Below, piece by piece: positions 1 through 32,000 of a stretch of DNA of 32,000 bases. The notes beneath the pieces were generated by a model. That model saw only the letters and a program-made list of their open reading frames with translations. It was not told the origin of the DNA and searched no databases. The translations under genes were made by a program, and so were the position numbers. The DNA is taken from positions 898-32,897 of the forward strand of contig NZ_SODD01000027.1 of assembly GCF_004365815.1 (NCBI RefSeq), read 5' to 3'. The stretch comes from Breznakia blatticola. GTDB lineage: Bacteria > Bacillota_I > Bacilli_A > Erysipelotrichales > Erysipelotrichaceae. Positions within the stretch are counted from its first letter, which is position 1, and each line of letters begins with the position of its first letter.

Positions 1-739
1 ACGCTACACTTCCCCCAAGAATCACGATTTCTGGATCAAGTAAGCTCATTAAACTTGCAATACCATTTGCTAAATATTCTTTTGCGTCTTCCATAATTTC
101 TTTAGCAATTGCATTTCCTTCAACTGCTAAATCATTCACTTCACCTGCATGTTTTACATCTAAACCTTTTTCCTTTGCACGATTGGTAATTGCTGTTCCA
201 CTACTAATCGCTTCAATTCCACCTGGCTTGATAATTCCATGACTTGGTCCATTACGCCATAGTGGCATGTTTGCAATTTCATGTGCAAATCCATGTGCAC
301 CTTGATAGATTTCGCGGTTAATAACCAATCCTGCACCAACTCCTGTGGAAATCGTTAAGAAAGAAACATAACGGTAATCTTTACCTTTACCGATCGTTGC
401 TTCTGCTAGTGTTGCTAAGTTTGCATCATTTTCTAGGAATACAGGTACACCCAATAATTTTTTCATTTCATCTGTCAGTTTAAAGAAATGCCAACCTGGA
501 ATATTTGGCGAATCAAGAACTGCACCGTTAATTAAATCAAGTGGTCCTGGACAAGAAACTCCTGCACCGACGATATCCTTATTGAATGAATCGATACTTT
601 CTTTAATTTTATGTAATGTGTTTTGTGGATCATGAATATCAGTTGCAAATTGCACGCGCTCTAACACTTCATATGCATCATTAATTAAAGCGACACGTGT
701 ATTTGTTCCCCCAATATCAATTCCTACTGCGTATTTCAT
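1..739 (-). CDS. ROK family sugar kinase, partial (C-terminus cut by window edge; 246 codons present)
   Basis: Hand translation of the minus strand from ATG at 739-737 gives MKYAVGIDIGGTNTRV (ROK DxGGT ATP motif). The frame stays open to base 1 (...IASLMSLLDPEIVILGGSVA). RBS AGGAGGAGAAAT lies directly upstream. Clear nucleotide and protein similarity to the adjacent ROK gene 875-1768. Confidence 0.85.
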   Translation of the reverse strand, partial: MKYAVGIDIGGTNTRVALINDAYEVLERVQFATDIHDPQNTLHKIKESIDSFNKDIVGAGVSCPGPLDLINGAVLDSPNIPGWHFFKLTDEMKKLLGVPVFLENDANLATLAEATIGKGKDYRYVSFLTISTGVGAGLVINREIYQGAHGFAHEIANMPLWRNGPSHGIIKPGGIEAISSGTAITNRAKEKGLDVKHAGEVNDLAVEGNAIAKEIMEDAKEYLANGIASLMSLLDPEIVILGGSVA

Positions 740-830
740 ATTTCTCCTCCTATGATTAAGATGTCTGCCTCTATCATTATACGATAAATATGTGGAATAC
801 TCTATACTTCATAAATGAAATATTAAGCAA

Positions 831-858
831 CAAAATAAAAAAGACCCGCAGGTCTTCC
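831..858 (-). terminator. Rho-independent terminator after ROK gene 875-1768
   Basis: Minus strand reads AAGACC-TGCG-GGTCTT followed by TTTTATTTTG. Confidence 0.7.
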
Positions 859-874
859 TTATCTAGTAGTTGTA

Positions 875-1768
875 TTATGCCTTTAGGAATGCAAGTGCTG
901 CCGCTCCTAATAAACCACTATCTTCATTTAGGTTTGATGTTTCAATTTTAATGTATTTATCAAAACCTGGTAGTACTTTTGCTTTTACTAAAGCTTCAAC
1001 TTCTTTTGTGAATCCTTCAATCTTTAAAGAAACACTTCCTCCAAGAATGAAGATATCTGGATCTTCAACTGCAAAAATCATCGCGATTGCATTTGCTAAA
1101 TATTCTTTTGCATCATCCATGATTTCTTTTGCAATTGCATTTCCAGCAACTGCTAAGTCATTTACTTCTCCAGCATGTGCAACCTCTAAACCAAGTGCGC
1201 GTGCACGATTGGTAATTGCGGTTCCACTACTGATTGCCTCTAATGCTCCACTTGCTAAAATAGAATGTTTTGGTCCATCTTTCCACATGATCATGTTACA
1301 AACTTCATTTGCCTGTCCGTGTGCACCTTGAATGATTTGTTTATCTACAACATAACCAGAACCAATCCCTGTTGAGATCGTTAAAAAATGAACGAAGCGA
1401 TATGACTTTCCTTTTCCAACGGTTGCTTCTGCTAAACATGCTAAGTTTGCATCGTTTTCTAAATAAACGGATACACCATAGCGTTTTTCCATTTCTGCAA
1501 CAATTGGATAATGAAACCAGTTTTCCCCTAAATTCACTGCCATACCAATTTTTCCATTGATCAAGTCCATTGGACCTGCACAAGATAATCCAACACCAAC
1601 AATGTCATGACCAAAATCGGAAATGGCTTTTCCAATGGAATCAAGCATCACACTAGGATCTGCTTTTTCTGTTGGAAACTCAACACGTTTTGTAATTGTA
1701 TAATTTTCATCAACAAGTGCAATTCTCGTGTTGGTTCCCCCAATATCTATTCCTACCGCATATTTCAT
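875..1768 (-). CDS. ROK family sugar kinase (tandem paralog)
   Basis: 297-aa ORF. N-terminus MKYAVGIDIGGTNTRIA; ENDANLA and GAHGQANE motifs typical of ROK kinases. It lacks the CxCGxxGC zinc motif seen in the 7214-8200 glucokinase. Confidence 0.85.
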   Translation of the reverse strand: MKYAVGIDIGGTNTRIALVDENYTITKRVEFPTEKADPSVMLDSIGKAISDFGHDIVGVGLSCAGPMDLINGKIGMAVNLGENWFHYPIVAEMEKRYGVSVYLENDANLACLAEATVGKGKSYRFVHFLTISTGIGSGYVVDKQIIQGAHGQANEVCNMIMWKDGPKHSILASGALEAISSGTAITNRARALGLEVAHAGEVNDLAVAGNAIAKEIMDDAKEYLANAIAMIFAVEDPDIFILGGSVSLKIEGFTKEVEALVKAKVLPGFDKYIKIETSNLNEDSGLLGAAALAFLKA

Positions 1769-1806
1769 CTGAGTACCTACCCTTCATCCTTTTTATAACA
1801 TAGAAA

Positions 1807-1853
1807 AAGAGCAAACACAATACTTGGTATATACCAATGTTGTATTTCCTCTT
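1807..1853 (-). terminator. Long imperfect hairpin with T-tracts on both sides (terminator after SGNH gene, possibly bidirectional)
   Basis: Perfect 14-bp palindrome TTGGTATATACCAA at 1824-1837, extended by imperfect arms (AGAG...CTCT). CTCTTTTTC on the minus strand and CTCTTTTTTTC on the plus strand. Confidence 0.55.
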
Positions 1854-1863
1854 TTTTTCGTGT

Positions 1864-2505
1864 TTATTCGTTAATATATGGCTCAATTAAGGATGCAAAC
1901 TTATCATATCCTTTTTTGCTTAGATGAAGTCCATCTGTTGTATATTCTGGATTCATCTCTCCATCTTTTAAGAATTCTGGATACATATCAATGTATTTAA
2001 CAACTGCTCCATCAAAGTTTAATGCAAGTTCTTTATACTCTTGACCTAGTAACCATAACGAACGATTATTACGGTTACGTGTAATTTTCTCTTTAGAGAC
2101 AGGTAGTGGTGAAACAATATAAATTTGATCAATATGATAATTACGTTCAAAAATCGCAAGTAGATTATTTACGTTAAAGGCGATATCTAATACATCACCT
2201 TGATGTGCATGTCCTGCTACATGTTTTCCATGTTCTTCATTTAAATCATTTGTTCCAATCATCAAGAATAATTTATTTGGTTTGTATAGTTTAATTGCAT
2301 AGTCATGTAAATATAGTAACTGATGACTTGTTGCTCCATCCAATCCATTGTTGTAGATATGTGCATTTGGAAAATAATGCGCATTATCAAATCCATATAA
2401 AATTGAATGCCCAAATAATACAGTTTCGCCTGGAGTTGCTCCATAGCCACGATCTTGAATCTCTTTTACTCTATCTTGTTGATAGTCAAAATACACGTTT
2501 TCCAT
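1864..2505 (-). CDS. SGNH/GDSL-type hydrolase
   Basis: 213-aa ORF with block I FGHSILYG (Ser retained), block III IGTNDL and block V DGLHLS. Start overlaps the Tex stop as TAATG. Confidence 0.75.
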   Translation of the reverse strand: MENVYFDYQQDRVKEIQDRGYGATPGETVLFGHSILYGFDNAHYFPNAHIYNNGLDGATSHQLLYLHDYAIKLYKPNKLFLMIGTNDLNEEHGKHVAGHAHQGDVLDIAFNVNNLLAIFERNYHIDQIYIVSPLPVSKEKITRNRNNRSLWLLGQEYKELALNFDGAVVKYIDMYPEFLKDGEMNPEYTTDGLHLSKKGYDKFASLIEPYINE

Positions 2506-4643
2506 TATTTCCCCCTTATGGTTAATTGCACTTTGTGCTTTTCTTCATCCTTTTTATAAACCCATACCTTAATAATATCACCAACACTTACTACATCGCT
2601 AGGGTGATTGATGCGACGTTCACTCAATTGCGAAATGTGAACAAGTCCATCCTCCTTTAATCCTATATCAACAAAGGCCCCAAAGTCCACTACATTACGC
2701 ACAACTCCTTCAAAAACATCACCCACTTTGATATCTTCAAAGGATAATACGTCTTGACGTAATAATGGTGCATCATATTTATCACGATAATCACGAAGTG
2801 GCATCGTAATGGCATCCAGTATGTCATCGAGTGTATATGCATCTGTTTCAACAGTAGTTGCTAAAGTTGTACGGTTGCAATTTTGAATGGCTTCTTTTGC
2901 TTTATCTGTACCCATATCACTAACTTCTAGTCGAAGTTCTTGTAATACCTTTTTTGCTACATCATAACTTTCTGGGTGAATTGCAGTACGGTCTAATGGT
3001 TGTTTTCCATCTTCAATACGCAAGAAACCAGCAGCTTGTTCAAATGCTTTGGGTCCAATTTTTGGAATCTTTTTAATTTGTGTACGTGAAAGAATTGGTC
3101 CTTCTTTTTCACGATAATCAACAATGCTTTTTGCACTTGCTAGAGTTAATCCAGCAACGTTACTCAACAAAGTAGCACTTGCTTGGTTAATATTAACACC
3201 AACTAAGTTTACTGCTTTTTCAACAACGAAATTCAAACGTTCTTTTAATTTACTTACAGGCAAATCGTGTTGATATTGTCCAACCCCAATACTTTGTGGA
3301 TCAATTTTAATTAACTCACTTAATGGATCAAGTAATCGTCTTGCAATGGAAATTGCACTACGTTCTTCAACATGTAGTTTTGGAAATTCTTCAATTGCTA
3401 GTTTACTCGCACTATACACTGAAGCACCTGCTTCACTGACAAGCGTAAAGGCAACTGGTAAATTGTAATCCTTAATTACTTGTGAGACAAAACGCTCACT
3501 TTCTCTACTTGCAGTACCATTTCCAATCGCAATTAAATCAATGTTGTATTTCTTTACAAGATCTACAAGTGTTTTTGTTGCTTCTTTTACTTTATTTACT
3601 GGTTGATGTGGATAGATGACTGCAATTGTTTCCATCTTTCCTGTATCATTAACAACCGCTAGTTTACAACCGGTACGAAAAGCAGGATCAAAACCAAGAA
3701 TCGTTTTGTTTTTCATCGGTGGTTGTAGTAATAGTTTTTCTAAGTTAAGTGAGAAAACATCGATACTTGCATCGTGTGCTTTTTCACTAAGTTCACTTCG
3801 TACCATACGCTCGATACTTGGAAAAGCCAAACGTTTGCATCCATCCAAAATCGCTTCTTTTACATAGTCTACAGTTGCTGATTGCTCCCATTTGGCAAAG
3901 CGTGTAAATAACCAGTTTTGAATATACTCTTCATTGATTTCAATATTTACACTTATCACTTTTTCTTTTTCGGCACGATCAATTGCCATTACATTATGTG
4001 GTTGTAAACTTGATACACGTCCTTCAAATGCATAATACATTTGATAGACTTTCTTTTCATCTTCTGCATCTTTCTTAATCTTTGTGACAAGTTTTCCATA
4101 ATTCGCCATAGAGTCATAAATCTTATTACGTACATTTTGTTTATCTGTGATCTTCTCAGCAATAATGTCTTTTGCCCCTTGAATAATCGCTTCTTTATCT
4201 GGGTATGCTTCACACGCATATGCTAGAATTTCATCATCCTGTAGGGTTCTTGGTAATTTCAAAAATACGTTTGCAAGAGGTTCAAGTCCTGCTGCAATCG
4301 CTAGACCAGCTCTTGTTTTCTTTTTTTGTTTATATGGACGATAAATATCTTCCACCTGACTTAGTTTTGTTGCTTCTTTAATTTCAGCAACAATTGCATC
4401 AGTTAATTTCCCTTTTTCTTCAATTAAACGTAGAACATCTTCTTTACGTTTCTCAAGTTGTACTTGATAGTTGTACATTTCACTCAATTCACGAATTTGC
4501 TCTTCATCTAATCCTTTTGTCATCTCTTTACGATATCTTGCAATAAAAGGAACTGTATTTCCTTCTTCAAGAAGCGTAAGGGTTGTTTGCACTTGTGCTT
4601 CTGATATTTGTAGTTGCTTTGCAACTGCTTCTATTTGATTCAT
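2505..4643 (-). CDS. tex: Tex family transcription accessory protein (S1 RNA-binding domain protein)
   Basis: 712-aa ORF. N-terminus ...TVPFIARYRKEMT, central YqgF/HhH-like region, C-terminal S1 domain GDVFEGVVRNVVDFGAFVDIGLKEDGLVHISQLS. Start overlaps the pepT stop (ATGA). Confidence 0.9.
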   Translation of the reverse strand: MNQIEAVAKQLQISEAQVQTTLTLLEEGNTVPFIARYRKEMTKGLDEEQIRELSEMYNYQVQLEKRKEDVLRLIEEKGKLTDAIVAEIKEATKLSQVEDIYRPYKQKKKTRAGLAIAAGLEPLANVFLKLPRTLQDDEILAYACEAYPDKEAIIQGAKDIIAEKITDKQNVRNKIYDSMANYGKLVTKIKKDAEDEKKVYQMYYAFEGRVSSLQPHNVMAIDRAEKEKVISVNIEINEEYIQNWLFTRFAKWEQSATVDYVKEAILDGCKRLAFPSIERMVRSELSEKAHDASIDVFSLNLEKLLLQPPMKNKTILGFDPAFRTGCKLAVVNDTGKMETIAVIYPHQPVNKVKEATKTLVDLVKKYNIDLIAIGNGTASRESERFVSQVIKDYNLPVAFTLVSEAGASVYSASKLAIEEFPKLHVEERSAISIARRLLDPLSELIKIDPQSIGVGQYQHDLPVSKLKERLNFVVEKAVNLVGVNINQASATLLSNVAGLTLASAKSIVDYREKEGPILSRTQIKKIPKIGPKAFEQAAGFLRIEDGKQPLDRTAIHPESYDVAKKVLQELRLEVSDMGTDKAKEAIQNCNRTTLATTVETDAYTLDDILDAITMPLRDYRDKYDAPLLRQDVLSFEDIKVGDVFEGVVRNVVDFGAFVDIGLKEDGLVHISQLSERRINHPSDVVSVGDIIKVWVYKKDEEKHKVQLTIRGK

Positions 4644-5866
4644 ATATTCTCCACTTTACTTGTCATTACATTTTTTAAAATTTCTACCATTTGCTTCATT
4701 TCATCAATACAAAGGTATTCATATTTTCCATGGAAGTTATCTCCACCAGTACCTAAGTTTGGCGTCAATAATCCTTCATTAGATAAACGAGCTCCATCTG
4801 TTCCTCCACGAATTGGTTCATAGTGAACAGGAATCCCCATATCTTGCATCACCATACGGACATCATCCACAATATACATGTGATCTTTAAATAGTTCTGC
4901 CATATTGTAGTAACTATCTTCAATATCCACTTTGATGGTGTTTTTACCGTATGTAGCATTCATTGCATCTTGAATTGCGTAAAAATCTTGTTTTTGTGCT
5001 TCAAATTTCTCACGACTGTGATTGCGAATAATATATTCCAATGTTGCATACTCACTTTGTCCATTAAATAAAGTTAAGTGATTGAATCCTTCATAACCTT
5101 CGGTTTTTGCTGGATCTAAATCAAGTGGTAATGCCATATGGAATTCCATCGCTAGTTTACTTGCATTAAGTAGTTTATCTTTTGCACTTCCTGGATGGAT
5201 GCTATTTCCTTGTACATGTACTTTTGCACTTGCCGCATTGAAGTTTTCAAAGCTGATCACATTAATTTCAGCACCATCAATTGTATATGCATAATCTGCA
5301 TCTACTTTTTTTACATCAACATGATCTGCTCCATGTCCAATTTCTTCATCTGGTGTAAAGATAACTTTAATCGTTGGATGCTTAACATCGGGATGTTCTA
5401 CATAATACTGAATCAAATCCATAATAATACTTATCCCAGCTTTATCATCAGCACCAAGTAATGTTGTTCCATCGGTTACTAAAAGATCTTTTCCAATACA
5501 ACGTTCCAAACTTGGAAACATTTTTGGATCCATTGTAATTTGTTCTTTCTCGTTTAAAACGATTGTCGAACCATCATAGTTTGTAATCAATCGTGGATGT
5601 ACATGTTTTCCACTCATATCACTACTTGTATCCATATGTGCAATTAAACCAATACAATCCACATCGTGTTCAACATTTTTTTCTAGTGTTGCATACACAA
5701 CCCCATATTCACTTGTATACACATCAAGTAATCCAAACGCATTAAGTTGTTCTTCCAAGACCTTGGCTAACTCCAATTGACTTGCAGTTGAAGGAATACT
5801 TGTACTCATTGGATCAGATGTTGTTTCCATTTTTGCATATGCAATAAAACGATCTACTATATTCAT
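4640..5866 (-). CDS. pepT: Peptidase T (tripeptide aminopeptidase, M20B)
   Basis: Motifs IAHMDTSSD, LLGADDKAGISI, FTPDEEIGHGA. The ORF track starts at TTG 5881, but GGAAGG lies 7 nt before ATG at 5866 (MNIVDRFIAYAKMETTSDP), which fits the PepT N-terminus. Confidence 0.88.
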   Translation of the reverse strand: MNIVDRFIAYAKMETTSDPMSTSIPSTASQLELAKVLEEQLNAFGLLDVYTSEYGVVYATLEKNVEHDVDCIGLIAHMDTSSDMSGKHVHPRLITNYDGSTIVLNEKEQITMDPKMFPSLERCIGKDLLVTDGTTLLGADDKAGISIIMDLIQYYVEHPDVKHPTIKVIFTPDEEIGHGADHVDVKKVDADYAYTIDGAEINVISFENFNAASAKVHVQGNSIHPGSAKDKLLNASKLAMEFHMALPLDLDPAKTEGYEGFNHLTLFNGQSEYATLEYIIRNHSREKFEAQKQDFYAIQDAMNATYGKNTIKVDIEDSYYNMAELFKDHMYIVDDVRMVMQDMGIPVHYEPIRGGTDGARLSNEGLLTPNLGTGGDNFHGKYEYLCIDEMKQMVEILKNVMTSKVENI

Positions 5867-6007
5867 TTTCATACCTTCCAATTCATTTTTAACTACTGTT
5901 AATTTCCTTATGTAATTCCTTTGTTTTTATACATAAGGACTACGTTTTTATTATACGATAATTTCGATAAAAGTGGTAAAAATGCTTGTAAATGTTATAC
6001 TAAATAT

Positions 6008-6715
6008 ATGAAAACATTATTACTAGCTGGAGAAATCACAGATTTCTTAAATGAGTTGTTTAACATCATCGATATTGAAGACATATTTAGCTTGATCTTT
6101 TTTATCGTTGTAATGGTTGGAATTGTATCGAGTTCAAGCAAGAAAAAGAAACAACAGCAAATGAAATATCAAACGACTTATGTACCAAAGGAAATGAAAC
6201 GCCAAAATGTACAAGTGGATTTAACAAGCAAAAGAAAAAGTGCACCTAGAGAAAAAAGTAAAGGTGCTGAAAAGAAAGGGATTTTCGCTCAAATTGCACA
6301 GTCGATTCAAGCTGGAATTGAAGAAGCAAATGCTGAAGCAAACAAGAAAAAAGCGAGCTTATATAAACCAAATCAAAGAGTGCAAGTAGATGTGACAAAT
6401 CATCAAATTTCAGATGAGCAACAAGACTTATATGAAGAAAGAAATCAAGCATATGAAGTACGCAAGAGATTTGAAAAAAACCATGCAAAAGCAGATAAGC
6501 AAAGTATTTTAGATACAACTATGGATGCACACGAACAAAACGTTCTTGATGCAGAAACTGCATACACCGCTGCATATGATTCACGAATAAGTAATGAATA
6601 TCAAATGTTTGCTTGGGAACCTATTGTTCCTAAAGAAGCAATGGCTGCTGAGCCCGCAATAGAAGCAGAACCAGCACTATCCGTAGATGAAGAAAAAGGT
6701 TGGATTATTATTTAA
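6008..6715 (+). CDS. Hypothetical membrane-anchored, charged low-complexity protein
   Basis: The only credible plus-strand ORF. ATG at 6008 (MKTLLLAGEITDF...), one hydrophobic helix IFSLIFFIVVMVGIV followed by SSSSKKKKQQQ, and a K/E/Q/A-rich tail with internal repeat QNVQVDLT / QRVQVDVT. No obvious SD, so the start is uncertain. Confidence 0.45.
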   Translation: MKTLLLAGEITDFLNELFNIIDIEDIFSLIFFIVVMVGIVSSSSKKKKQQQMKYQTTYVPKEMKRQNVQVDLTSKRKSAPREKSKGAEKKGIFAQIAQSIQAGIEEANAEANKKKASLYKPNQRVQVDVTNHQISDEQQDLYEERNQAYEVRKRFEKNHAKADKQSILDTTMDAHEQNVLDAETAYTAAYDSRISNEYQMFAWEPIVPKEAMAAEPAIEAEPALSVDEEKGWIII

Positions 6716-6735
6716 TAATCCAGCCTTTTATTTTG
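6694..6735. terminator. Bidirectional rho-independent terminator between convergent genes
   Basis: AAAAGGTTGGATTATTA-TT-TAATAATCCAGCCTTTT forms a stem of about 17 bp with one G-U pair. Flanked by an A-tract and TTTTATTTTG. The plus-gene stop codon lies in the hairpin tip. Confidence 0.8.
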
Positions 6736-6741
6736 ATGATT

Positions 6742-7230
6742 CTACTTTGTGATTAAACCAACAGTTTCTTGATTTGTGACATCTGTTGTTTCATGAAGTT
6801 GAATCATAGCATCATCATCCATATTTGTCACAACTACAATGACAGTGGGGTCAATTTGTAATTGTTCCAACATCGCTAAGTCCATTTCGACTAGTGTTGT
6901 TGATGCCTTAACTTTTTGGTTTTCTTTAATGAATATTTCAAATGGTTTACCGTTTAAATCAACCGTATTGATACCAATGTGTAAAATGACTTCATCGCCA
7001 TTATCTGATAGGATTCCGATTGCGTGTTTCGTTGGAAAAATACTGATAATTTTTCCTGAAACCGGTGAGGTAATGGTTCCATTTTTAGGATACACCGCAT
7101 ATCCATCTCCCATCATTTTCTGAGAAAACATTGGATCATTGACATCTTCAATATGCATTAACTTTCCAGATGCAGGAGAATACAAAGTCGTCGTATCGCT
7201 TACATCTCTTTTTTTAAAAATTCTCATCAT
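6742..7230 (-). CDS. PTS glucose-family EIIA component (EIIA-Glc/Crr-like)
   Basis: 162-aa ORF with DPMFSQKMMGDG, FPTKHAIGI and VILHIGINTVDLNGKPF (the two conserved EIIA-Glc histidines). Start overlaps the upstream glucokinase stop. Confidence 0.88.
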   Translation of the reverse strand: MMRIFKKRDVSDTTTLYSPASGKLMHIEDVNDPMFSQKMMGDGYAVYPKNGTITSPVSGKIISIFPTKHAIGILSDNGDEVILHIGINTVDLNGKPFEIFIKENQKVKASTTLVEMDLAMLEQLQIDPTVIVVVTNMDDDAMIQLHETTDVTNQETVGLITK

Positions 7231-8200
7231 ACTTTGCTTCTCCTTGAATTACCATTTGTGCTGCACCTGTTATCCCAGCATCATTACCAAGTGTGGCAAG
7301 TTTTATATCTGTTGATTGTCGAACAAGTGGAAATGCTACTTTTTCAAACACGCTTACAATTTTATGAAGTAGTATATTTCCTGCCTGTGATACGCCACCA
7401 CCGATAATCACGCTTTCTGGGTTTACTATATTGGCAATATTTGCACAAGCGACTCCAAGATCGTACGTAATTACATCTACGCCCTTGCATGCGAGCTTGT
7501 CATTTTCTTTTACCAGATCAAACACGAGTTTCGCTGTTATTTCTTCATCATTTTCGATTGCTTTTTGAAGCTTTGAATCTTCCATAAATGTTTTACTTTC
7601 TACATATGCAACATTCACAATTCCAGTTGCACTTGCCACTGTTTCTAAACAGTTTTCATTACCACATGTACAAGTGAAACCATAATTTAAACTACTGTGT
7701 AAGTGCCCGATTTCTCCTGCACTATTTGCTGTTCCTGTAAGTATAGAATTGTTTATAACAACACCGCCACCGACTCCAGTACCTAGTGTAATAAATACGA
7801 TATTTGATGCATGACTTACACTTGCTTCCCCATACGCTGCACAGTTTGCATCATTGGTAAGATAAAGTGGCACATCTAAATCATATTGTTGGAATGTTTT
7901 ACGGATATCCTGTGTTTTTGCCCATCCAAGGTTAAATGCATTTTTTACAGTTCCCTCTTCTTGGCTAACCACTCCAGGTGCACCTATTCCAATCCCTAAT
8001 AGTTGTTTACTTGTATAGTTTTTGTCGACTAATGTTGAAAGGATTGACTTACACATATTTGGAACAATTTGTTTTCCTGCTTCGTTAGTGTCTGTTGGAA
8101 TTGTCCAAGTTTCTAAACAAGTTCCTTCACTTGTATACATTCCAAACTTCGTAGTTGTTCCACCTAAGTCAATTCCAATTACGATATCTTTTTCATTCAT
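7214..8200 (-). CDS. glcK: ROK family glucokinase
   Basis: IGIDLGGTTTKFG, GEIGH and zinc motif CTCGNENCLETVAS. ATG at 8200 (MNEKDIVIGIDLGG) is preferred over the GTG at 8227 from the ORF track. Overlaps the upstream gene by 8 nt. Confidence 0.85.
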   Translation of the reverse strand: MNEKDIVIGIDLGGTTTKFGMYTSEGTCLETWTIPTDTNEAGKQIVPNMCKSILSTLVDKNYTSKQLLGIGIGAPGVVSQEEGTVKNAFNLGWAKTQDIRKTFQQYDLDVPLYLTNDANCAAYGEASVSHASNIVFITLGTGVGGGVVINNSILTGTANSAGEIGHLHSSLNYGFTCTCGNENCLETVASATGIVNVAYVESKTFMEDSKLQKAIENDEEITAKLVFDLVKENDKLACKGVDVITYDLGVACANIANIVNPESVIIGGGVSQAGNILLHKIVSVFEKVAFPLVRQSTDIKLATLGNDAGITGAAQMVIQGEAKYDENF

Positions 8201-8840
8201 TGAATGCCACAACCTTTCCCACACCATTTTCGTAGGTAATCGTTGTCACACCAGAGTTTTTCAACTCTTGCTTTACAGGTATCGTTTCATCTACCATATG
8301 TACAATTGTACGAATAACATTACCGTGTGTTACAACCATCAATTTGCTATCATCTTGATGCTTGTTTAAGATCATTTCAAGTCCTTTATTTAGTCGTGAT
8401 TCTACTTCCTTTTGGGTTTCCGCTTCGTTTGCTTGATCCACATCTTTAATTGCTAAAGCTATTTCATCTAAACTCAACGTTGTAAAGATATCACGCACTT
8501 CTATATTTTTATTTTTTGCGACTTTGCCATACACATAGTCGCAAAAGCTACCATCCAGTGAGCCATAAAAGGTTTCACGGAATTCATACGTAGGGATGAT
8601 TTTTGTTTCATCCCTATATGTATTTTCTGCCAAAATAAGATTTGCAGTTCGTATGGTTCTGCCCAGATCGCTTGTATAAATTACATCAAATTTTTCATTT
8701 TCGAGACGTTTGCCTGTCGCAATTGCATCTTCTTCCCCTTTTTGTGTTAAAGGTGCATCAGACCAACCTTGCATTTTTTTGTATTTATTTAAATACGTTT
8801 CCCCGTGCCGAATAAAATAAATCGTTACTTTATTACCCAT
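8193..8840 (-). CDS. Histidine phosphatase superfamily protein (phosphoglycerate-mutase-like sugar phosphatase)
   Basis: 215-aa ORF with FIRHGETYLN, SDLGRTIRTA, RETFYGSLDG and VVTHGNVIRTIV (complete RHG...R...E...HG core). Confidence 0.82.
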   Translation of the reverse strand: MGNKVTIYFIRHGETYLNKYKKMQGWSDAPLTQKGEEDAIATGKRLENEKFDVIYTSDLGRTIRTANLILAENTYRDETKIIPTYEFRETFYGSLDGSFCDYVYGKVAKNKNIEVRDIFTTLSLDEIALAIKDVDQANEAETQKEVESRLNKGLEMILNKHQDDSKLMVVTHGNVIRTIVHMVDETIPVKQELKNSGVTTITYENGVGKVVAFNE

Positions 8841-8871
8841 TGTCTACACCATTTCCTTACTATTTGAAACC

Positions 8872-9858
8872 TTATTCACTTAATAATGTTTCCAATTGCT
8901 TAATTTGACGTTTTGTAAATTCTGTACCACCACAATATAATTCATCTTCATACTCACAAATTAAATATCCATCAAATGACGTTTCTTTAATTGCAGCAAT
9001 AATTTCTGGATATGGGATACTTGCTTCTACACAGTTTTCATCTAGGTAGTGGAATTTACAGTGCATCTCAAAGCAATATGGCATGATACGTTTCATACCT
9101 TCTAATAATGCAGGCAGTTGCTCTTTACTTTTGAATTGTACGAATCCATACATTCCTTGCAACACACCATTGATTGCAGGGTGTGCATTTGCTTCTGTAA
9201 GTTTTGCTCTTGCTTCTTCAATATCCACACCAGCATAGCGCATATCTGCAGCCATTTGTAAGTGTTCTTCTTTTACTCCAGCTTGAAGTGCTTTCATCCA
9301 TTGTGGTTTATTTGGTGCAATTGAGAAACATCCAAAGTCAGGAATAAATCCTAAATACTTTGATCCAGTCTTTTCAATCACTGCTAAGTATTCCATCATT
9401 TTTGGTGAAGTTGGTGTTTCTGGATTATGAATTTCGATACCAACATGCACATCATAAAGTTCAGCATATGGCGCCAAACGTTCAAATGCACTTGGTGATA
9501 ACATATATTGTGCACGCATCACCTTACACCCTAATGCATTTGCTGTTTTTAAATCAATGATTGTATCTGCAAGCATTTCATCATCACTTAAATCGCGATC
9601 ATGACGCATTCCACGATCGTTATTTGCTCCATAACTTACTGGACCAATTCCATACGTTTCTTTTAATCTAGTAACCAATCCAAGAAATTCATCACTTACA
9701 TTTGGATACGATGGTAACATTTGTGTCCCAACAATTTCATAACCAGTAGCTCCGGCAAGCGCTGCTTGTTTTACACATTCTTCAAAATCATATTCATATC
9801 GTGCATATTCTGTTCCATAACAGAATAAAGTAGCACCTATTTTCATATTTGTATTCAT
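8872..9858 (-). CDS. Xylose-isomerase-like TIM-barrel protein; candidate large (catalytic) subunit of a C-glycoside deglycosidase (DgpC/CarB-like)
   Basis: 328-aa ORF. E-D-H-E metal-site pattern typical of the fold: HVGIEIHN, FIPDFGCF, FEMHCKFHY, LICEYEDE. Sits 8 nt downstream of the DUF6379-like small subunit. Confidence 0.6.
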   Translation of the reverse strand: MNTNMKIGATLFCYGTEYARYEYDFEECVKQAALAGATGYEIVGTQMLPSYPNVSDEFLGLVTRLKETYGIGPVSYGANNDRGMRHDRDLSDDEMLADTIIDLKTANALGCKVMRAQYMLSPSAFERLAPYAELYDVHVGIEIHNPETPTSPKMMEYLAVIEKTGSKYLGFIPDFGCFSIAPNKPQWMKALQAGVKEEHLQMAADMRYAGVDIEEARAKLTEANAHPAINGVLQGMYGFVQFKSKEQLPALLEGMKRIMPYCFEMHCKFHYLDENCVEASIPYPEIIAAIKETSFDGYLICEYEDELYCGGTEFTKRQIKQLETLLSE

Positions 9859-9866
9859 CTTAGTTT

Positions 9867-10301
9867 CTACTCCTCTACACGTACATCAAGTACATCTCCA
9901 CTATCAAGAGGCATGTACATATGTCCCGGTCCTATATTCATATATGGAACACGTAACATTAATTTCAACTCAATTTTGTGGTTACCTTTTGCCAACCCAC
10001 CTTTTTTAATTACATGAATGGTTGCAGGTTCTACTTGACTCCAAAATTCAGTAATTGCATATTTTAATTTGTATACAGGAAGTTCCTTATTACGATATGC
10101 AAACGTAACTGCTTCTTGATCAACTTTTTCTCCATCGATATACACTTCAAGTAGATCGATATCAGAAAGATAATGACCTCTATAATATCCTAGTTGTACA
10201 TCAAAGCTAAATCCATTGCGTTTATTATTGATATACATGTCTTTGAAGGAATCTTTTTTTATAATCTCTTCATTTAATTGCATTCTCATTGCAAAAGCCA
10301 T
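9867..10301 (-). CDS. DUF6379-like small protein; candidate C-glycoside deglycosidase beta subunit (DgpB/CarC-like)
   Basis: 144-aa ORF. NGFSFDVQLGYYRGHYLSDIDLLEVYIDGEKV and KKGGLAKGNHKIELKLMLRVPYM match, from memory, the G-F-x-F...YYRG-x-x-LS...V-DGE-x-V and GGL-x-x-G-x-H-x-L-E-L...R-[IV]-x-Y pattern of DgpB/CarC-type subunits. Strong RBS GGGGGAAAG. Confidence 0.55.
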   Translation of the reverse strand: MAFAMRMQLNEEIIKKDSFKDMYINNKRNGFSFDVQLGYYRGHYLSDIDLLEVYIDGEKVDQEAVTFAYRNKELPVYKLKYAITEFWSQVEPATIHVIKKGGLAKGNHKIELKLMLRVPYMNIGPGHMYMPLDSGDVLDVRVEE

Positions 10302-10312
10302 GTTCTTTCCCC

Positions 10313-11416
10313 CTAAAATTTAATCTCTTTATTTTCAGCTGCTGATTTATAAATTGCATCTAATACTTTTGTAACTGCTAAAGCTTCTTCTGGTTTTACT
10401 AGTGGTTCTGTTCCATTTACAACAGCTTCTAACCATTGTTTTGCATCGATGGTACCTTCTTCACCACCACCGCCACCGAAGTATGCGACACCACCAACAG
10501 GTGATAATGTTTCTTCCATTAATTGGTTGTTTTTTCCACGGTTATAGATCAATTCATTTTTTCCATAACTCATTCCTGAGTGAATTTCTGCACCAGCTTT
10601 TGTACCACAAAGTGTAGTTGATGCTTCTCTTGATTCAAGAATATTTAAAGCCCAGCTTGCTTCAAGGTTAATTGTTGCTCCATTTTTCATCTTAATGAAT
10701 CCCATGGCTGAATCTTCAACTTCATATGTTTTTGGATCCCATGGTCCAAATAGGTTTCCTTCTGTTGCTTGTTCTAATCCACCAAGCTTATAAAACACAG
10801 ATCCATTTACACTATCTACATCATAGTTATTCATACACCATAAAGTTATATCCAATGCATGTGTTCCAATATCAATTAATGGTCCCCCACCTTGTGCTTC
10901 TTTGTCCATGAATACTCCCCATGTAGGTACTCCTCTACGACGTACTGCATGTGCTTTTCCATAATAGATATCTCCAAGTTCACCATCTGCACATGATGCA
11001 TGTAAGTTTTGAACTTCTGGACGGAAACGGTTTTGGTATCCAACCGTAAACTGCATTCCTGATTTCTTCCAAGCTTCTACCATTTTCTCTGCTTCTGTAC
11101 TGCTGTGTGACATTGGTTTTTCACAGTACACGTGTTTTTTTGCATCAAATGATGCAATTGCAATCTCACTATGCGACACATTTGGTGTACAAATGTGCAC
11201 TACATCTACATCAGGGTTTTGCAACACTTCATGATAATCTGTTGTCACTTGTGCGCCTTTGATTCCAAATTCATTTGCGGCTTTTATTGCACGCTCTTCA
11301 ATTAGGTCACAAAATGCAACCATTTCACATAAATCTGCATTTTTTTTCAGTGCCGGGAATTGTTTTTGATTAGCAATTCCTCCACATCCAATAATCGCTA
11401 CTCTTAACTTTTTCAT
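10313..11416 (-). CDS. Gfo/Idh/MocA family NAD(P)-dependent oxidoreductase (DgpA-like candidate glycoside 3-oxidoreductase)
   Basis: 367-aa ORF with Rossmann N-terminus LRVAIIGCGGIANQ, the EKPM motif (VYCEKPMS) and a typical C-terminal alpha/beta domain. Immediately upstream of the two-subunit lyase candidate. Confidence 0.75.
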   Translation of the reverse strand: MKKLRVAIIGCGGIANQKQFPALKKNADLCEMVAFCDLIEERAIKAANEFGIKGAQVTTDYHEVLQNPDVDVVHICTPNVSHSEIAIASFDAKKHVYCEKPMSHSSTEAEKMVEAWKKSGMQFTVGYQNRFRPEVQNLHASCADGELGDIYYGKAHAVRRRGVPTWGVFMDKEAQGGGPLIDIGTHALDITLWCMNNYDVDSVNGSVFYKLGGLEQATEGNLFGPWDPKTYEVEDSAMGFIKMKNGATINLEASWALNILESREASTTLCGTKAGAEIHSGMSYGKNELIYNRGKNNQLMEETLSPVGGVAYFGGGGGEEGTIDAKQWLEAVVNGTEPLVKPEEALAVTKVLDAIYKSAAENKEIKF

Positions 11417-11434
11417 ATATTTGACCTCTTCTTT

Positions 11435-12349
11435 CTATATCACAAAGTTTCTTAAATATTTCGTACTAATTGCGACTGCCTTCTTGGCATCATCATATGT
11501 TTTTTCAAACGCCTTATCTTCTACCTCAATACATGTATATCCATTAAATCCAATATCCGTTAATGCAGATACATATTCTGCCCAATCTACATCTCCAAGT
11601 CCTGGTACTTTTGGTGCCATGTATTCAAGTGGCGTTGCCATAACTCCGACATCTTTTAGTTTTTCTTGATACACTTTAATATCTTTATAGTGCACATGAT
11701 AGATGCGATCCTTAAATTCGTATAACGGTGCAATGTAATCAATTTGTTGCCAAATAAAGTGTGATGGATCATAGTTGATTCCTAAACGTTTACTAGGCAA
11801 TAATTCAAATACTTTTCGCCAGTTAGCTGGTGAAGTCATTAAATTTTGACCTCCTGGCCATTCATCATTTGTAAATAACATCGGACAATTTTCAATTGCA
11901 ATATTTACATCATTTGCTTCAGCTACATCTAATATTGGCTGCCAAATACCAACTACATCTTTTAGATTTTCGTCAACGGATTTTTTTGAATCCCGACCGA
12001 TAAATGTTGTTACTGTTTTTACACCATAAGCATTAGCTGCTTTAATTACTTGTTTTAAGTGTTTAGTATAATACTCACGTTTACTTACATCTGGATCCAT
12101 CGTATTTGGATAATATGCAAGTGCTGAGATTTCAACACCCTTTTGCATACAATAATCCAAATTTTCTTGAATCGTTTTCTCACTTAAGTCATATACATCA
12201 ATGTGCGAAACTCCTGCATATCGTCTTTCCGCTTTTCCCTTTGGCCAACATGCAACTTCTACACACTCCAATCCGTTCATTGCGACAATATCGATCATTT
12301 CTTTGAAATCACTTTGATCTAAAATCGCACTTACTAATCCTAATTTCAT
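11435..12349 (-). CDS. Sugar phosphate isomerase/epimerase family TIM-barrel protein (second copy)
   Basis: 304-aa ORF. NIAIENCP, NYDPSHF, YHVHYKD and CIEVED give an E-D-H-E pattern of the xylose-isomerase-like fold. Confidence 0.75.
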   Translation of the reverse strand: MKLGLVSAILDQSDFKEMIDIVAMNGLECVEVACWPKGKAERRYAGVSHIDVYDLSEKTIQENLDYCMQKGVEISALAYYPNTMDPDVSKREYYTKHLKQVIKAANAYGVKTVTTFIGRDSKKSVDENLKDVVGIWQPILDVAEANDVNIAIENCPMLFTNDEWPGGQNLMTSPANWRKVFELLPSKRLGINYDPSHFIWQQIDYIAPLYEFKDRIYHVHYKDIKVYQEKLKDVGVMATPLEYMAPKVPGLGDVDWAEYVSALTDIGFNGYTCIEVEDKAFEKTYDDAKKAVAISTKYLRNFVI

Positions 12350-12358
12350 ACTATCTCC

Positions 12359-13411
12359 TTACTTCTCAAATAAAATTGCTTGATTTGTTTCACTTGATTT
12401 CCAAGCCGCTTCCATAATCGCTAGTACACGACGTACCTCTTCATGTTTTACAAGTTGTTCTTCTTTACCATTTACTACATTTACAAAGTTTTGATAGAAA
12501 TCTGTCCAGTCCGTTTCTACAGTTGGTAATTCTTCTGAATATAGTGCCCCTGCAGGTTGTGGTGCAAATTGACGTGTAGGACCAGCTACTGTTTCTGCAA
12601 TTTGTGCAGGCAGTTTGTCTAACAATTCACTTGTTCGCCATATTTCTCCATCACAAGCAAATGTATTAATTTTTAAAGTCCCTCGATTTCCTGCCACCAA
12701 CCAACGCGGTTGATAATTCAAGACATAGGTTCCTAGTTCAATATGATATGTAATCCCATTATCGAATTTTAAAAGTATTTTAAAGTAATCATCTACTTCA
12801 TAATTAATGATGCTTTTTAAATCAGCAAATACACTTAGAACTTTTGCGCCTTTCATCATTTGGCATGCTTGGTCGATTAAATGAACTCCCCAATCGTATA
12901 GCATTCCACCACCGTATTTTTTATATAGGTGCCATTCATGAATTCTTCCATTTGCTGTATGAAGTTTTGATTCAATCGTGAAAATATCACCAATCATATG
13001 TTCTTCATAAACTTTTTTTGCAATTCGAAAATCACGATCCCAACGTCTGTTTTGATGTACCATCATCGTTACGTTGTTGTTTTCTACCGCTTTTACCATT
13101 TCGTCGTATTCTGCAGTATTTAATGCTGCTGGTTTTTCATCAATAATATGTTTTCCAGCATTTGCAGCTTTTATCACCATTTCTTTATGTAAGTGATTTG
13201 GAACTGTAATCAATACTGTATTTACTTCTGGATTCGCTAATAAATCCTCGACATCTTTGTATGCTGGATATCCCAAATCAATTGCTTCTTGACGCTTTGT
13301 ATCATCAATCTCACATACTGCGACAATTTCTACTCCCTTCACTCGAGTAGCATTTTGTTCGTGCCATTTACCCATGCCACCAAAACCAATGATTCCTAAT
13401 TTAACGTTCAT
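12359..13411 (-). CDS. Gfo/Idh/MocA family oxidoreductase (second copy), first gene of the operon
   Basis: 350-aa ORF with KLGIIGFGGMGKWH and IIDEKPAA (EKP motif). RBS GAGG. Confidence 0.8.
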   Translation of the reverse strand: MNVKLGIIGFGGMGKWHEQNATRVKGVEIVAVCEIDDTKRQEAIDLGYPAYKDVEDLLANPEVNTVLITVPNHLHKEMVIKAANAGKHIIDEKPAALNTAEYDEMVKAVENNNVTMMVHQNRRWDRDFRIAKKVYEEHMIGDIFTIESKLHTANGRIHEWHLYKKYGGGMLYDWGVHLIDQACQMMKGAKVLSVFADLKSIINYEVDDYFKILLKFDNGITYHIELGTYVLNYQPRWLVAGNRGTLKINTFACDGEIWRTSELLDKLPAQIAETVAGPTRQFAPQPAGALYSEELPTVETDWTDFYQNFVNVVNGKEEQLVKHEEVRRVLAIMEAAWKSSETNQAILFEK

Positions 13412-13519
13412 ATGTTTAACCTCATCTTTTCTATCTTTATTTTACGAAGATTGGGACATTTCATCTTCCCGTTTTTTATCGCGAAGTTGATGATTTACAT
13501 CCTTGTTTTCCATTGAAAA

Positions 13520-13558
13520 TAAAAAAAAGACAAAATTTGTGATACATTTTTTGTCTTT
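13520..13558 (-). terminator. Rho-independent terminator after the AraC-family gene
   Basis: Minus strand reads AAGACAAAA-(11 nt)-TTTTGTCTT followed by TTTTTTTATTTTC. It begins right at the stop codon. Confidence 0.7.
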
Positions 13559-15877
13559 CTAATTCTTTATTAATCCACAATACATTGTAGATATTTGGTT
13601 TGGTGCTAAATCAATATCAACTGTCAAAATTTCATTGGTAACATGAACCTTTTTAATCATAAGATCTGGACTCGATTTTCTTGCTAGATGATCAATATCC
13701 ATACCAGTTACAAAGTTCACATAATCCCATTTCTTCCACTCATCAATTAGACTTCCGCTCGTTGTACTGATGGTAAACATTCGTACTTCATATTCTCCAT
13801 TTGTTACACCTTCTAAGTGAAACCGGAACGATTTTGATTCATTATGGAAGAGCTGATTAATATCATTCACATGGATTTTATCTTTTTTAATATACATGGA
13901 AGGTTCGATATGACAGTAGTTGTTACACAGAATTCCAATATCATATCCTTCATCAATTGTCGCAATATAATTTGCATTTTTACCAATCACTTCACTACGC
14001 AAATGATGATAAAACTTATATCCGTAAAATGCAGGTTTGTAGATACCTTGTCGATTCAATAGCCCATATGAACCATTGAGTAATTCGTTGGTATTTTTTG
14101 CATCTATAACCACATCACACATAACATCATAAGCAATCTCATCCACTTCATCAGAAATACTTTGTAGACTTCGCACAACGTATGCTCCTTTAAAGCACGT
14201 ATCATTAACATAGTCTGGATATATTTTCGAGTAATTCCATGAAGTTACATATAGTGGTAAATCTTGGTATTTTGTTTGCTTAAGTTGCTTTTTTACTTCT
14301 GCTACATCATTTGCTAATTTATCGTTATTTCCAATGTCCTTTAATTTCGTTTGTGAATCAATCGTATAACTATGCATGGTGATGAAATCAAATACTACAT
14401 TTTGTTTCTCTAGTTTTTCAAATACATCATTATTCGCATAACCCACTTCAAATCCCACACCACCAATTTTAAAGTTATTACTATAACTTTTTAGCAACAT
14501 GAATATTGCTTTATATAGTTTTGCATAACGCGAGCTATTTAAGTTACTTTGATTACTTAATTCAAAACGATACTTCCCGACATTCACAATCATAAATTGA
14601 TTGATCAAAAACGACATGAATTTACGTAGTACTTCTTTGTATATATCAAGGTATTGTTCAAACATATCTGCATCTTGATCATTTACTTGATACTTTGCAA
14701 ATGCAGGTGTTTCAAGTTCAATCATGACAGGAATATTATTTCGAATAAGAAAATTGAAAACGTTTTGGATTTTGTCATAATCTAAAAATACTTCATCATT
14801 TTCGATGGATACAATATTTTCACTAAAGATATCAATGATTCGAAACGATTCAATTCGCAATGATTTCCGCGTTTTCAACAACTGTTCTTGCACTTGAAAT
14901 TCAAGCAACTTATGCGCTGGTCCAACATTCATCATTTTGGTAACTTGAAGACGTTGCGGTTTATGTTTTCTTACATCTAGTGTAATCTCCTCATGCATCG
15001 TTTTATTTTTATATTCATAGTTGAACTCTTTTAACTGTTCAACAACTTTCTCATTTTGGTCTATTGCTAGTTCTGCTTTATGTTCTTCTTGATATTGTTG
15101 ACGATATAAAGAAGGTGTTGTTTTGTATGCTTCCTTGAATGATTTATTAAATGCAGTGGTACTAGCAAATCCATGATCCACTGCTATTTGTGTAATATTT
15201 TTATCCGTTAGTTCTACATCTTCAATCGCTTTCATTAACCTCACTTGATTAATAAAATCAATGAAATTCTTTCCTGTCTCTTGCTTAAAGTATCTAGAGA
15301 AATAAGAAGAAGACATATAGAAGTGAGAAGCGATATCATCTAAGGATAAGCGTATATTATAGTTTGTATAAATATATTTTAAAATACTTTCCAATCGTGT
15401 ATCATAATCATCACTTTCAAGTTCCATATGATAATTTGTGACTAGCACATCAAGAAATTGAAATCCTAATTCAAAATACTTATAAGGAAACTTCTTATCA
15501 TTACTTGCGAATGTTGATATTAAGTGATGCATTGTATCGCGCAACATGGAATGATTTAGTGCGGTATTTTTTACAGAGTTACAATCAAAGCGAATGGTAT
15601 TGTTTTGTAAGGAATCGCGCAATACGTATAATGGAATGACAATTTCACAAACCATTAATTCTTTACTTTGACTATGAATCTCAAAATTTTCTCCATAGTT
15701 AACAAGTAAGAAATCATCCTTCATCAATGTGAATGATTCTTCTTGCTTATCAATAACTAGTGATCCAAAGACGACATAGAAAAACACAACACTTAATTCA
15801 TGTCGTTTGTAGTCATTTACATCTGTTAGAATTTGAAATCCACTTTTTGAATCGAAGCTATTGAATATATTGTACAT
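13559..15877 (-). CDS. AraC/XylS family transcriptional regulator fused to a C-terminal GH39-like (beta-xylosidase-like) domain lacking both catalytic glutamates
   Basis: 772-aa ORF. N-terminal cupin-like region. AraC HTH at about residues 160-260 (LSLDDIASHFYMSSSYFSRYFKQETGKNFIDFINQVRLMKA...IAVDHGFASTTAFNKSFKEAYKTTPSLYR). Residues from about 300 to 772 resemble GH39: RFELSNQSN, KIGGVGF, VFDFITMHSYT, LPLYVTSWNYS, YGLLNRQGIYKPAFYGYKF. Confidence 0.8.
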   Translation of the reverse strand: MYNIFNSFDSKSGFQILTDVNDYKRHELSVVFFYVVFGSLVIDKQEESFTLMKDDFLLVNYGENFEIHSQSKELMVCEIVIPLYVLRDSLQNNTIRFDCNSVKNTALNHSMLRDTMHHLISTFASNDKKFPYKYFELGFQFLDVLVTNYHMELESDDYDTRLESILKYIYTNYNIRLSLDDIASHFYMSSSYFSRYFKQETGKNFIDFINQVRLMKAIEDVELTDKNITQIAVDHGFASTTAFNKSFKEAYKTTPSLYRQQYQEEHKAELAIDQNEKVVEQLKEFNYEYKNKTMHEEITLDVRKHKPQRLQVTKMMNVGPAHKLLEFQVQEQLLKTRKSLRIESFRIIDIFSENIVSIENDEVFLDYDKIQNVFNFLIRNNIPVMIELETPAFAKYQVNDQDADMFEQYLDIYKEVLRKFMSFLINQFMIVNVGKYRFELSNQSNLNSSRYAKLYKAIFMLLKSYSNNFKIGGVGFEVGYANNDVFEKLEKQNVVFDFITMHSYTIDSQTKLKDIGNNDKLANDVAEVKKQLKQTKYQDLPLYVTSWNYSKIYPDYVNDTCFKGAYVVRSLQSISDEVDEIAYDVMCDVVIDAKNTNELLNGSYGLLNRQGIYKPAFYGYKFYHHLRSEVIGKNANYIATIDEGYDIGILCNNYCHIEPSMYIKKDKIHVNDINQLFHNESKSFRFHLEGVTNGEYEVRMFTISTTSGSLIDEWKKWDYVNFVTGMDIDHLARKSSPDLMIKKVHVTNEILTVDIDLAPNQISTMYCGLIKN

Positions 15878-15904
15878 ACTGACCTCTCTTTCATCATACC
15901 AAAT

Positions 15905-15940
15905 CTAAAATGGAAAAGGTGAAAGTTTTTCTTTCACCTG
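15905..15940 (-). terminator. Rho-independent terminator after PTS EIIBC
   Basis: Minus strand reads AGGTGAAAG-AAAAA-CTTTCACCT followed by TTTCCATTTTAG. Confidence 0.7.
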
Positions 15941-15951
15941 ATCGATTTGTA

Positions 15952-17334
15952 TTATACTTTTAATTTCTTTTCGACACTTTCGCTCCAACCAAACATGTAC
16001 GTTAAACCAAAAGCTAAGACTAATGAAGCAACTGCTCCTAATAATGCTCCATAGAATCCCATGTCAATTCCTGCTGGATTAATAAGTGCTGGAATACCTA
16101 AGATTCCTGTACCAAATGTATATCCTTTTCCACCAAGTAGTGAAGCAATTAATCCTCCAAGTGCTCCTCCTGCTAAACCAAAGATAAATGGTTTTCTTGC
16201 TGGAACATTAATACCAAATAATGCTGGTTCTGTAATTCCAAATAATCCAGATACTGCTGAACCTACACAAACTTGTGTAACGGCTTTGTTTTTTGAACGC
16301 AATCCGAATCCAAGTACTGCTCCAGTTTGTCCCATTGCAGAAGCAAAGAACACGATCGCAATTAATGGACAATATCCCATTGCTGCAAGATTTGCAATAA
16401 AGATTGATGAGAATGCTTTACTTACTCCAAATAAAACAAGTAGTTGCCAAATTCCACCTACAAGTACTCCAGTGATTAATGGACTAAATGCATACAATGC
16501 TTGAATTGCATCAGTAATGAATGACATTACTGCAGTTAATACAGGCCCAATAATTAAGAATGCAAGTGGTGTTACTACACACAATACAATCATTGGCACA
16601 AAAATCATCTTTAAAATATCTGGAACGATTTTTCTAGCAAACTTCTCAACGATTGCTGCCAAATATGTTGATAAAATAATTGGGAATACCGTTTTTGAAT
16701 AATTAACTAATGTTAATGGAAGAGCAAACAATGTTAACTGTTGTCCTTCATTTACCGCATTAATGATTTCAGGTGTGATCATTGCACATGCGATAATCAT
16801 TGCATAGAATGGTTTTCCACCGAATTTCTTAGCTGATGTATATGCTAAGAAGATCGGGAAGTAATAGAAGATTGCATTACTAATTGCATATAGCACTAGA
16901 TATGATCCACTCGTTGGATCTAACCATTTCAACATTACAAATAATGATAAGAACCCTTGTAGTGTACCACTTGCTGCTAACACACCAACGATAGGTACAA
17001 AGATTGCCGAAGCAATATCCGTAATTTTATCAAGCAATGAAGCATTTTTATCTGTCTCTGAAGATACTTCTACTTCACCTCCAGCTTTTGCTGGATATAT
17101 TTTAGCTGCTTCTTCATAGTAACTAGATACTGCATTACCAATCACTACTTGCAATTGTCCACCAGCATCGATGATTCCCATTACACCATCAGCTTTTGCA
17201 AGTTCTTCATCATTCACTTTCTTACGATCAACTAAAATAAATCGTAGTCGCGTAAAGCAATGACTAAATGATTGCACATTATCAATACCACCAACTAAAT
17301 CGATTATTGTTTTTACATTTTCTTTTACACTCAT
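15952..17334 (-). CDS. PTS glucose/beta-glucoside-family EIIBC component (no EIIA domain)
   Basis: EIIB motif FSHCFTRLRF (phosphorylatable Cys), polytopic EIIC with LFGITEPALFGINV. ATG at 17334 is preceded by AAAGAGGAGA; the GTG at 17385 from the ORF track has no RBS. Confidence 0.85.
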   Translation of the reverse strand: MSVKENVKTIIDLVGGIDNVQSFSHCFTRLRFILVDRKKVNDEELAKADGVMGIIDAGGQLQVVIGNAVSSYYEEAAKIYPAKAGGEVEVSSETDKNASLLDKITDIASAIFVPIVGVLAASGTLQGFLSLFVMLKWLDPTSGSYLVLYAISNAIFYYFPIFLAYTSAKKFGGKPFYAMIIACAMITPEIINAVNEGQQLTLFALPLTLVNYSKTVFPIILSTYLAAIVEKFARKIVPDILKMIFVPMIVLCVVTPLAFLIIGPVLTAVMSFITDAIQALYAFSPLITGVLVGGIWQLLVLFGVSKAFSSIFIANLAAMGYCPLIAIVFFASAMGQTGAVLGFGLRSKNKAVTQVCVGSAVSGLFGITEPALFGINVPARKPFIFGLAGGALGGLIASLLGGKGYTFGTGILGIPALINPAGIDMGFYGALLGAVASLVLAFGLTYMFGWSESVEKKLKV

Positions 17335-17419
17335 ATTATCTCTCCTCTTTGTGAAATCAAGTTTGTCTAATTTGTTTTCTAACACACTGATACTTATGTT
17401 GAATCAAGACCTCCTTTTG

Positions 17420-17433
17420 TGTAAGCGCATACA
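17420..17433. promoter_or_regulatory. Candidate cre (CcpA) catabolite-responsive element upstream of PTS EIIBC
   Basis: TGTAAGCGCATACA fits the relaxed cre consensus WTGNAANCGNWNNCW. Lies about 90 nt upstream of the EIIBC start. Confidence 0.45.
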
Positions 17434-17687
17434 TATCATAACGCAAGAATAGAGTCTTATCTTTCGCTTTTTTTACATGTAATCTACGAAAAAAGAACTT
17501 TTGATTTTACAAACATAAGAAAATGTAAAAATATATCACACGTTTTTTTACTTAAGTTTAACTGGTATTGAGTTTTCTGGCTAAAAGACTACTAAATTAT
17601 GATGTTTAACCGTAAAACTATTTCTTACGGATGATCTCTTATCTTTACTATACCGATTATTTTATCTCCTCACAATATAATCCTTAA

Positions 17688-17724
17688 TATAAAAAATCTA
17701 CACCATCTCTTGGCATAGATTTTC
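17688..17724 (-). terminator. Rho-independent terminator after the HAD-TM gene
   Basis: Minus strand reads AAATCTAtgCCAagagaTGGtgTAGATTT followed by TTTTATATT. Confidence 0.65.
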
Positions 17725-17726
17725 TT

Positions 17727-18728
17727 TTATATACATTGAATGACAATCAATACAATCCACAACAAACCTAGTGTAATATTTTGAATTACCTTGTTTTTAT
17801 ATAGTGGATCTTTGTATCGATCACGATACCGATTATAACTTTGTTTAAAAAAGAATAGAGAAATATAAAAATAGCTTACATAAAGTGGAAAACAGTATAA
17901 TGAAATACCTAGTCCAATAAGATATAACAAGATCTTCCAATGCATATTCAAAATAGGTTTTTGTCGTTTATCCAAATGTTCATTAATAATGTCTGAGACA
18001 TCATCAACTATTGCACTAGCTATTGACTTCACTTCTTCGTTTCCAATATTCATCGCATATCCGTGAAAGATTTCAATCATTTGTTTATCGTTTCCGCCAT
18101 CTCCAACAACAAGAACTTTATCACTCTTAGGTAAATGATGATCCAACAACCATTGTAATGATGTTGCCTTGTTATCGTGTAATCCATTTACATCGATTGT
18201 TTCAATATTTGGATGAAAAGATACTTCACTACCATACGCCTCTCGTAATAATTTCGTGGCTGTTTTCACTTTATCATATGTATCAAAGCGCATATCTATT
18301 CCATAATAATCATATTTTTCAATTTCATCGAGTTCAATTTCTTTCGTGTAATAATTATAAGTGCTTGCAGCTTCATTATCACTTTCAACTACCATACGCT
18401 CAAATCCAGCAGATAAAATATAATATACACTACTTCGCACGATTGGATCACATATGATTTTCTTTGCCAAACTTCCTGGAAACTTTGCTTCATAGATAGG
18501 CTTATACGCACTGTTATACACAACTGAACCATTATTACATACTGCAAAATGAAATGGGATTTTGTATTTGTCTATATCTTTTTTCAACGTCAAAATATCT
18601 CGTCCAGTCACAAAGATGAAGATATTTCCTGCATCTATCCAATTTGTAATTGCATCTACTGTTTTTTTCTTTATTTCACCTTTCGAATTTGTTAGTGTTC
18701 CATCCACATCACTTGCTAATACTTTCAT
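17727..18728 (-). CDS. Cof-type HAD-IIB phosphatase with a C-terminal hydrophobic membrane extension
   Basis: 333-aa ORF. HAD motifs LASDVDGTLT, FVTGRD, VVGDGGNDKQM. The last 75 aa or so hold 2-3 hydrophobic helices (ILLYLIGLGISLYCFPLYVSYFYISLFFF, ITLGLLWIVLIVIQCI). RBS AAAGGAGG. Confidence 0.8.
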   Translation of the reverse strand: MKVLASDVDGTLTNSKGEIKKKTVDAITNWIDAGNIFIFVTGRDILTLKKDIDKYKIPFHFAVCNNGSVVYNSAYKPIYEAKFPGSLAKKIICDPIVRSSVYYILSAGFERMVVESDNEAASTYNYYTKEIELDEIEKYDYYGIDMRFDTYDKVKTATKLLREAYGSEVSFHPNIETIDVNGLHDNKATSLQWLLDHHLPKSDKVLVVGDGGNDKQMIEIFHGYAMNIGNEEVKSIASAIVDDVSDIINEHLDKRQKPILNMHWKILLYLIGLGISLYCFPLYVSYFYISLFFFKQSYNRYRDRYKDPLYKNKVIQNITLGLLWIVLIVIQCI

Positions 18729-18740
18729 AATCCTCCTTTA

Positions 18741-18768
18741 GAAAAAAGGTAGGTTGACCTACCCTTTT
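18741..18768 (-). terminator. Intra-operon intrinsic terminator/attenuator between dhaL and the HAD gene
   Basis: Minus strand reads AAAAGGGTAGG-TCAA-CCTACCTTTTTTC. The dhaL TAG stop is inside the stem and the HAD RBS starts 3 nt after the T-tract. Confidence 0.55.
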
Positions 18769-19376
18769 ACACTGATTTCAAATGCTTCAAATAATAATAC
18801 AGCTACATATGCTCCTGGATCTAGTAAATCTCTAGAAGCTTCTCCTCTTGTTGCTGCACGTCCATGTTTGGCAATCATTGTCGCAGTTTGTTCATATCCT
18901 TGTCTAGCTGCTTTACTTGCTTTACTTGCTAATTGCGCTAATGGAAGTTCTATGTTTTCTTTTAATACTTGAACTGCTGGATCAATTCCATCAATAAATG
19001 TTTTTTCACCAACGTTTGCCTTACCTCGATTGATAACACCTGCTTCAAAACTGTCAAAGAACTGCACCCAGTTTTCATTTGTAAGTTCATTTTGATTTCG
19101 TAAATCTTTTCCTGCTTGCATCAAACCAGAAGCCATAAGCGTTCCCATCGTTGATGGCACTGCACTTGCCATGGCTTTTCCACCAGCATATACAAGTTTT
19201 CCTAGATCTTGTTCATCAGTATCTTTGACTGCAAGATATGCAGCACGAAATCCATCTGACATAGTAAGTCCTAAATCTCCATCACCAACAATTTGATCCA
19301 TTTCGATAAGTGTATCTTTATTTTCTTGCATGATGTTAGCAACAACTTCAAGATATCGTTTCATGTCTTGTAACAT
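18759..19376 (-). CDS. dhaL: DhaL-like (Dak2) nucleotide-binding subunit, divergent copy
   Basis: 205-aa ORF. Dak2 motif DQIVGDGDLGLTMSDGF (GDGDLG rather than GDGDHG). RBS AGGAGG. Confidence 0.8.
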   Translation of the reverse strand: MLQDMKRYLEVVANIMQENKDTLIEMDQIVGDGDLGLTMSDGFRAAYLAVKDTDEQDLGKLVYAGGKAMASAVPSTMGTLMASGLMQAGKDLRNQNELTNENWVQFFDSFEAGVINRGKANVGEKTFIDGIDPAVQVLKENIELPLAQLASKASKAARQGYEQTATMIAKHGRAATRGEASRDLLDPGAYVAVLLFEAFEISVKG

Positions 19377-19384
19377 ATTGCCTC

Positions 19385-20395
19385 CTACATTTGTTTGAAG
19401 AATGGCGTGTTGACTGGATAGTCAATCAATGGTTTAAGTTCTTCATCAACTTTGAGTAGTGAAATCGAAACACCTGACATTTCAAGTGCTGTTGCATATT
19501 CACCTACATAATAACGATACGCTTTAATGCCTTTTTCTTTTAAAATCGCATCAATTTTTCTTGTAACGATGTATTGTTCATCTAGTGGAGTTGCACCTAA
19601 TCCATTAACAAGAACAGCAACTTCATCACCTTCAACATATGGTAAATCCGCAAGAATTTGTTGCATCATTTCTTCTGTGATTTGATCTGCACTTTCTAAC
19701 TGACCACGGCGAATTCCTGTTTCACCATGTATTCCCATACCGATTTCCATTTCATTTTCTTCAATGGAGAATCCCGCTTTTCCAACTCTTGGAACTACAC
19801 ATGCACTTAAGGCAACACCCATCGTGCGTACATTATCTGCTGCTTTTTGGGCAATTCGGGTAACGGTTTCTAAATCGTACATTTTTGCTGCCGCTGCTCC
19901 TGCACATTTATAGACAAAGAAAATTCCAGCCACACCTCTACGTGTGCTTTTTTCTCCTGGTGCACTTGGTCCAGCACTAGCTACATCATCGGCTCCAAGC
20001 ACAGTTGTCACTTGAATATTTTCTTCAAAGTCGGCCATTTCTGTAGCCATATCAAAGTTAAAGATATCCCCATTATAGTTTCCATAAATGTAAAGAACTC
20101 CTGCACCTTGATCAATGTCTTTGGTAATTTCAAACATCTGTTCTGCTGAAGGAGATTGAAATACATCACCTACTGCACAACCATCAAGCATCCCATCACC
20201 AACATAACCTAGAAATAATGGTAAGTGTCCAGATCCACCACCAGTAGAAATCCCTACTTTTCCTGGTGTTTTATTTTTTGTGACATAACACTGAAGATCA
20301 TCATTTACACAAGTTACTTGATCTTGATGTGCAATATAAATCCCTTCTAACATTTCTTTTAGATAGTTTTCTGGATTGTTTATAATCTTTTTCAT
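19385..20395 (-). CDS. dhaK: DhaK-like (Dak1) substrate-binding kinase subunit, divergent copy
   Basis: 336-aa ORF with STGGGSGHLPLFLGYVG (HLP rather than HEP) and MGIHGETG (hemiaminal His region). Confidence 0.8.
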   Translation of the reverse strand: MKKIINNPENYLKEMLEGIYIAHQDQVTCVNDDLQCYVTKNKTPGKVGISTGGGSGHLPLFLGYVGDGMLDGCAVGDVFQSPSAEQMFEITKDIDQGAGVLYIYGNYNGDIFNFDMATEMADFEENIQVTTVLGADDVASAGPSAPGEKSTRRGVAGIFFVYKCAGAAAAKMYDLETVTRIAQKAADNVRTMGVALSACVVPRVGKAGFSIEENEMEIGMGIHGETGIRRGQLESADQITEEMMQQILADLPYVEGDEVAVLVNGLGATPLDEQYIVTRKIDAILKEKGIKAYRYYVGEYATALEMSGVSISLLKVDEELKPLIDYPVNTPFFKQM

Positions 20396-20402
20396 ATAGA
20401 AC

Positions 20403-21065
20403 CTACTTTAGTGTAATTTCTTTTGGATACGCCCAACTTTGTAATTCTTCTGCTGGGAAGAATTCAGGTTCTTTACCATTTAATGCAGTTAATGTATTGT
20501 AGTAAAGTTGTGCAAGTTCTTCAATATACGCTGCTTTTAAATACGCTTCATAAATATCATTTGCATCACATGCAACTGCTCCATGACCTTTCATTAAGAA
20601 ACAATCCGCTTCTTTTACTGGCTCGACGGCTGTTTCTGCTAGTTCTGGAGTTCCAGGACGACCATATGCAGCAACTGGTACACGACCTTTTGATAACCCC
20701 ATAGTTGCAACTTCATAAACAATTGCTGGTAATGGTTTATTTAATACTGCAAACGTTGTTGCATACATAGAGTGTGTATGCGCAATTGCTACTACATCTT
20801 CTCTTGTTTCATATATTTTTAAATGCATAAGTGATTCACTTGTTGGACGTAATCCAGATAAGTTTTCAATTACCACTGCATTCATATCCATTACAATCAT
20901 ATCTCTAGGTGTCAACAATTCACGGTCAACACTTGTCGGTGTAATTACAACATAACCAGTTTCTTTATCACGAGCGGAAAAGTTTCCTGATTTATGTTTA
21001 CATAAGCCATCTTTTTGTGCGCGTTTTGCGATTTCACACACATCTTTCTTTAAAGCTTCTAACAT
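20403..21065 (-). CDS. Class II aldolase/adducin-family protein (FucA / L-ribulose-5-P 4-epimerase-like)
   Basis: 220-aa ORF with PTSESLMH, IAHTHS and MKGHGAV (Glu plus three His zinc ligands). RBS AGGAGG. Confidence 0.8.
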   Translation of the reverse strand: MLEALKKDVCEIAKRAQKDGLCKHKSGNFSARDKETGYVVITPTSVDRELLTPRDMIVMDMNAVVIENLSGLRPTSESLMHLKIYETREDVVAIAHTHSMYATTFAVLNKPLPAIVYEVATMGLSKGRVPVAAYGRPGTPELAETAVEPVKEADCFLMKGHGAVACDANDIYEAYLKAAYIEELAQLYYNTLTALNGKEPEFFPAEELQSWAYPKEITLK

Positions 21066-21073
21066 AGTTCCTC

Positions 21074-23137
21074 CTATTTTATTAATATGTTAAGCATTTG
21101 GTCAACATCACTTGCTCGACGCAATGCTTTCATTTTCGTTTCATTCTCTGTTATTTCAATAAACTGAAATAATGGGTTTAAGTGTTTGGTACGATCTGGT
21201 GTTGCTAGTACTACAATCATATCCGCTTCTAAATAATCAAAGATCGGAATACGTTTTGGTAATCGTAAAAGTCCCATTGCAACTTCATTTACCCCATCAT
21301 CAATTCCTGCATGTGCCACGATGACACCATCAGCAATCGCAATATATGGTTTATCTTGTTCTATCGAATCAATCATTTTCTTTACATAACGAGATTCAAT
21401 ATCTCCTTGATCGAGTAAGGGTTTAGCTGCCTTTTCAATGGCTTGTTGCCATGAAAGTTCCTCATGTTCTACTTGAACGGTTTTCGTTGTTAGAATATCT
21501 GCAAGCGACAACTCTATTCCTTCTTGATGTACAACTTTTTGTGTAGGTAAAGAAGGATCTTGAAATAAGTACTGTTGTAAGTCTTTCATCATCTGTTCAT
21601 TATCATCGACTTGAGCATGTTTTCTAACAATATCCATAATCTCAGATAAGTTGATGCGATGTGGTTTAATTCCACTTAAGCTTCCCATCACCTTTTCTCT
21701 AAAACGTTGTTTTGCATAATCATTTAGAAATGGCTTTACTAAATATTGTGGTTTTTCACTATCCAAACGTACCGTTGTAAAAATCAAATCGTATGGTTTG
21801 TCATATTCTTCAAATGCACGAATCGATAAACAATCCTTGAATTCGATCTCTGGTAATAATTCAGATAGTGTGACATATAAATAGTTGGATACTGTCACAC
21901 CGTTTGAACAAATTACAATCGCTTTTTTCTTTTCCTCAATGATCTCAAGATTTCCTTCTTTTTTTAGCCACGCTCCAAAAAGCACAGTTAAATACACAAG
22001 TTCATCATCAACGATTTCACTTCCTACAAATGCTGCAAACGGTTGACTTGCTCGTCGTACCATTTCATGCAGTTGGGCATGTTGTGGTAAGACCATATCA
22101 ATTGCACTATTTTCGATATGAAATTGATACTTCATTCGATAATATGCAGGCTTACAGTGTTGCACTAATGCTTCTAGTAGTGCGGATTTTCCTTGAATTT
22201 GGACCAAGGAAATCTCTTCAAAGCGTTCAATCATATCAAATGCTGCATCAGTAATTTGCTTTTCAACTTCCACATCATCCGTACGCATTGAACTCACATT
22301 TGAACTTTGAATTTGTGCTGCAATAAACATCCGTTCTAACTGATTTTCTACGGCATATTTTTGCACAAGAATATTGGTTGCTGTATATTCACTAGTTCCA
22401 ACAATATGTTGAAATGATTCAGCAATTGCATCCAATAATTTACCTTGTTTGATGCGACGTAAAATCAAGTATAGAATAAATGGTAATTCTTCCAAGCGCT
22501 CATCTGTGAATTTGATATTTAGCTTATCCTCGATCAACATAATCGATTCATACACAGATGCAAATTCTGCTTCTTCAATATTACAGATTTTCTTTATGAC
22601 ACAAGCTCCATTTGGCATTAGTAATACTTTGCGAATCGCCGTGATTAAACTTTCACGTTTCGCAAACTCGCTTCCTGTCATTCGATATCCATCTTTTCTT
22701 GAATAATGCACATCTACTTTGTAATTTCGACATAAGGTTTGTTGCAGCTTTTTTAGATCCAGTAAGAATGTATTCTTACTAATATTGAGTTCGTATGTAA
22801 AATCAGCAGTGGATAATTCTTCTTGGCGGCATAGTAAAAGAAGCACAATTAAATACTGTCTTTCTTTATCTGAATATGTATAATCAGCTTCTTCTAGGTT
22901 GAAGTTTTCGGTCTTATATTCATCAATAACTGGTGCTGGAATTTGAAACTTTCCTGTTTTTAAACGTTCAATACATTCAAATCCATTATCCATAAGATAA
23001 TCATTTACTTTCTCAAGCGAATAACTCAGTTGCTTTCTTGATAAATCAAGCATGTCTTGTAATTGCTTTCCAGTAATTGTTGGATTATCTACGATTTGTA
23101 ATAAGACATTACGACTTCTTTCATCCAAATATGCCAT
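21074..23137 (-). CDS. PRD-domain transcriptional activator of the MtlR/LicR/ManR type (HTH-Mga-PRD-PRD-EIIB-like-EIIA-like)
   Basis: 687-aa ORF. Two N-terminal HTH regions, central PRD-like helical repeats with conserved His, EIIB-like KKAIVICSNGVTVSNY (Cys), and a C-terminal EIIA(Mtl/Fru)-like region GVIVAHAG...DMIVVLATPD. Confidence 0.8.
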   Translation of the reverse strand: MAYLDERSRNVLLQIVDNPTITGKQLQDMLDLSRKQLSYSLEKVNDYLMDNGFECIERLKTGKFQIPAPVIDEYKTENFNLEEADYTYSDKERQYLIVLLLLCRQEELSTADFTYELNISKNTFLLDLKKLQQTLCRNYKVDVHYSRKDGYRMTGSEFAKRESLITAIRKVLLMPNGACVIKKICNIEEAEFASVYESIMLIEDKLNIKFTDERLEELPFILYLILRRIKQGKLLDAIAESFQHIVGTSEYTATNILVQKYAVENQLERMFIAAQIQSSNVSSMRTDDVEVEKQITDAAFDMIERFEEISLVQIQGKSALLEALVQHCKPAYYRMKYQFHIENSAIDMVLPQHAQLHEMVRRASQPFAAFVGSEIVDDELVYLTVLFGAWLKKEGNLEIIEEKKKAIVICSNGVTVSNYLYVTLSELLPEIEFKDCLSIRAFEEYDKPYDLIFTTVRLDSEKPQYLVKPFLNDYAKQRFREKVMGSLSGIKPHRINLSEIMDIVRKHAQVDDNEQMMKDLQQYLFQDPSLPTQKVVHQEGIELSLADILTTKTVQVEHEELSWQQAIEKAAKPLLDQGDIESRYVKKMIDSIEQDKPYIAIADGVIVAHAGIDDGVNEVAMGLLRLPKRIPIFDYLEADMIVVLATPDRTKHLNPLFQFIEITENETKMKALRRASDVDQMLNILIK

Positions 23138-23156
23138 CCTTACCCCCTGTTTCTAT

Positions 23157-24152
23157 TTATACGCGTAAACCCATACTATCTGCTTCAACTTCAAGTAATT
23201 CATGGAGTTCATCATCCATACGCATGATGGTTAATGCAGCTCCATTCATATCTAGTGAGGTTACATAATTACCAACCAACACTTTATCAATATTGATATT
23301 TCTTGCTTGAAGTTCACTTTCAATATCATTATACAATACGTAAAGTTCCATAATTGGTGTTGCTCCTAAACCAGAGACAATCACAGAAAGTGTTTCATCT
23401 GCTTTCACTTCCAAATCATCAACTACAGCTTTTACCATATCTTTTGCAATATCTTTTGCACTTTTTAAATCTTCCACATGCATGCCTGGTTCTCCATGGT
23501 GTCCAATTCCAAATTCCATTTTTCCTTCATCAATATGGAAGTTTGGTTTTCCTACTGCAGGAATGGTACATGAAGATAATCCCACACAAATACTGCGTGT
23601 TTGATTCACTGTTTTTTGTGCGACGCGAATGACTTCATCAAGAGTAGCTCCTTGACTTGCCTTTGCCCCTGCAACTTTCCACATGAATACACCACCAGCT
23701 ATACCGTGACGTTTTTCTTTTGTCTCTTTTGGTGAAGATGATACATCGTCTGTTGCAACAACGTATTTTACTTCTACTCCTTCATCTAGACACATGTCGA
23801 CTGCCATTTTTACATTCATGTTATCTCCAGCGTAGTTACCAAATAAACAAGCAACCCCATTTCCACTATCAACACTCATAAATGCATCATAGAACGCTTG
23901 TGCTGGTGGAGAAGAAAATACTTCTCCAACCGCTACTGCATCAAGCATTTGGTGTCCTACATAGCCAAGAAATGCTGGCTCATGTCCACTTCCACCACCA
24001 CTAACAAGTCCGACCTTGCTAGCAATTGGTGCTGCTTTTAACTTCATAACATGATCATTTTCACTTAATATTTCTAACTCTGGACGAGCTTTTTCAATAC
24101 CTTTCATCATATCTTCAACGATGAAATCGGCATGATTCACAAATCTTTGCAT
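23157..24152 (-). CDS. dhaK: DhaK (Dak1) dihydroxyacetone-kinase-type subunit, canonical copy
   Basis: VSGGGSGHEPAFLGYVG and FGIGHHGEPG. ATG at 24152 (MQRFVNHADFIVEDMMKG) is preceded by AGGTGG at 8 nt; the GTG at 24164 from the ORF track is less likely. Confidence 0.85.
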   Translation of the reverse strand: MQRFVNHADFIVEDMMKGIEKARPELEILSENDHVMKLKAAPIASKVGLVSGGGSGHEPAFLGYVGHQMLDAVAVGEVFSSPPAQAFYDAFMSVDSGNGVACLFGNYAGDNMNVKMAVDMCLDEGVEVKYVVATDDVSSSPKETKEKRHGIAGGVFMWKVAGAKASQGATLDEVIRVAQKTVNQTRSICVGLSSCTIPAVGKPNFHIDEGKMEFGIGHHGEPGMHVEDLKSAKDIAKDMVKAVVDDLEVKADETLSVIVSGLGATPIMELYVLYNDIESELQARNINIDKVLVGNYVTSLDMNGAALTIMRMDDELHELLEVEADSMGLRV

Positions 24153-24164
24153 ACTATAACCCAC

Positions 24165-24800
24165 CTATCTTAATAACTTCTTGCAGCCATCAGCAAACGA
24201 CTCAAGAATGAGTTGTGCACTTGTTGCTCCAGCATCTTGATGACCTTTTGAACGTTCTCCAAGTCTTGATGCGCGTCCAAGTTTTGCCACCATATGTTTT
24301 GTTGCTTCAAGCCCTGCTTGTGATGCCCCAACCATTTCAGTTAACGCTTTATTTACATCTTGTGATGCATCAAATTCTTTATGATATGCGTAAATTGCAG
24401 GATCTAATACATCAACTAATGTTTTATCATTCACTTTTGCTGGTGATATCTTTTTAATATTGTCATATGCTTTATCTAGCATTTCACCAATGATTTGACC
24501 ATCGATTTCTTCATGTTGTTTACTAGCAACATATAGGCCACGAAAGAAATTTCCGTATAATGGACCCATACTTCCTCCAATTTTACTCATAAGCATTTTA
24601 CTAATGATTTGAAAACCTGTACTCATATTTTCTTTACCAGTTAATGCTTCTTTTGCTAGTGTAAAGCCTTTATTCATGTTAATTCCATGATCACCATCAC
24701 CAATTGCACCGTCGATTTCGCTTAAGTAATCACGATTTTTTTGAATACATGCAATGATGGTTTCAACTATTTCAATTCCTTCTTGATTCGTAAACTTCAT
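24165..24800 (-). CDS. dhaL: DhaL (Dak2) ADP/ATP-binding subunit, canonical copy
   Basis: 211-aa ORF with the Dak2 motif DGAIGDGDHGINMNKGF. Confidence 0.85.
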   Translation of the reverse strand: MKFTNQEGIEIVETIIACIQKNRDYLSEIDGAIGDGDHGINMNKGFTLAKEALTGKENMSTGFQIISKMLMSKIGGSMGPLYGNFFRGLYVASKQHEEIDGQIIGEMLDKAYDNIKKISPAKVNDKTLVDVLDPAIYAYHKEFDASQDVNKALTEMVGASQAGLEATKHMVAKLGRASRLGERSKGHQDAGATSAQLILESFADGCKKLLR

Positions 24801-24801
24801 A

Positions 24802-26172
24802 TTACGCTCTTTCTGCTGCTGCTACTTCTTTTGCGTTTTTTGCTTCTCTACGTAATTCACGGTAGTACATTGTGTATCCTGCTAACCAAGCTACAAGTAC
24901 AACCACTGGGATAAAGTTTCCATTTACTACATCAAATACTTGTGAAATTCCGTATGTAAATACTGGACCATCAATTGATGAGTTTGAAATCATTTGTCCT
25001 GCTGCTAAATCAACAGCACCTGTTGCGTTTGCTAAGTCTGTAATAAATGGTGCAAATGCTGTACCAATCCATAAGAAGCATGGAACTCCGATTGTACAAA
25101 GAATTAACATTCTTGGTAAGTTTCCTTTTGTTACTAAGTATGCAGGTACTGCTAATGCAATATTGATAATTCCAGCAAATGGTAAGATTTCGTTTCCTGG
25201 TAAAATCATAGACATTAATAAGGTTACTGGCACTGACCAAATAACTGCTAACCAAATTTCATTTGATCCACCTAGGAATGGCCAGTCAAGACCAACAATT
25301 AAACTTCTTCCTTCGAAACGTTTGTTCATAAAGTCACTAACCGCTTCAGAAATTGGTGATAATGCTTGCATAAAGTATTTTGAAATCACTGGGAATAATG
25401 TTAATGCAGTTGCAGCTTGAACTCCTAACGTTAAGATTTCAGCTGGACTCCATTTTGCCATGATTCCAAATACACATCCTAAGATAAATCCAAGTACGTG
25501 GTTTTCTGCAAAGATACCAACTTTTTCTTTTAATGCTTCCGCATCAAAGTCTTTGTTGAATGCAGGAATTTTACGTAATAATAAATCGAATGGGTATAAA
25601 ATTGCTCCAAAGAATACCATTTTGTGTGTACAAGTAACTCCAGGAATTCCTGATAATTCTTCAATACGGTGTGAGTGTACATCTGCTGTTTTAAGTTCAA
25701 AGATAATTTGAATTGTAGCAACTACAAATGCTAAAGGTACACTATCTGTAATGGCAACAACACAAACTGCAGTAAAGATTTTCCCCCATACATTCCATAA
25801 ATCTGCATTGAATGTTTCTGTTTTCTTTAACACGATCATAATAATGTTCACAACGATAAGTAATGGGAACATTAAGAATGCATATGGCCATGACCATGAG
25901 ATTGTCGATAATGTTGTCCATCCACCATCAACAATTGGTAATGAAATACCTGTTGATTCTAACATTGCTTCTGCTGCTGGTGAAATTGCCCCAGTCATAA
26001 AACTAATAAGCATTGACATTCCGGTAAATGCAACCCCTAATGTAATACCTGCAGAGATTGCATCTTTCACTTTCATACGAACAAGCAATCCTGCAAAAAT
26101 GATGATAATTGGTACGAATACTGCTGCCCCTAAACTAAGTAGCCAGTTAACTACATTTTGTAAAATATCCAT
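24802..26172 (-). CDS. PTS galactitol-family EIIC permease
   Basis: 456-aa polytopic membrane protein. Its size and position after EIIA(Mtl/Fru-type) and EIIB(Gat-type) genes fit the GatC family. RBS AGAGGAGAG. Confidence 0.78.
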   Translation of the reverse strand: MDILQNVVNWLLSLGAAVFVPIIIIFAGLLVRMKVKDAISAGITLGVAFTGMSMLISFMTGAISPAAEAMLESTGISLPIVDGGWTTLSTISWSWPYAFLMFPLLIVVNIIMIVLKKTETFNADLWNVWGKIFTAVCVVAITDSVPLAFVVATIQIIFELKTADVHSHRIEELSGIPGVTCTHKMVFFGAILYPFDLLLRKIPAFNKDFDAEALKEKVGIFAENHVLGFILGCVFGIMAKWSPAEILTLGVQAATALTLFPVISKYFMQALSPISEAVSDFMNKRFEGRSLIVGLDWPFLGGSNEIWLAVIWSVPVTLLMSMILPGNEILPFAGIINIALAVPAYLVTKGNLPRMLILCTIGVPCFLWIGTAFAPFITDLANATGAVDLAAGQMISNSSIDGPVFTYGISQVFDVVNGNFIPVVVLVAWLAGYTMYYRELRREAKNAKEVAAAERA

Positions 26173-26202
26173 AAATTTAAACTCTCCTCTTTTGTTTTCT
26201 TA

Positions 26203-26484
26203 TTAGCCATTATTCACGGCATCAATTAGTCTTTGTAATTCCTCTTTTTGTTTCATTCCTGTAAGAAATGCAATTCCATTGATTACTGGAATTGGATATT
26301 CCTTATTTGTTTTCGTAATTGCAATGTATGCAACCGCATCCGTCAAATGACGATCCACAGATTTTAAGTCTACCGCTTCTACTTTTGCGTCAACTTTATT
26401 TTCTTTTAGTAAACGATTTACTTTACTTGCTACGGTTTGTGAAGTTGCTACTCCACTACCACAAGCCACGATTATTTTTTTCAT
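26203..26484 (-). CDS. PTS galactitol/lactose-type EIIB component
   Basis: 93-aa ORF. MKKIIVACGSGVATS carries the active-site Cys in the P-loop-like motif. RBS AGGAGGG. Confidence 0.82.
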   Translation of the reverse strand: MKKIIVACGSGVATSQTVASKVNRLLKENKVDAKVEAVDLKSVDRHLTDAVAYIAITKTNKEYPIPVINGIAFLTGMKQKEELQRLIDAVNNG

Positions 26485-26492
26485 AGTCCCTC

Positions 26493-26960
26493 CTAATCGA
26501 ATCCTTTTATATTGATTATTTCTTGATAATATTCATCTACTGTTTTTGCATTGAGTAAACGATCCATCAAATCTTGATCCTGCAGATTATCAACTAGGAG
26601 TTGCAACATTTCCACATGTCCATCACCTTTTATGAATCCAAGAACAAAGATTAGTTGAACGTCATGCCATACATCACTGGTTGCCATTTCACACCAAGCA
26701 ATTGGTTTTGCTAGTCGAACTGCTGCAACAAATGGGGTGATAATATGTACTGCATCCGCATGCGGTATCGCAATTGGATATGGTTGCGTTGGTAAGCCTG
26801 TTGGGTATGCTTCTTCCCTTGTTACCAATGCTTGATAATATGTTTCCTTCACAAATCCTTTGGCAAAAAGTATTTCACTCATTTTCGCAAAGAAATCATT
26901 TTGATTTTCTACCTGCATATCTAGTTGAATCAGGTCTTTGATAATCATTGAACTGTCCAT
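26493..26960 (-). CDS. PTS EIIA component (mannitol/fructose/Ntr-type fold, GatA-like)
   Basis: 155-aa ORF with PTGLPTQPYPIAIPHADAVH (active His) and FVLGF. RBS AAAGGAGAG. Confidence 0.8.
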   Translation of the reverse strand: MDSSMIIKDLIQLDMQVENQNDFFAKMSEILFAKGFVKETYYQALVTREEAYPTGLPTQPYPIAIPHADAVHIITPFVAAVRLAKPIAWCEMATSDVWHDVQLIFVLGFIKGDGHVEMLQLLVDNLQDQDLMDRLLNAKTVDEYYQEIINIKGFD

Positions 26961-27021
26961 TTACTCTCCTTTCGCAATTGCTTGCATCTGCGCGCCGATC
27001 CATGGCAACTTGCTTAATCAC

Positions 27022-27050
27022 ATTATATGAGTAGAAACATTTTCAGGCAA
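27022..27050 (-). promoter_or_regulatory. Sigma-A type promoter of the PTS-dha operon
   Basis: Minus strand reads TTGCCT, a 17-nt spacer, then TATAAT (perfect -10). Lies about 60 nt upstream of the EIIA start. Confidence 0.55.
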
Positions 27051-27069
27051 AGCAATTTCGGGACAATTA

Positions 27070-27089
27070 ATGCACAACACAATGTGCAA
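27070..27089. promoter_or_regulatory. Inverted repeat TGCACA-N6-TGTGCA, candidate activator operator
   Basis: aTGCACAacacaaTGTGCAa. The promoter-proximal half-site ends exactly 20 nt upstream of the -35 hexamer. Confidence 0.45.
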
Positions 27090-27133
27090 TACAGTGATGG
27101 GCGCTAAAGTTGCGCAACCTTGTGACGTAAAAT

Positions 27134-27176
27134 CCATAAAAAAATACCAAACTTTTCCATAAAGAATGGTATTTCT
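27134..27176 (-). terminator. Rho-independent terminator after histidine phosphatase gene 27186-27761
   Basis: Minus strand reads AAATACCA-(17-nt loop containing an inner CTTT/AAAG pair)-TGGTATTT followed by TTTTTATGG. Confidence 0.65.
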
Positions 27177-27185
27177 AATAAATTA

Positions 27186-27761
27186 TCACAAATTTTGATT
27201 CATAATTTCGACTAAAGTAAACATGTCATGACCCCATGTTAATTTTAAGATACAGCAATTGCCAACACCAGTTTCCTTAATCGCTTCAAGACTAGGATCC
27301 ATATGACAAGTCTCTAAGAAATAAGCAATACTCACACCTGAACTTACAGCAAGTATGACTTGACTATCCCTATCATGGCAAACTTGTTGCAAATAATAGC
27401 TCACTCTAGTTTTTACATCCTGTGCGCTTTCTCCACCAACTTTACTCGTTAATGTATCCCCATAAATATCTTGCTGACCTGCTCCTATATAGACTTCACC
27501 TTCTACTTCTCCATACCAACGTTCACGTAAATCTTTACTTCGTTGATATGGTTGATTTGGTGCAATATACTCCATTGTGTCACAACATCTTTCACTCGTG
27601 GAACAAACAAGTGTATCAAAGTTTACATCTTTAAGTATTTCATGTGCCTGTTTGGCTTGTTTAATCCATTTATCTGTTAGTGGTGAATCACACCACCCTT
27701 GAATCCGGTGCTGTACATTGAAGTACGTTTGTCCATGTCGAACTACATATAATGTTTTCAT
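27186..27761 (-). CDS. Histidine phosphatase superfamily protein, variant lacking the second conserved His
   Basis: VVRHGQTYFN, STSERCCDT, RERWYGEVEGE, but AVSSGVSIAYF where paralogs have xSHGxxI. ATG at 27761 (MKTLYVV) is preceded by GAGGG at 8 nt; the ORF track starts at TTG 27767. Confidence 0.78.
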   Translation of the reverse strand: MKTLYVVRHGQTYFNVQHRIQGWCDSPLTDKWIKQAKQAHEILKDVNFDTLVCSTSERCCDTMEYIAPNQPYQRSKDLRERWYGEVEGEVYIGAGQQDIYGDTLTSKVGGESAQDVKTRVSYYLQQVCHDRDSQVILAVSSGVSIAYFLETCHMDPSLEAIKETGVGNCCILKLTWGHDMFTLVEIMNQNL

Positions 27762-27781
27762 ATACAATTCCCTCTACATGC

Positions 27782-27810
27782 ATTATAAAACGTTACGTTT
27801 TTTACAACAA
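27782..27810 (-). promoter_or_regulatory. Candidate sigma-A promoter of histidine phosphatase gene
   Basis: Minus strand reads TTGTTG, a 17-nt spacer, then TATAAT. The spacer contains the palindrome AACGTAACGTT (27789-27799). Confidence 0.45.
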
Positions 27811-27830
27811 ATGCTTTTGGAAACAAAAAT

Positions 27831-27848
27831 TGCACATCTTTATGCACA
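27831..27848. promoter_or_regulatory. Direct repeat TGCACA-N6-TGCACA upstream of the -35 hexamer
   Basis: TGCACAtctttaTGCACA. The proximal copy ends exactly 20 nt upstream of the -35 hexamer, the same geometry as at 27070-27089. Confidence 0.35.
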
Positions 27849-27869
27849 TAATAGGACTCAATGAAATCT

Positions 27870-27897
27870 AAATAAAAAGACTTCATCTCAGAAGTCC
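27870..27897 (-). terminator. Rho-independent terminator after cutC
   Basis: Minus strand reads GACTTC-TGAGAT-GAAGTC followed by TTTTTATTT. Confidence 0.7.
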
Positions 27898-27898
27898 A

Positions 27899-28645
27899 TT
27901 ATGTATGTAATGCATCAACAAAGTCGATAACTGCTTGTTTGTCTACACATTCATAATCAAGTTCGTGATTCTTCGCATATCCATACGATACCTGTTTTGC
28001 TTTTGCTGTAAGATCTCTTTTCCATGTTTTACATGATGCATGTACTTGCTGCAACTGCGTCTTTTCAAGTACTTGCTTTACATTATCTGCACGCAAACCT
28101 ACACCACCTAAGATTTCGATTTGCTTGCCATATGTATTTTGTAGGTAGGCTAGTGTCTCAATTCCGGTAATAGCAGTTTCACCTTGTCCACTTGTTAGTA
28201 CACGATCCACCTTACAATTTATAAGTGTACGCATTGCTTCATCAATATCTTGTATGACATCAAATGCACGATGTACAACAGCTTGTCCACCATACTTATG
28301 AATCAAATCACAAAATTCTTTTGTGCGTGCAGCATCAATTGTAAAATCTTCATTTAGAAATCCAAACACAATTGCTTCTACACCTTCTTGTAATAACAAC
28401 TGTGCATCTTGTTTCATCACTTCATATTCTTCATTTGTATAATGAAATCCACCAGCTCTAGGACGCACCATAGCTGCAATTGGCAATGAAATATGTTGTT
28501 TTACTAATTTCACTGTTCCCATACTTGGCGTTAGTCCACCTAAATATAATGCACTATTTAACTCAATACGGTTTGCCCCACCTGCTTGTGCAGCCAAACA
28601 ATCTTCATAACTTCCTGCACATACTTCAAAAATTATATCTTTCAT
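27899..28645 (-). CDS. cutC: CutC family protein (copper homeostasis protein CutC-like TIM barrel)
   Basis: 248-aa ORF collinear with E. coli CutC as recalled: EVCAGSYEDCLAAQAGGANRIELNSAL..GGLTPS, VRPRAGGFHY, HRAFD, RVLTSGQ. Confidence 0.85.
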   Translation of the reverse strand: MKDIIFEVCAGSYEDCLAAQAGGANRIELNSALYLGGLTPSMGTVKLVKQHISLPIAAMVRPRAGGFHYTNEEYEVMKQDAQLLLQEGVEAIVFGFLNEDFTIDAARTKEFCDLIHKYGGQAVVHRAFDVIQDIDEAMRTLINCKVDRVLTSGQGETAITGIETLAYLQNTYGKQIEILGGVGLRADNVKQVLEKTQLQQVHASCKTWKRDLTAKAKQVSYGYAKNHELDYECVDKQAVIDFVDALHT

Positions 28646-28659
28646 GGTTCCTCACTTTA

Positions 28660-28700
28660 TTTTGCATACAAAATGCAAAAGACAGAATTGCTTCCGTCTT
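28660..28700 (-). terminator. Terminator-like hairpin after the SIS gene
   Basis: Minus strand reads AAGACgGAA-gcaa-TTCtGTCTT followed by TTGCATTTTG. An adjacent palindrome TTTTGCAT-ACAA-ATGCAAAA is also present. Confidence 0.5.
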
Positions 28701-28702
28701 CT

Positions 28703-29437
28703 TTACTTGGTATATAAACGTGCGTATTTTTTCATGAAGGCATCATTTTTTTCAAATCCTCCATCAACATTTGCACTCACGAACACTTCAACTTCTTGTC
28801 CATTTTGAGCTAGCGTACTTGCGCAAACTACACTGATTGCACCACAAATAAATGCATTGGCAATCGATGATGTTGGATACATTGGAATATCGATTCCTTC
28901 AAAATAACTCGCTGCATCCCCTTTTTGTCCGCAGTTATCAATAACAATATCTGCAACTTCTAGTAAACGCTTGTTGTGTTTATTACGTGGCTTTGTTTCC
29001 ATTGAATGGTGTACGTTAGTAATTGCAATGACGGTTGCTTTACGTCTTTTTGCTTCAACTGCAACTTCTACTGGATATGGATTTCTTCCAGAGTTACTTG
29101 CAATTAAAACAACATCACCTTCTTGAATATCAAATAAATCGACAAGTAGATCCCCATATCCATCAAGATTTTCAATTAGGGAACTCTTTGTTGGGTGCTC
29201 ATTTAGTGTTAATTCTGTAGGCATCATTGGCACCACAAAAGCAAGCCCTCCTGCACGCCCATAAAACTCTTCAGCTACAGAATGTGAATGTCCACTTCCC
29301 GTCACTAAAAAGCGATGTCCTGCACTATGCGCATTAGCAATAGCAATTCCAGCTTCTTCGATTGCCTTTGCTTGTGTATCCTTAATCTTATGTACAACGT
29401 CTAAACCAATACTAAATGTCTGCTCAACTAGTTTCAT
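28703..29437 (-). CDS. SIS (sugar isomerase) domain protein, UPF0309-like
   Basis: 244-aa ORF with FLVTGSGHSHSVAEE and LIASNSGRNPYPVE (SIS phosphosugar-binding motifs). RBS AGGAGA. Confidence 0.75.
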   Translation of the reverse strand: MKLVEQTFSIGLDVVHKIKDTQAKAIEEAGIAIANAHSAGHRFLVTGSGHSHSVAEEFYGRAGGLAFVVPMMPTELTLNEHPTKSSLIENLDGYGDLLVDLFDIQEGDVVLIASNSGRNPYPVEVAVEAKRRKATVIAITNVHHSMETKPRNKHNKRLLEVADIVIDNCGQKGDAASYFEGIDIPMYPTSSIANAFICGAISVVCASTLAQNGQEVEVFVSANVDGGFEKNDAFMKKYARLYTK

Positions 29438-29446
29438 AAGTTTCTC

Positions 29447-30247
29447 CTATTTTAAGATTTCAAAATGTTTACAGGCTTCATAGATTCCATTTTTACCACA
29501 TGGTTTTGTCACAAAGTCTGCTTTTGCTTTTACTTCATCGACAGCATTGCCCATTGCAACACCAATCCCACATGTTTCAATCATACTTAAATCATTATAG
29601 TTATCACCAAAGGCTATCGCTTGTTCCATCGTGCATCCAATATGCTCACAAATATGTGCGATGGCGTTTGCTTTACTTGTCTTCTTTGGGTGAATATCAA
29701 ATCCATTTCCAAAGAACTTATCAAATTGTAAGTGTGGATACTTCGGTTTGATTTGTTTAAAGATGCTCGGTTCAACACGACTCACTGCAGCTAAAGGTAA
29801 ACTTTGCTTATGTCGTGTTTTCTTTTTTCGATGATCTTCAAAATTACCCCAACGACCTAGCAAGATCATCAAACGATTTTGCAAAGGAAGTTTTCCTGCA
29901 TATAAATATCCTTTTTCAGGAAATTGAAATTGTAAATATTGTTTGAAGTGCGTGAAATCTTGGACAAGATTTTCTGTATCCTGTTTCGATAATGGTTCAC
30001 TATACAATTCATGAAATGCATGATCCATGATATAGGTTCCGTTCAAACAAATATAATAATCAAATGTGAAATACTGTGATAGTTTTTCTTTTACGAAATA
30101 TGGTGGACGTCCACTTGCAATTGCAAGTTTAATTCCCTGTTCACGTAACTTATTTAGACAGTTCAAATCATCTTCTTCAATTCGATGTGTTATATGGTTA
30201 AACAAGGTTCCATCAACATCAAATGCAGCTATTTTTATATCTTTCAT
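29447..30247 (-). CDS. Cof-type HAD-IIB family hydrolase (sugar phosphatase-like)
   Basis: 266-aa ORF with AAFDVDGTLF, IASGRPP, AFGDNYNDLSM. Confidence 0.82.
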   Translation of the reverse strand: MKDIKIAAFDVDGTLFNHITHRIEEDDLNCLNKLREQGIKLAIASGRPPYFVKEKLSQYFTFDYYICLNGTYIMDHAFHELYSEPLSKQDTENLVQDFTHFKQYLQFQFPEKGYLYAGKLPLQNRLMILLGRWGNFEDHRKKKTRHKQSLPLAAVSRVEPSIFKQIKPKYPHLQFDKFFGNGFDIHPKKTSKANAIAHICEHIGCTMEQAIAFGDNYNDLSMIETCGIGVAMGNAVDEVKAKADFVTKPCGKNGIYEACKHFEILK

Positions 30248-30262
30248 ACTTTACTATCACAA

Positions 30263-31750
30263 CTATTTCTTGTGATATAACTTTTGCGTTCTAAATTTCG
30301 GTGAACATGTGTAATTCATTTTTAAACGGTTAAAGACATTTTCATCATCTTTTCTTAAGATTACCGTAGAGTGTACTTCACATCCTTGAAGTTTCTTTAA
30401 TTGTTGCATGGCAAGCTCTGCAACTGGGTTTGTTGTTGCACTTACTGCAAGCATGACAAGCATTTCACCTGCATGAATACGTGGATTATTATTTCCAAGT
30501 ATATCCGTTTTTAGTTTTTGGACTGGCTCAATAACCGATGGCGAGATCAATGGTAAACGATCATCAATTCCACCAAGTGCTTTTGCGGCATTTAATAAAG
30601 CTGCTGAACTTGCACGTAGTAGAGTCGATGTTTTCCCTGTGATTAAACGACCATCAGGTAGTTCAATTGCGACTGCTGGTTCATCTGTCTCGATTGATTT
30701 TGCTTCACTTGCTCCAACCACCTTACGGTTACTTGGTTTAAGATTTGCTTGGTTCATCAACATTTCAATTTTTTGAATGGCTTCTTTTGAACCTGTTCCC
30801 AAACGTTCATTTACTAGTGATTGATAGTAACGACGTAAGATTTCTTTATTGGCTGCATCTTGTGCAGCATCATCATTTTCAATTGCATACCCTGCCATAT
30901 TTACACCCATATCCGTTGGGCTTTTATATGGCGATACACCATTGATGTTTTCAAACATACGACGCAACACTGGGAATACTTCTACATCACGGTTATAGGA
31001 AACAACCGCTTCTCCATATGCTTCTAAATGGAATGGGTCAATCATATTTACATCATCAAGTTCTGCAGTAGCTGCTTCATATGCTAAGTTAACTGGATGC
31101 TTTAATGGAATGTTCCAAATTGGGAATGTTTCATATTTTGCATAACCAGAACGTACCCCGCGTTTATGATCATGATACATTTGTGACATACATGTTGCCA
31201 TCTTTCCACTTCCTGGACCAGGTGCAGTTACGACAATCAACTCTCTAGTTGTTTCAATGTATTCATTACGTCCAAACCCGTCGTCACTTAAAATAACATC
31301 CACATTGCTTGGATATCCTTCAATTGAATAGTGGACGTACACTTTTACATCCATACTTTCTAAACGTTCACGGAATTGAACTGCTGTTGGTTGTGCCATA
31401 AACTGCGTAATTACAACACTTCCTACATATAGATCAACACTTCTAAACGCATCGATTAGTCGCAATACTTCTTGGTCATAGGTAATTCCTAAGTCACCAC
31501 GAACTTTACTTCCTTCAATGTCGTTGGCATTGATTACAATCACGATTTCTACTTTATCTTGAATCTTCGAAAGCATTTGTACTTTAATATCTGGTAAGAA
31601 TCCTGGAAGAACTCTTGATGCATGATAATCATCAAATAATTTCCCTCCAAACTCCAAATACAAGCGATTATCAAAGCTGGCAATCCGCTTTAAGATATTC
31701 TCACTTTGTAACTCTAAATACTTTTCCGAATTAAATGCTATTTGCTCCAT
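30263..31750 (-). CDS. DUF1846 / UPF0371 family protein (function unknown)
   Basis: 495-aa ORF. Collinear with my recollection of streptococcal UPF0371 proteins: YLEFGGKLFDD.HA.RVLPG, VVTAPGPGSGK.ATCMSQMYHD, HPVNLAYEAATA.LDDVNMIDPFH, SPTDMGVNM. Confidence 0.8.
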   Translation of the reverse strand: MEQIAFNSEKYLELQSENILKRIASFDNRLYLEFGGKLFDDYHASRVLPGFLPDIKVQMLSKIQDKVEIVIVINANDIEGSKVRGDLGITYDQEVLRLIDAFRSVDLYVGSVVITQFMAQPTAVQFRERLESMDVKVYVHYSIEGYPSNVDVILSDDGFGRNEYIETTRELIVVTAPGPGSGKMATCMSQMYHDHKRGVRSGYAKYETFPIWNIPLKHPVNLAYEAATAELDDVNMIDPFHLEAYGEAVVSYNRDVEVFPVLRRMFENINGVSPYKSPTDMGVNMAGYAIENDDAAQDAANKEILRRYYQSLVNERLGTGSKEAIQKIEMLMNQANLKPSNRKVVGASEAKSIETDEPAVAIELPDGRLITGKTSTLLRASSAALLNAAKALGGIDDRLPLISPSVIEPVQKLKTDILGNNNPRIHAGEMLVMLAVSATTNPVAELAMQQLKKLQGCEVHSTVILRKDDENVFNRLKMNYTCSPKFRTQKLYHKK

Positions 31751-31903
31751 TCATATAACCTCATTAACTTTCCTTAACATTATAGCAAACTTCCAAGATG
31801 AAAACGCATCAACTCAATGAAAATAAAGAAAAGTTTTTCATTACGTATATAAAGTGATTCAAAACTAGGCCAACCTGCTGATTTTTCTTTGTTTTTACAA
31901 ATG

Positions 31904-31962
31904 AAAAGGAGCTGTGACAGATAGGCATATTTAGCCAAATCTAGAGCACAGCTCCTTTTTTT
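31904..31962. terminator. Long hairpin with T-tract (terminator; strand assignment ambiguous)
   Basis: AAAAGGAGCTGTG-(30 nt, itself partly paired AGAT.GGC/GCC.ATCT)-CACAGCTCCTTTT followed by TTTC on the plus strand. On the minus strand the hairpin is followed by TTTTCATTTG, and it may terminate a gene entering from beyond base 32000. Confidence 0.5.
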
Positions 31963-32000
31963 CTTGGTTTATTCCATATATTGCTCATTTTCTTAATCAT

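What the first reader, a model, noticed from the sequence alone, without database searches (positions are those of the whole stretch)
6742..13411. Glycoside-hydrolase-free 'oxidise then cleave' operon with a DgpB/CarC-like small subunit: candidate C-glycoside deglycosidase pathway
**Seen in the sequence.**
- Eight co-directional genes have gaps of 31 nt or less, or overlaps. In order: Gfo/Idh/MocA, TIM-barrel isomerase, Gfo/Idh/MocA, a 144-aa protein, TIM barrel, histidine phosphatase, ROK glucokinase, EIIA-Glc.
- No recognisable glycoside hydrolase is present.
- The 144-aa ORF (GFSFDVQLGYYRGHYLSDIDLLEVYIDGEKV ... GGLAKGNHKIELKLMLRVPYM) looks like the small beta-subunit family (DUF6379).
- The following 328-aa TIM barrel has an E-D-H-E metal pattern.

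**Established knowledge.** Bacterial C-glycoside deglycosidases (DgpB-DgpC of gut strain PUE, CarB-CarC of soil bacteria) are two-subunit metal-dependent lyases. They pair a xylose-isomerase-like TIM barrel with a small subunit of about 140 aa. They act on 3-keto-glycosides made by a Gfo/Idh/MocA oxidoreductase (DgpA) or a flavoenzyme (CarA).

**Inference.**
- This operon encodes such a C-C (or oxidative O-/S-) deglycosylation route.
- The extra oxidoreductase and TIM-barrel pair (11435-13411) probably recycles the keto/ene-sugar product back to glucose.
- The substrate is unknown. Diet-derived flavonoid or xanthone C-glucosides are the obvious guess.
Basis: partly seen in the sequence, partly recalled or inferred. 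Interest (0 to 1): 0.8.

Follow-up and report, generated by a model that had tools for sequence, protein, structure and literature searches.

The report
PTS-linked C-glycoside deglycosylation (dgp) operon
This cockroach-gut bacterium carries a clear relative of the known gut-bacterial dgp operon, which strips the sugar off plant C-glycosides by oxidising it and then cleaving the C-C bond; here it is wired to a PTS sugar importer plus a dedicated phosphatase instead of the usual symporter.

Summary

- **Source.** The window is from Breznakia blatticola (Erysipelotrichaceae, cockroach gut).
- **Core enzymes.** On the minus strand, 6742-13411 holds eight tightly packed genes. The 144-aa ORF hits Pfam CGDB (C-glycoside deglycosidase beta subunit, formerly DUF6379) at E = 2e-34. 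It is 55% identical to a solved DgpB (9m3a), as is the 328-aa TIM barrel to DgpC. The TIM barrel keeps all seven metal/catalytic residues. The 367-aa oxidoreductase is 81% identical to DgpA of strain PUE.
- **Accessory genes.** The other oxidoreductase, TIM barrel and ROK kinase, plus the upstream AraC/dead-GH39 regulator, match dgpF, G, H and E of the published dgpA-H operon.
- **What differs.** The MFS symporter (dgpD) is replaced by a beta-glucoside-type PTS (EIIBC upstream, EIIA downstream) plus a histidine phosphatase. In related loci this phosphatase always accompanies the PTS (3 of 3) and never the symporter (0 of 30).
- **Same layout elsewhere.** It occurs in Enterococcus, including the operon that encodes the crystallised W974-1 DgpBC.

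Verdict: a new member of a known kind. The one open point is modestly interesting: a probable import-phosphorylate-dephosphorylate bypass.

The parts
15952..17385 (-). PTS EIIBC, beta-glucoside (Bgl) family; the probable importer. The EIIB phospho-cysteine motif CFTRLR is at residue 43.
   Evidence: - Pfam PTS_EIIB and PTS_EIIC.
- TIGR01995 beta-glucoside PTS, E = 4e-138 over the BC part.
- Motif position.
- 81% identical and syntenic in Breznakia pachnodae (L001), and 54% identical in the Enterococcus operon (L083).
17420..17433 (.). cre-like palindrome (TGTATGCGCTTACA on the coding strand), just upstream of the EIIBC ribosome-binding site. This is only a hint of catabolite control.
   Evidence: One mismatch to the cre consensus (sequence). 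The window holds 3 such matches against 4.9 expected by chance, so only its position is suggestive.
15917..15939 (-). Terminator-like hairpin between the EIIBC gene and the regulator gene.
   Evidence: 9-pair stem followed by a T-run.
13559..15877 (-). AraC-type regulator fused to a catalytically dead GH39-like domain, probably a ligand sensor; counterpart of dgpE.
   Evidence: - Pfam HTH_18/HTH_AraC plus Glyco_hydro_39.
- Weak match to the AryK family.
- The GH39 acid/base and nucleophile glutamates read SNQSN (441) and VTSWN (544).
- A homologue flanks most dgp loci.
13508..13550 (-). AT-rich hairpin with a T-run after the regulator gene. The 147-nt gap that follows should hold the promoter of the eight-gene operon.
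   Evidence: Sequence read directly: AAGACAAAA...TTTTGTCTTTTTTTT. The consensus scan did not report it.
12359..13411 (-). Gfo/Idh/MocA oxidoreductase (350 aa), counterpart of dgpF. Candidate 3-keto-glucose reductase, or a second glycoside 3-oxidase.
   Evidence: - Pfam.
- EKP motif at 92 and DWGVH at 173.
- PDB 9m37 'P581a DgpA2' with isoorientin, E = 8e-100.
- 59-72% homologues sit next to the TIM304 gene in about 25 loci.
11435..12349 (-). Xylose-isomerase-like TIM barrel (304 aa), counterpart of dgpG. Candidate 2-hydroxy-3-keto-glucal hydratase.
   Evidence: - Pfam AP_endonuc_2.
- Profile against PDB: 2zds 6e-22, AtHYD 8ro4 3e-8, IolE 1e-7; the O-glycoside eliminase is not hit.
- AF2 model pLDDT 82.
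- Foldseek: AtHYD is the best characterised hit, E = 3e-16, TM 0.77.
10313..11416 (-). DgpA: NAD(H)-dependent glycoside 3''-oxidoreductase.
   Evidence: - PDB 7xr9 DgpA, E = 5e-205.
- 81% identity to PUE DgpA.
- Glucose-pocket residues K100, R159, W166, D182, H186, F223 and E264 are all conserved.
9867..10301 (-). DgpB: beta subunit of the C-glycoside deglycosidase.
   Evidence: - Pfam CGDB PF19906, E = 2.3e-34.
- PDB 9m3a_B 2.5e-46, DgpB 7bvr_B 1.5e-25, DfgB, AgCarC2.
- 55% identity to W974-1 DgpB and 38% to PUE DgpB.
8872..9858 (-). DgpC: Mn2+-dependent alpha subunit (TIM barrel with lid) of the C-glycoside deglycosidase.
   Evidence: - PDB 9m3a_A 1e-119, DgpC 7bvr_A 2e-98, AgCGD2 alpha 7dnm_A 3e-36.
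- E142, H144, D174, H266, K268, E302 and E304 align with AgCGD2 E147, H149, D179, H269, K271, E305 and E307.
8193..8840 (-). Histidine phosphatase (branch 1). Inferred phosphatase for the 6''-phosphate of the PTS-imported glycoside.
   Evidence: - Pfam His_Phos_1.
- RHG at 11, SDLGR at 57, THG at 171.
- PDB 3r7a 9e-28 and PhoE 3e-20.
- Always adjacent to, or clustered with, a PTS EIIBC gene in homologous loci.
7214..8227 (-). ROK glucokinase, counterpart of dgpH. Traps the released glucose as glucose-6-phosphate.
   Evidence: - TIGR00744 ROK glucokinase family, 279.8 bits against a cut-off of 260.
- DLGGT at 20 and the CxCGxxxC zinc motif at 186.
- No HTH domain, so it is a kinase and not a repressor.
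6742..7230 (-). PTS EIIA of the glucose/beta-glucoside class, partner of the upstream EIIBC.
   Evidence: - Pfam PTS_EIIA_1, E = 6e-49.
- TIGR00830 above its cut-off.
- Histidine motifs HAIG at 69 and HIGINT at 84.
6694..6729 (.). Bidirectional intrinsic terminator that closes the operon and the convergent ORF 5921-6715.
   Evidence: 16-pair hairpin flanked by an A-run and a T-run.

Best explanation
The locus is a dgp-type operon for oxidative, non-hydrolytic removal of glucose from aryl C-glucosides, and possibly from other hydrolysis-resistant aryl beta-glucosides.

**Steps supported by close homology to characterised enzymes.**
- DgpA (367 aa) oxidises the 3''-OH of the glucosyl group, using its tightly bound NAD(H).
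- The DgpB/DgpC heteromer (144 aa plus 328 aa, Mn2+) abstracts H-2'' through His144 and beta-eliminates the aglycone.
- This releases 2-hydroxy-3-keto-glucal (1,5-anhydro-D-erythro-hex-1-en-3-ulose).

**Steps that are inferred.**
- The substrate enters through a Bgl-type PTS (EIIBC 15952-17385 plus EIIA 6742-7230) and so arrives as the 6''-phosphate.
- The histidine phosphatase removes that phosphate, so that enzymes built for unphosphorylated glycosides can act.
- The 304-aa TIM barrel hydrates the glucal to 3-keto-glucose.
- DgpA (in ping-pong mode) and/or the 350-aa oxidoreductase reduces 3-keto-glucose to glucose.
- The ROK kinase makes glucose-6-phosphate.
- The AraC regulator senses the glycoside through its dead GH39-like domain and activates the operon.

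Overall, this is the published dgpA-H gene set with the MFS symporter (dgpD) swapped for PTS plus phosphatase.
For: **Core enzymes.**
- CGDB profile hit at 2.3e-34.
- Full-length matches to the solved DgpB/DgpC, DfgA/B and CarB/C complexes.
- All seven catalytic/metal residues named by Mori et al. 2021 (PMC8563793) are conserved.
- DgpA is 81% identical to PUE DgpA, and all sugar-pocket residues from He et al. 2022 (PMC9939296) are conserved.

**Equivalence to the published operon.**
- Loci with DgpABC 96-98% identical to PUE (L041, L028) have the order A, B, C, MFS, AraC-GH39, Gfo, TIM, ROK.
- That fits the published description of eight genes dgpA-H with A and F being Gfo/Idh/MocA.
- The window has homologues of every one of these except the MFS.

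**PTS-phosphatase coupling.**
- Among 80 loci sampled only through DgpA, 3 have this PTS and all 3 have the phosphatase. 30 have the MFS_2 symporter and none has it.
- The three PTS loci come from three different families.
- The Enterococcus operon has the same ten genes.
- Phosphatase homologues down to 37% identity are still next to a PTS EIIBC gene.
- A Listeria cluster with a PTS carries an unrelated HAD sugar phosphatase in the same place.
- The same DgpBC subclade (65-81% identity) occurs with either transporter type, so only the uptake module is swapped.
- The ROK glucokinase is present in both types, which implies that free glucose is the end product.

**Hydratase role.** AtHYD is the closest characterised relative of the 304-aa barrel by profile and by fold. 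The literature proposes oxidation, elimination, hydration and reduction for the PUE operon (PMC10628242).

**Precedent and physiology.**
- A PTS followed by a dedicated phosphatase is known from E. faecalis MalT/MapP (Mokhtari 2013, cited).
- C-deglycosylation in Enterococcus is repressed by glucose and starch (PMC6537369).
Against: - Nothing here is experimental.
- DgpB and DgpC are only 38-55% and 46-55% identical to characterised enzymes.
- Two positions implicated in PUE's substrate selectivity differ (Y303-alpha is E306 here, L7-beta is M7), so the substrate is unknown. DgpABC also cleaves O-glycosides in vitro.
- Dephosphorylating and then re-phosphorylating costs two high-energy phosphates per glucose.
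- The phosphatase's substrate is inferred from gene context only. Its closest solved relatives are uncharacterised or broad-specificity enzymes.
- The 350-aa oxidoreductase is strongly similar (E = 8e-100, full-length match) to a DgpA2 crystallised with isoorientin, so it may be a second glycoside oxidase and not a 3-keto-glucose reductase.
- The Listeria cluster has the 304-aa barrel and ROK but no oxidoreductase or CGD at all. A pure 'glucal hydratase' role does not obviously explain that.
- The EIIBC gene is separated from the operon by the regulator gene and a terminator-like hairpin.
- The cre-like site is not above chance.
Confidence: 0.8

Rival explanations
1. The operon's physiological substrates are aryl O- or S-beta-glucosides (arbutin-, salicin- or flavonoid-O-glucoside-like). 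They would be taken up by the Bgl-type PTS and cleaved oxidatively. C-glycosides would be at most a side activity.
For: - The transporter belongs to the beta-glucoside PTS family.
- DgpABC of PUE cleaves daidzin and genistin, and PuCGE cleaves 3-keto-phlorizin.
- DgpA homologues oxidise many O-glycosides (abstract of PMC11239390).
- The specificity-linked residues differ from PUE.
Against: - Several related loci carry a separate PTS plus a GH1 6-phospho-beta-glucosidase right next to the dgp genes (L083, L054, L085, L087). That is the cheap route for O-glucosides, which suggests the dgp set handles what GH1 cannot.
- The CGDB/DgpC pair is the only enzyme class known to cleave C-glucosides, and it is retained intact.
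- The Enterococcus operon with this same layout encodes the DgpBC that was crystallised, and Enterococcus isolates deglycosylate flavone C-glycosides.
Confidence: 0.2
2. The pathway runs on phosphorylated intermediates throughout, in the manner of GH4. DgpA and DgpBC would act on the 6''-phospho-glycoside. The histidine phosphatase would act late, or on another phospho-sugar, or would dephosphorylate a PTS protein (a SixA-like role) to tune uptake.
For: - GH4 enzymes use the same NAD+/Mn2+ oxidation-elimination chemistry on PTS-derived 6-phospho-glycosides (introduction of PMC9939296).
- There is a weak NCBIfam hit of the phosphatase to SixA, E = 6e-5.
- No direct evidence exists for the phosphatase's substrate.
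Against: - DgpA's glucose pocket is residue-for-residue the same as in PUE DgpA, where all hydroxyls except O1 are hydrogen-bonded. PUE-type loci use an MFS symporter and have no phosphatase.
- A glucokinase is conserved in the PTS-type operons. It would be pointless if glucose-6-phosphate were produced directly.
- In Listeria the phosphatase slot is filled by a HAD Cof/S6PP-type enzyme, a sugar-phosphate phosphatase family and not a protein phosphatase family.
Confidence: 0.12
3. The Gfo350/TIM304 pair is not a recycling module. It would be an independent oxidise-and-eliminate O-glycosidase like DfgC/DfgD, so the operon would hold two parallel deglycosylation systems.
For: - DfgCD is reported to deglycosylate flavonoid O-glucosides (PMC11170127; PMC8398226).
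- Gfo350 is strongly similar to a glycoside-binding DgpA2.
- The pair is a conserved module that moves as a unit.
Against: - I could not obtain the DfgC/DfgD sequences, so homology to them is untested.
- By profile and by fold, TIM304 is closer to the hydratase AtHYD and the dehydratase IolE than to any eliminase. The O-glycoside eliminase did not appear in the profile search.
- The TIM304 gene is nearly always next to, or near, the ROK glucokinase gene, which fits a late, sugar-salvage step.
Confidence: 0.15

Closest known systems
dgpA-H operon of human gut strain PUE (Dorea-related; GenBank LC422372; Nakamura et al.)
   Same: - Homologues of dgpA (81% identity), dgpB (38%) and dgpC (46%).
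- Homologues also of the AraC/GH39-like regulator, the second Gfo oxidoreductase, the second TIM barrel and the ROK kinase.
- The same proposed chemistry: oxidation, beta-elimination, hydration, reduction.
   Different: - Gene order differs: F-G-A-B-C here, against A-B-C-D-E-F-G-H.
- The MFS_2 symporter (dgpD position, inferred from the 96-98% identical loci L041/L028) is absent. It is replaced by PTS EIIBC, EIIA and a histidine phosphatase.
- The DgpBC subclade is different, and the specificity-linked residues differ.
Enterococcus operon encoding the W974-1 DgpB/DgpC (PDB 9m3a; its TIM304 homologue is annotated Enterococcus avium); PDB 9m3d is DgpA1 of the same strain
   Same: - Identical ten-gene content, and identical order for the eight-gene core: Gfo, TIM, DgpA, DgpB, DgpC, His_Phos, ROK, EIIA.
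- It also has the regulator and an EIIBC gene.
- The 9m3a chains are 100% identical to the proteins encoded at L083.
   Different: - Identity is only 44-72% for the enzymes, phosphatase and PTS components (63% DgpA, 55% DgpB/C, 52% phosphatase) and 24% for the regulator.
- EIIBC lies downstream there and upstream here.
- The host is a human-gut Enterococcus, against an insect-gut Erysipelotrichaceae here.
DfgABCDE of Eubacterium cellulosolvens and CarABC of soil Microbacterium/Arthrobacter
   Same: A two-subunit Mn2+ lyase (TIM barrel plus CGDB beta-sandwich) that acts on 3-keto-C-glycosides. The catalytic His/Glu and the metal ligands are the same.
   Different: - Much lower identity (DfgB 2.6e-13, AgCarC2 2.5e-5).
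- DfgA lacks the lid domain.
- Car systems use a flavoenzyme oxidase (CarA), not a Gfo/Idh/MocA enzyme.
Agrobacterium tumefaciens GlycDH / AtOGE / AtHYD / Gfo operon (Bitter et al. 2023) and the Bacillus smithii levoglucosan operon
   Same: - The same four-step logic.
- The window's 304-aa barrel is closest, among characterised proteins, to AtHYD (2-hydroxy-3-keto-glucal hydratase, PDB 8ro4).
   Different: - Only about 19% identity to AtHYD.
- The eliminase there is a single-subunit O-glycoside eliminase unrelated in sequence to DgpBC.
- The first oxidase there (GlycDH) is a different enzyme from DgpA.
MalT / MapP maltose route of Enterococcus faecalis (Mokhtari et al. 2013)
   Same: A PTS imports and phosphorylates a glycoside. 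A dedicated phosphatase then removes the phosphate, so that a downstream enzyme that needs the unphosphorylated sugar can act.
   Different: - The phosphatase family and the substrate are different.
- This is an analogy of logic only. No homology was tested here.
- The histidine phosphatase's substrate in this operon is inferred, not shown.
GH4 6-phospho-glycosidases
   Same: They act downstream of a PTS and use NAD+/Mn2+ oxidation at C3 followed by elimination.
   Different: - A single polypeptide acting on 6-phospho-O-glycosides. They are not known to cleave C-glycosides.
- No GH4 or GH1 gene is present in this operon.

Membership tests
C-glycoside deglycosidase (DgpBC / CarBC / DfgAB) | Small beta subunit of the CGDB (PF19906, ex-DUF6379) family | tested here: met
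   E = 2.3e-34, 118 bits against a cut-off of 27.6, covering 111 of 112 profile positions. PDB DgpB, DfgB, CarC2 and 9m3a_B all match.
C-glycoside deglycosidase (DgpBC / CarBC / DfgAB) | Alpha subunit: a xylose-isomerase-like TIM barrel homologous to DgpC, encoded next to the beta subunit | tested here: met
   9m3a_A 1e-119, DgpC 2e-98 and AgCGD2 alpha 3e-36, all full length. The two genes are 8 nt apart.
C-glycoside deglycosidase (DgpBC / CarBC / DfgAB) | Mn2+ ligands (Glu, Asp, His, Lys, Glu), the catalytic base His and its partner Glu | tested here: met
   E142, D174, H266, K268 and E302, plus H144 and E304. These align with AgCGD2 E147, D179, H269, K271, E305, H149 and E307.
C-glycoside deglycosidase (DgpBC / CarBC / DfgAB) | Formation of an alpha-beta heterocomplex | not testable with these tools
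   No multimer prediction is available. It is inferred from 55% identity of both subunits to the solved 9m3a complex.
C-glycoside deglycosidase (DgpBC / CarBC / DfgAB) | Cleavage of the C-C bond of a 3''-keto-C-glycoside | not testable with these tools
   This needs an enzyme assay.
DgpA-type glycoside 3-oxidoreductase | Gfo/Idh/MocA fold with the DgpA sugar pocket (K100, R159, W166, D182, H186, F223, E264) | tested here: met
   7xr9, E = 5e-205, 81% identity. All seven residues are conserved at the same positions.
dgpA-H operon (strain PUE type) | Homologues of A, B, C, the regulator (E), the second Gfo (F), the second TIM barrel (G) and ROK (H) in one cluster | tested here: met
   The PUE order was inferred from L041/L028, whose DgpABC are 96-98% identical to PUE's.
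dgpA-H operon (strain PUE type) | MFS_2 (GPH-type) symporter as the cluster's transporter (dgpD position) | tested here: not met
   No MFS_2 homologue is in the cluster. A PTS EIIBC, an EIIA and a histidine phosphatase are present instead.
Beta-glucoside (Bgl) PTS | EIIB Cys motif, EIIC domain and a glucose-class EIIA with the phospho-His motifs | tested here: met
   - CFTRLR at 43; HAIG and HIGINT in EIIA.
- TIGR01995, E = 4e-138 for the BC part and 8.5e-47 for the A part. Both score below the cut-off of the fused IIABC model because the domains are split between two genes.
- Substrate specificity is not testable here.
Histidine phosphatase superfamily, branch 1 | RHG phospho-acceptor motif, second catalytic His, conserved Arg | tested here: met
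   RHG at 11, SDLGR at 57 and THG at 171. Pfam E = 9e-35. It reaches no equivalog-level NCBIfam cut-off, so its substrate is unassigned.
2-hydroxy-3-keto-glucal hydratase (AtHYD) | Specific sequence and structural similarity to AtHYD (PDB 8ro4) | tested here: inconclusive
   AtHYD is the best characterised hit by profile (3e-8) and by fold (3e-16, TM 0.77). However, identity is only 19%, generic epimerases score within about 100-fold, and the top hit (2zds) is uncharacterised.
Glycoside hydrolase family 39 | Catalytic acid/base Glu (E160) and nucleophile Glu (E277), XynB numbering recalled from the literature | tested here: not met
   The regulator's GH39-like domain has Q and S at these positions (alignment to 1px8). 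It should not be filed as a glycosidase.

The most novel reading that the evidence does not exclude
In bacteria that depend on PTS uptake, the dgp pathway has been re-plumbed. C-glycosides would be imported and 6''-phosphorylated by a Bgl-type PTS, then immediately dephosphorylated by a small, dedicated clade of histidine phosphatases. In Listeria-type clusters a HAD enzyme would do the same job.

This would define a previously unrecognised 'glycoside-6-phosphate phosphatase' function. It would be a general import-phosphorylate-dephosphorylate bypass for glycosides that phospho-glycosidases cannot cleave.

The clade is found next to a PTS EIIBC gene in at least five families of Bacillota, including clusters that carry an uncharacterised 850-890-aa protein in place of the oxidoreductases.
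Probability: 0.5. Interest if true: 0.55.

Novelty: new member of a known kind. Interest (0 to 1): 0.35.

Why it matters
C-glycosides such as puerarin, vitexin, orientin and mangiferin resist ordinary glycosidases, so their bioactivation depends on this enzyme system.

- **New host range.** Finding an intact, fully equipped copy in a cockroach-gut Erysipelotrichaceae extends the known hosts beyond human-gut Lachnospiraceae and Enterococcus and soil Actinobacteria. The genome annotation labels these genes only generically.
- **Useful lead.** The uptake side is the more useful part. The strict pairing of PTS with a phosphatase gives a concrete, testable role for two genes that would otherwise be read as unrelated housekeeping genes. 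It also shows how an operon built for unphosphorylated substrates can be transplanted into PTS-dependent bacteria.
- **Accessory genes.** The comparison supports functional assignments for the uncharacterised accessory genes dgpE-H: dead-GH39 sensor regulator, reductase, hydratase, glucokinase.

Tried and rejected
- **Literature on the new structures.** Searches for W974-1, P581a, DgpA2 and '2-hydroxy-3-keto-glucal hydratase' found nothing in the held library. What the depositors of 9m3a, 9m3d, 9m37 and 8ro4 say about accessory genes is therefore unknown to me.
- **dgpD-H.** A search for these names found only a statement that they are uncharacterised.
- **Upstream HAD phosphatase.** I asked whether the gene at 17727-18728 belongs to the system, since HAD genes recur in the Listeria, Trichococcus and S. 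suis clusters. It is only 23-25% identical to those and is co-oriented 30 nt after a DhaL gene, so I rejected it as part of the upstream dihydroxyacetone-kinase operon.
- **RNA elements.** I looked for a riboswitch or RAT-type antiterminator. Rfam found nothing at gathering thresholds.
- **Catabolite control.** One well-placed cre-like site exists, but the count is below the chance expectation, so I do not claim it.
- **The GH39-like domain.** I considered that it made the 'hydrolase-free' description wrong. I rejected that because both catalytic glutamates are lost.
- **One look-up failed.** P0287 was not on record.

Full report
**Observation.** ORF listing shows eight co-directional minus-strand genes between 6742 and 13411. 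In transcription order the gaps are 9, 18, 11, 8, 31, -35 and -17 nt.

Profile scans give these assignments, in the same order:
- Gfo/Idh/MocA oxidoreductase (350 aa)
- xylose-isomerase-like TIM barrel (304 aa)
- Gfo/Idh/MocA oxidoreductase (367 aa)
- CGDB, the Pfam 'C-glycoside deglycosidase beta subunit' family, formerly DUF6379 (144 aa; E = 2.3e-34)
- xylose-isomerase-like TIM barrel (328 aa)
- histidine phosphatase (215 aa)
- ROK glucokinase (337 aa; above the TIGR00744 cut-off)
- PTS EIIA of the glucose class (162 aa)

A bidirectional terminator hairpin at 6694-6729 closes the operon.

**Identity of the core.** Comparison with solved structures is unambiguous.
- The 367-aa protein matches DgpA of strain PUE at E = 5e-205, with 81% identity.
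- The 144-aa protein matches 9m3a_B (2.5e-46), DgpB (1.5e-25), DfgB and AgCarC2.
- The 328-aa protein matches 9m3a_A (1e-119), DgpC (2e-98) and AgCGD2-alpha (3e-36).

Mori et al. 2021 (PMC8563793) define the Mn2+ ligands (E147, D179, H269, K271, E305), the catalytic base (H149) and its partner (E307) in AgCGD2. All seven align with identical residues here: E142, D174, H266, K268, E302, H144 and E304.

He et al. 2022 (PMC9939296) define the glucose pocket of DgpA. K100, R159, W166, D182, H186, F223 and E264 are all conserved at the same positions.

Both match the 9m3a enzyme. Substrate range therefore cannot be read from the sequence.

**Host and relatives.** The 304-, 350- and 215-aa proteins are 100% identical to Breznakia blatticola proteins on a 32.9-kb contig, where they are annotated only generically.

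A scan of species-representative genomes with DgpA found 376 relatives. The best is Breznakia pachnodae (91%), with complete synteny.

An exhaustive search with the beta subunit found 288 cluster representatives at E <= 1e-3. The family is established but modest in size.

**Relation to the published operon.** The literature describes an eight-gene operon, dgpA-H, in strain PUE, with DgpA and DgpF both Gfo/Idh/MocA and D-H uncharacterised.

Two fetched loci (L041 [Ruminococcus] faecis and L028) encode DgpA/B/C that are 96-98% identical to PUE's. Their order is DgpA, DgpB, DgpC, MFS_2 symporter, AraC/GH39-like regulator, Gfo (63% identical to the window's 350-aa protein), TIM barrel (64% to the 304-aa protein), ROK. 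That is eight genes with the sixth a Gfo enzyme.

The window has counterparts of all of these except the symporter.

The regulator's GH39-like domain has lost both catalytic glutamates: the WNEPN motif reads SNQSN and ITEYN reads VTSWN, against 1px8. It is best read as a ligand sensor, and the 'hydrolase-free' description stands.

**What is different: the uptake module.** Upstream of the regulator lies a beta-glucoside-family PTS EIIBC gene (15952-17385; TIGR01995 E = 4e-138). Its EIIA partner and a histidine phosphatase sit at the operon's 3' end.

- Among the 80 loci sampled only through DgpA, 3 carry this PTS and all 3 carry the phosphatase. These are L001 (Erysipelotrichaceae), L033 (Lachnospiraceae) and L054 (Lactovum). 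30 loci carry the MFS_2 symporter and none has the phosphatase.
- An Enterococcus locus (its TIM304 homologue is annotated E. avium), reached through the 304-aa protein, has the same ten genes and the same order for the eight-gene core. The crystallised 'W974-1' DgpB/DgpC (PDB 9m3a) is 100% identical to the proteins encoded there.
- Phosphatase homologues at 48%, 44% and 37% identity (Galacturonibacter, Trichococcus, Streptococcus suis) are still directly next to, or one gene away from, a PTS EIIBC gene in clusters with the AraC/GH39-like regulator. The link is lost only at the family's edge, in Weissella.
- A Listeria monocytogenes cluster has regulator, PTS EIIABC, a HAD Cof/S6PP-type phosphatase, the 304-aa barrel (72% identity) and ROK. 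An unrelated sugar-phosphatase family fills the same slot.
- The same DgpBC subclade (65-81% identical to the window's) occurs with either transporter type.

Taken together, the most economical reading runs as follows. The PTS delivers the glycoside as its 6''-phosphate. The phosphatase removes the phosphate. The unchanged DgpA/DgpBC machinery then acts on the free glycoside, as it does in symporter-type operons. This is inference from gene context.

Two further observations support it. The ROK glucokinase is kept in both operon types. DgpA's sugar pocket is identical to PUE's.

There is a precedent of the same logic in the MalT/MapP maltose route of E. faecalis (Mokhtari et al. 2013, cited). 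Glucose and starch repress C-deglycosylation in Enterococcus (PMC6537369), which fits a catabolite-controlled PTS operon. The cre-like site at 17420-17433 is well placed but is not statistically distinguishable from chance.

For the 304-aa barrel:
- A 17-sequence profile hits an uncharacterised Streptomyces protein (2zds, 6e-22), then the A. tumefaciens 2-hydroxy-3-keto-glucal hydratase AtHYD (8ro4, 3e-8) and inosose dehydratase IolE (1e-7). It does not hit the O-glycoside eliminase.
- An AlphaFold model (pLDDT 82) gives the same ranking by fold: 2zds 3e-19, AtHYD 3e-16 with TM 0.77, then generic epimerases near 1e-13.
- Bitter et al. 2023 (PMC10628242) describe the PUE, Agrobacterium and levoglucosan operons as analogous oxidation-elimination-hydration-reduction pathways.

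The hydratase assignment is therefore reasonable but rests on 19% identity.

For the 350-aa oxidoreductase:
- Homologues at 59-72% identity sit next to the 304-aa barrel gene in about 25 loci.
- A second group, at 44-51% identity, sits next to divergent CGD pairs.
- 'P581a DgpA2', crystallised with isoorientin, matches it strongly (E = 8e-100).
- It could therefore be a 3-keto-glucose reductase, a priming glucose or glycoside 3-oxidase, or both.

DgpA itself uses 3-keto-glucose as hydride acceptor, so a separate reductase is not strictly required.

The Listeria cluster has the barrel and ROK but no oxidoreductase or CGD. It remains unexplained.

**Novelty and verdict.** It describes a new member of an already characterised system, with a named Pfam family, several crystal structures and a published operon. 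The same PTS-linked layout exists in the Enterococcus operon that encodes a crystallised DgpBC.

The part that appears not to be discussed in the literature I could search is the obligate PTS-phosphatase pairing, together with the assignments for dgpE-H. These are context-based hypotheses that can be tested directly.

I put confidence in the core assignment at about 0.9, the PTS-phosphatase bypass at about 0.55, and the hydratase role at about 0.5.

Noticed in passing
L085:5321-7990 and L087:10126-12672: An 848-889-aa protein with no Pfam domain sits between the PTS EIIBC gene and the histidine phosphatase or CGD genes. The two copies are 40% identical, and the only hit is a sub-threshold one to GH106 (E = 5.7e-4). 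The clusters that carry it lack any Gfo/Idh/MocA oxidoreductase. It may be an unrecognised enzyme of glycoside breakdown.
   Followed up: partly
L081:3586-10920 (Listeria monocytogenes): A reduced cluster: AraC/GH39-like regulator, PTS EIIABC, HAD Cof/S6PP-type phosphatase, a 72%-identical copy of the 304-aa TIM barrel, and ROK. It has no oxidoreductase and no CGD subunits. What it metabolises is unclear, and it does not fit a simple 'glucal hydratase only' role for the barrel.
   Followed up: partly
window 17727-26172 (minus strand): A second sugar operon lies upstream. It holds a galactitol/ascorbate-type PTS EIIC, two DhaK/DhaL (dihydroxyacetone kinase) pairs, a class II aldolase, a PRD/Mga-type regulator with an EIIA2 domain, and a 333-aa HAD phosphatase. 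It is unrelated to the dgp system.
   Followed up: partly
window 5921-6715 (+): A 264-aa ORF convergent with the operon has no Pfam hit. It has a hydrophobic N-terminal stretch and a long Lys/Glu/Gln-rich tail, and it shares the bidirectional terminator at 6694-6729.
   Followed up: no
L003, L022, L037, L045, L048, L050, L051, L065, L072, L079, L080 (Gfo350 homologues at 44-47%): The 350-aa oxidoreductase family is bimodal. One group is 59-91% identical and sits next to the 304-aa barrel gene. The other is 44-51% identical and usually sits next to divergent DgpB/DgpC-like pairs (24-36% identity), which suggests a DgpF-type versus DgpA2/DfgE-type split.
   Followed up: partly
L011, L016, L017, L023, L029, L040, L054, L058: The window's DgpB/DgpC belong to a subclade 65-81% identical to them. 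It occurs in Faecalicatena faecalis, Butyricicoccus pullicaecorum, Clostridium sp., Streptococcus caprae and Lactovum. Its nearest structurally characterised member is only 55% identical, so its substrate range is unexplored.
   Followed up: partly
L004, L012, L060: Records titled Parabacteroides distasonis, Prevotella sp. and Odoribacter splanchnicus carry Firmicutes-like dgp loci with DgpA 73-88% identical to the window's. These are probably mis-binned contigs, and less likely recent transfer into Bacteroidota.
   Followed up: no
L083:16337-18915, L054:15504-18319, L085:8778-14534, L087:1-3893: A second cluster of AraC/GH39-like regulator, PTS and GH1 6-phospho-beta-glucosidase often lies directly beside the PTS-type dgp or phosphatase cluster. 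This suggests paired systems for hydrolysable and non-hydrolysable beta-glucosides.
   Followed up: no
window 13508-13550 (minus strand): An AT-rich hairpin with a T-run (AAGACAAAA...TTTTGTCTTTTTTTT) follows the regulator gene. The consensus terminator scan missed it because its stem has few G-C pairs.
   Followed up: no

Follow-up and report, generated by a model that had tools for sequence, protein, structure and literature searches.

An AraC-family regulator of Breznakia blatticola carries a C-terminal GH39 fold that lacks both catalytic glutamates

A 772-aa protein encoded beside a PTS gene and a dgp-type operon of Breznakia blatticola was found to be an AraC-family regulator extended by a GH39 fold, in which Gln and Ser occupy the columns of the two catalytic glutamates. 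We propose that it is a glycoside-responsive AraC activator and that the apparently inert GH39-derived domain has been retained as a non-hydrolytic binding or allosteric module supplementing the cupin-like domain, a reading to which we assign a probability of about one half. The identical protein is entered at NCBI as "beta-xylosidase [Breznakia blatticola]", which is probably a misannotation. All coordinates refer to the 32,000-nt stretch of DNA that was analyzed, here called the window.

The ORF has an ATG start and the ribosome-binding site AGAGAGG, and its product consists, in order, of a cupin-like N-terminus, an AraC double helix-turn-helix (HTH), a GH39-type (beta/alpha)8 barrel and a beta-sandwich:

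13559 to 15877, minus strand: whole ORF of the 772-aa AraC-family regulator with C-terminal GH39-like domain (ORF, Pfam, NCBI match)
15413 to 15877, minus strand: residues 1-155, cupin-like beta-barrel (strands 13-81) and helices 110-149, similar to the N-terminal domain with which AraC/ToxT bind ligand and dimerise (weak Cupin_2 match, profile alignments, AlphaFold)
15068 to 15412, minus strand: residues 156-270, AraC/XylS double HTH DNA-binding domain (HTH_18, HTH_AraC, PDB matches)
13994 to 15001, minus strand: residues ~293-628, GH39-type (beta/alpha)8 barrel, predicted to be catalytically inert (Pfam, phmmer, AlphaFold, Foldseek)
13562 to 13993, minus strand: residues 629-772, beta-sandwich as in GH39 beta-xylosidases (Pfam GH39 span, model strands, XynB1 alignment)

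A preliminary description of this DNA had given the same ORF and its 772 aa, and the five motif strings that it listed were found at the residues it named; the extension past the HTH measures about 500 aa, against the 470 aa given there. The AraC HTH it had recognized was borne out by Pfam matches to HTH_18 (residues 182-261, E=2e-21, 76.5 bits against a cutoff of 33.6) and HTH_AraC (E=1.2e-15, 57.7 bits against a cutoff of 26.6), together with phmmer matches to the PDB entries of Lin2118, RamA, SoxS, MarA and Rob. At the N-terminus the Cupin_2 match was weak (E=0.056, 13.6 bits, under the Pfam cutoff). Additionally, an NCBIfam AraC profile covered residues 36-267, PDB ToxT covered residues 33-258, the AlphaFold model showed a beta domain of eight strands within residues 13-81, and relatives that were looked up matched PF02311/PF07883. 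A cupin-like N-terminal domain appears to be kept in the regulator. It had been suggested that the GH39-like domain would replace or supplement the cupin ligand site; supplementation stands, and replacement was dropped because the cupin-like domain seems to be still there. The apparently retained cupin could itself be the sole sensor, which counts against the proposal of a sensing GH39 module.

The likeness of the C-terminal region to GH39 held in all comparisons. Residues 316-738 matched Pfam Glyco_hydro_39 (PF01229, clan GH-A) at E=1e-28, scoring 100.8 bits where the gathering cutoff is 26, and phmmer against PDB chains matched Thermoanaerobacterium saccharolyticum XynB (1px8) at E=1.6e-23 and nine further GH39 beta-xylosidases at E values of 1e-18 to 1e-23. 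The five motif pairs originally drawn by eye against XynB all came back in the alignment to 1px8. A profile of the fusion family matched GH39 beta-xylosidases at E=4e-90. When the AlphaFold model of the regulator (pLDDT 88) was searched with Foldseek, the top PDB matches were likewise GH39 beta-xylosidases (E ~1e-34, target-normalised TM 0.76-0.80). The beta-sandwich was supported by model strands at residues 629-769 and by the alignment to XynB1, of which a second stretch covers XynB1 residues 411-483. The C-terminal domain has a genuine GH39 fold, with the beta-sandwich behind the barrel.

Both clan GH-A catalytic glutamates are absent, as the preliminary description had read from the codons. 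In the phmmer alignment to PDB GH39 enzymes, Q443 is paired with the Glu of 'NEP' and S546 with that of 'TEY', and an intact Glu stands at neither position:

14549 to 14551, minus strand: codon CAA, Gln443, column of the acid/base Glu (XynB E160, 'NEP'; codon reading, alignment)
14240 to 14242, minus strand: codon TCA, Ser546, column of the nucleophile Glu (XynB E277, 'TEY'; codon reading, alignment)

In the AlphaFold model, N442/Q443 directly follow strand 437-441 and S546 lies inside strand 542-550. The stretches LSNQSNLNSS and LYVTSWNYS of the regulator were searched for an acidic residue and contain no Asp or Glu, so that a one-residue register shift would rescue neither catalytic residue. 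Such a shift ('W-x-[DN]-E') was also considered for the acid/base motif and was ruled out for this protein, which has no acidic residue there. Near-invariant pocket residues are changed as well, the equivalent of XynB W315 being Asp584. The loss of both glutamates and of several near-invariant pocket residues argues against retaining glycosidase action, of which the Breznakia module is predicted to be incapable.

The genes that the regulator presumably controls, and the signals around it, are arranged as follows:

15952 to 17334, minus strand: PTS EIIB-EIIC of the glucose/beta-glucoside type, presumed target gene (ORF, domain matches, B. pachnodae)
15917 to 15939, minus strand: intrinsic-terminator-like hairpin after the PTS gene and directly upstream of the regulator gene, followed by the extended -10-like TGGTATGAT (scan; promoter by eye)
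13516 to 13558, minus strand: likely terminator of the regulator gene, an A/T-rich hairpin with a T-run past the stop codon, conserved in B. pachnodae
6742 to 13411, minus strand: presumed target operon for Gfo/Idh/MocA (DgpA2-like), TIM-barrel protein, DgpA, DgpB, DgpC, His-phosphatase, ROK and EIIA-Glc (domain and homology matches)
17459 to 17476, minus strand: candidate operator box GTAAAAAAAGCGAAAGAT; the putative -10 of the PTS gene, TATGAT (17435-17440), lies 18 nt downstream of it (post hoc pattern)
13463 to 13480, minus strand: candidate operator box GATAAAAAACGGGAAGAT; the putative -10 of the dgp operon, TAAAAT (13439-13444), lies 18 nt downstream of it (post hoc pattern)

The likely start of the PTS gene is the ATG at 17334, which gives the 460 aa also seen in B. 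pachnodae, and not the GTG at 17385. The hairpin behind the regulator was missed by a terminator scan that depends on G+C, and it would leave the regulator as a monocistronic unit. In the operon, the DgpA homologue was matched at E=5e-205 with ~80% identity to the characterized enzyme, and close homologues of DgpB and DgpC are also encoded. Regulator, PTS EIIBC and dgp-type operon have the same arrangement in B. pachnodae.

The tie to PTS and deglycosidase genes that had been drawn from the neighborhood also held beyond Breznakia. All relatives but one share low identity with the regulator (25-30%); those looked up at this level, in Vagococcus, Clostridium intestinale, Konateibacter and two metagenomes, all adjoin CGDB, AP_endonuc_2 and Gfo/Idh/MocA genes, with PTS or ABC transporters at their loci, and DgpB/DgpC/DgpA-type neighbors were found in 6/6 relatives looked up, B. 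pachnodae included. A wider survey covered 78 species-representative loci found with five mainstream members as queries, and its counts therefore describe the mainstream family, not the Breznakia clade. A DgpB homologue lay within 10 kb in 40/78 of these loci and in 20/36 of those with full flanks. Seven further full-flank loci had only Gfo/Idh/MocA or TIM-barrel homologues of the window operon genes, and about a fifth of the full-flank relatives had none of the window's pathway genes nearby. Five loci sampled from those with none of these genes had GH3, GH43, GH106-like, GPH symporter and FAD oxidoreductase neighbors and are loci for small glycosides.

In the mechanism that we propose, the protein would act as a cytoplasmic AraC/XylS-type factor that switches on the PTS gene and the dgp-type operon when the glycoside substrate is present. 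The GH39 module would be kept as a non-hydrolytic glycoside-binding or allosteric domain whose occupancy, alone or together with that of the cupin, controls the HTH, and the binding site of the HTH would be a box that overlaps the -35 region at the PTS and dgp promoters. The ligand may be a plant C- or O-glucoside, or a 6-phosphate derived from it by the PTS. Ligand binding by the GH39-like domain, the nature of that ligand, activation rather than repression, and the operator are all points that we infer. GH39 beta-xylosidases bind xylosides and the Dgp substrates are glucosides, so the specificity of the pocket would have had to change. For the operator, an 18-nt degenerate box occurs in exactly 2 copies in the 32-kb window against 0.02 expected, the pattern having been derived post hoc from these very sites by anchoring on -10 hexamers by eye in an A/T-rich genome. 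Each copy is followed, after 18 nt, by a -10-like hexamer that has a poor -35, and both copies are kept at the B. pachnodae promoters. An unbiased k-mer search of four promoter regions for a shared operator returned only A/T runs. The candidate boxes at the dgp and PTS promoters are a lead only.

The AraC-GH39 fusion is no one-off, but a widespread Bacillota family of ~770-830 aa. An exhaustive protein search with residues 300-772 of the regulator gave 1578 matches, 217 of them at E below 1e-30; nearly all of the best 150 matches were 780-820 aa long and aligned at about residues 310-800. Among the 151 closest 50%-identity clusters at least 140 have an AraC HTH along with the GH39-like part. 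All 78 genome loci matched the AraC HTH, and nearly all of their extended ORFs were ~740-860 aa. Only three fusion proteins, and no named relative, came up in word-indexed protein searches, for which the protein alone and a profile of 81 sequences served as queries. The names carried by the fusion proteins are 'beta-xylosidase' or 'GH39 family glycosyl hydrolase'.

The nucleophile Glu is present in 134/151 clusters and in 89/90 sequences (89-99%), where the Breznakia protein has Ser-Trp. The 17/151 members without it indicate that the function of the family tolerates loss of catalysis; the nucleophile appears to have been lost independently within the family, of which the Breznakia protein is a divergent member. 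At the acid/base site the canonical Asn-Glu pair is missing in ~90% of the family, and members with 'W-x-D-P' speak for an ungapped register at this motif. The loss of both glutamates is a peculiarity of Breznakia, and the motif that is degenerate family-wide is the NEP acid/base motif. B. pachnodae also has Ser at the nucleophile column, and has no acidic residue at or beside either catalytic position in any register.

One alternative, which we regard as unlikely although it accounts for several observations, gives the GH39-like domain no part in ligand binding: it would serve as a structural or oligomerisation scaffold, perhaps joining AraC dimers for looping or cooperative binding, and the cupin alone would sense, as in AraC. 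The retained cupin-like domain agrees with this, and some GH39 xylosidases are obligate tetramers. The sugar-pocket residues of Breznakia are also heavily replaced, with 19/46 family-conserved barrel positions changed in the Breznakia pair and two canonical -1 subsite positions differing between the sister species (Q443/H443, H502/V502). These pocket replacements fit a structural or oligomerisation role as well as they fit a retuned pocket. On the other side, the most conserved barrel positions family-wide are the GH39 active-site motifs (E-W-N at the nucleophile, N-D at 558-559, Y-W at 583-584, and D588 with E592), which is not expected of a mere scaffold, and the family is closely tied to glycoside loci.

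A bifunctional trigger enzyme, in which the GH39-like domain would turn over a glycoside via non-canonical residues and so make or destroy the inducer while regulating, is far less probable. Most relatives keep the nucleophile Glu, and in the genome-derived set 64% have a Glu one position past the canonical acid/base column and about half an Asp at the column itself, which makes residual or altered catalysis possible in the mainstream family. However, the window protein and its sister are without an acidic residue at either site, and the Asn-Glu pair is rare throughout. Additionally, C-glycosides are not hydrolysable by a retaining mechanism, and Catenibacillus, for which 21-28 'GH39' genes were reported, was negative in beta-glucosidase and xylosidase tests (PMC11170127).

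The GH39-like domain of Breznakia is under purifying selection and is not decaying. In a comparison of B. blatticola with B. pachnodae, the barrel gave a pN of 0.20 and a pS of 0.81 (saturated), similar to the N-terminal domain, and identical barrel columns made up 38/46 of the family-conserved columns against 187/282 of the others. A decaying remnant of an AraC-xylosidase fusion whose C-terminal half drifts neutrally could be suspected from the loss of both catalytic residues and the 25-30% identity to all relatives except one, but it is effectively refuted by intact 772-aa ORFs in both species, a pN far under pS in barrel and beta-sandwich, a confident model and an architecture maintained in hundreds of clusters. 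A pseudogene or fusion artefact was ruled out by the B. pachnodae locus and by the pN/pS of the pair.

Extended to the whole family, the preferred reading of a glycoside-binding regulator becomes more tentative: AraC-GH39 fusions may be dedicated, unrecognized sensor-regulators of gut-bacterial loci for plant-glycoside deglycosylation, including the oxidative Dgp C-glycoside pathway, with the pseudo-enzyme domain as the inducer-binding module. If so, the Breznakia protein would be an extreme case with both catalytic residues gone, and many 'GH39' genes of C-deglycosylating bacteria, Catenibacillus among them, would encode regulators rather than enzymes. Under their present names the fusion proteins are likely counted as CAZymes, and the unusually high GH39 counts in Catenibacillus beside its negative enzyme tests may be an example (PMC11170127). 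As far as sequence can tell, these proteins form a large, previously undescribed family of gut-bacterial regulators beside plant-glycoside breakdown genes that appears to be routinely mislabelled as enzymes. In open-access full-text literature, no description of an AraC-GH39 fusion or of a dgp-cluster regulator was found, and the sensing of flavonoid and plant glycosides and the induction of C-glycoside cleavage in gut bacteria were unaddressed in the literature found. A GH39-derived sensor would offer a direct route to the compounds that induce each dgp-type locus, as well as a modular biosensor scaffold.

Among known systems, the GH39 beta-xylosidases (T. saccharolyticum XynB, 1px8/1uhv; G. 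stearothermophilus XynB1, 1w91/2bs9; C. crescentus, 4ekj) have the same barrel and beta-sandwich fold, and several of their motifs are kept in the Breznakia domain, at FE 438-439, GG 472-473, H502, Y504 and K614-P615. Unlike these enzymes, the Breznakia domain sits behind an AraC regulator and has Gln and Ser in place of the catalytic glutamates. The RsgI anti-sigma factors of Clostridium thermocellum use glycoside-hydrolase-like modules as carbohydrate sensors; these are extracellular, are carried on membrane anti-sigma factors and sense polysaccharides. The likeness is one of concept only, a hydrolase fold reused as a sensor in transcription control, with no homology implied, and the Breznakia protein differs in being a one-component AraC regulator of the cytoplasm that presumably responds to small glycosides.

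Classical AraC/XylS activators (AraC, RhaS, MelR, ChbR, XylR) share the double HTH and probably the cupin-like N-terminal domain, and as in these systems the regulator gene adjoins the catabolic and transport genes that it presumably controls, with a poor -35 and an upstream candidate box. Their HTH is C-terminal, whereas the Breznakia regulator has an extra enzyme-derived domain of 500 aa after it. In E. coli XylR the sensor has a periplasmic-binding-protein fold, not a glycosidase fold.

The only genetically studied homologue found was AryK of Staphylococcus aureus (NCBIfam NF047455), whose profile positions 19-750 of 759 align to residues 26-762 at E=3.7e-50. This nearly full-length alignment indicates that AryK shares the AraC and GH39-like architecture; at 171 bits against an equivalog cutoff of 850, the Breznakia regulator is a homologue, not an orthologue. 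Rsp (NCBIfam NF033869) was rejected as a full-length relative (45.9 bits against a cutoff of 400, residues 52-324 only). In passages of the AryK paper, this AraC/XylS regulator potentiates Hla and virulence, and its effects on metabolism and virulence are described as global; neither a ligand nor a GH39-like domain is mentioned in those passages (PMC3922988). The fusion family links this poorly understood regulator to a putatively carbohydrate-sensing lineage.

The closest counterpart of the presumed target operon is the puerarin-metabolising dgpA-H operon of strain PUE (DgpA, 7xr9; DgpB-C, 7bvr), of which Breznakia has a DgpA about 80% identical and homologues of DgpB and DgpC. Passages of the PUE preprint mention neither 'regulator' nor 'AraC' (10.1101/816074). 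The Breznakia cluster differs from the PUE operon in its coupling to PTS components (EIIBC and EIIA) and to a histidine phosphatase.

The product of the regulator gene is an AraC/XylS family member that carries, behind its HTH, a GH39-like domain with both catalytic glutamates replaced. The gene and the parts of its AlphaFold model, for which 81 family sequences served as input (pLDDT 88, pTM 0.69), are:

13559-15877, minus strand: regulator ORF of 772 aa, with AGAGAGG ahead of its ATG start
Residues 13-81: beta-rich part of an N-terminal beta-rich domain with helices
Residues 160-270: HTH region
Residues about 293-625: barrel of alternating strands and helices
Residues 629-769: beta-sandwich

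Pfam searches placed Glyco_hydro_39 over residues 316-738 (E=1e-28; 100.8 bits, cutoff 26), HTH_18 and HTH_AraC over residues 176-261, and, below threshold, Cupin_2 at residues 24-76. A phmmer search of all PDB chains matched the regulator to ten GH39 beta-xylosidases (E=1e-18 to 1e-23), and the alignment to T. saccharolyticum XynB reproduced all five motif pairs from which the preliminary description had argued; each of its five motif strings was found in the translation at the residues claimed for it. The reported catalytic replacements were likewise recovered, as codons 14549-14551 (CAA) and 14240-14242 (TCA) encode Gln443 and Ser546, which the same alignment set under the Glu of NEP and the Glu of TEY in XynB. 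No acidic residue adjoins Q443 or S546 in the regulator sequence, so no alternative register brings back a catalytic residue. Sequence and fold alike place the domain in GH39, and it lacks both residues that define an active GH39 enzyme. The protein matches the NCBI entry 'beta-xylosidase [Breznakia blatticola]' at 100% identity and, at 71%, a protein of the sister species B. pachnodae labelled 'GH39 family glycosyl hydrolase'; since neither catalytic residue is present, naming it as an enzyme is very probably a mistake.

The predicted GH39-like fold was supported by Foldseek comparison with the PDB, in which GH39 xylosidases took all the top places for the model (E about 1e-34; target-normalised TM 0.76-0.80), with alpha-L-iduronidases ranking next. 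The N-terminal 270 residues aligned with AraC, RhaS, ToxT and many other AraC-family members; thus, the protein appears to keep the standard cupin-plus-HTH layout, with the GH39-like half appended after it. Of the proposal that this half replaces or supplements the cupin site, only the supplement was retained.

Every gene from 6742 to 17385 lies on the minus strand, and the features relevant to regulation are:

15952-17385, minus strand: PTS EIIB-EIIC, mechanical ORF with GTG at 17385, first gene, upstream of the regulator
15939-15917, minus strand: terminator-like hairpin between the PTS and regulator genes
Between regulator gene and eight-gene operon, minus strand: conserved A/T-rich hairpin with T-run
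6742-13411, minus strand: eight-gene operon (Gfo/Idh/MocA, TIM-barrel protein, Gfo/Idh/MocA, CGDB, TIM-barrel protein, histidine phosphatase, ROK, EIIA-Glc)
12359-13411, minus strand: DgpA2-like gene (match to 'DgpA2' crystallised with isoorientin, 9m37, E=7.6e-100)
10313-11416, minus strand: DgpA homologue (strain PUE DgpA, 7xr9, E=5e-205, about 80% identical)
9867-10301, minus strand: DgpB homologue (7bvr_B, E=1.5e-25)
8872-9858, minus strand: DgpC homologue (DgpC partner chain 7bvr_A, E=1.6e-98)

The true start of the PTS gene is likely the ATG at 17334, given a product of 460 aa in B. pachnodae and the ribosome-binding site GGAGAG. The matches to DgpA, DgpB, DgpC and DgpA2 identify the locus as dgp-type, encoding the oxidise-then-cleave removal of sugars from C-glycosides, coupled here to a PTS. 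Strain PUE belongs to the Lachnospiraceae and Breznakia to the Erysipelotrichaceae, yet their DgpA proteins are about 80% identical, which suggests that the dgp cluster spread horizontally. The window also holds a second sugar locus (18759-26960, minus strand) with two DhaK/DhaL pairs, a class II aldolase, a PRD/Mga-type regulator with an EIIA-2 domain, an ascorbate/galactitol-type EIIC and an EIIA-2. Additionally, the M20 peptidase and EIIA genes flank a 264-aa ORF with a TTG start on the opposite strand (5921-6715, plus strand); it had no Pfam match and may be spurious or an unknown gene.

An exhaustive HMMER search with residues 300-772 against 1.84 billion cluster representatives returned 1578 matches, 217 of them below 1e-30, with identity falling to about 30% beyond the B. 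pachnodae protein. The best 150 of the 1578 were nearly all 780-820 aa long and matched at about residues 310-800. An AraC HTH was present in 140 of the 151 nearest proteins, so the nearest relatives of the domain are other regulators and not enzymes. Named members, from Clostridium intestinale, Vagococcus and Konateibacter, are labelled 'GH39 family glycosyl hydrolase' or 'helix-turn-helix domain-containing protein'. The fusion is common in databases and functionally undescribed; a full-text search of the open-access literature found no description of an AraC-GH39 fusion or of a regulator of dgp clusters. A scan of species-representative genomes gave 141 relatives, and the 78 loci kept were chiefly from Lachnospiraceae and other Clostridia. 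Four loci (L053, L063, L073, L083) were binned under the names Parabacteroides, Paludibacteraceae, Bacteroides and Prevotella and are probably contigs put in the wrong bin, all others being from Bacillota. Some genomes have multiple regulator loci, and several carry two or three tandem paralogues:

L002, 5469-10448: tandem AraC-GH39 paralogues
L003, 1739-6718: tandem AraC-GH39 paralogues
L038, 6530-13956: tandem AraC-GH39 paralogues
L025: tandem AraC-GH39 paralogues

Together, these point to lineage-specific expansion, as in other substrate-specific sensor families.

The gene arrangement around the regulator is the same in B. pachnodae, and genes for CGDB, AP_endonuc_2 and Gfo/Idh/MocA proteins adjoin all five relatives looked up, at identities of only 25-30%. 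Within 10-kb flanks, a DgpB homologue was found at 40 of the 78 genome loci (20/36 with complete flanks), DgpC-like genes at 42 and Gfo/Idh/MocA homologues at up to 48; seven further full-flank loci had only oxidoreductase or TIM-barrel genes of the operon. Since DgpB-type genes are few per genome, a co-occurrence of about 50% is, by this estimate, far above expectation. Five sampled loci without operon homologues neighboured GH3, GH43, GH106-like, GPH-type symporter and FAD oxidoreductase genes. PTS-coupled dgp-type loci, in the window and amongst the relatives, also have a phosphatase, and ABC-coupled loci do not:

Window, 8193-8840 and 17727-18728: His_Phos_1 or Cof-type HAD phosphatase, PTS-coupled
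L004, 14138-14800: the same, PTS-coupled
L006, 10327-11190: the same, PTS-coupled
L002, L005, L007: ABC-coupled dgp-type loci lacking a phosphatase

This distribution suggests that a PTS-imported glycoside 6-phosphate is dephosphorylated inside the pathway. The dgp-type context of the regulator is conserved across the family, and control of the adjacent PTS and deglycosidase operon would be its likely meaning; the neighbourhood is the strongest argument for such a regulon.

Each of the two target promoters carries a -10-like hexamer and lacks a good -35:

13439-13444, minus strand: TAAAAT, dgp operon promoter
17435-17440, minus strand: TATGAT, PTS promoter
17420-17433, minus strand: near-consensus cre-like palindrome TGTATGCGCTTACA, directly downstream of the PTS -10, conserved in both Breznakia species

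Ungapped alignment of four promoter regions (two promoters in two species), anchored on these hexamers, revealed a common block 18 nt upstream of them. Written as GWWAAAAAANNRRRAGAW, it had exactly two matches in the 32-kb window, both at the target promoters, against 0.02 expected for a pattern derived from these same sites, and it matched exactly at both corresponding B. pachnodae sites. Because of that derivation, in an A/T-rich genome, the block is a candidate operator and a lead for footprinting rather than a result; an unbiased k-mer search of the promoter regions found no shared operator. The palindrome suggests a putative CcpA site and likely catabolite repression of the PTS gene.

Residues at the catalytic columns were counted in the 151 nearest proteins and in 90 regulators from genome loci.

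Catalytic columns of the family
Nucleophile: Glu in 134/151 and 89/90
Canonical acid/base, 151 nearest: Asp 74, Asn 24, Glu 16
Canonical acid/base, 90 from genome loci: Asp 27, Asn 19, Gly 15, Glu 6
Preceding acid/base (Asn in enzymes): lost in both sets
Following acid/base (after query residue 443): Glu in 58/90

The following Glu forms 'W-x-[DNG]-E' in those 58, while other members have 'W-x-D-P'; the latter support the ungapped register, in which a profile-to-XynB1 alignment pairs the consensus 'fElwlde' with 'fEvwNEp'. The Asp or the '+1' Glu may act as acid/base; for the '+1' Glu this would mean a shifted position, and it may instead contact a ligand. The Breznakia proteins are the extreme case of catalytic loss, the two columns reading Q/S for B. 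blatticola and H/S for B. pachnodae; they also deviate from the family consensus at 19 of the 46 barrel positions that are near-invariant.

We propose that the regulator activates the PTS and dgp promoters in the manner of AraC, and that its inert GH39-derived domain would bind a glycoside or act allosterically, alongside the cupin. The architecture, the dead catalytic site, the selection on the domain and the conserved gene context are shown by the data; binding of a ligand, which ligand it is, activation as the sign of control and the operator are proposed. The main rival holds that the domain is scaffold only and that the cupin senses the effector; it is kept alive by the heavily remodelled Breznakia pocket, where Q443/H443 and H502/V502 differ between the species. 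A trigger enzyme, still catalytic besides regulating, is very unlikely for the Breznakia protein and less so for mainstream members, most of which keep the nucleophile; the 17/151 members without this Glu imply that catalysis is not needed for the family's function. Decay of the GH39-like half is refuted by a barrel pN of 0.20 against a saturated pS of 0.81 between the two species, similar to the N-terminal domain. The two proteins are identical at 38/46 family-conserved columns versus 187/282 others, and the domain is constrained by selection despite its catalytic loss. The dead site and this constraint uphold the non-hydrolytic part of the earlier 'carbohydrate-binding sensor', for which a glycoside ligand may be envisaged.

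The family may also bear on gene counts elsewhere. Two Catenibacillus genomes were reported to hold 21 and 28 'GH39' genes, a number called unusual, with negative beta-glucosidase and xylosidase tests for the Catenibacillus strain and three DgpBC pairs in some genomes (PMC11170127). A Catenibacillus MAG with one AraC-GH39 regulator is amongst our loci (L082), and we infer that many of these 'GH39' genes are regulators; if most are, the high count despite negative enzyme tests would be explained.

Amongst known systems, the NCBIfam model of S. aureus AryK aligned full-length to the regulator (E=3.7e-50) but far under its cutoff, which indicates a common architecture and a homologue, not an orthologue; the portions of the AryK paper examined do not discuss a GH39-like domain. 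The Breznakia copy itself is a divergent, doubly inactivated family member. The anti-sigma factors RsgI of C. thermocellum carry glycoside-hydrolase-like modules. The likeness to them is one of concept, enzyme folds being reused as sensors, and unlike them the regulator is a cytoplasmic one-component protein.

Follow-up and report, generated by a model that had tools for sequence, protein, structure and literature searches.

A conserved, uncharacterised Breznakia operon joins a Gat-family PTS and a FucA-type aldolase with two DhaK/DhaL kinase pairs

Introduction

Canonical DhaK/DhaL kinases act on DHA and glyceraldehyde, and the fructose, sorbose and tagatose PTSs are precedents for the formation of a ketose 1-phosphate by a PTS. 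In mammalian fructose metabolism, aldolase B is followed by a triokinase, the DAK homologue TKFC (PMC6429413). In this study, we analysed a 32-kb stretch of DNA (the window) from a gut bacterium, Breznakia sp., in which a Gat-family PTS, a class II aldolase and two DhaK/DhaL pairs are encoded together. Full-text literature searches found no paper on this operon, in agreement with an earlier, sequence-only reading that had described an uncharacterised carbohydrate pathway. The operon is a conserved, uncharacterised variant assembled from known parts. Throughout, families were assigned by Pfam E-values, and equivalog status was judged by NCBIfam bit-score cut-offs.

Results and Discussion

Operon structure and boundaries

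The minus-strand genes run in the order EIIA, EIIB, EIIC (Gat), DhaL, DhaK, PRD/EIIA activator, FucA-type aldolase, DhaK and DhaL (Table 1). The sequence-only reading had placed and named these nine ORFs correctly, and their Pfam matches lie far beyond chance. It had also assigned them to one transcription unit, which is supported by intergenic gaps of 0-30 nt and by the lack of a convincing internal terminator, but the end that it gave to the unit did not stand. The genes from EIIA to HAD form a single ten-gene transcription unit, of which a Cof-type HAD phosphatase gene, 30 nt past DhaL2, is the last member; behind it comes a strong terminator, with hairpin and U-run at 17691-17725. Terminator-like matches within the unit are weak and all lie inside coding sequence, and their total (11, against 6.3±3.0 expected) is not above chance.

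Table 1. Features of the operon and its borders.
Feature	Position	Strand	Evidence
Intrinsic terminator closing the transcription unit	17685-17725	-	15-bp stem + UUUUUU; ΔG -15.6 kcal/mol; z -3.9; 0/200 shuffles fold equally well
Cof-type HAD-IIB phosphatase, last gene of the unit	17727-18728	-	Hydrolase_3, E = 2e-33
DhaL2, type-2 nucleotide subunit	18759-19376	-	Dak2, E = 4e-41
DhaK2, type-2 substrate subunit	19385-20395	-	Dak1, E = 3e-117
Zn-dependent class II aldolase, FucA-type, 220 aa	20403-21065	-	Aldolase_II, PF00596, E = 4e-45
MtlR/LicR-like transcription activator, 687 aa	21074-23137	-	Pfam Mga, HTH_11, PRD, PTS_EIIA_2
DhaK1, type-1 substrate subunit	23157-24164	-	Dak1, E = 8e-110
DhaL1, type-1 nucleotide subunit	24165-24800	-	Dak2, E = 2e-51
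PTS EIIC, Gat family, 456 aa	24802-26172	-	EIIC-GAT, PF03611, E = 5e-67
PTS EIIB (Lac/Cel/Gat type), 93 aa	26203-26484	-	PTS_IIB, PF02302, E = 9e-12
PTS EIIA (Mtl/Fru/Gat fold), 155 aa	26493-26960	-	PTS_EIIA_2, PF00359, E = 1e-30
Sigma-70-type promoter-like site (TTGCCT-17-TATAAT)	27022-27050	-	10/12 matches
Inverted repeat TGCACA-N6-TGTGCA, upstream of the -35 box	27071-27088	-	Sequence and spacing to the -10 box kept in B. pachnodae L009
His_Phos_1 (PGM/CobC-like) phosphatase, just upstream of the operon	27186-27767	-	Pfam E = 5e-37

The promoter-like site proposed earlier is real, and both its -10 box, CATATAATG, and the inverted repeat upstream are kept in Breznakia pachnodae L009. Such sites are not more frequent in the region than expected (51 against 57), so the support for this one comes from its position and conservation. 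RNA folding of the inverted repeat is not significant (z -1.2), which points to a DNA site and not a terminator; it is a candidate binding site for the activator.

The best NCBIfam match of EIIA is GatA, at 75.8 bits under a 139-bit cut-off. EIIB, whose translation carries the N-terminal cysteine motif IIVACG, reaches 39.9 bits against the GatB model (cut-off 95). EIIC scores 276 bits against TIGR00827, for which the cut-off is 542, and is thus a Gat-family protein and not the galactitol equivalog. The activator has an HTH/Mga region, then PRD and a C-terminal EIIA (Mtl-type) domain, and the position of its gene between EIIC/K1 and the aldolase is kept in nearly all PRD-type loci. Polyol dehydrogenase, PfkB kinase and tagatose-bisphosphate aldolase were not found in the operon by Pfam and NCBIfam profile comparison, in line with the sequence-only reading.

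Related loci, ~115 in number, occur in Erysipelotrichaceae, Lachnospiraceae, Clostridium, Agathobaculum and Atopobiaceae. The minimal module conserved over them is IIA-IIB-IIC-PRD-aldolase-K2-L2 with no further catabolic enzyme, so the PTS product would reach the aldolase via at most one DAK kinase. In a sister operon type, which accounts for 9 of 35 complete metagenome loci, an orthologous aldolase (75% identity) is paired with a canonical DhaK/DhaL whose subunits exceed the NCBIfam equivalog cut-offs (457.7 over 406 and 170 over 138).

Two kinase pairs from separate clades

Judging from their sequences, the two kinase pairs are not duplicates of one another but belong to two old, separate clades, each recognisable by a constant gene order and by diagnostic motifs. 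K1 and K2 are 38% identical and L1 and L2 31%, while each subunit shares 53-73% identity with its counterpart in Enterococcus avium, which argues that the pairs are not redundant. The inverted subunit order, L-K and then K-L, pointed out in the sequence-only reading is real and reflects an order that is fixed in each clade. Type-1 pairs always run L→K, always adjoin PTS genes and retain canonical motifs, whereas type-2 pairs always run K→L, adjoin the aldolase and carry the remodelled motifs GHLPLFLGY, GDGDLG and PSTMGT. H56, D109 and H218 or their equivalents are present in K1 as well as K2, and the Asp triad in L1 as well as L2; all four proteins are thus predicted to be catalytically competent.

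DhaL1 has the motifs GDGDHG and KIGGSMGPLYG and scores 169.7 bits against TIGR02365 (cut-off 138.3); a 99%-identical protein is recorded under unclassified Breznakia. DhaK1 carries GHEPAFLGY and GIGHHGEPG. Its GTG start lies at 24164 and a probable ATG start at 24152, and gene callers give it 331 aa in sister strains. DhaK2 falls in a monophyletic clade whose motif, GHLPLFLGY, embodies the changes E57L and H60F. DhaL2 scores 131 bits against TIGR02365, under the cut-off, and combines GDGDLG with VPSTMGT in place of the GGxSGP loop; among the best 150 representatives at 50% identity, 134 carry this remodelled motif, with L or I.

In 11 of the 35 complete metagenome loci K1 is found but L1 is missing, which implies that both K subunits share one L there and must differ in substrate and not in nucleotide. 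In Gat-type loci K1 always directly precedes the PRD regulator gene, at times unaccompanied by L1, and the type-1 pair could therefore be imagined to report a carbonyl intermediate to the activator, much as DhaQ/DhaS or DhaK/DhaL-DhaR do. The substrate-binding histidine, which sensor paralogues keep too, is compatible with such a role. We nevertheless consider a sensor, one of the roles suggested earlier, to be very unlikely. Type-1 pairs also occur in GntR-regulated Man-PTS operons, between a dehydrogenase and HxlA and with no adjoining PRD activator. K1 is unlike DhaQ, scoring 237.9 against that model (cut-off 413) but 355.6 against DhaK, and it retains all catalytic residues. In addition, we know of no DhaK-binding domain in PRD activators.

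Phosphoryl donor

No EIIA-Man/DhaM-like ORF is present anywhere in the 32-kb window, and none for DhaM lies within 10 kb in the ~115 related loci (1.66 Mb of flanks), which extends the local absence of DhaM noted in the earlier reading. Type-2 pairs also occur in ABC-transporter loci and microcompartment loci, and a natural K-L fusion (P0371) was found. These PTS-free contexts, the fusion, the remodelled nucleotide loop and the absence of DhaM within 10 kb suggest that the type-2 pair probably uses free ATP. We infer ATP use in spite of the nearest solved relatives of all four kinase proteins, which are the PTS-dependent subunits of L. lactis and E. coli.

That same relatedness would suit two ordinary, partly redundant PTS-dependent DHA kinases served by a remote dhaM, which would simply salvage DHA or glyceraldehyde by the known mode of phosphoryl transfer. 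L1 passes the DhaL equivalog cut-off, and a shared remote DhaM is plausible because the canonical DhaK/DhaL of the sister PTS operon also lacks DhaM. We regard this arrangement as unlikely, given the divergence of the pairs and the conservation of each clade across families, the scores of K1, K2 and L2 under the equivalog cut-offs, the features of type 2 listed above and the flanks devoid of DhaM.

A FucA-type aldolase

The top solved structures for the aldolase are 6BTD and FucA. It forms a distinct, highly conserved subfamily, with at least 70% identity across Bacillota and Atopobiaceae. FucA residues E73, H92, H94, Y113 and H155 are all retained and the AraD pattern is absent, so the aldolase would be of the DHAP-forming ketose-1-phosphate type by mechanism. 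It differs from FucA at the aldehyde wall, which is hydrophobic in FucA (F131); here F131 is replaced by P preceded by R, and an insertion carries the basic residues K126 (≥90% conserved) and R128 (invariant).

An aldolase that releases DHA would offer another explanation for the kinases. A ketose ω-phosphate delivered by the PTS and bound in a reversed, AraD-like orientation would yield unphosphorylated DHA plus GAP, making both pairs true DHA kinases. The DAK family acts primarily on DHA, and AraD, of the same fold family as FucA, forms a DHA enediolate intermediate. This scheme would explain the ABC-only context as DHA uptake and the microcompartment context as production of DHA and an aldehyde consumed in the compartment. 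It is improbable, however, because the acid/base residues E73 and Y113 of FucA, which are D and T in AraD, are conserved in the aldolase, and because its alignment with FucA spans the whole protein, that with AraD models the N-terminal half only. It also leaves the phosphatases unexplained.

Proposed pathway

Our tentative reading, to which we give somewhat less than even chances, is that the operon follows the logic of liver fructolysis. The Gat-family EIIA, EIIB and EIIC would import a substrate and phosphorylate it at the primary hydroxyl beside the keto group, yielding a 3R ketose 1-phosphate, which the zinc aldolase would cleave to DHAP and a free hydroxy-aldehyde, most likely glyceraldehyde. 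DAK-family kinases would then turn the aldehyde, or DHA formed from it, into a triose phosphate. The pair linked to the aldolase, K2/L2, may be the core triokinase, probably using free ATP. The PTS-linked L1/K1 would be a second, non-redundant kinase for another small carbonyl substrate; the two pairs might, for example, divide DHA and glyceraldehyde, or D and L forms, between them. K1 may pair with either DhaL. The MtlR/LicR-type activator would make expression depend on how far the PTS is phosphorylated.

Among the roles put forward by the sequence-only reading, phosphorylation of the triose after the aldolase fits best. The canonical DhaK/DhaL of the sister operon is consistent with it. In some loci the type-2 pair is the only enzyme beside genes for CUT2 ABC transporters and a LacI regulator, as would suit the direct phosphorylation of a small, free substrate. 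In 7 of the 35 loci, DhaL2 is followed after 86 nt by an Fe-ADH whose profile resembles that of an aldehyde reductase; an Fe-ADH is also found with type-2 pairs in other contexts, an association that points to a free aldehyde product.

Several points count against the 1-phosphate reading. To our knowledge, all characterised polyol and Gat-type routes leave the carbonyl-adjacent hydroxyl free, which would favour a route in which the kinase acts first. The basic R-P, K126 and R128 of the aldolase would also suit a phosphorylated aldehyde. In microcompartment loci, an aldehyde dehydrogenase should consume the aldehyde, and a triokinase role there is not obvious.

In a kinase-first route, the PTS would deliver a ketose ω-phosphate, DhaK/DhaL would phosphorylate C1 in place of a PfkB-type kinase, and the aldolase would split the 1,ω-bisphosphate to DHAP and a phosphorylated aldehyde (GAP for a hexulose). 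PfkB, LacC and FGGY kinases are absent from every related locus examined. The substitution of F131 and the inserted K126 and R128, beside Y113, make for a more cationic aldehyde pocket, and K2 has lost the acidic E57. In microcompartment loci the type-2 pair shares its operon with a class II aldolase, a setting that would call for a ketose 1-kinase. The earlier proposal of such a replacement gains some support from the basic residues at the aldehyde wall. Against it stand the canonical kinase that the sister operon couples with the same aldolase and the type-2 pairs that occur alone beside ABC importers of unphosphorylated substrates. The Fe-ADH association, too, suggests a free aldehyde, and we know of no FucA-family enzyme that accepts bisphosphates. 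Established DAK substrates are C3-C4 open-chain carbonyls (PMC6429413). On balance, a kinase-first route seems rather unlikely, though worth weighing.

Phosphatases

The HAD phosphatase has a C-terminal hydrophobic tail of ~85 aa. Its gene is a neighbour of DhaL2 in all sister strains. HAD genes also come after DhaL2 in L026 and L080, and in L009 one lies two genes downstream of it. The His_Phos_1 protein reaches no NCBIfam equivalog cut-off, and its gene has its own terminator (~27140-27176; ΔG -15.3, z -4.4). Most related operons carry its orthologue (69% identity in L078) internally, with the aldolase gene on one side and DhaK2 on the other; here it is a separate transcript, yet probably linked to the operon in function. 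One or the other of these non-homologous phosphatases is present in most related loci. The 1-phosphate reading gives them no essential role, which counts against it as well; they may be accessory, relieving overflow or removing dead-end phosphate esters.

Enterococcal maltose-6'-P phosphatase (MapP) provides a precedent for a different logic, in which the PTS would serve for uptake only, the His- or HAD-phosphatase would strip the phosphate, a DAK pair would make the ketose 1-phosphate and the second K would handle glyceraldehyde. This is the only scheme with a job for every recurrent component, and it is consistent with the ABC and microcompartment contexts. We still judge it highly improbable: complete loci such as L019 and L093 have no phosphatase, His_Phos_1 is found in 0 of 11 lone-K1 loci, an extra high-energy phosphate would be spent, and free ketohexoses are mostly cyclic and poor for hemiaminal capture.

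The sequence-only reading had missed the division of the pairs into two old clades, the ability of K1 to occur without its own L, and the phosphatases as part of the system.

The operon studied here combines a sugar PTS with a FucA-type aldolase and DAK kinases as the only catabolic enzymes. All of its parts belong to known families, and it is not a categorically new mechanism. What is new is this arrangement, together with the fixed gene order of two conserved kinase clades, the absence of a nearby DhaM, and the recurrence of phosphatases. A literature search found no paper describing this operon; PMC10101011 concerns the GatY-type tagatose-bisphosphate aldolase and not the aldolase found here, and PMC10746215 lists only the canonical dhaKLM. 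The genes are currently annotated as fuculose aldolase and dihydroxyacetone kinase. The operon is a good lead toward a sugar pathway in abundant gut Firmicutes, and identification of the sugar would close a gap in gut carbohydrate maps by defining a route for a dietary or host sugar. The broad "DhaK/DhaL" label appears to split into at least three functional kinds with motif signatures that can be used for annotation. A further question is how split DAK kinases work without DhaM.

Gene content and limits of the operon

The nine core ORFs are packed tightly on the minus strand, with gaps of 0 to 30 nt, and Pfam and NCBIfam bore out the gene family that a sequence-only reading had assigned to each. 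The regulator matches Mga, HTH_11, PRD, and PTS_EIIA_2 in that order, the domain organization of MtlR/LicR-type activators. The single transcription unit proposed in that reading also stands, although its end at DhaL2 does not, since a gene for a Cof-type HAD phosphatase and a terminator come after it. The gaps within the unit are too short to leave room for terminators, and the few terminator-like matches found there are intragenic, weak, and in total not above chance. The HAD gene adjoins DhaL2 in all eight of the sister-strain contigs, with variable sequence beyond it; in the window it is followed by a 15-bp hairpin with a U-run (ΔG -15.6 kcal/mol, z -3.9). The C-terminal part of the HAD ORF encodes a strongly hydrophobic tail of ~85 aa, probably two or three membrane helices, that is missing in the 250-aa Breznakia pachnodae homologue; this suggests a membrane-anchored phosphatase. 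At the other end of the unit, B. pachnodae keeps the -10 box of a promoter-like site and, at equal spacing, the inverted repeat TGCACA-N6-TGTGCA. Promoter-like sites were not enriched in a promoter scan, and the window contains no Rfam match and no cre site. The His-phosphatase gene upstream has its own terminator on its 3' side (z -4.4) and is therefore a separate transcript in the window.

Features of the window and of related loci
Feature	Position	Strand	Remarks
Nine-ORF core	26960-18759	minus	
EIIA (Mtl/Fru/Gat fold), EIIB, Gat-family EIIC	first three genes of unit	minus	Pfam/NCBIfam
DhaL1 then DhaK1 (pair 1)	after EIIC	minus	Pfam/NCBIfam
Regulator, 687 aa	after pair 1	minus	Mga/HTH, PRD, C-terminal EIIA domain; Pfam/NCBIfam
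Class II aldolase, DhaK2, DhaL2 (pair 2)	after regulator	minus	Pfam/NCBIfam
Cof-type HAD phosphatase	17727-18728	minus	starts 30 nt after DhaL2; last gene of unit
Hydrophobic HAD tail	17727-17990	minus	
Promoter-like site	27050-27022		
Inverted repeat	27088-27071		
His-phosphatase	27186-27767	minus	
Upstream genes	27899-31750	minus	DUF1846 to CutC
Downstream island	6716-17700		~11 kb
L038 (Enterococcus avium)	4539-13649		Man-family PTS operon
L042 (Oceanobacillus)	4383-11911		Man-family PTS operon
L035	3063-10545		type-2 DhaK-DhaL in CUT2 ABC/LacI operon
L126	227-5467		type-2 DhaK-DhaL in CUT2 ABC/LacI operon
L036	1-10621		microcompartment locus
L125	1-10630		microcompartment locus
L027 (Atopobiaceae MAG)	13022-14791		split pair, then fused kinase
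L014	2406-10663		sister type
L016 (uncultured Erysipelotrichaceae)	12985-14725		split transketolase

The enzymes that the sequence-only reading had reported missing are indeed missing: the 32 kb contain no EIIA-Man/PF03610-like ORF that could be DhaM, and the operon encodes neither a galactitol-1-phosphate dehydrogenase nor a tagatose-bisphosphate aldolase nor a PfkB-type kinase. Its description of the PTS as galactitol family is right as to family, since EIIC belongs to EIIC-GAT at the Pfam level, but does not imply galactitol as the substrate. All three proteins score below the NCBIfam equivalog cut-offs (GatA, 75.8 versus 139 bits; GatB, 39.9 versus 95; GatC, 276 versus 542). The operon shares Gat-family EIIC, EIIB, and EIIA with the galactitol/tagatose systems (GatABC-GatD-GatYZ; TagT/TagK-GatY of Bacillus licheniformis), in which a PTS sugar phosphate leads by aldol cleavage to DHAP (PMC10101011), as we propose for this operon. 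Unlike those systems, it has no polyol-phosphate dehydrogenase, PfkB-type kinase, or FBA-type (GatY/KbaY) aldolase.

Conservation of the operon

The aldolase is at least 70% identical across Erysipelotrichaceae, Lachnospiraceae, Clostridium, Agathobaculum, and an Atopobiaceae MAG. Named homologues come from Clostridium innocuum, Lachnospiraceae, Anaerostipes, Hungatella, Lacrimispora, Agathobaculum, and Enterococcus avium, and the best locus in a named genome is that of B. pachnodae. A protein assigned to unclassified Breznakia shares 99% identity with DhaL1, which places the window in a Breznakia species (Erysipelotrichaceae). The module is common: a metagenome scan found 306 stretches that encode a relative, many of them from human-gut assemblies. 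Gene classes were assigned by tblastn with reference proteins in 20 genome loci and 80 metagenome loci; the class counts cover the 35 metagenome loci with sufficient flank.

Arrangements among 35 metagenome loci (HisP, His_Phos_1 phosphatase; PRD, PRD activator)
Gene order	Loci	Remarks
IIA-IIB-IIC-L1-K1-PRD-aldolase-HisP-K2-L2	11/35	type of the window, but with HisP inside the operon
IIA-IIB-IIC-K1-PRD-aldolase-K2-L2	11/35	lone K1 without its own L; Fe-ADH 86 nt 3' of L2 in 7
IIA-IIB-IIC-PRD-aldolase-HisP-K2-L2	3/35	no type-1 kinase
IIA-IIB-IIC-PRD-aldolase-K2-L2-HAD	1/35	no type-1 kinase
IIB-IIC-DhaK-DhaL-ZnADH-σ54-RhaD-like aldolase-aldolase	9/35	sister type

Comparison of these classes leaves the PTS, the regulator, the aldolase, K2, and L2 as the invariant set of the operons with a PRD activator (PRD type). 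The related loci add no isomerase, and the PRD-type loci add no dehydrogenase. A phosphatase, His_Phos_1 or HAD, is present in most loci but not all. The His-phosphatase of the window is 69% identical to the operon-embedded one of the related locus L078, whose K2 and L2 are 91% and 84% identical to those of the window. An Fe-ADH was considered as an operon member in loci with L1 and K1 and dropped, because its identity to the reference is only 28% and a gene on the opposite strand comes before it. In L016, a split transketolase (N- and C-terminal halves) lies directly 3' of DhaL2.

The sister type (L014, L022, L050, L083-L090, and others) has EIIA in the opposite orientation, followed by IIB-IIC(Gat), a canonical DhaK-DhaL pair, a Zn-dependent dehydrogenase, and an intra-operon rpoN (sigma-54) gene; at its 3' end are a RhaD-like aldolase and an orthologue of the FucA-like aldolase of the window. 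Both types occur together on three metagenome contigs, ~77 kb apart.

Two kinds of kinase pair

Sequence identity in the window is 38% between K1 and K2 and 31% between L1 and L2; each of the four is 53-73% identical to its counterpart in E. avium. Neighbour-joining trees, which carry no bootstrap support, give three groups: type 1 (L1/K1, the PTS-side pair), type 2 (K2/L2, the aldolase-side pair), and a canonical group that contains the E. coli and sister-operon pairs. Motif patterns agree with this split, and gene order is always L→K in type 1 and K→L in type 2. Judged by their sequences, the pairs of the window are two different, old clades.

K1 carries the motifs GHEPAFLGY and G-x-G-H-H-G-E, and L1 keeps GDGDHG and a nucleotide loop (GGSMGPLYG, within KIGGSMGPLYG) that was classed with the canonical GGxSGPLxG form. 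The K2 clade has GHLP(L/V)FLGY, which corresponds to E57L and H60F in E. coli numbering. L2 has GDGDLG, and its Gly-rich loop is replaced throughout the clade by (V/A)PS(T/S)(M/L)GT (AVPSTMGTLMA in the window). H56, D109, and the hemiaminal His H218, as aligned to E. coli DhaK, are kept in both K proteins, and the Mg-binding Asp triad (D30, D35, D37) is kept in both L proteins, so that all four kinase proteins look active. Against the DhaK model TIGR02363 (cut-off 406.25), K1 (355.6) and K2 (379.1) both fall below; against the DhaL model TIGR02365 (cut-off 138.3), L1 passes with 169.7 and L2 falls below with 131.0. The dak_ATP model TIGR02361 (cut-off 574.95) gives 259.8 and 262.9 for the K and 105.2 and 84.1 for the L proteins, which are encoded by split genes.

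Type 2 is, by its signature, a very large family. D-x-D-(L/I)-G is present in 134 of the best 150 representatives (50% clustering), down to ~32% identity, and the PS-x-x-G-T loop is also present in those of the 134 listed in full. One representative, P0371 (573 aa), has K and L naturally fused and carries both type-2 signatures. In L027, a 589-aa fused DhaK-DhaL of a further lineage comes after the split type-2 pair; an additional DAK kinase next to the core pair thus arose on more than one occasion. That fused kinase also has DHG, and the idea that a "DHG versus DTG/DLG" residue tells PTS-dependent from ATP-dependent kinases was therefore dropped. A third of the loci have K1 but no L1, which implies that the two K subunits can share one L and must differ in carbonyl substrate. 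Our guesses for this difference are DHA versus glyceraldehyde, or D versus L.

The two types also differ in their other genomic contexts. All type-1 pairs observed had PTS genes next to them, and these belonged to two PTS families. They follow EIIC(Gat) in Breznakia, Clostridium saudiense, and many metagenome loci, and in E. avium (L038) and Oceanobacillus (L042) they lie inside GntR-controlled Man-family PTS operons. Both of these operons encode a sorbitol-6-phosphate dehydrogenase, a mannitol-1-phosphate-dehydrogenase-like protein, the type-1 DhaL-DhaK pair, and HxlA/HxlB, which score above cut-off as bona fide formaldehyde-fixing RuMP enzymes; neither contains a class II aldolase, and the E. 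avium operon also carries a type-2 DhaK-DhaL pair. The occurrence of type-1 pairs under a different regulator bears on the idea, raised in the sequence-only reading, that one pair is a sensor for the PRD activator. For L1/K1 this is most improbable: K1 scores 237.9 (K2, 233.5) against the DhaQ model TIGR02362, far under its cut-off of 413.25, and the partner gene of the known sensor systems, TetR (DhaS) or DhaR, is absent from the window.

Type-2 pairs, by comparison, are found as the sole enzyme beside a CUT2 ABC transporter with a LacI regulator, at times with an Fe-ADH; in L126, genes for a 429-aa Fe-ADH and a PFK-family kinase come after the pair. A type-2 DhaK-DhaL pair also ends two microcompartment loci (L036 and L125) that encode a longer class II aldolase (305-312 aa), an aldehyde dehydrogenase, a PduL-type phosphotransacylase, two CoA-transferase subunits, a flavoprotein, four shell proteins, and EutN, with an Fe-ADH additionally in L125. 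Our literature search found no paper tying DAK kinases to microcompartments.

The aldolase and the order of events

Alignment with E. coli FucA and AraD shows that the catalytic set E73, H92, H94, Y113, and H155 is conserved in the aldolase. In FucA, H92, H94, and H155 are the Zn ligands, and E73 and Y113 are acid/base residues; AraD carries D and T at the latter two positions. AraD-type NCBIfam models match only the N-terminal half of the protein, and a role as epimerase or decarboxylase was dropped because the protein has the acid/base residues of FucA and lacks the AraD pattern. Among solved structures, the nearest are a Bacillus enzyme (6BTD), streptococcal FucA, and E. coli FucA. Identity to FucA is 33%, and the FucA equivalog models give 138.4 against a cut-off of 264 (NF005302) and 101.4 against 400.25 bits (TIGR01086). 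From its residues, then, the enzyme is predicted to be a DHAP-forming ketose-1-phosphate aldolase by mechanism, and it is not a FucA equivalog. F131 and F206 of FucA form a hydrophobic wall for the methyl group of lactaldehyde. In the window enzyme, F131 is changed to P with R preceding it and F206 to W, and a three-residue insertion beside Y113 contains K126 (at least 90% conserved) and an invariant R128. These changes together imply that the aldehyde half of the substrate is polar or anionic. DHAP-forming aldolases of the FucA fold family give 3R products, and the aldolase type thus suggests a 3R-ketose (for example, D-allulose, D-sorbose, L-tagatose, L-xylulose, or D-ribulose) or a polyol that yields one. 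A tetrulose was dropped as a substrate, as formaldehyde would be a product of its cleavage and nothing in the operon could deal with it.

Since the core comprises only a PTS, an aldolase, and a DAK kinase, three orders of events are left. We tentatively favor, as quite possible, an order in which the PTS would make a ketose 1-phosphate, the aldolase would cleave it to DHAP and a free aldehyde, and the kinase would trap the aldehyde. Several observations argue for it: the sister operon pairs the same aldolase with a canonical DHA/glyceraldehyde kinase, type-2 pairs occur on their own beside transporters that import free substrates, an aldehyde-reductase-like Fe-ADH often comes after, and the aldolase is FucA-like and not AraD-like. 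There are also precedents, namely, ketose-1-phosphate-forming PTSs and mammalian fructolysis, in which liver aldolase B is followed by the DAK-family triokinase TKFC (PMC6429413). The proposed logic is the same as in fructolysis, where a ketose 1-phosphate gives DHAP and glyceraldehyde and a DAK-family kinase converts the latter to GAP (PMC6429413). The differences are that the 1-phosphate would come from the PTS and not from ketohexokinase, that the aldolase is class II FucA-type (3R products) and the mammalian one class I, and that the kinases of the window are split and of two kinds. The L-fucose/D-arabinose branch of E. coli (FucA and FucO) and DrdA of Bacillus (6BTD) share the fold and catalytic residues of the aldolase, and an Fe-ADH comes next in many related loci as FucO follows FucA. 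Unlike that branch, the operon lacks an isomerase and an FGGY kinase, its aldolase has not kept the hydrophobic aldehyde pocket, and its substrate is delivered by a PTS.

The cationic aldehyde pocket would also suit a bisphosphate. If the PTS made an ω-phosphate and the kinase added the 1-phosphate before cleavage, the absence of any other kinase would be accounted for as well; we consider this order unlikely. It is a long shot that the aldolase instead releases DHA and GAP from an ω-phosphate, with the kinase converting DHA to DHAP. The favored order, cleavage of a ketose 1-phosphate, gives the phosphatases no essential role. A MapP-like scheme of import, dephosphorylation, and re-phosphorylation would supply one, and its chances are slim.

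Phosphoryl donors of the two kinase types

The closest solved structures to the window kinases are those of the PTS-dependent DhaK/DhaL/DhaM system of E. coli and Lactococcus lactis (EC 2.7.1.121; K subunits, 240-254 bits; L subunits, 77-103 bits), with which they share split K and L subunits. In contrast to that system, the window kinases are embedded in a sugar PTS/aldolase operon, there is no DhaM in the operon, the window, or related loci, and glycerol dehydrogenase, DhaR, and DhaS are absent. An HMM search for DhaM over 1.66 Mb around related loci, built from three seeds and thus of limited sensitivity, matched only the Man-PTS EIIA positive controls; type-1 pairs were never seen with a DhaM within 10 kb. 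The single-chain ATP-dependent DAK and erythrulose kinases (Citrobacter DAK; TIGR02361) belong to the same family, and the type-2 fusion P0371 and the PTS-free loci are as expected for ATP users, although the window subunits are split and the solved Citrobacter enzyme is more distant than the PTS-dependent ones. Indirect hints that type 2 may use free ATP are its occurrence in PTS-free loci and as a natural fusion, its altered nucleotide loop, and the lack of a nearby DhaM. The canonical loop and the strict association with PTS genes suggest, for type 1, dependence on the PTS, and the donor could be a remote DhaM or the operon's own EIIA.

It is an improbable but consequential possibility that the type-1 kinase is charged directly by the sugar-PTS proteins of its operon, without DhaM. 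Either the Mtl/Gat-fold EIIA or the EIIA domain of the activator would pass phosphate to the ADP on DhaL; in the Enterococcus and Oceanobacillus operons, the Man-type EIIA would do so. The PTS phosphorelay would then have a new branch point, at which import of a sugar is coupled to the phosphorylation of a fragment cleaved from that sugar.

Neighborhood of the operon

The flanking genes gave no consistent clue to the substrate, either in the upstream DUF1846-HAD-SIS-CutC genes or in the downstream island. The upstream genes, on the same strand as the operon, encode a DUF1846 protein, a Cof-type HAD protein, a protein with a SIS_2 sugar-isomerase domain, and a CutC-family protein; near the aldolase operon of the related locus L011 there is also a homologue of the SIS protein. 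The island, directly downstream of the HAD gene, is present in the sister strain L002 and missing from L001, L003, and L004. Two PTS proteins, a Glc-family EIIBC and an EIIA-Glc, are encoded there together with a ROK kinase, a His-phosphatase, an AraC-GH39 fusion, two each of GFO/IDH/MocA oxidoreductases and xylose-isomerase-like TIM-barrel proteins, and a C-glycoside deglycosidase beta subunit (PF19906). From these genes, the island looks like a PTS-linked C-glycoside (DgpABC-like) cleavage cluster.
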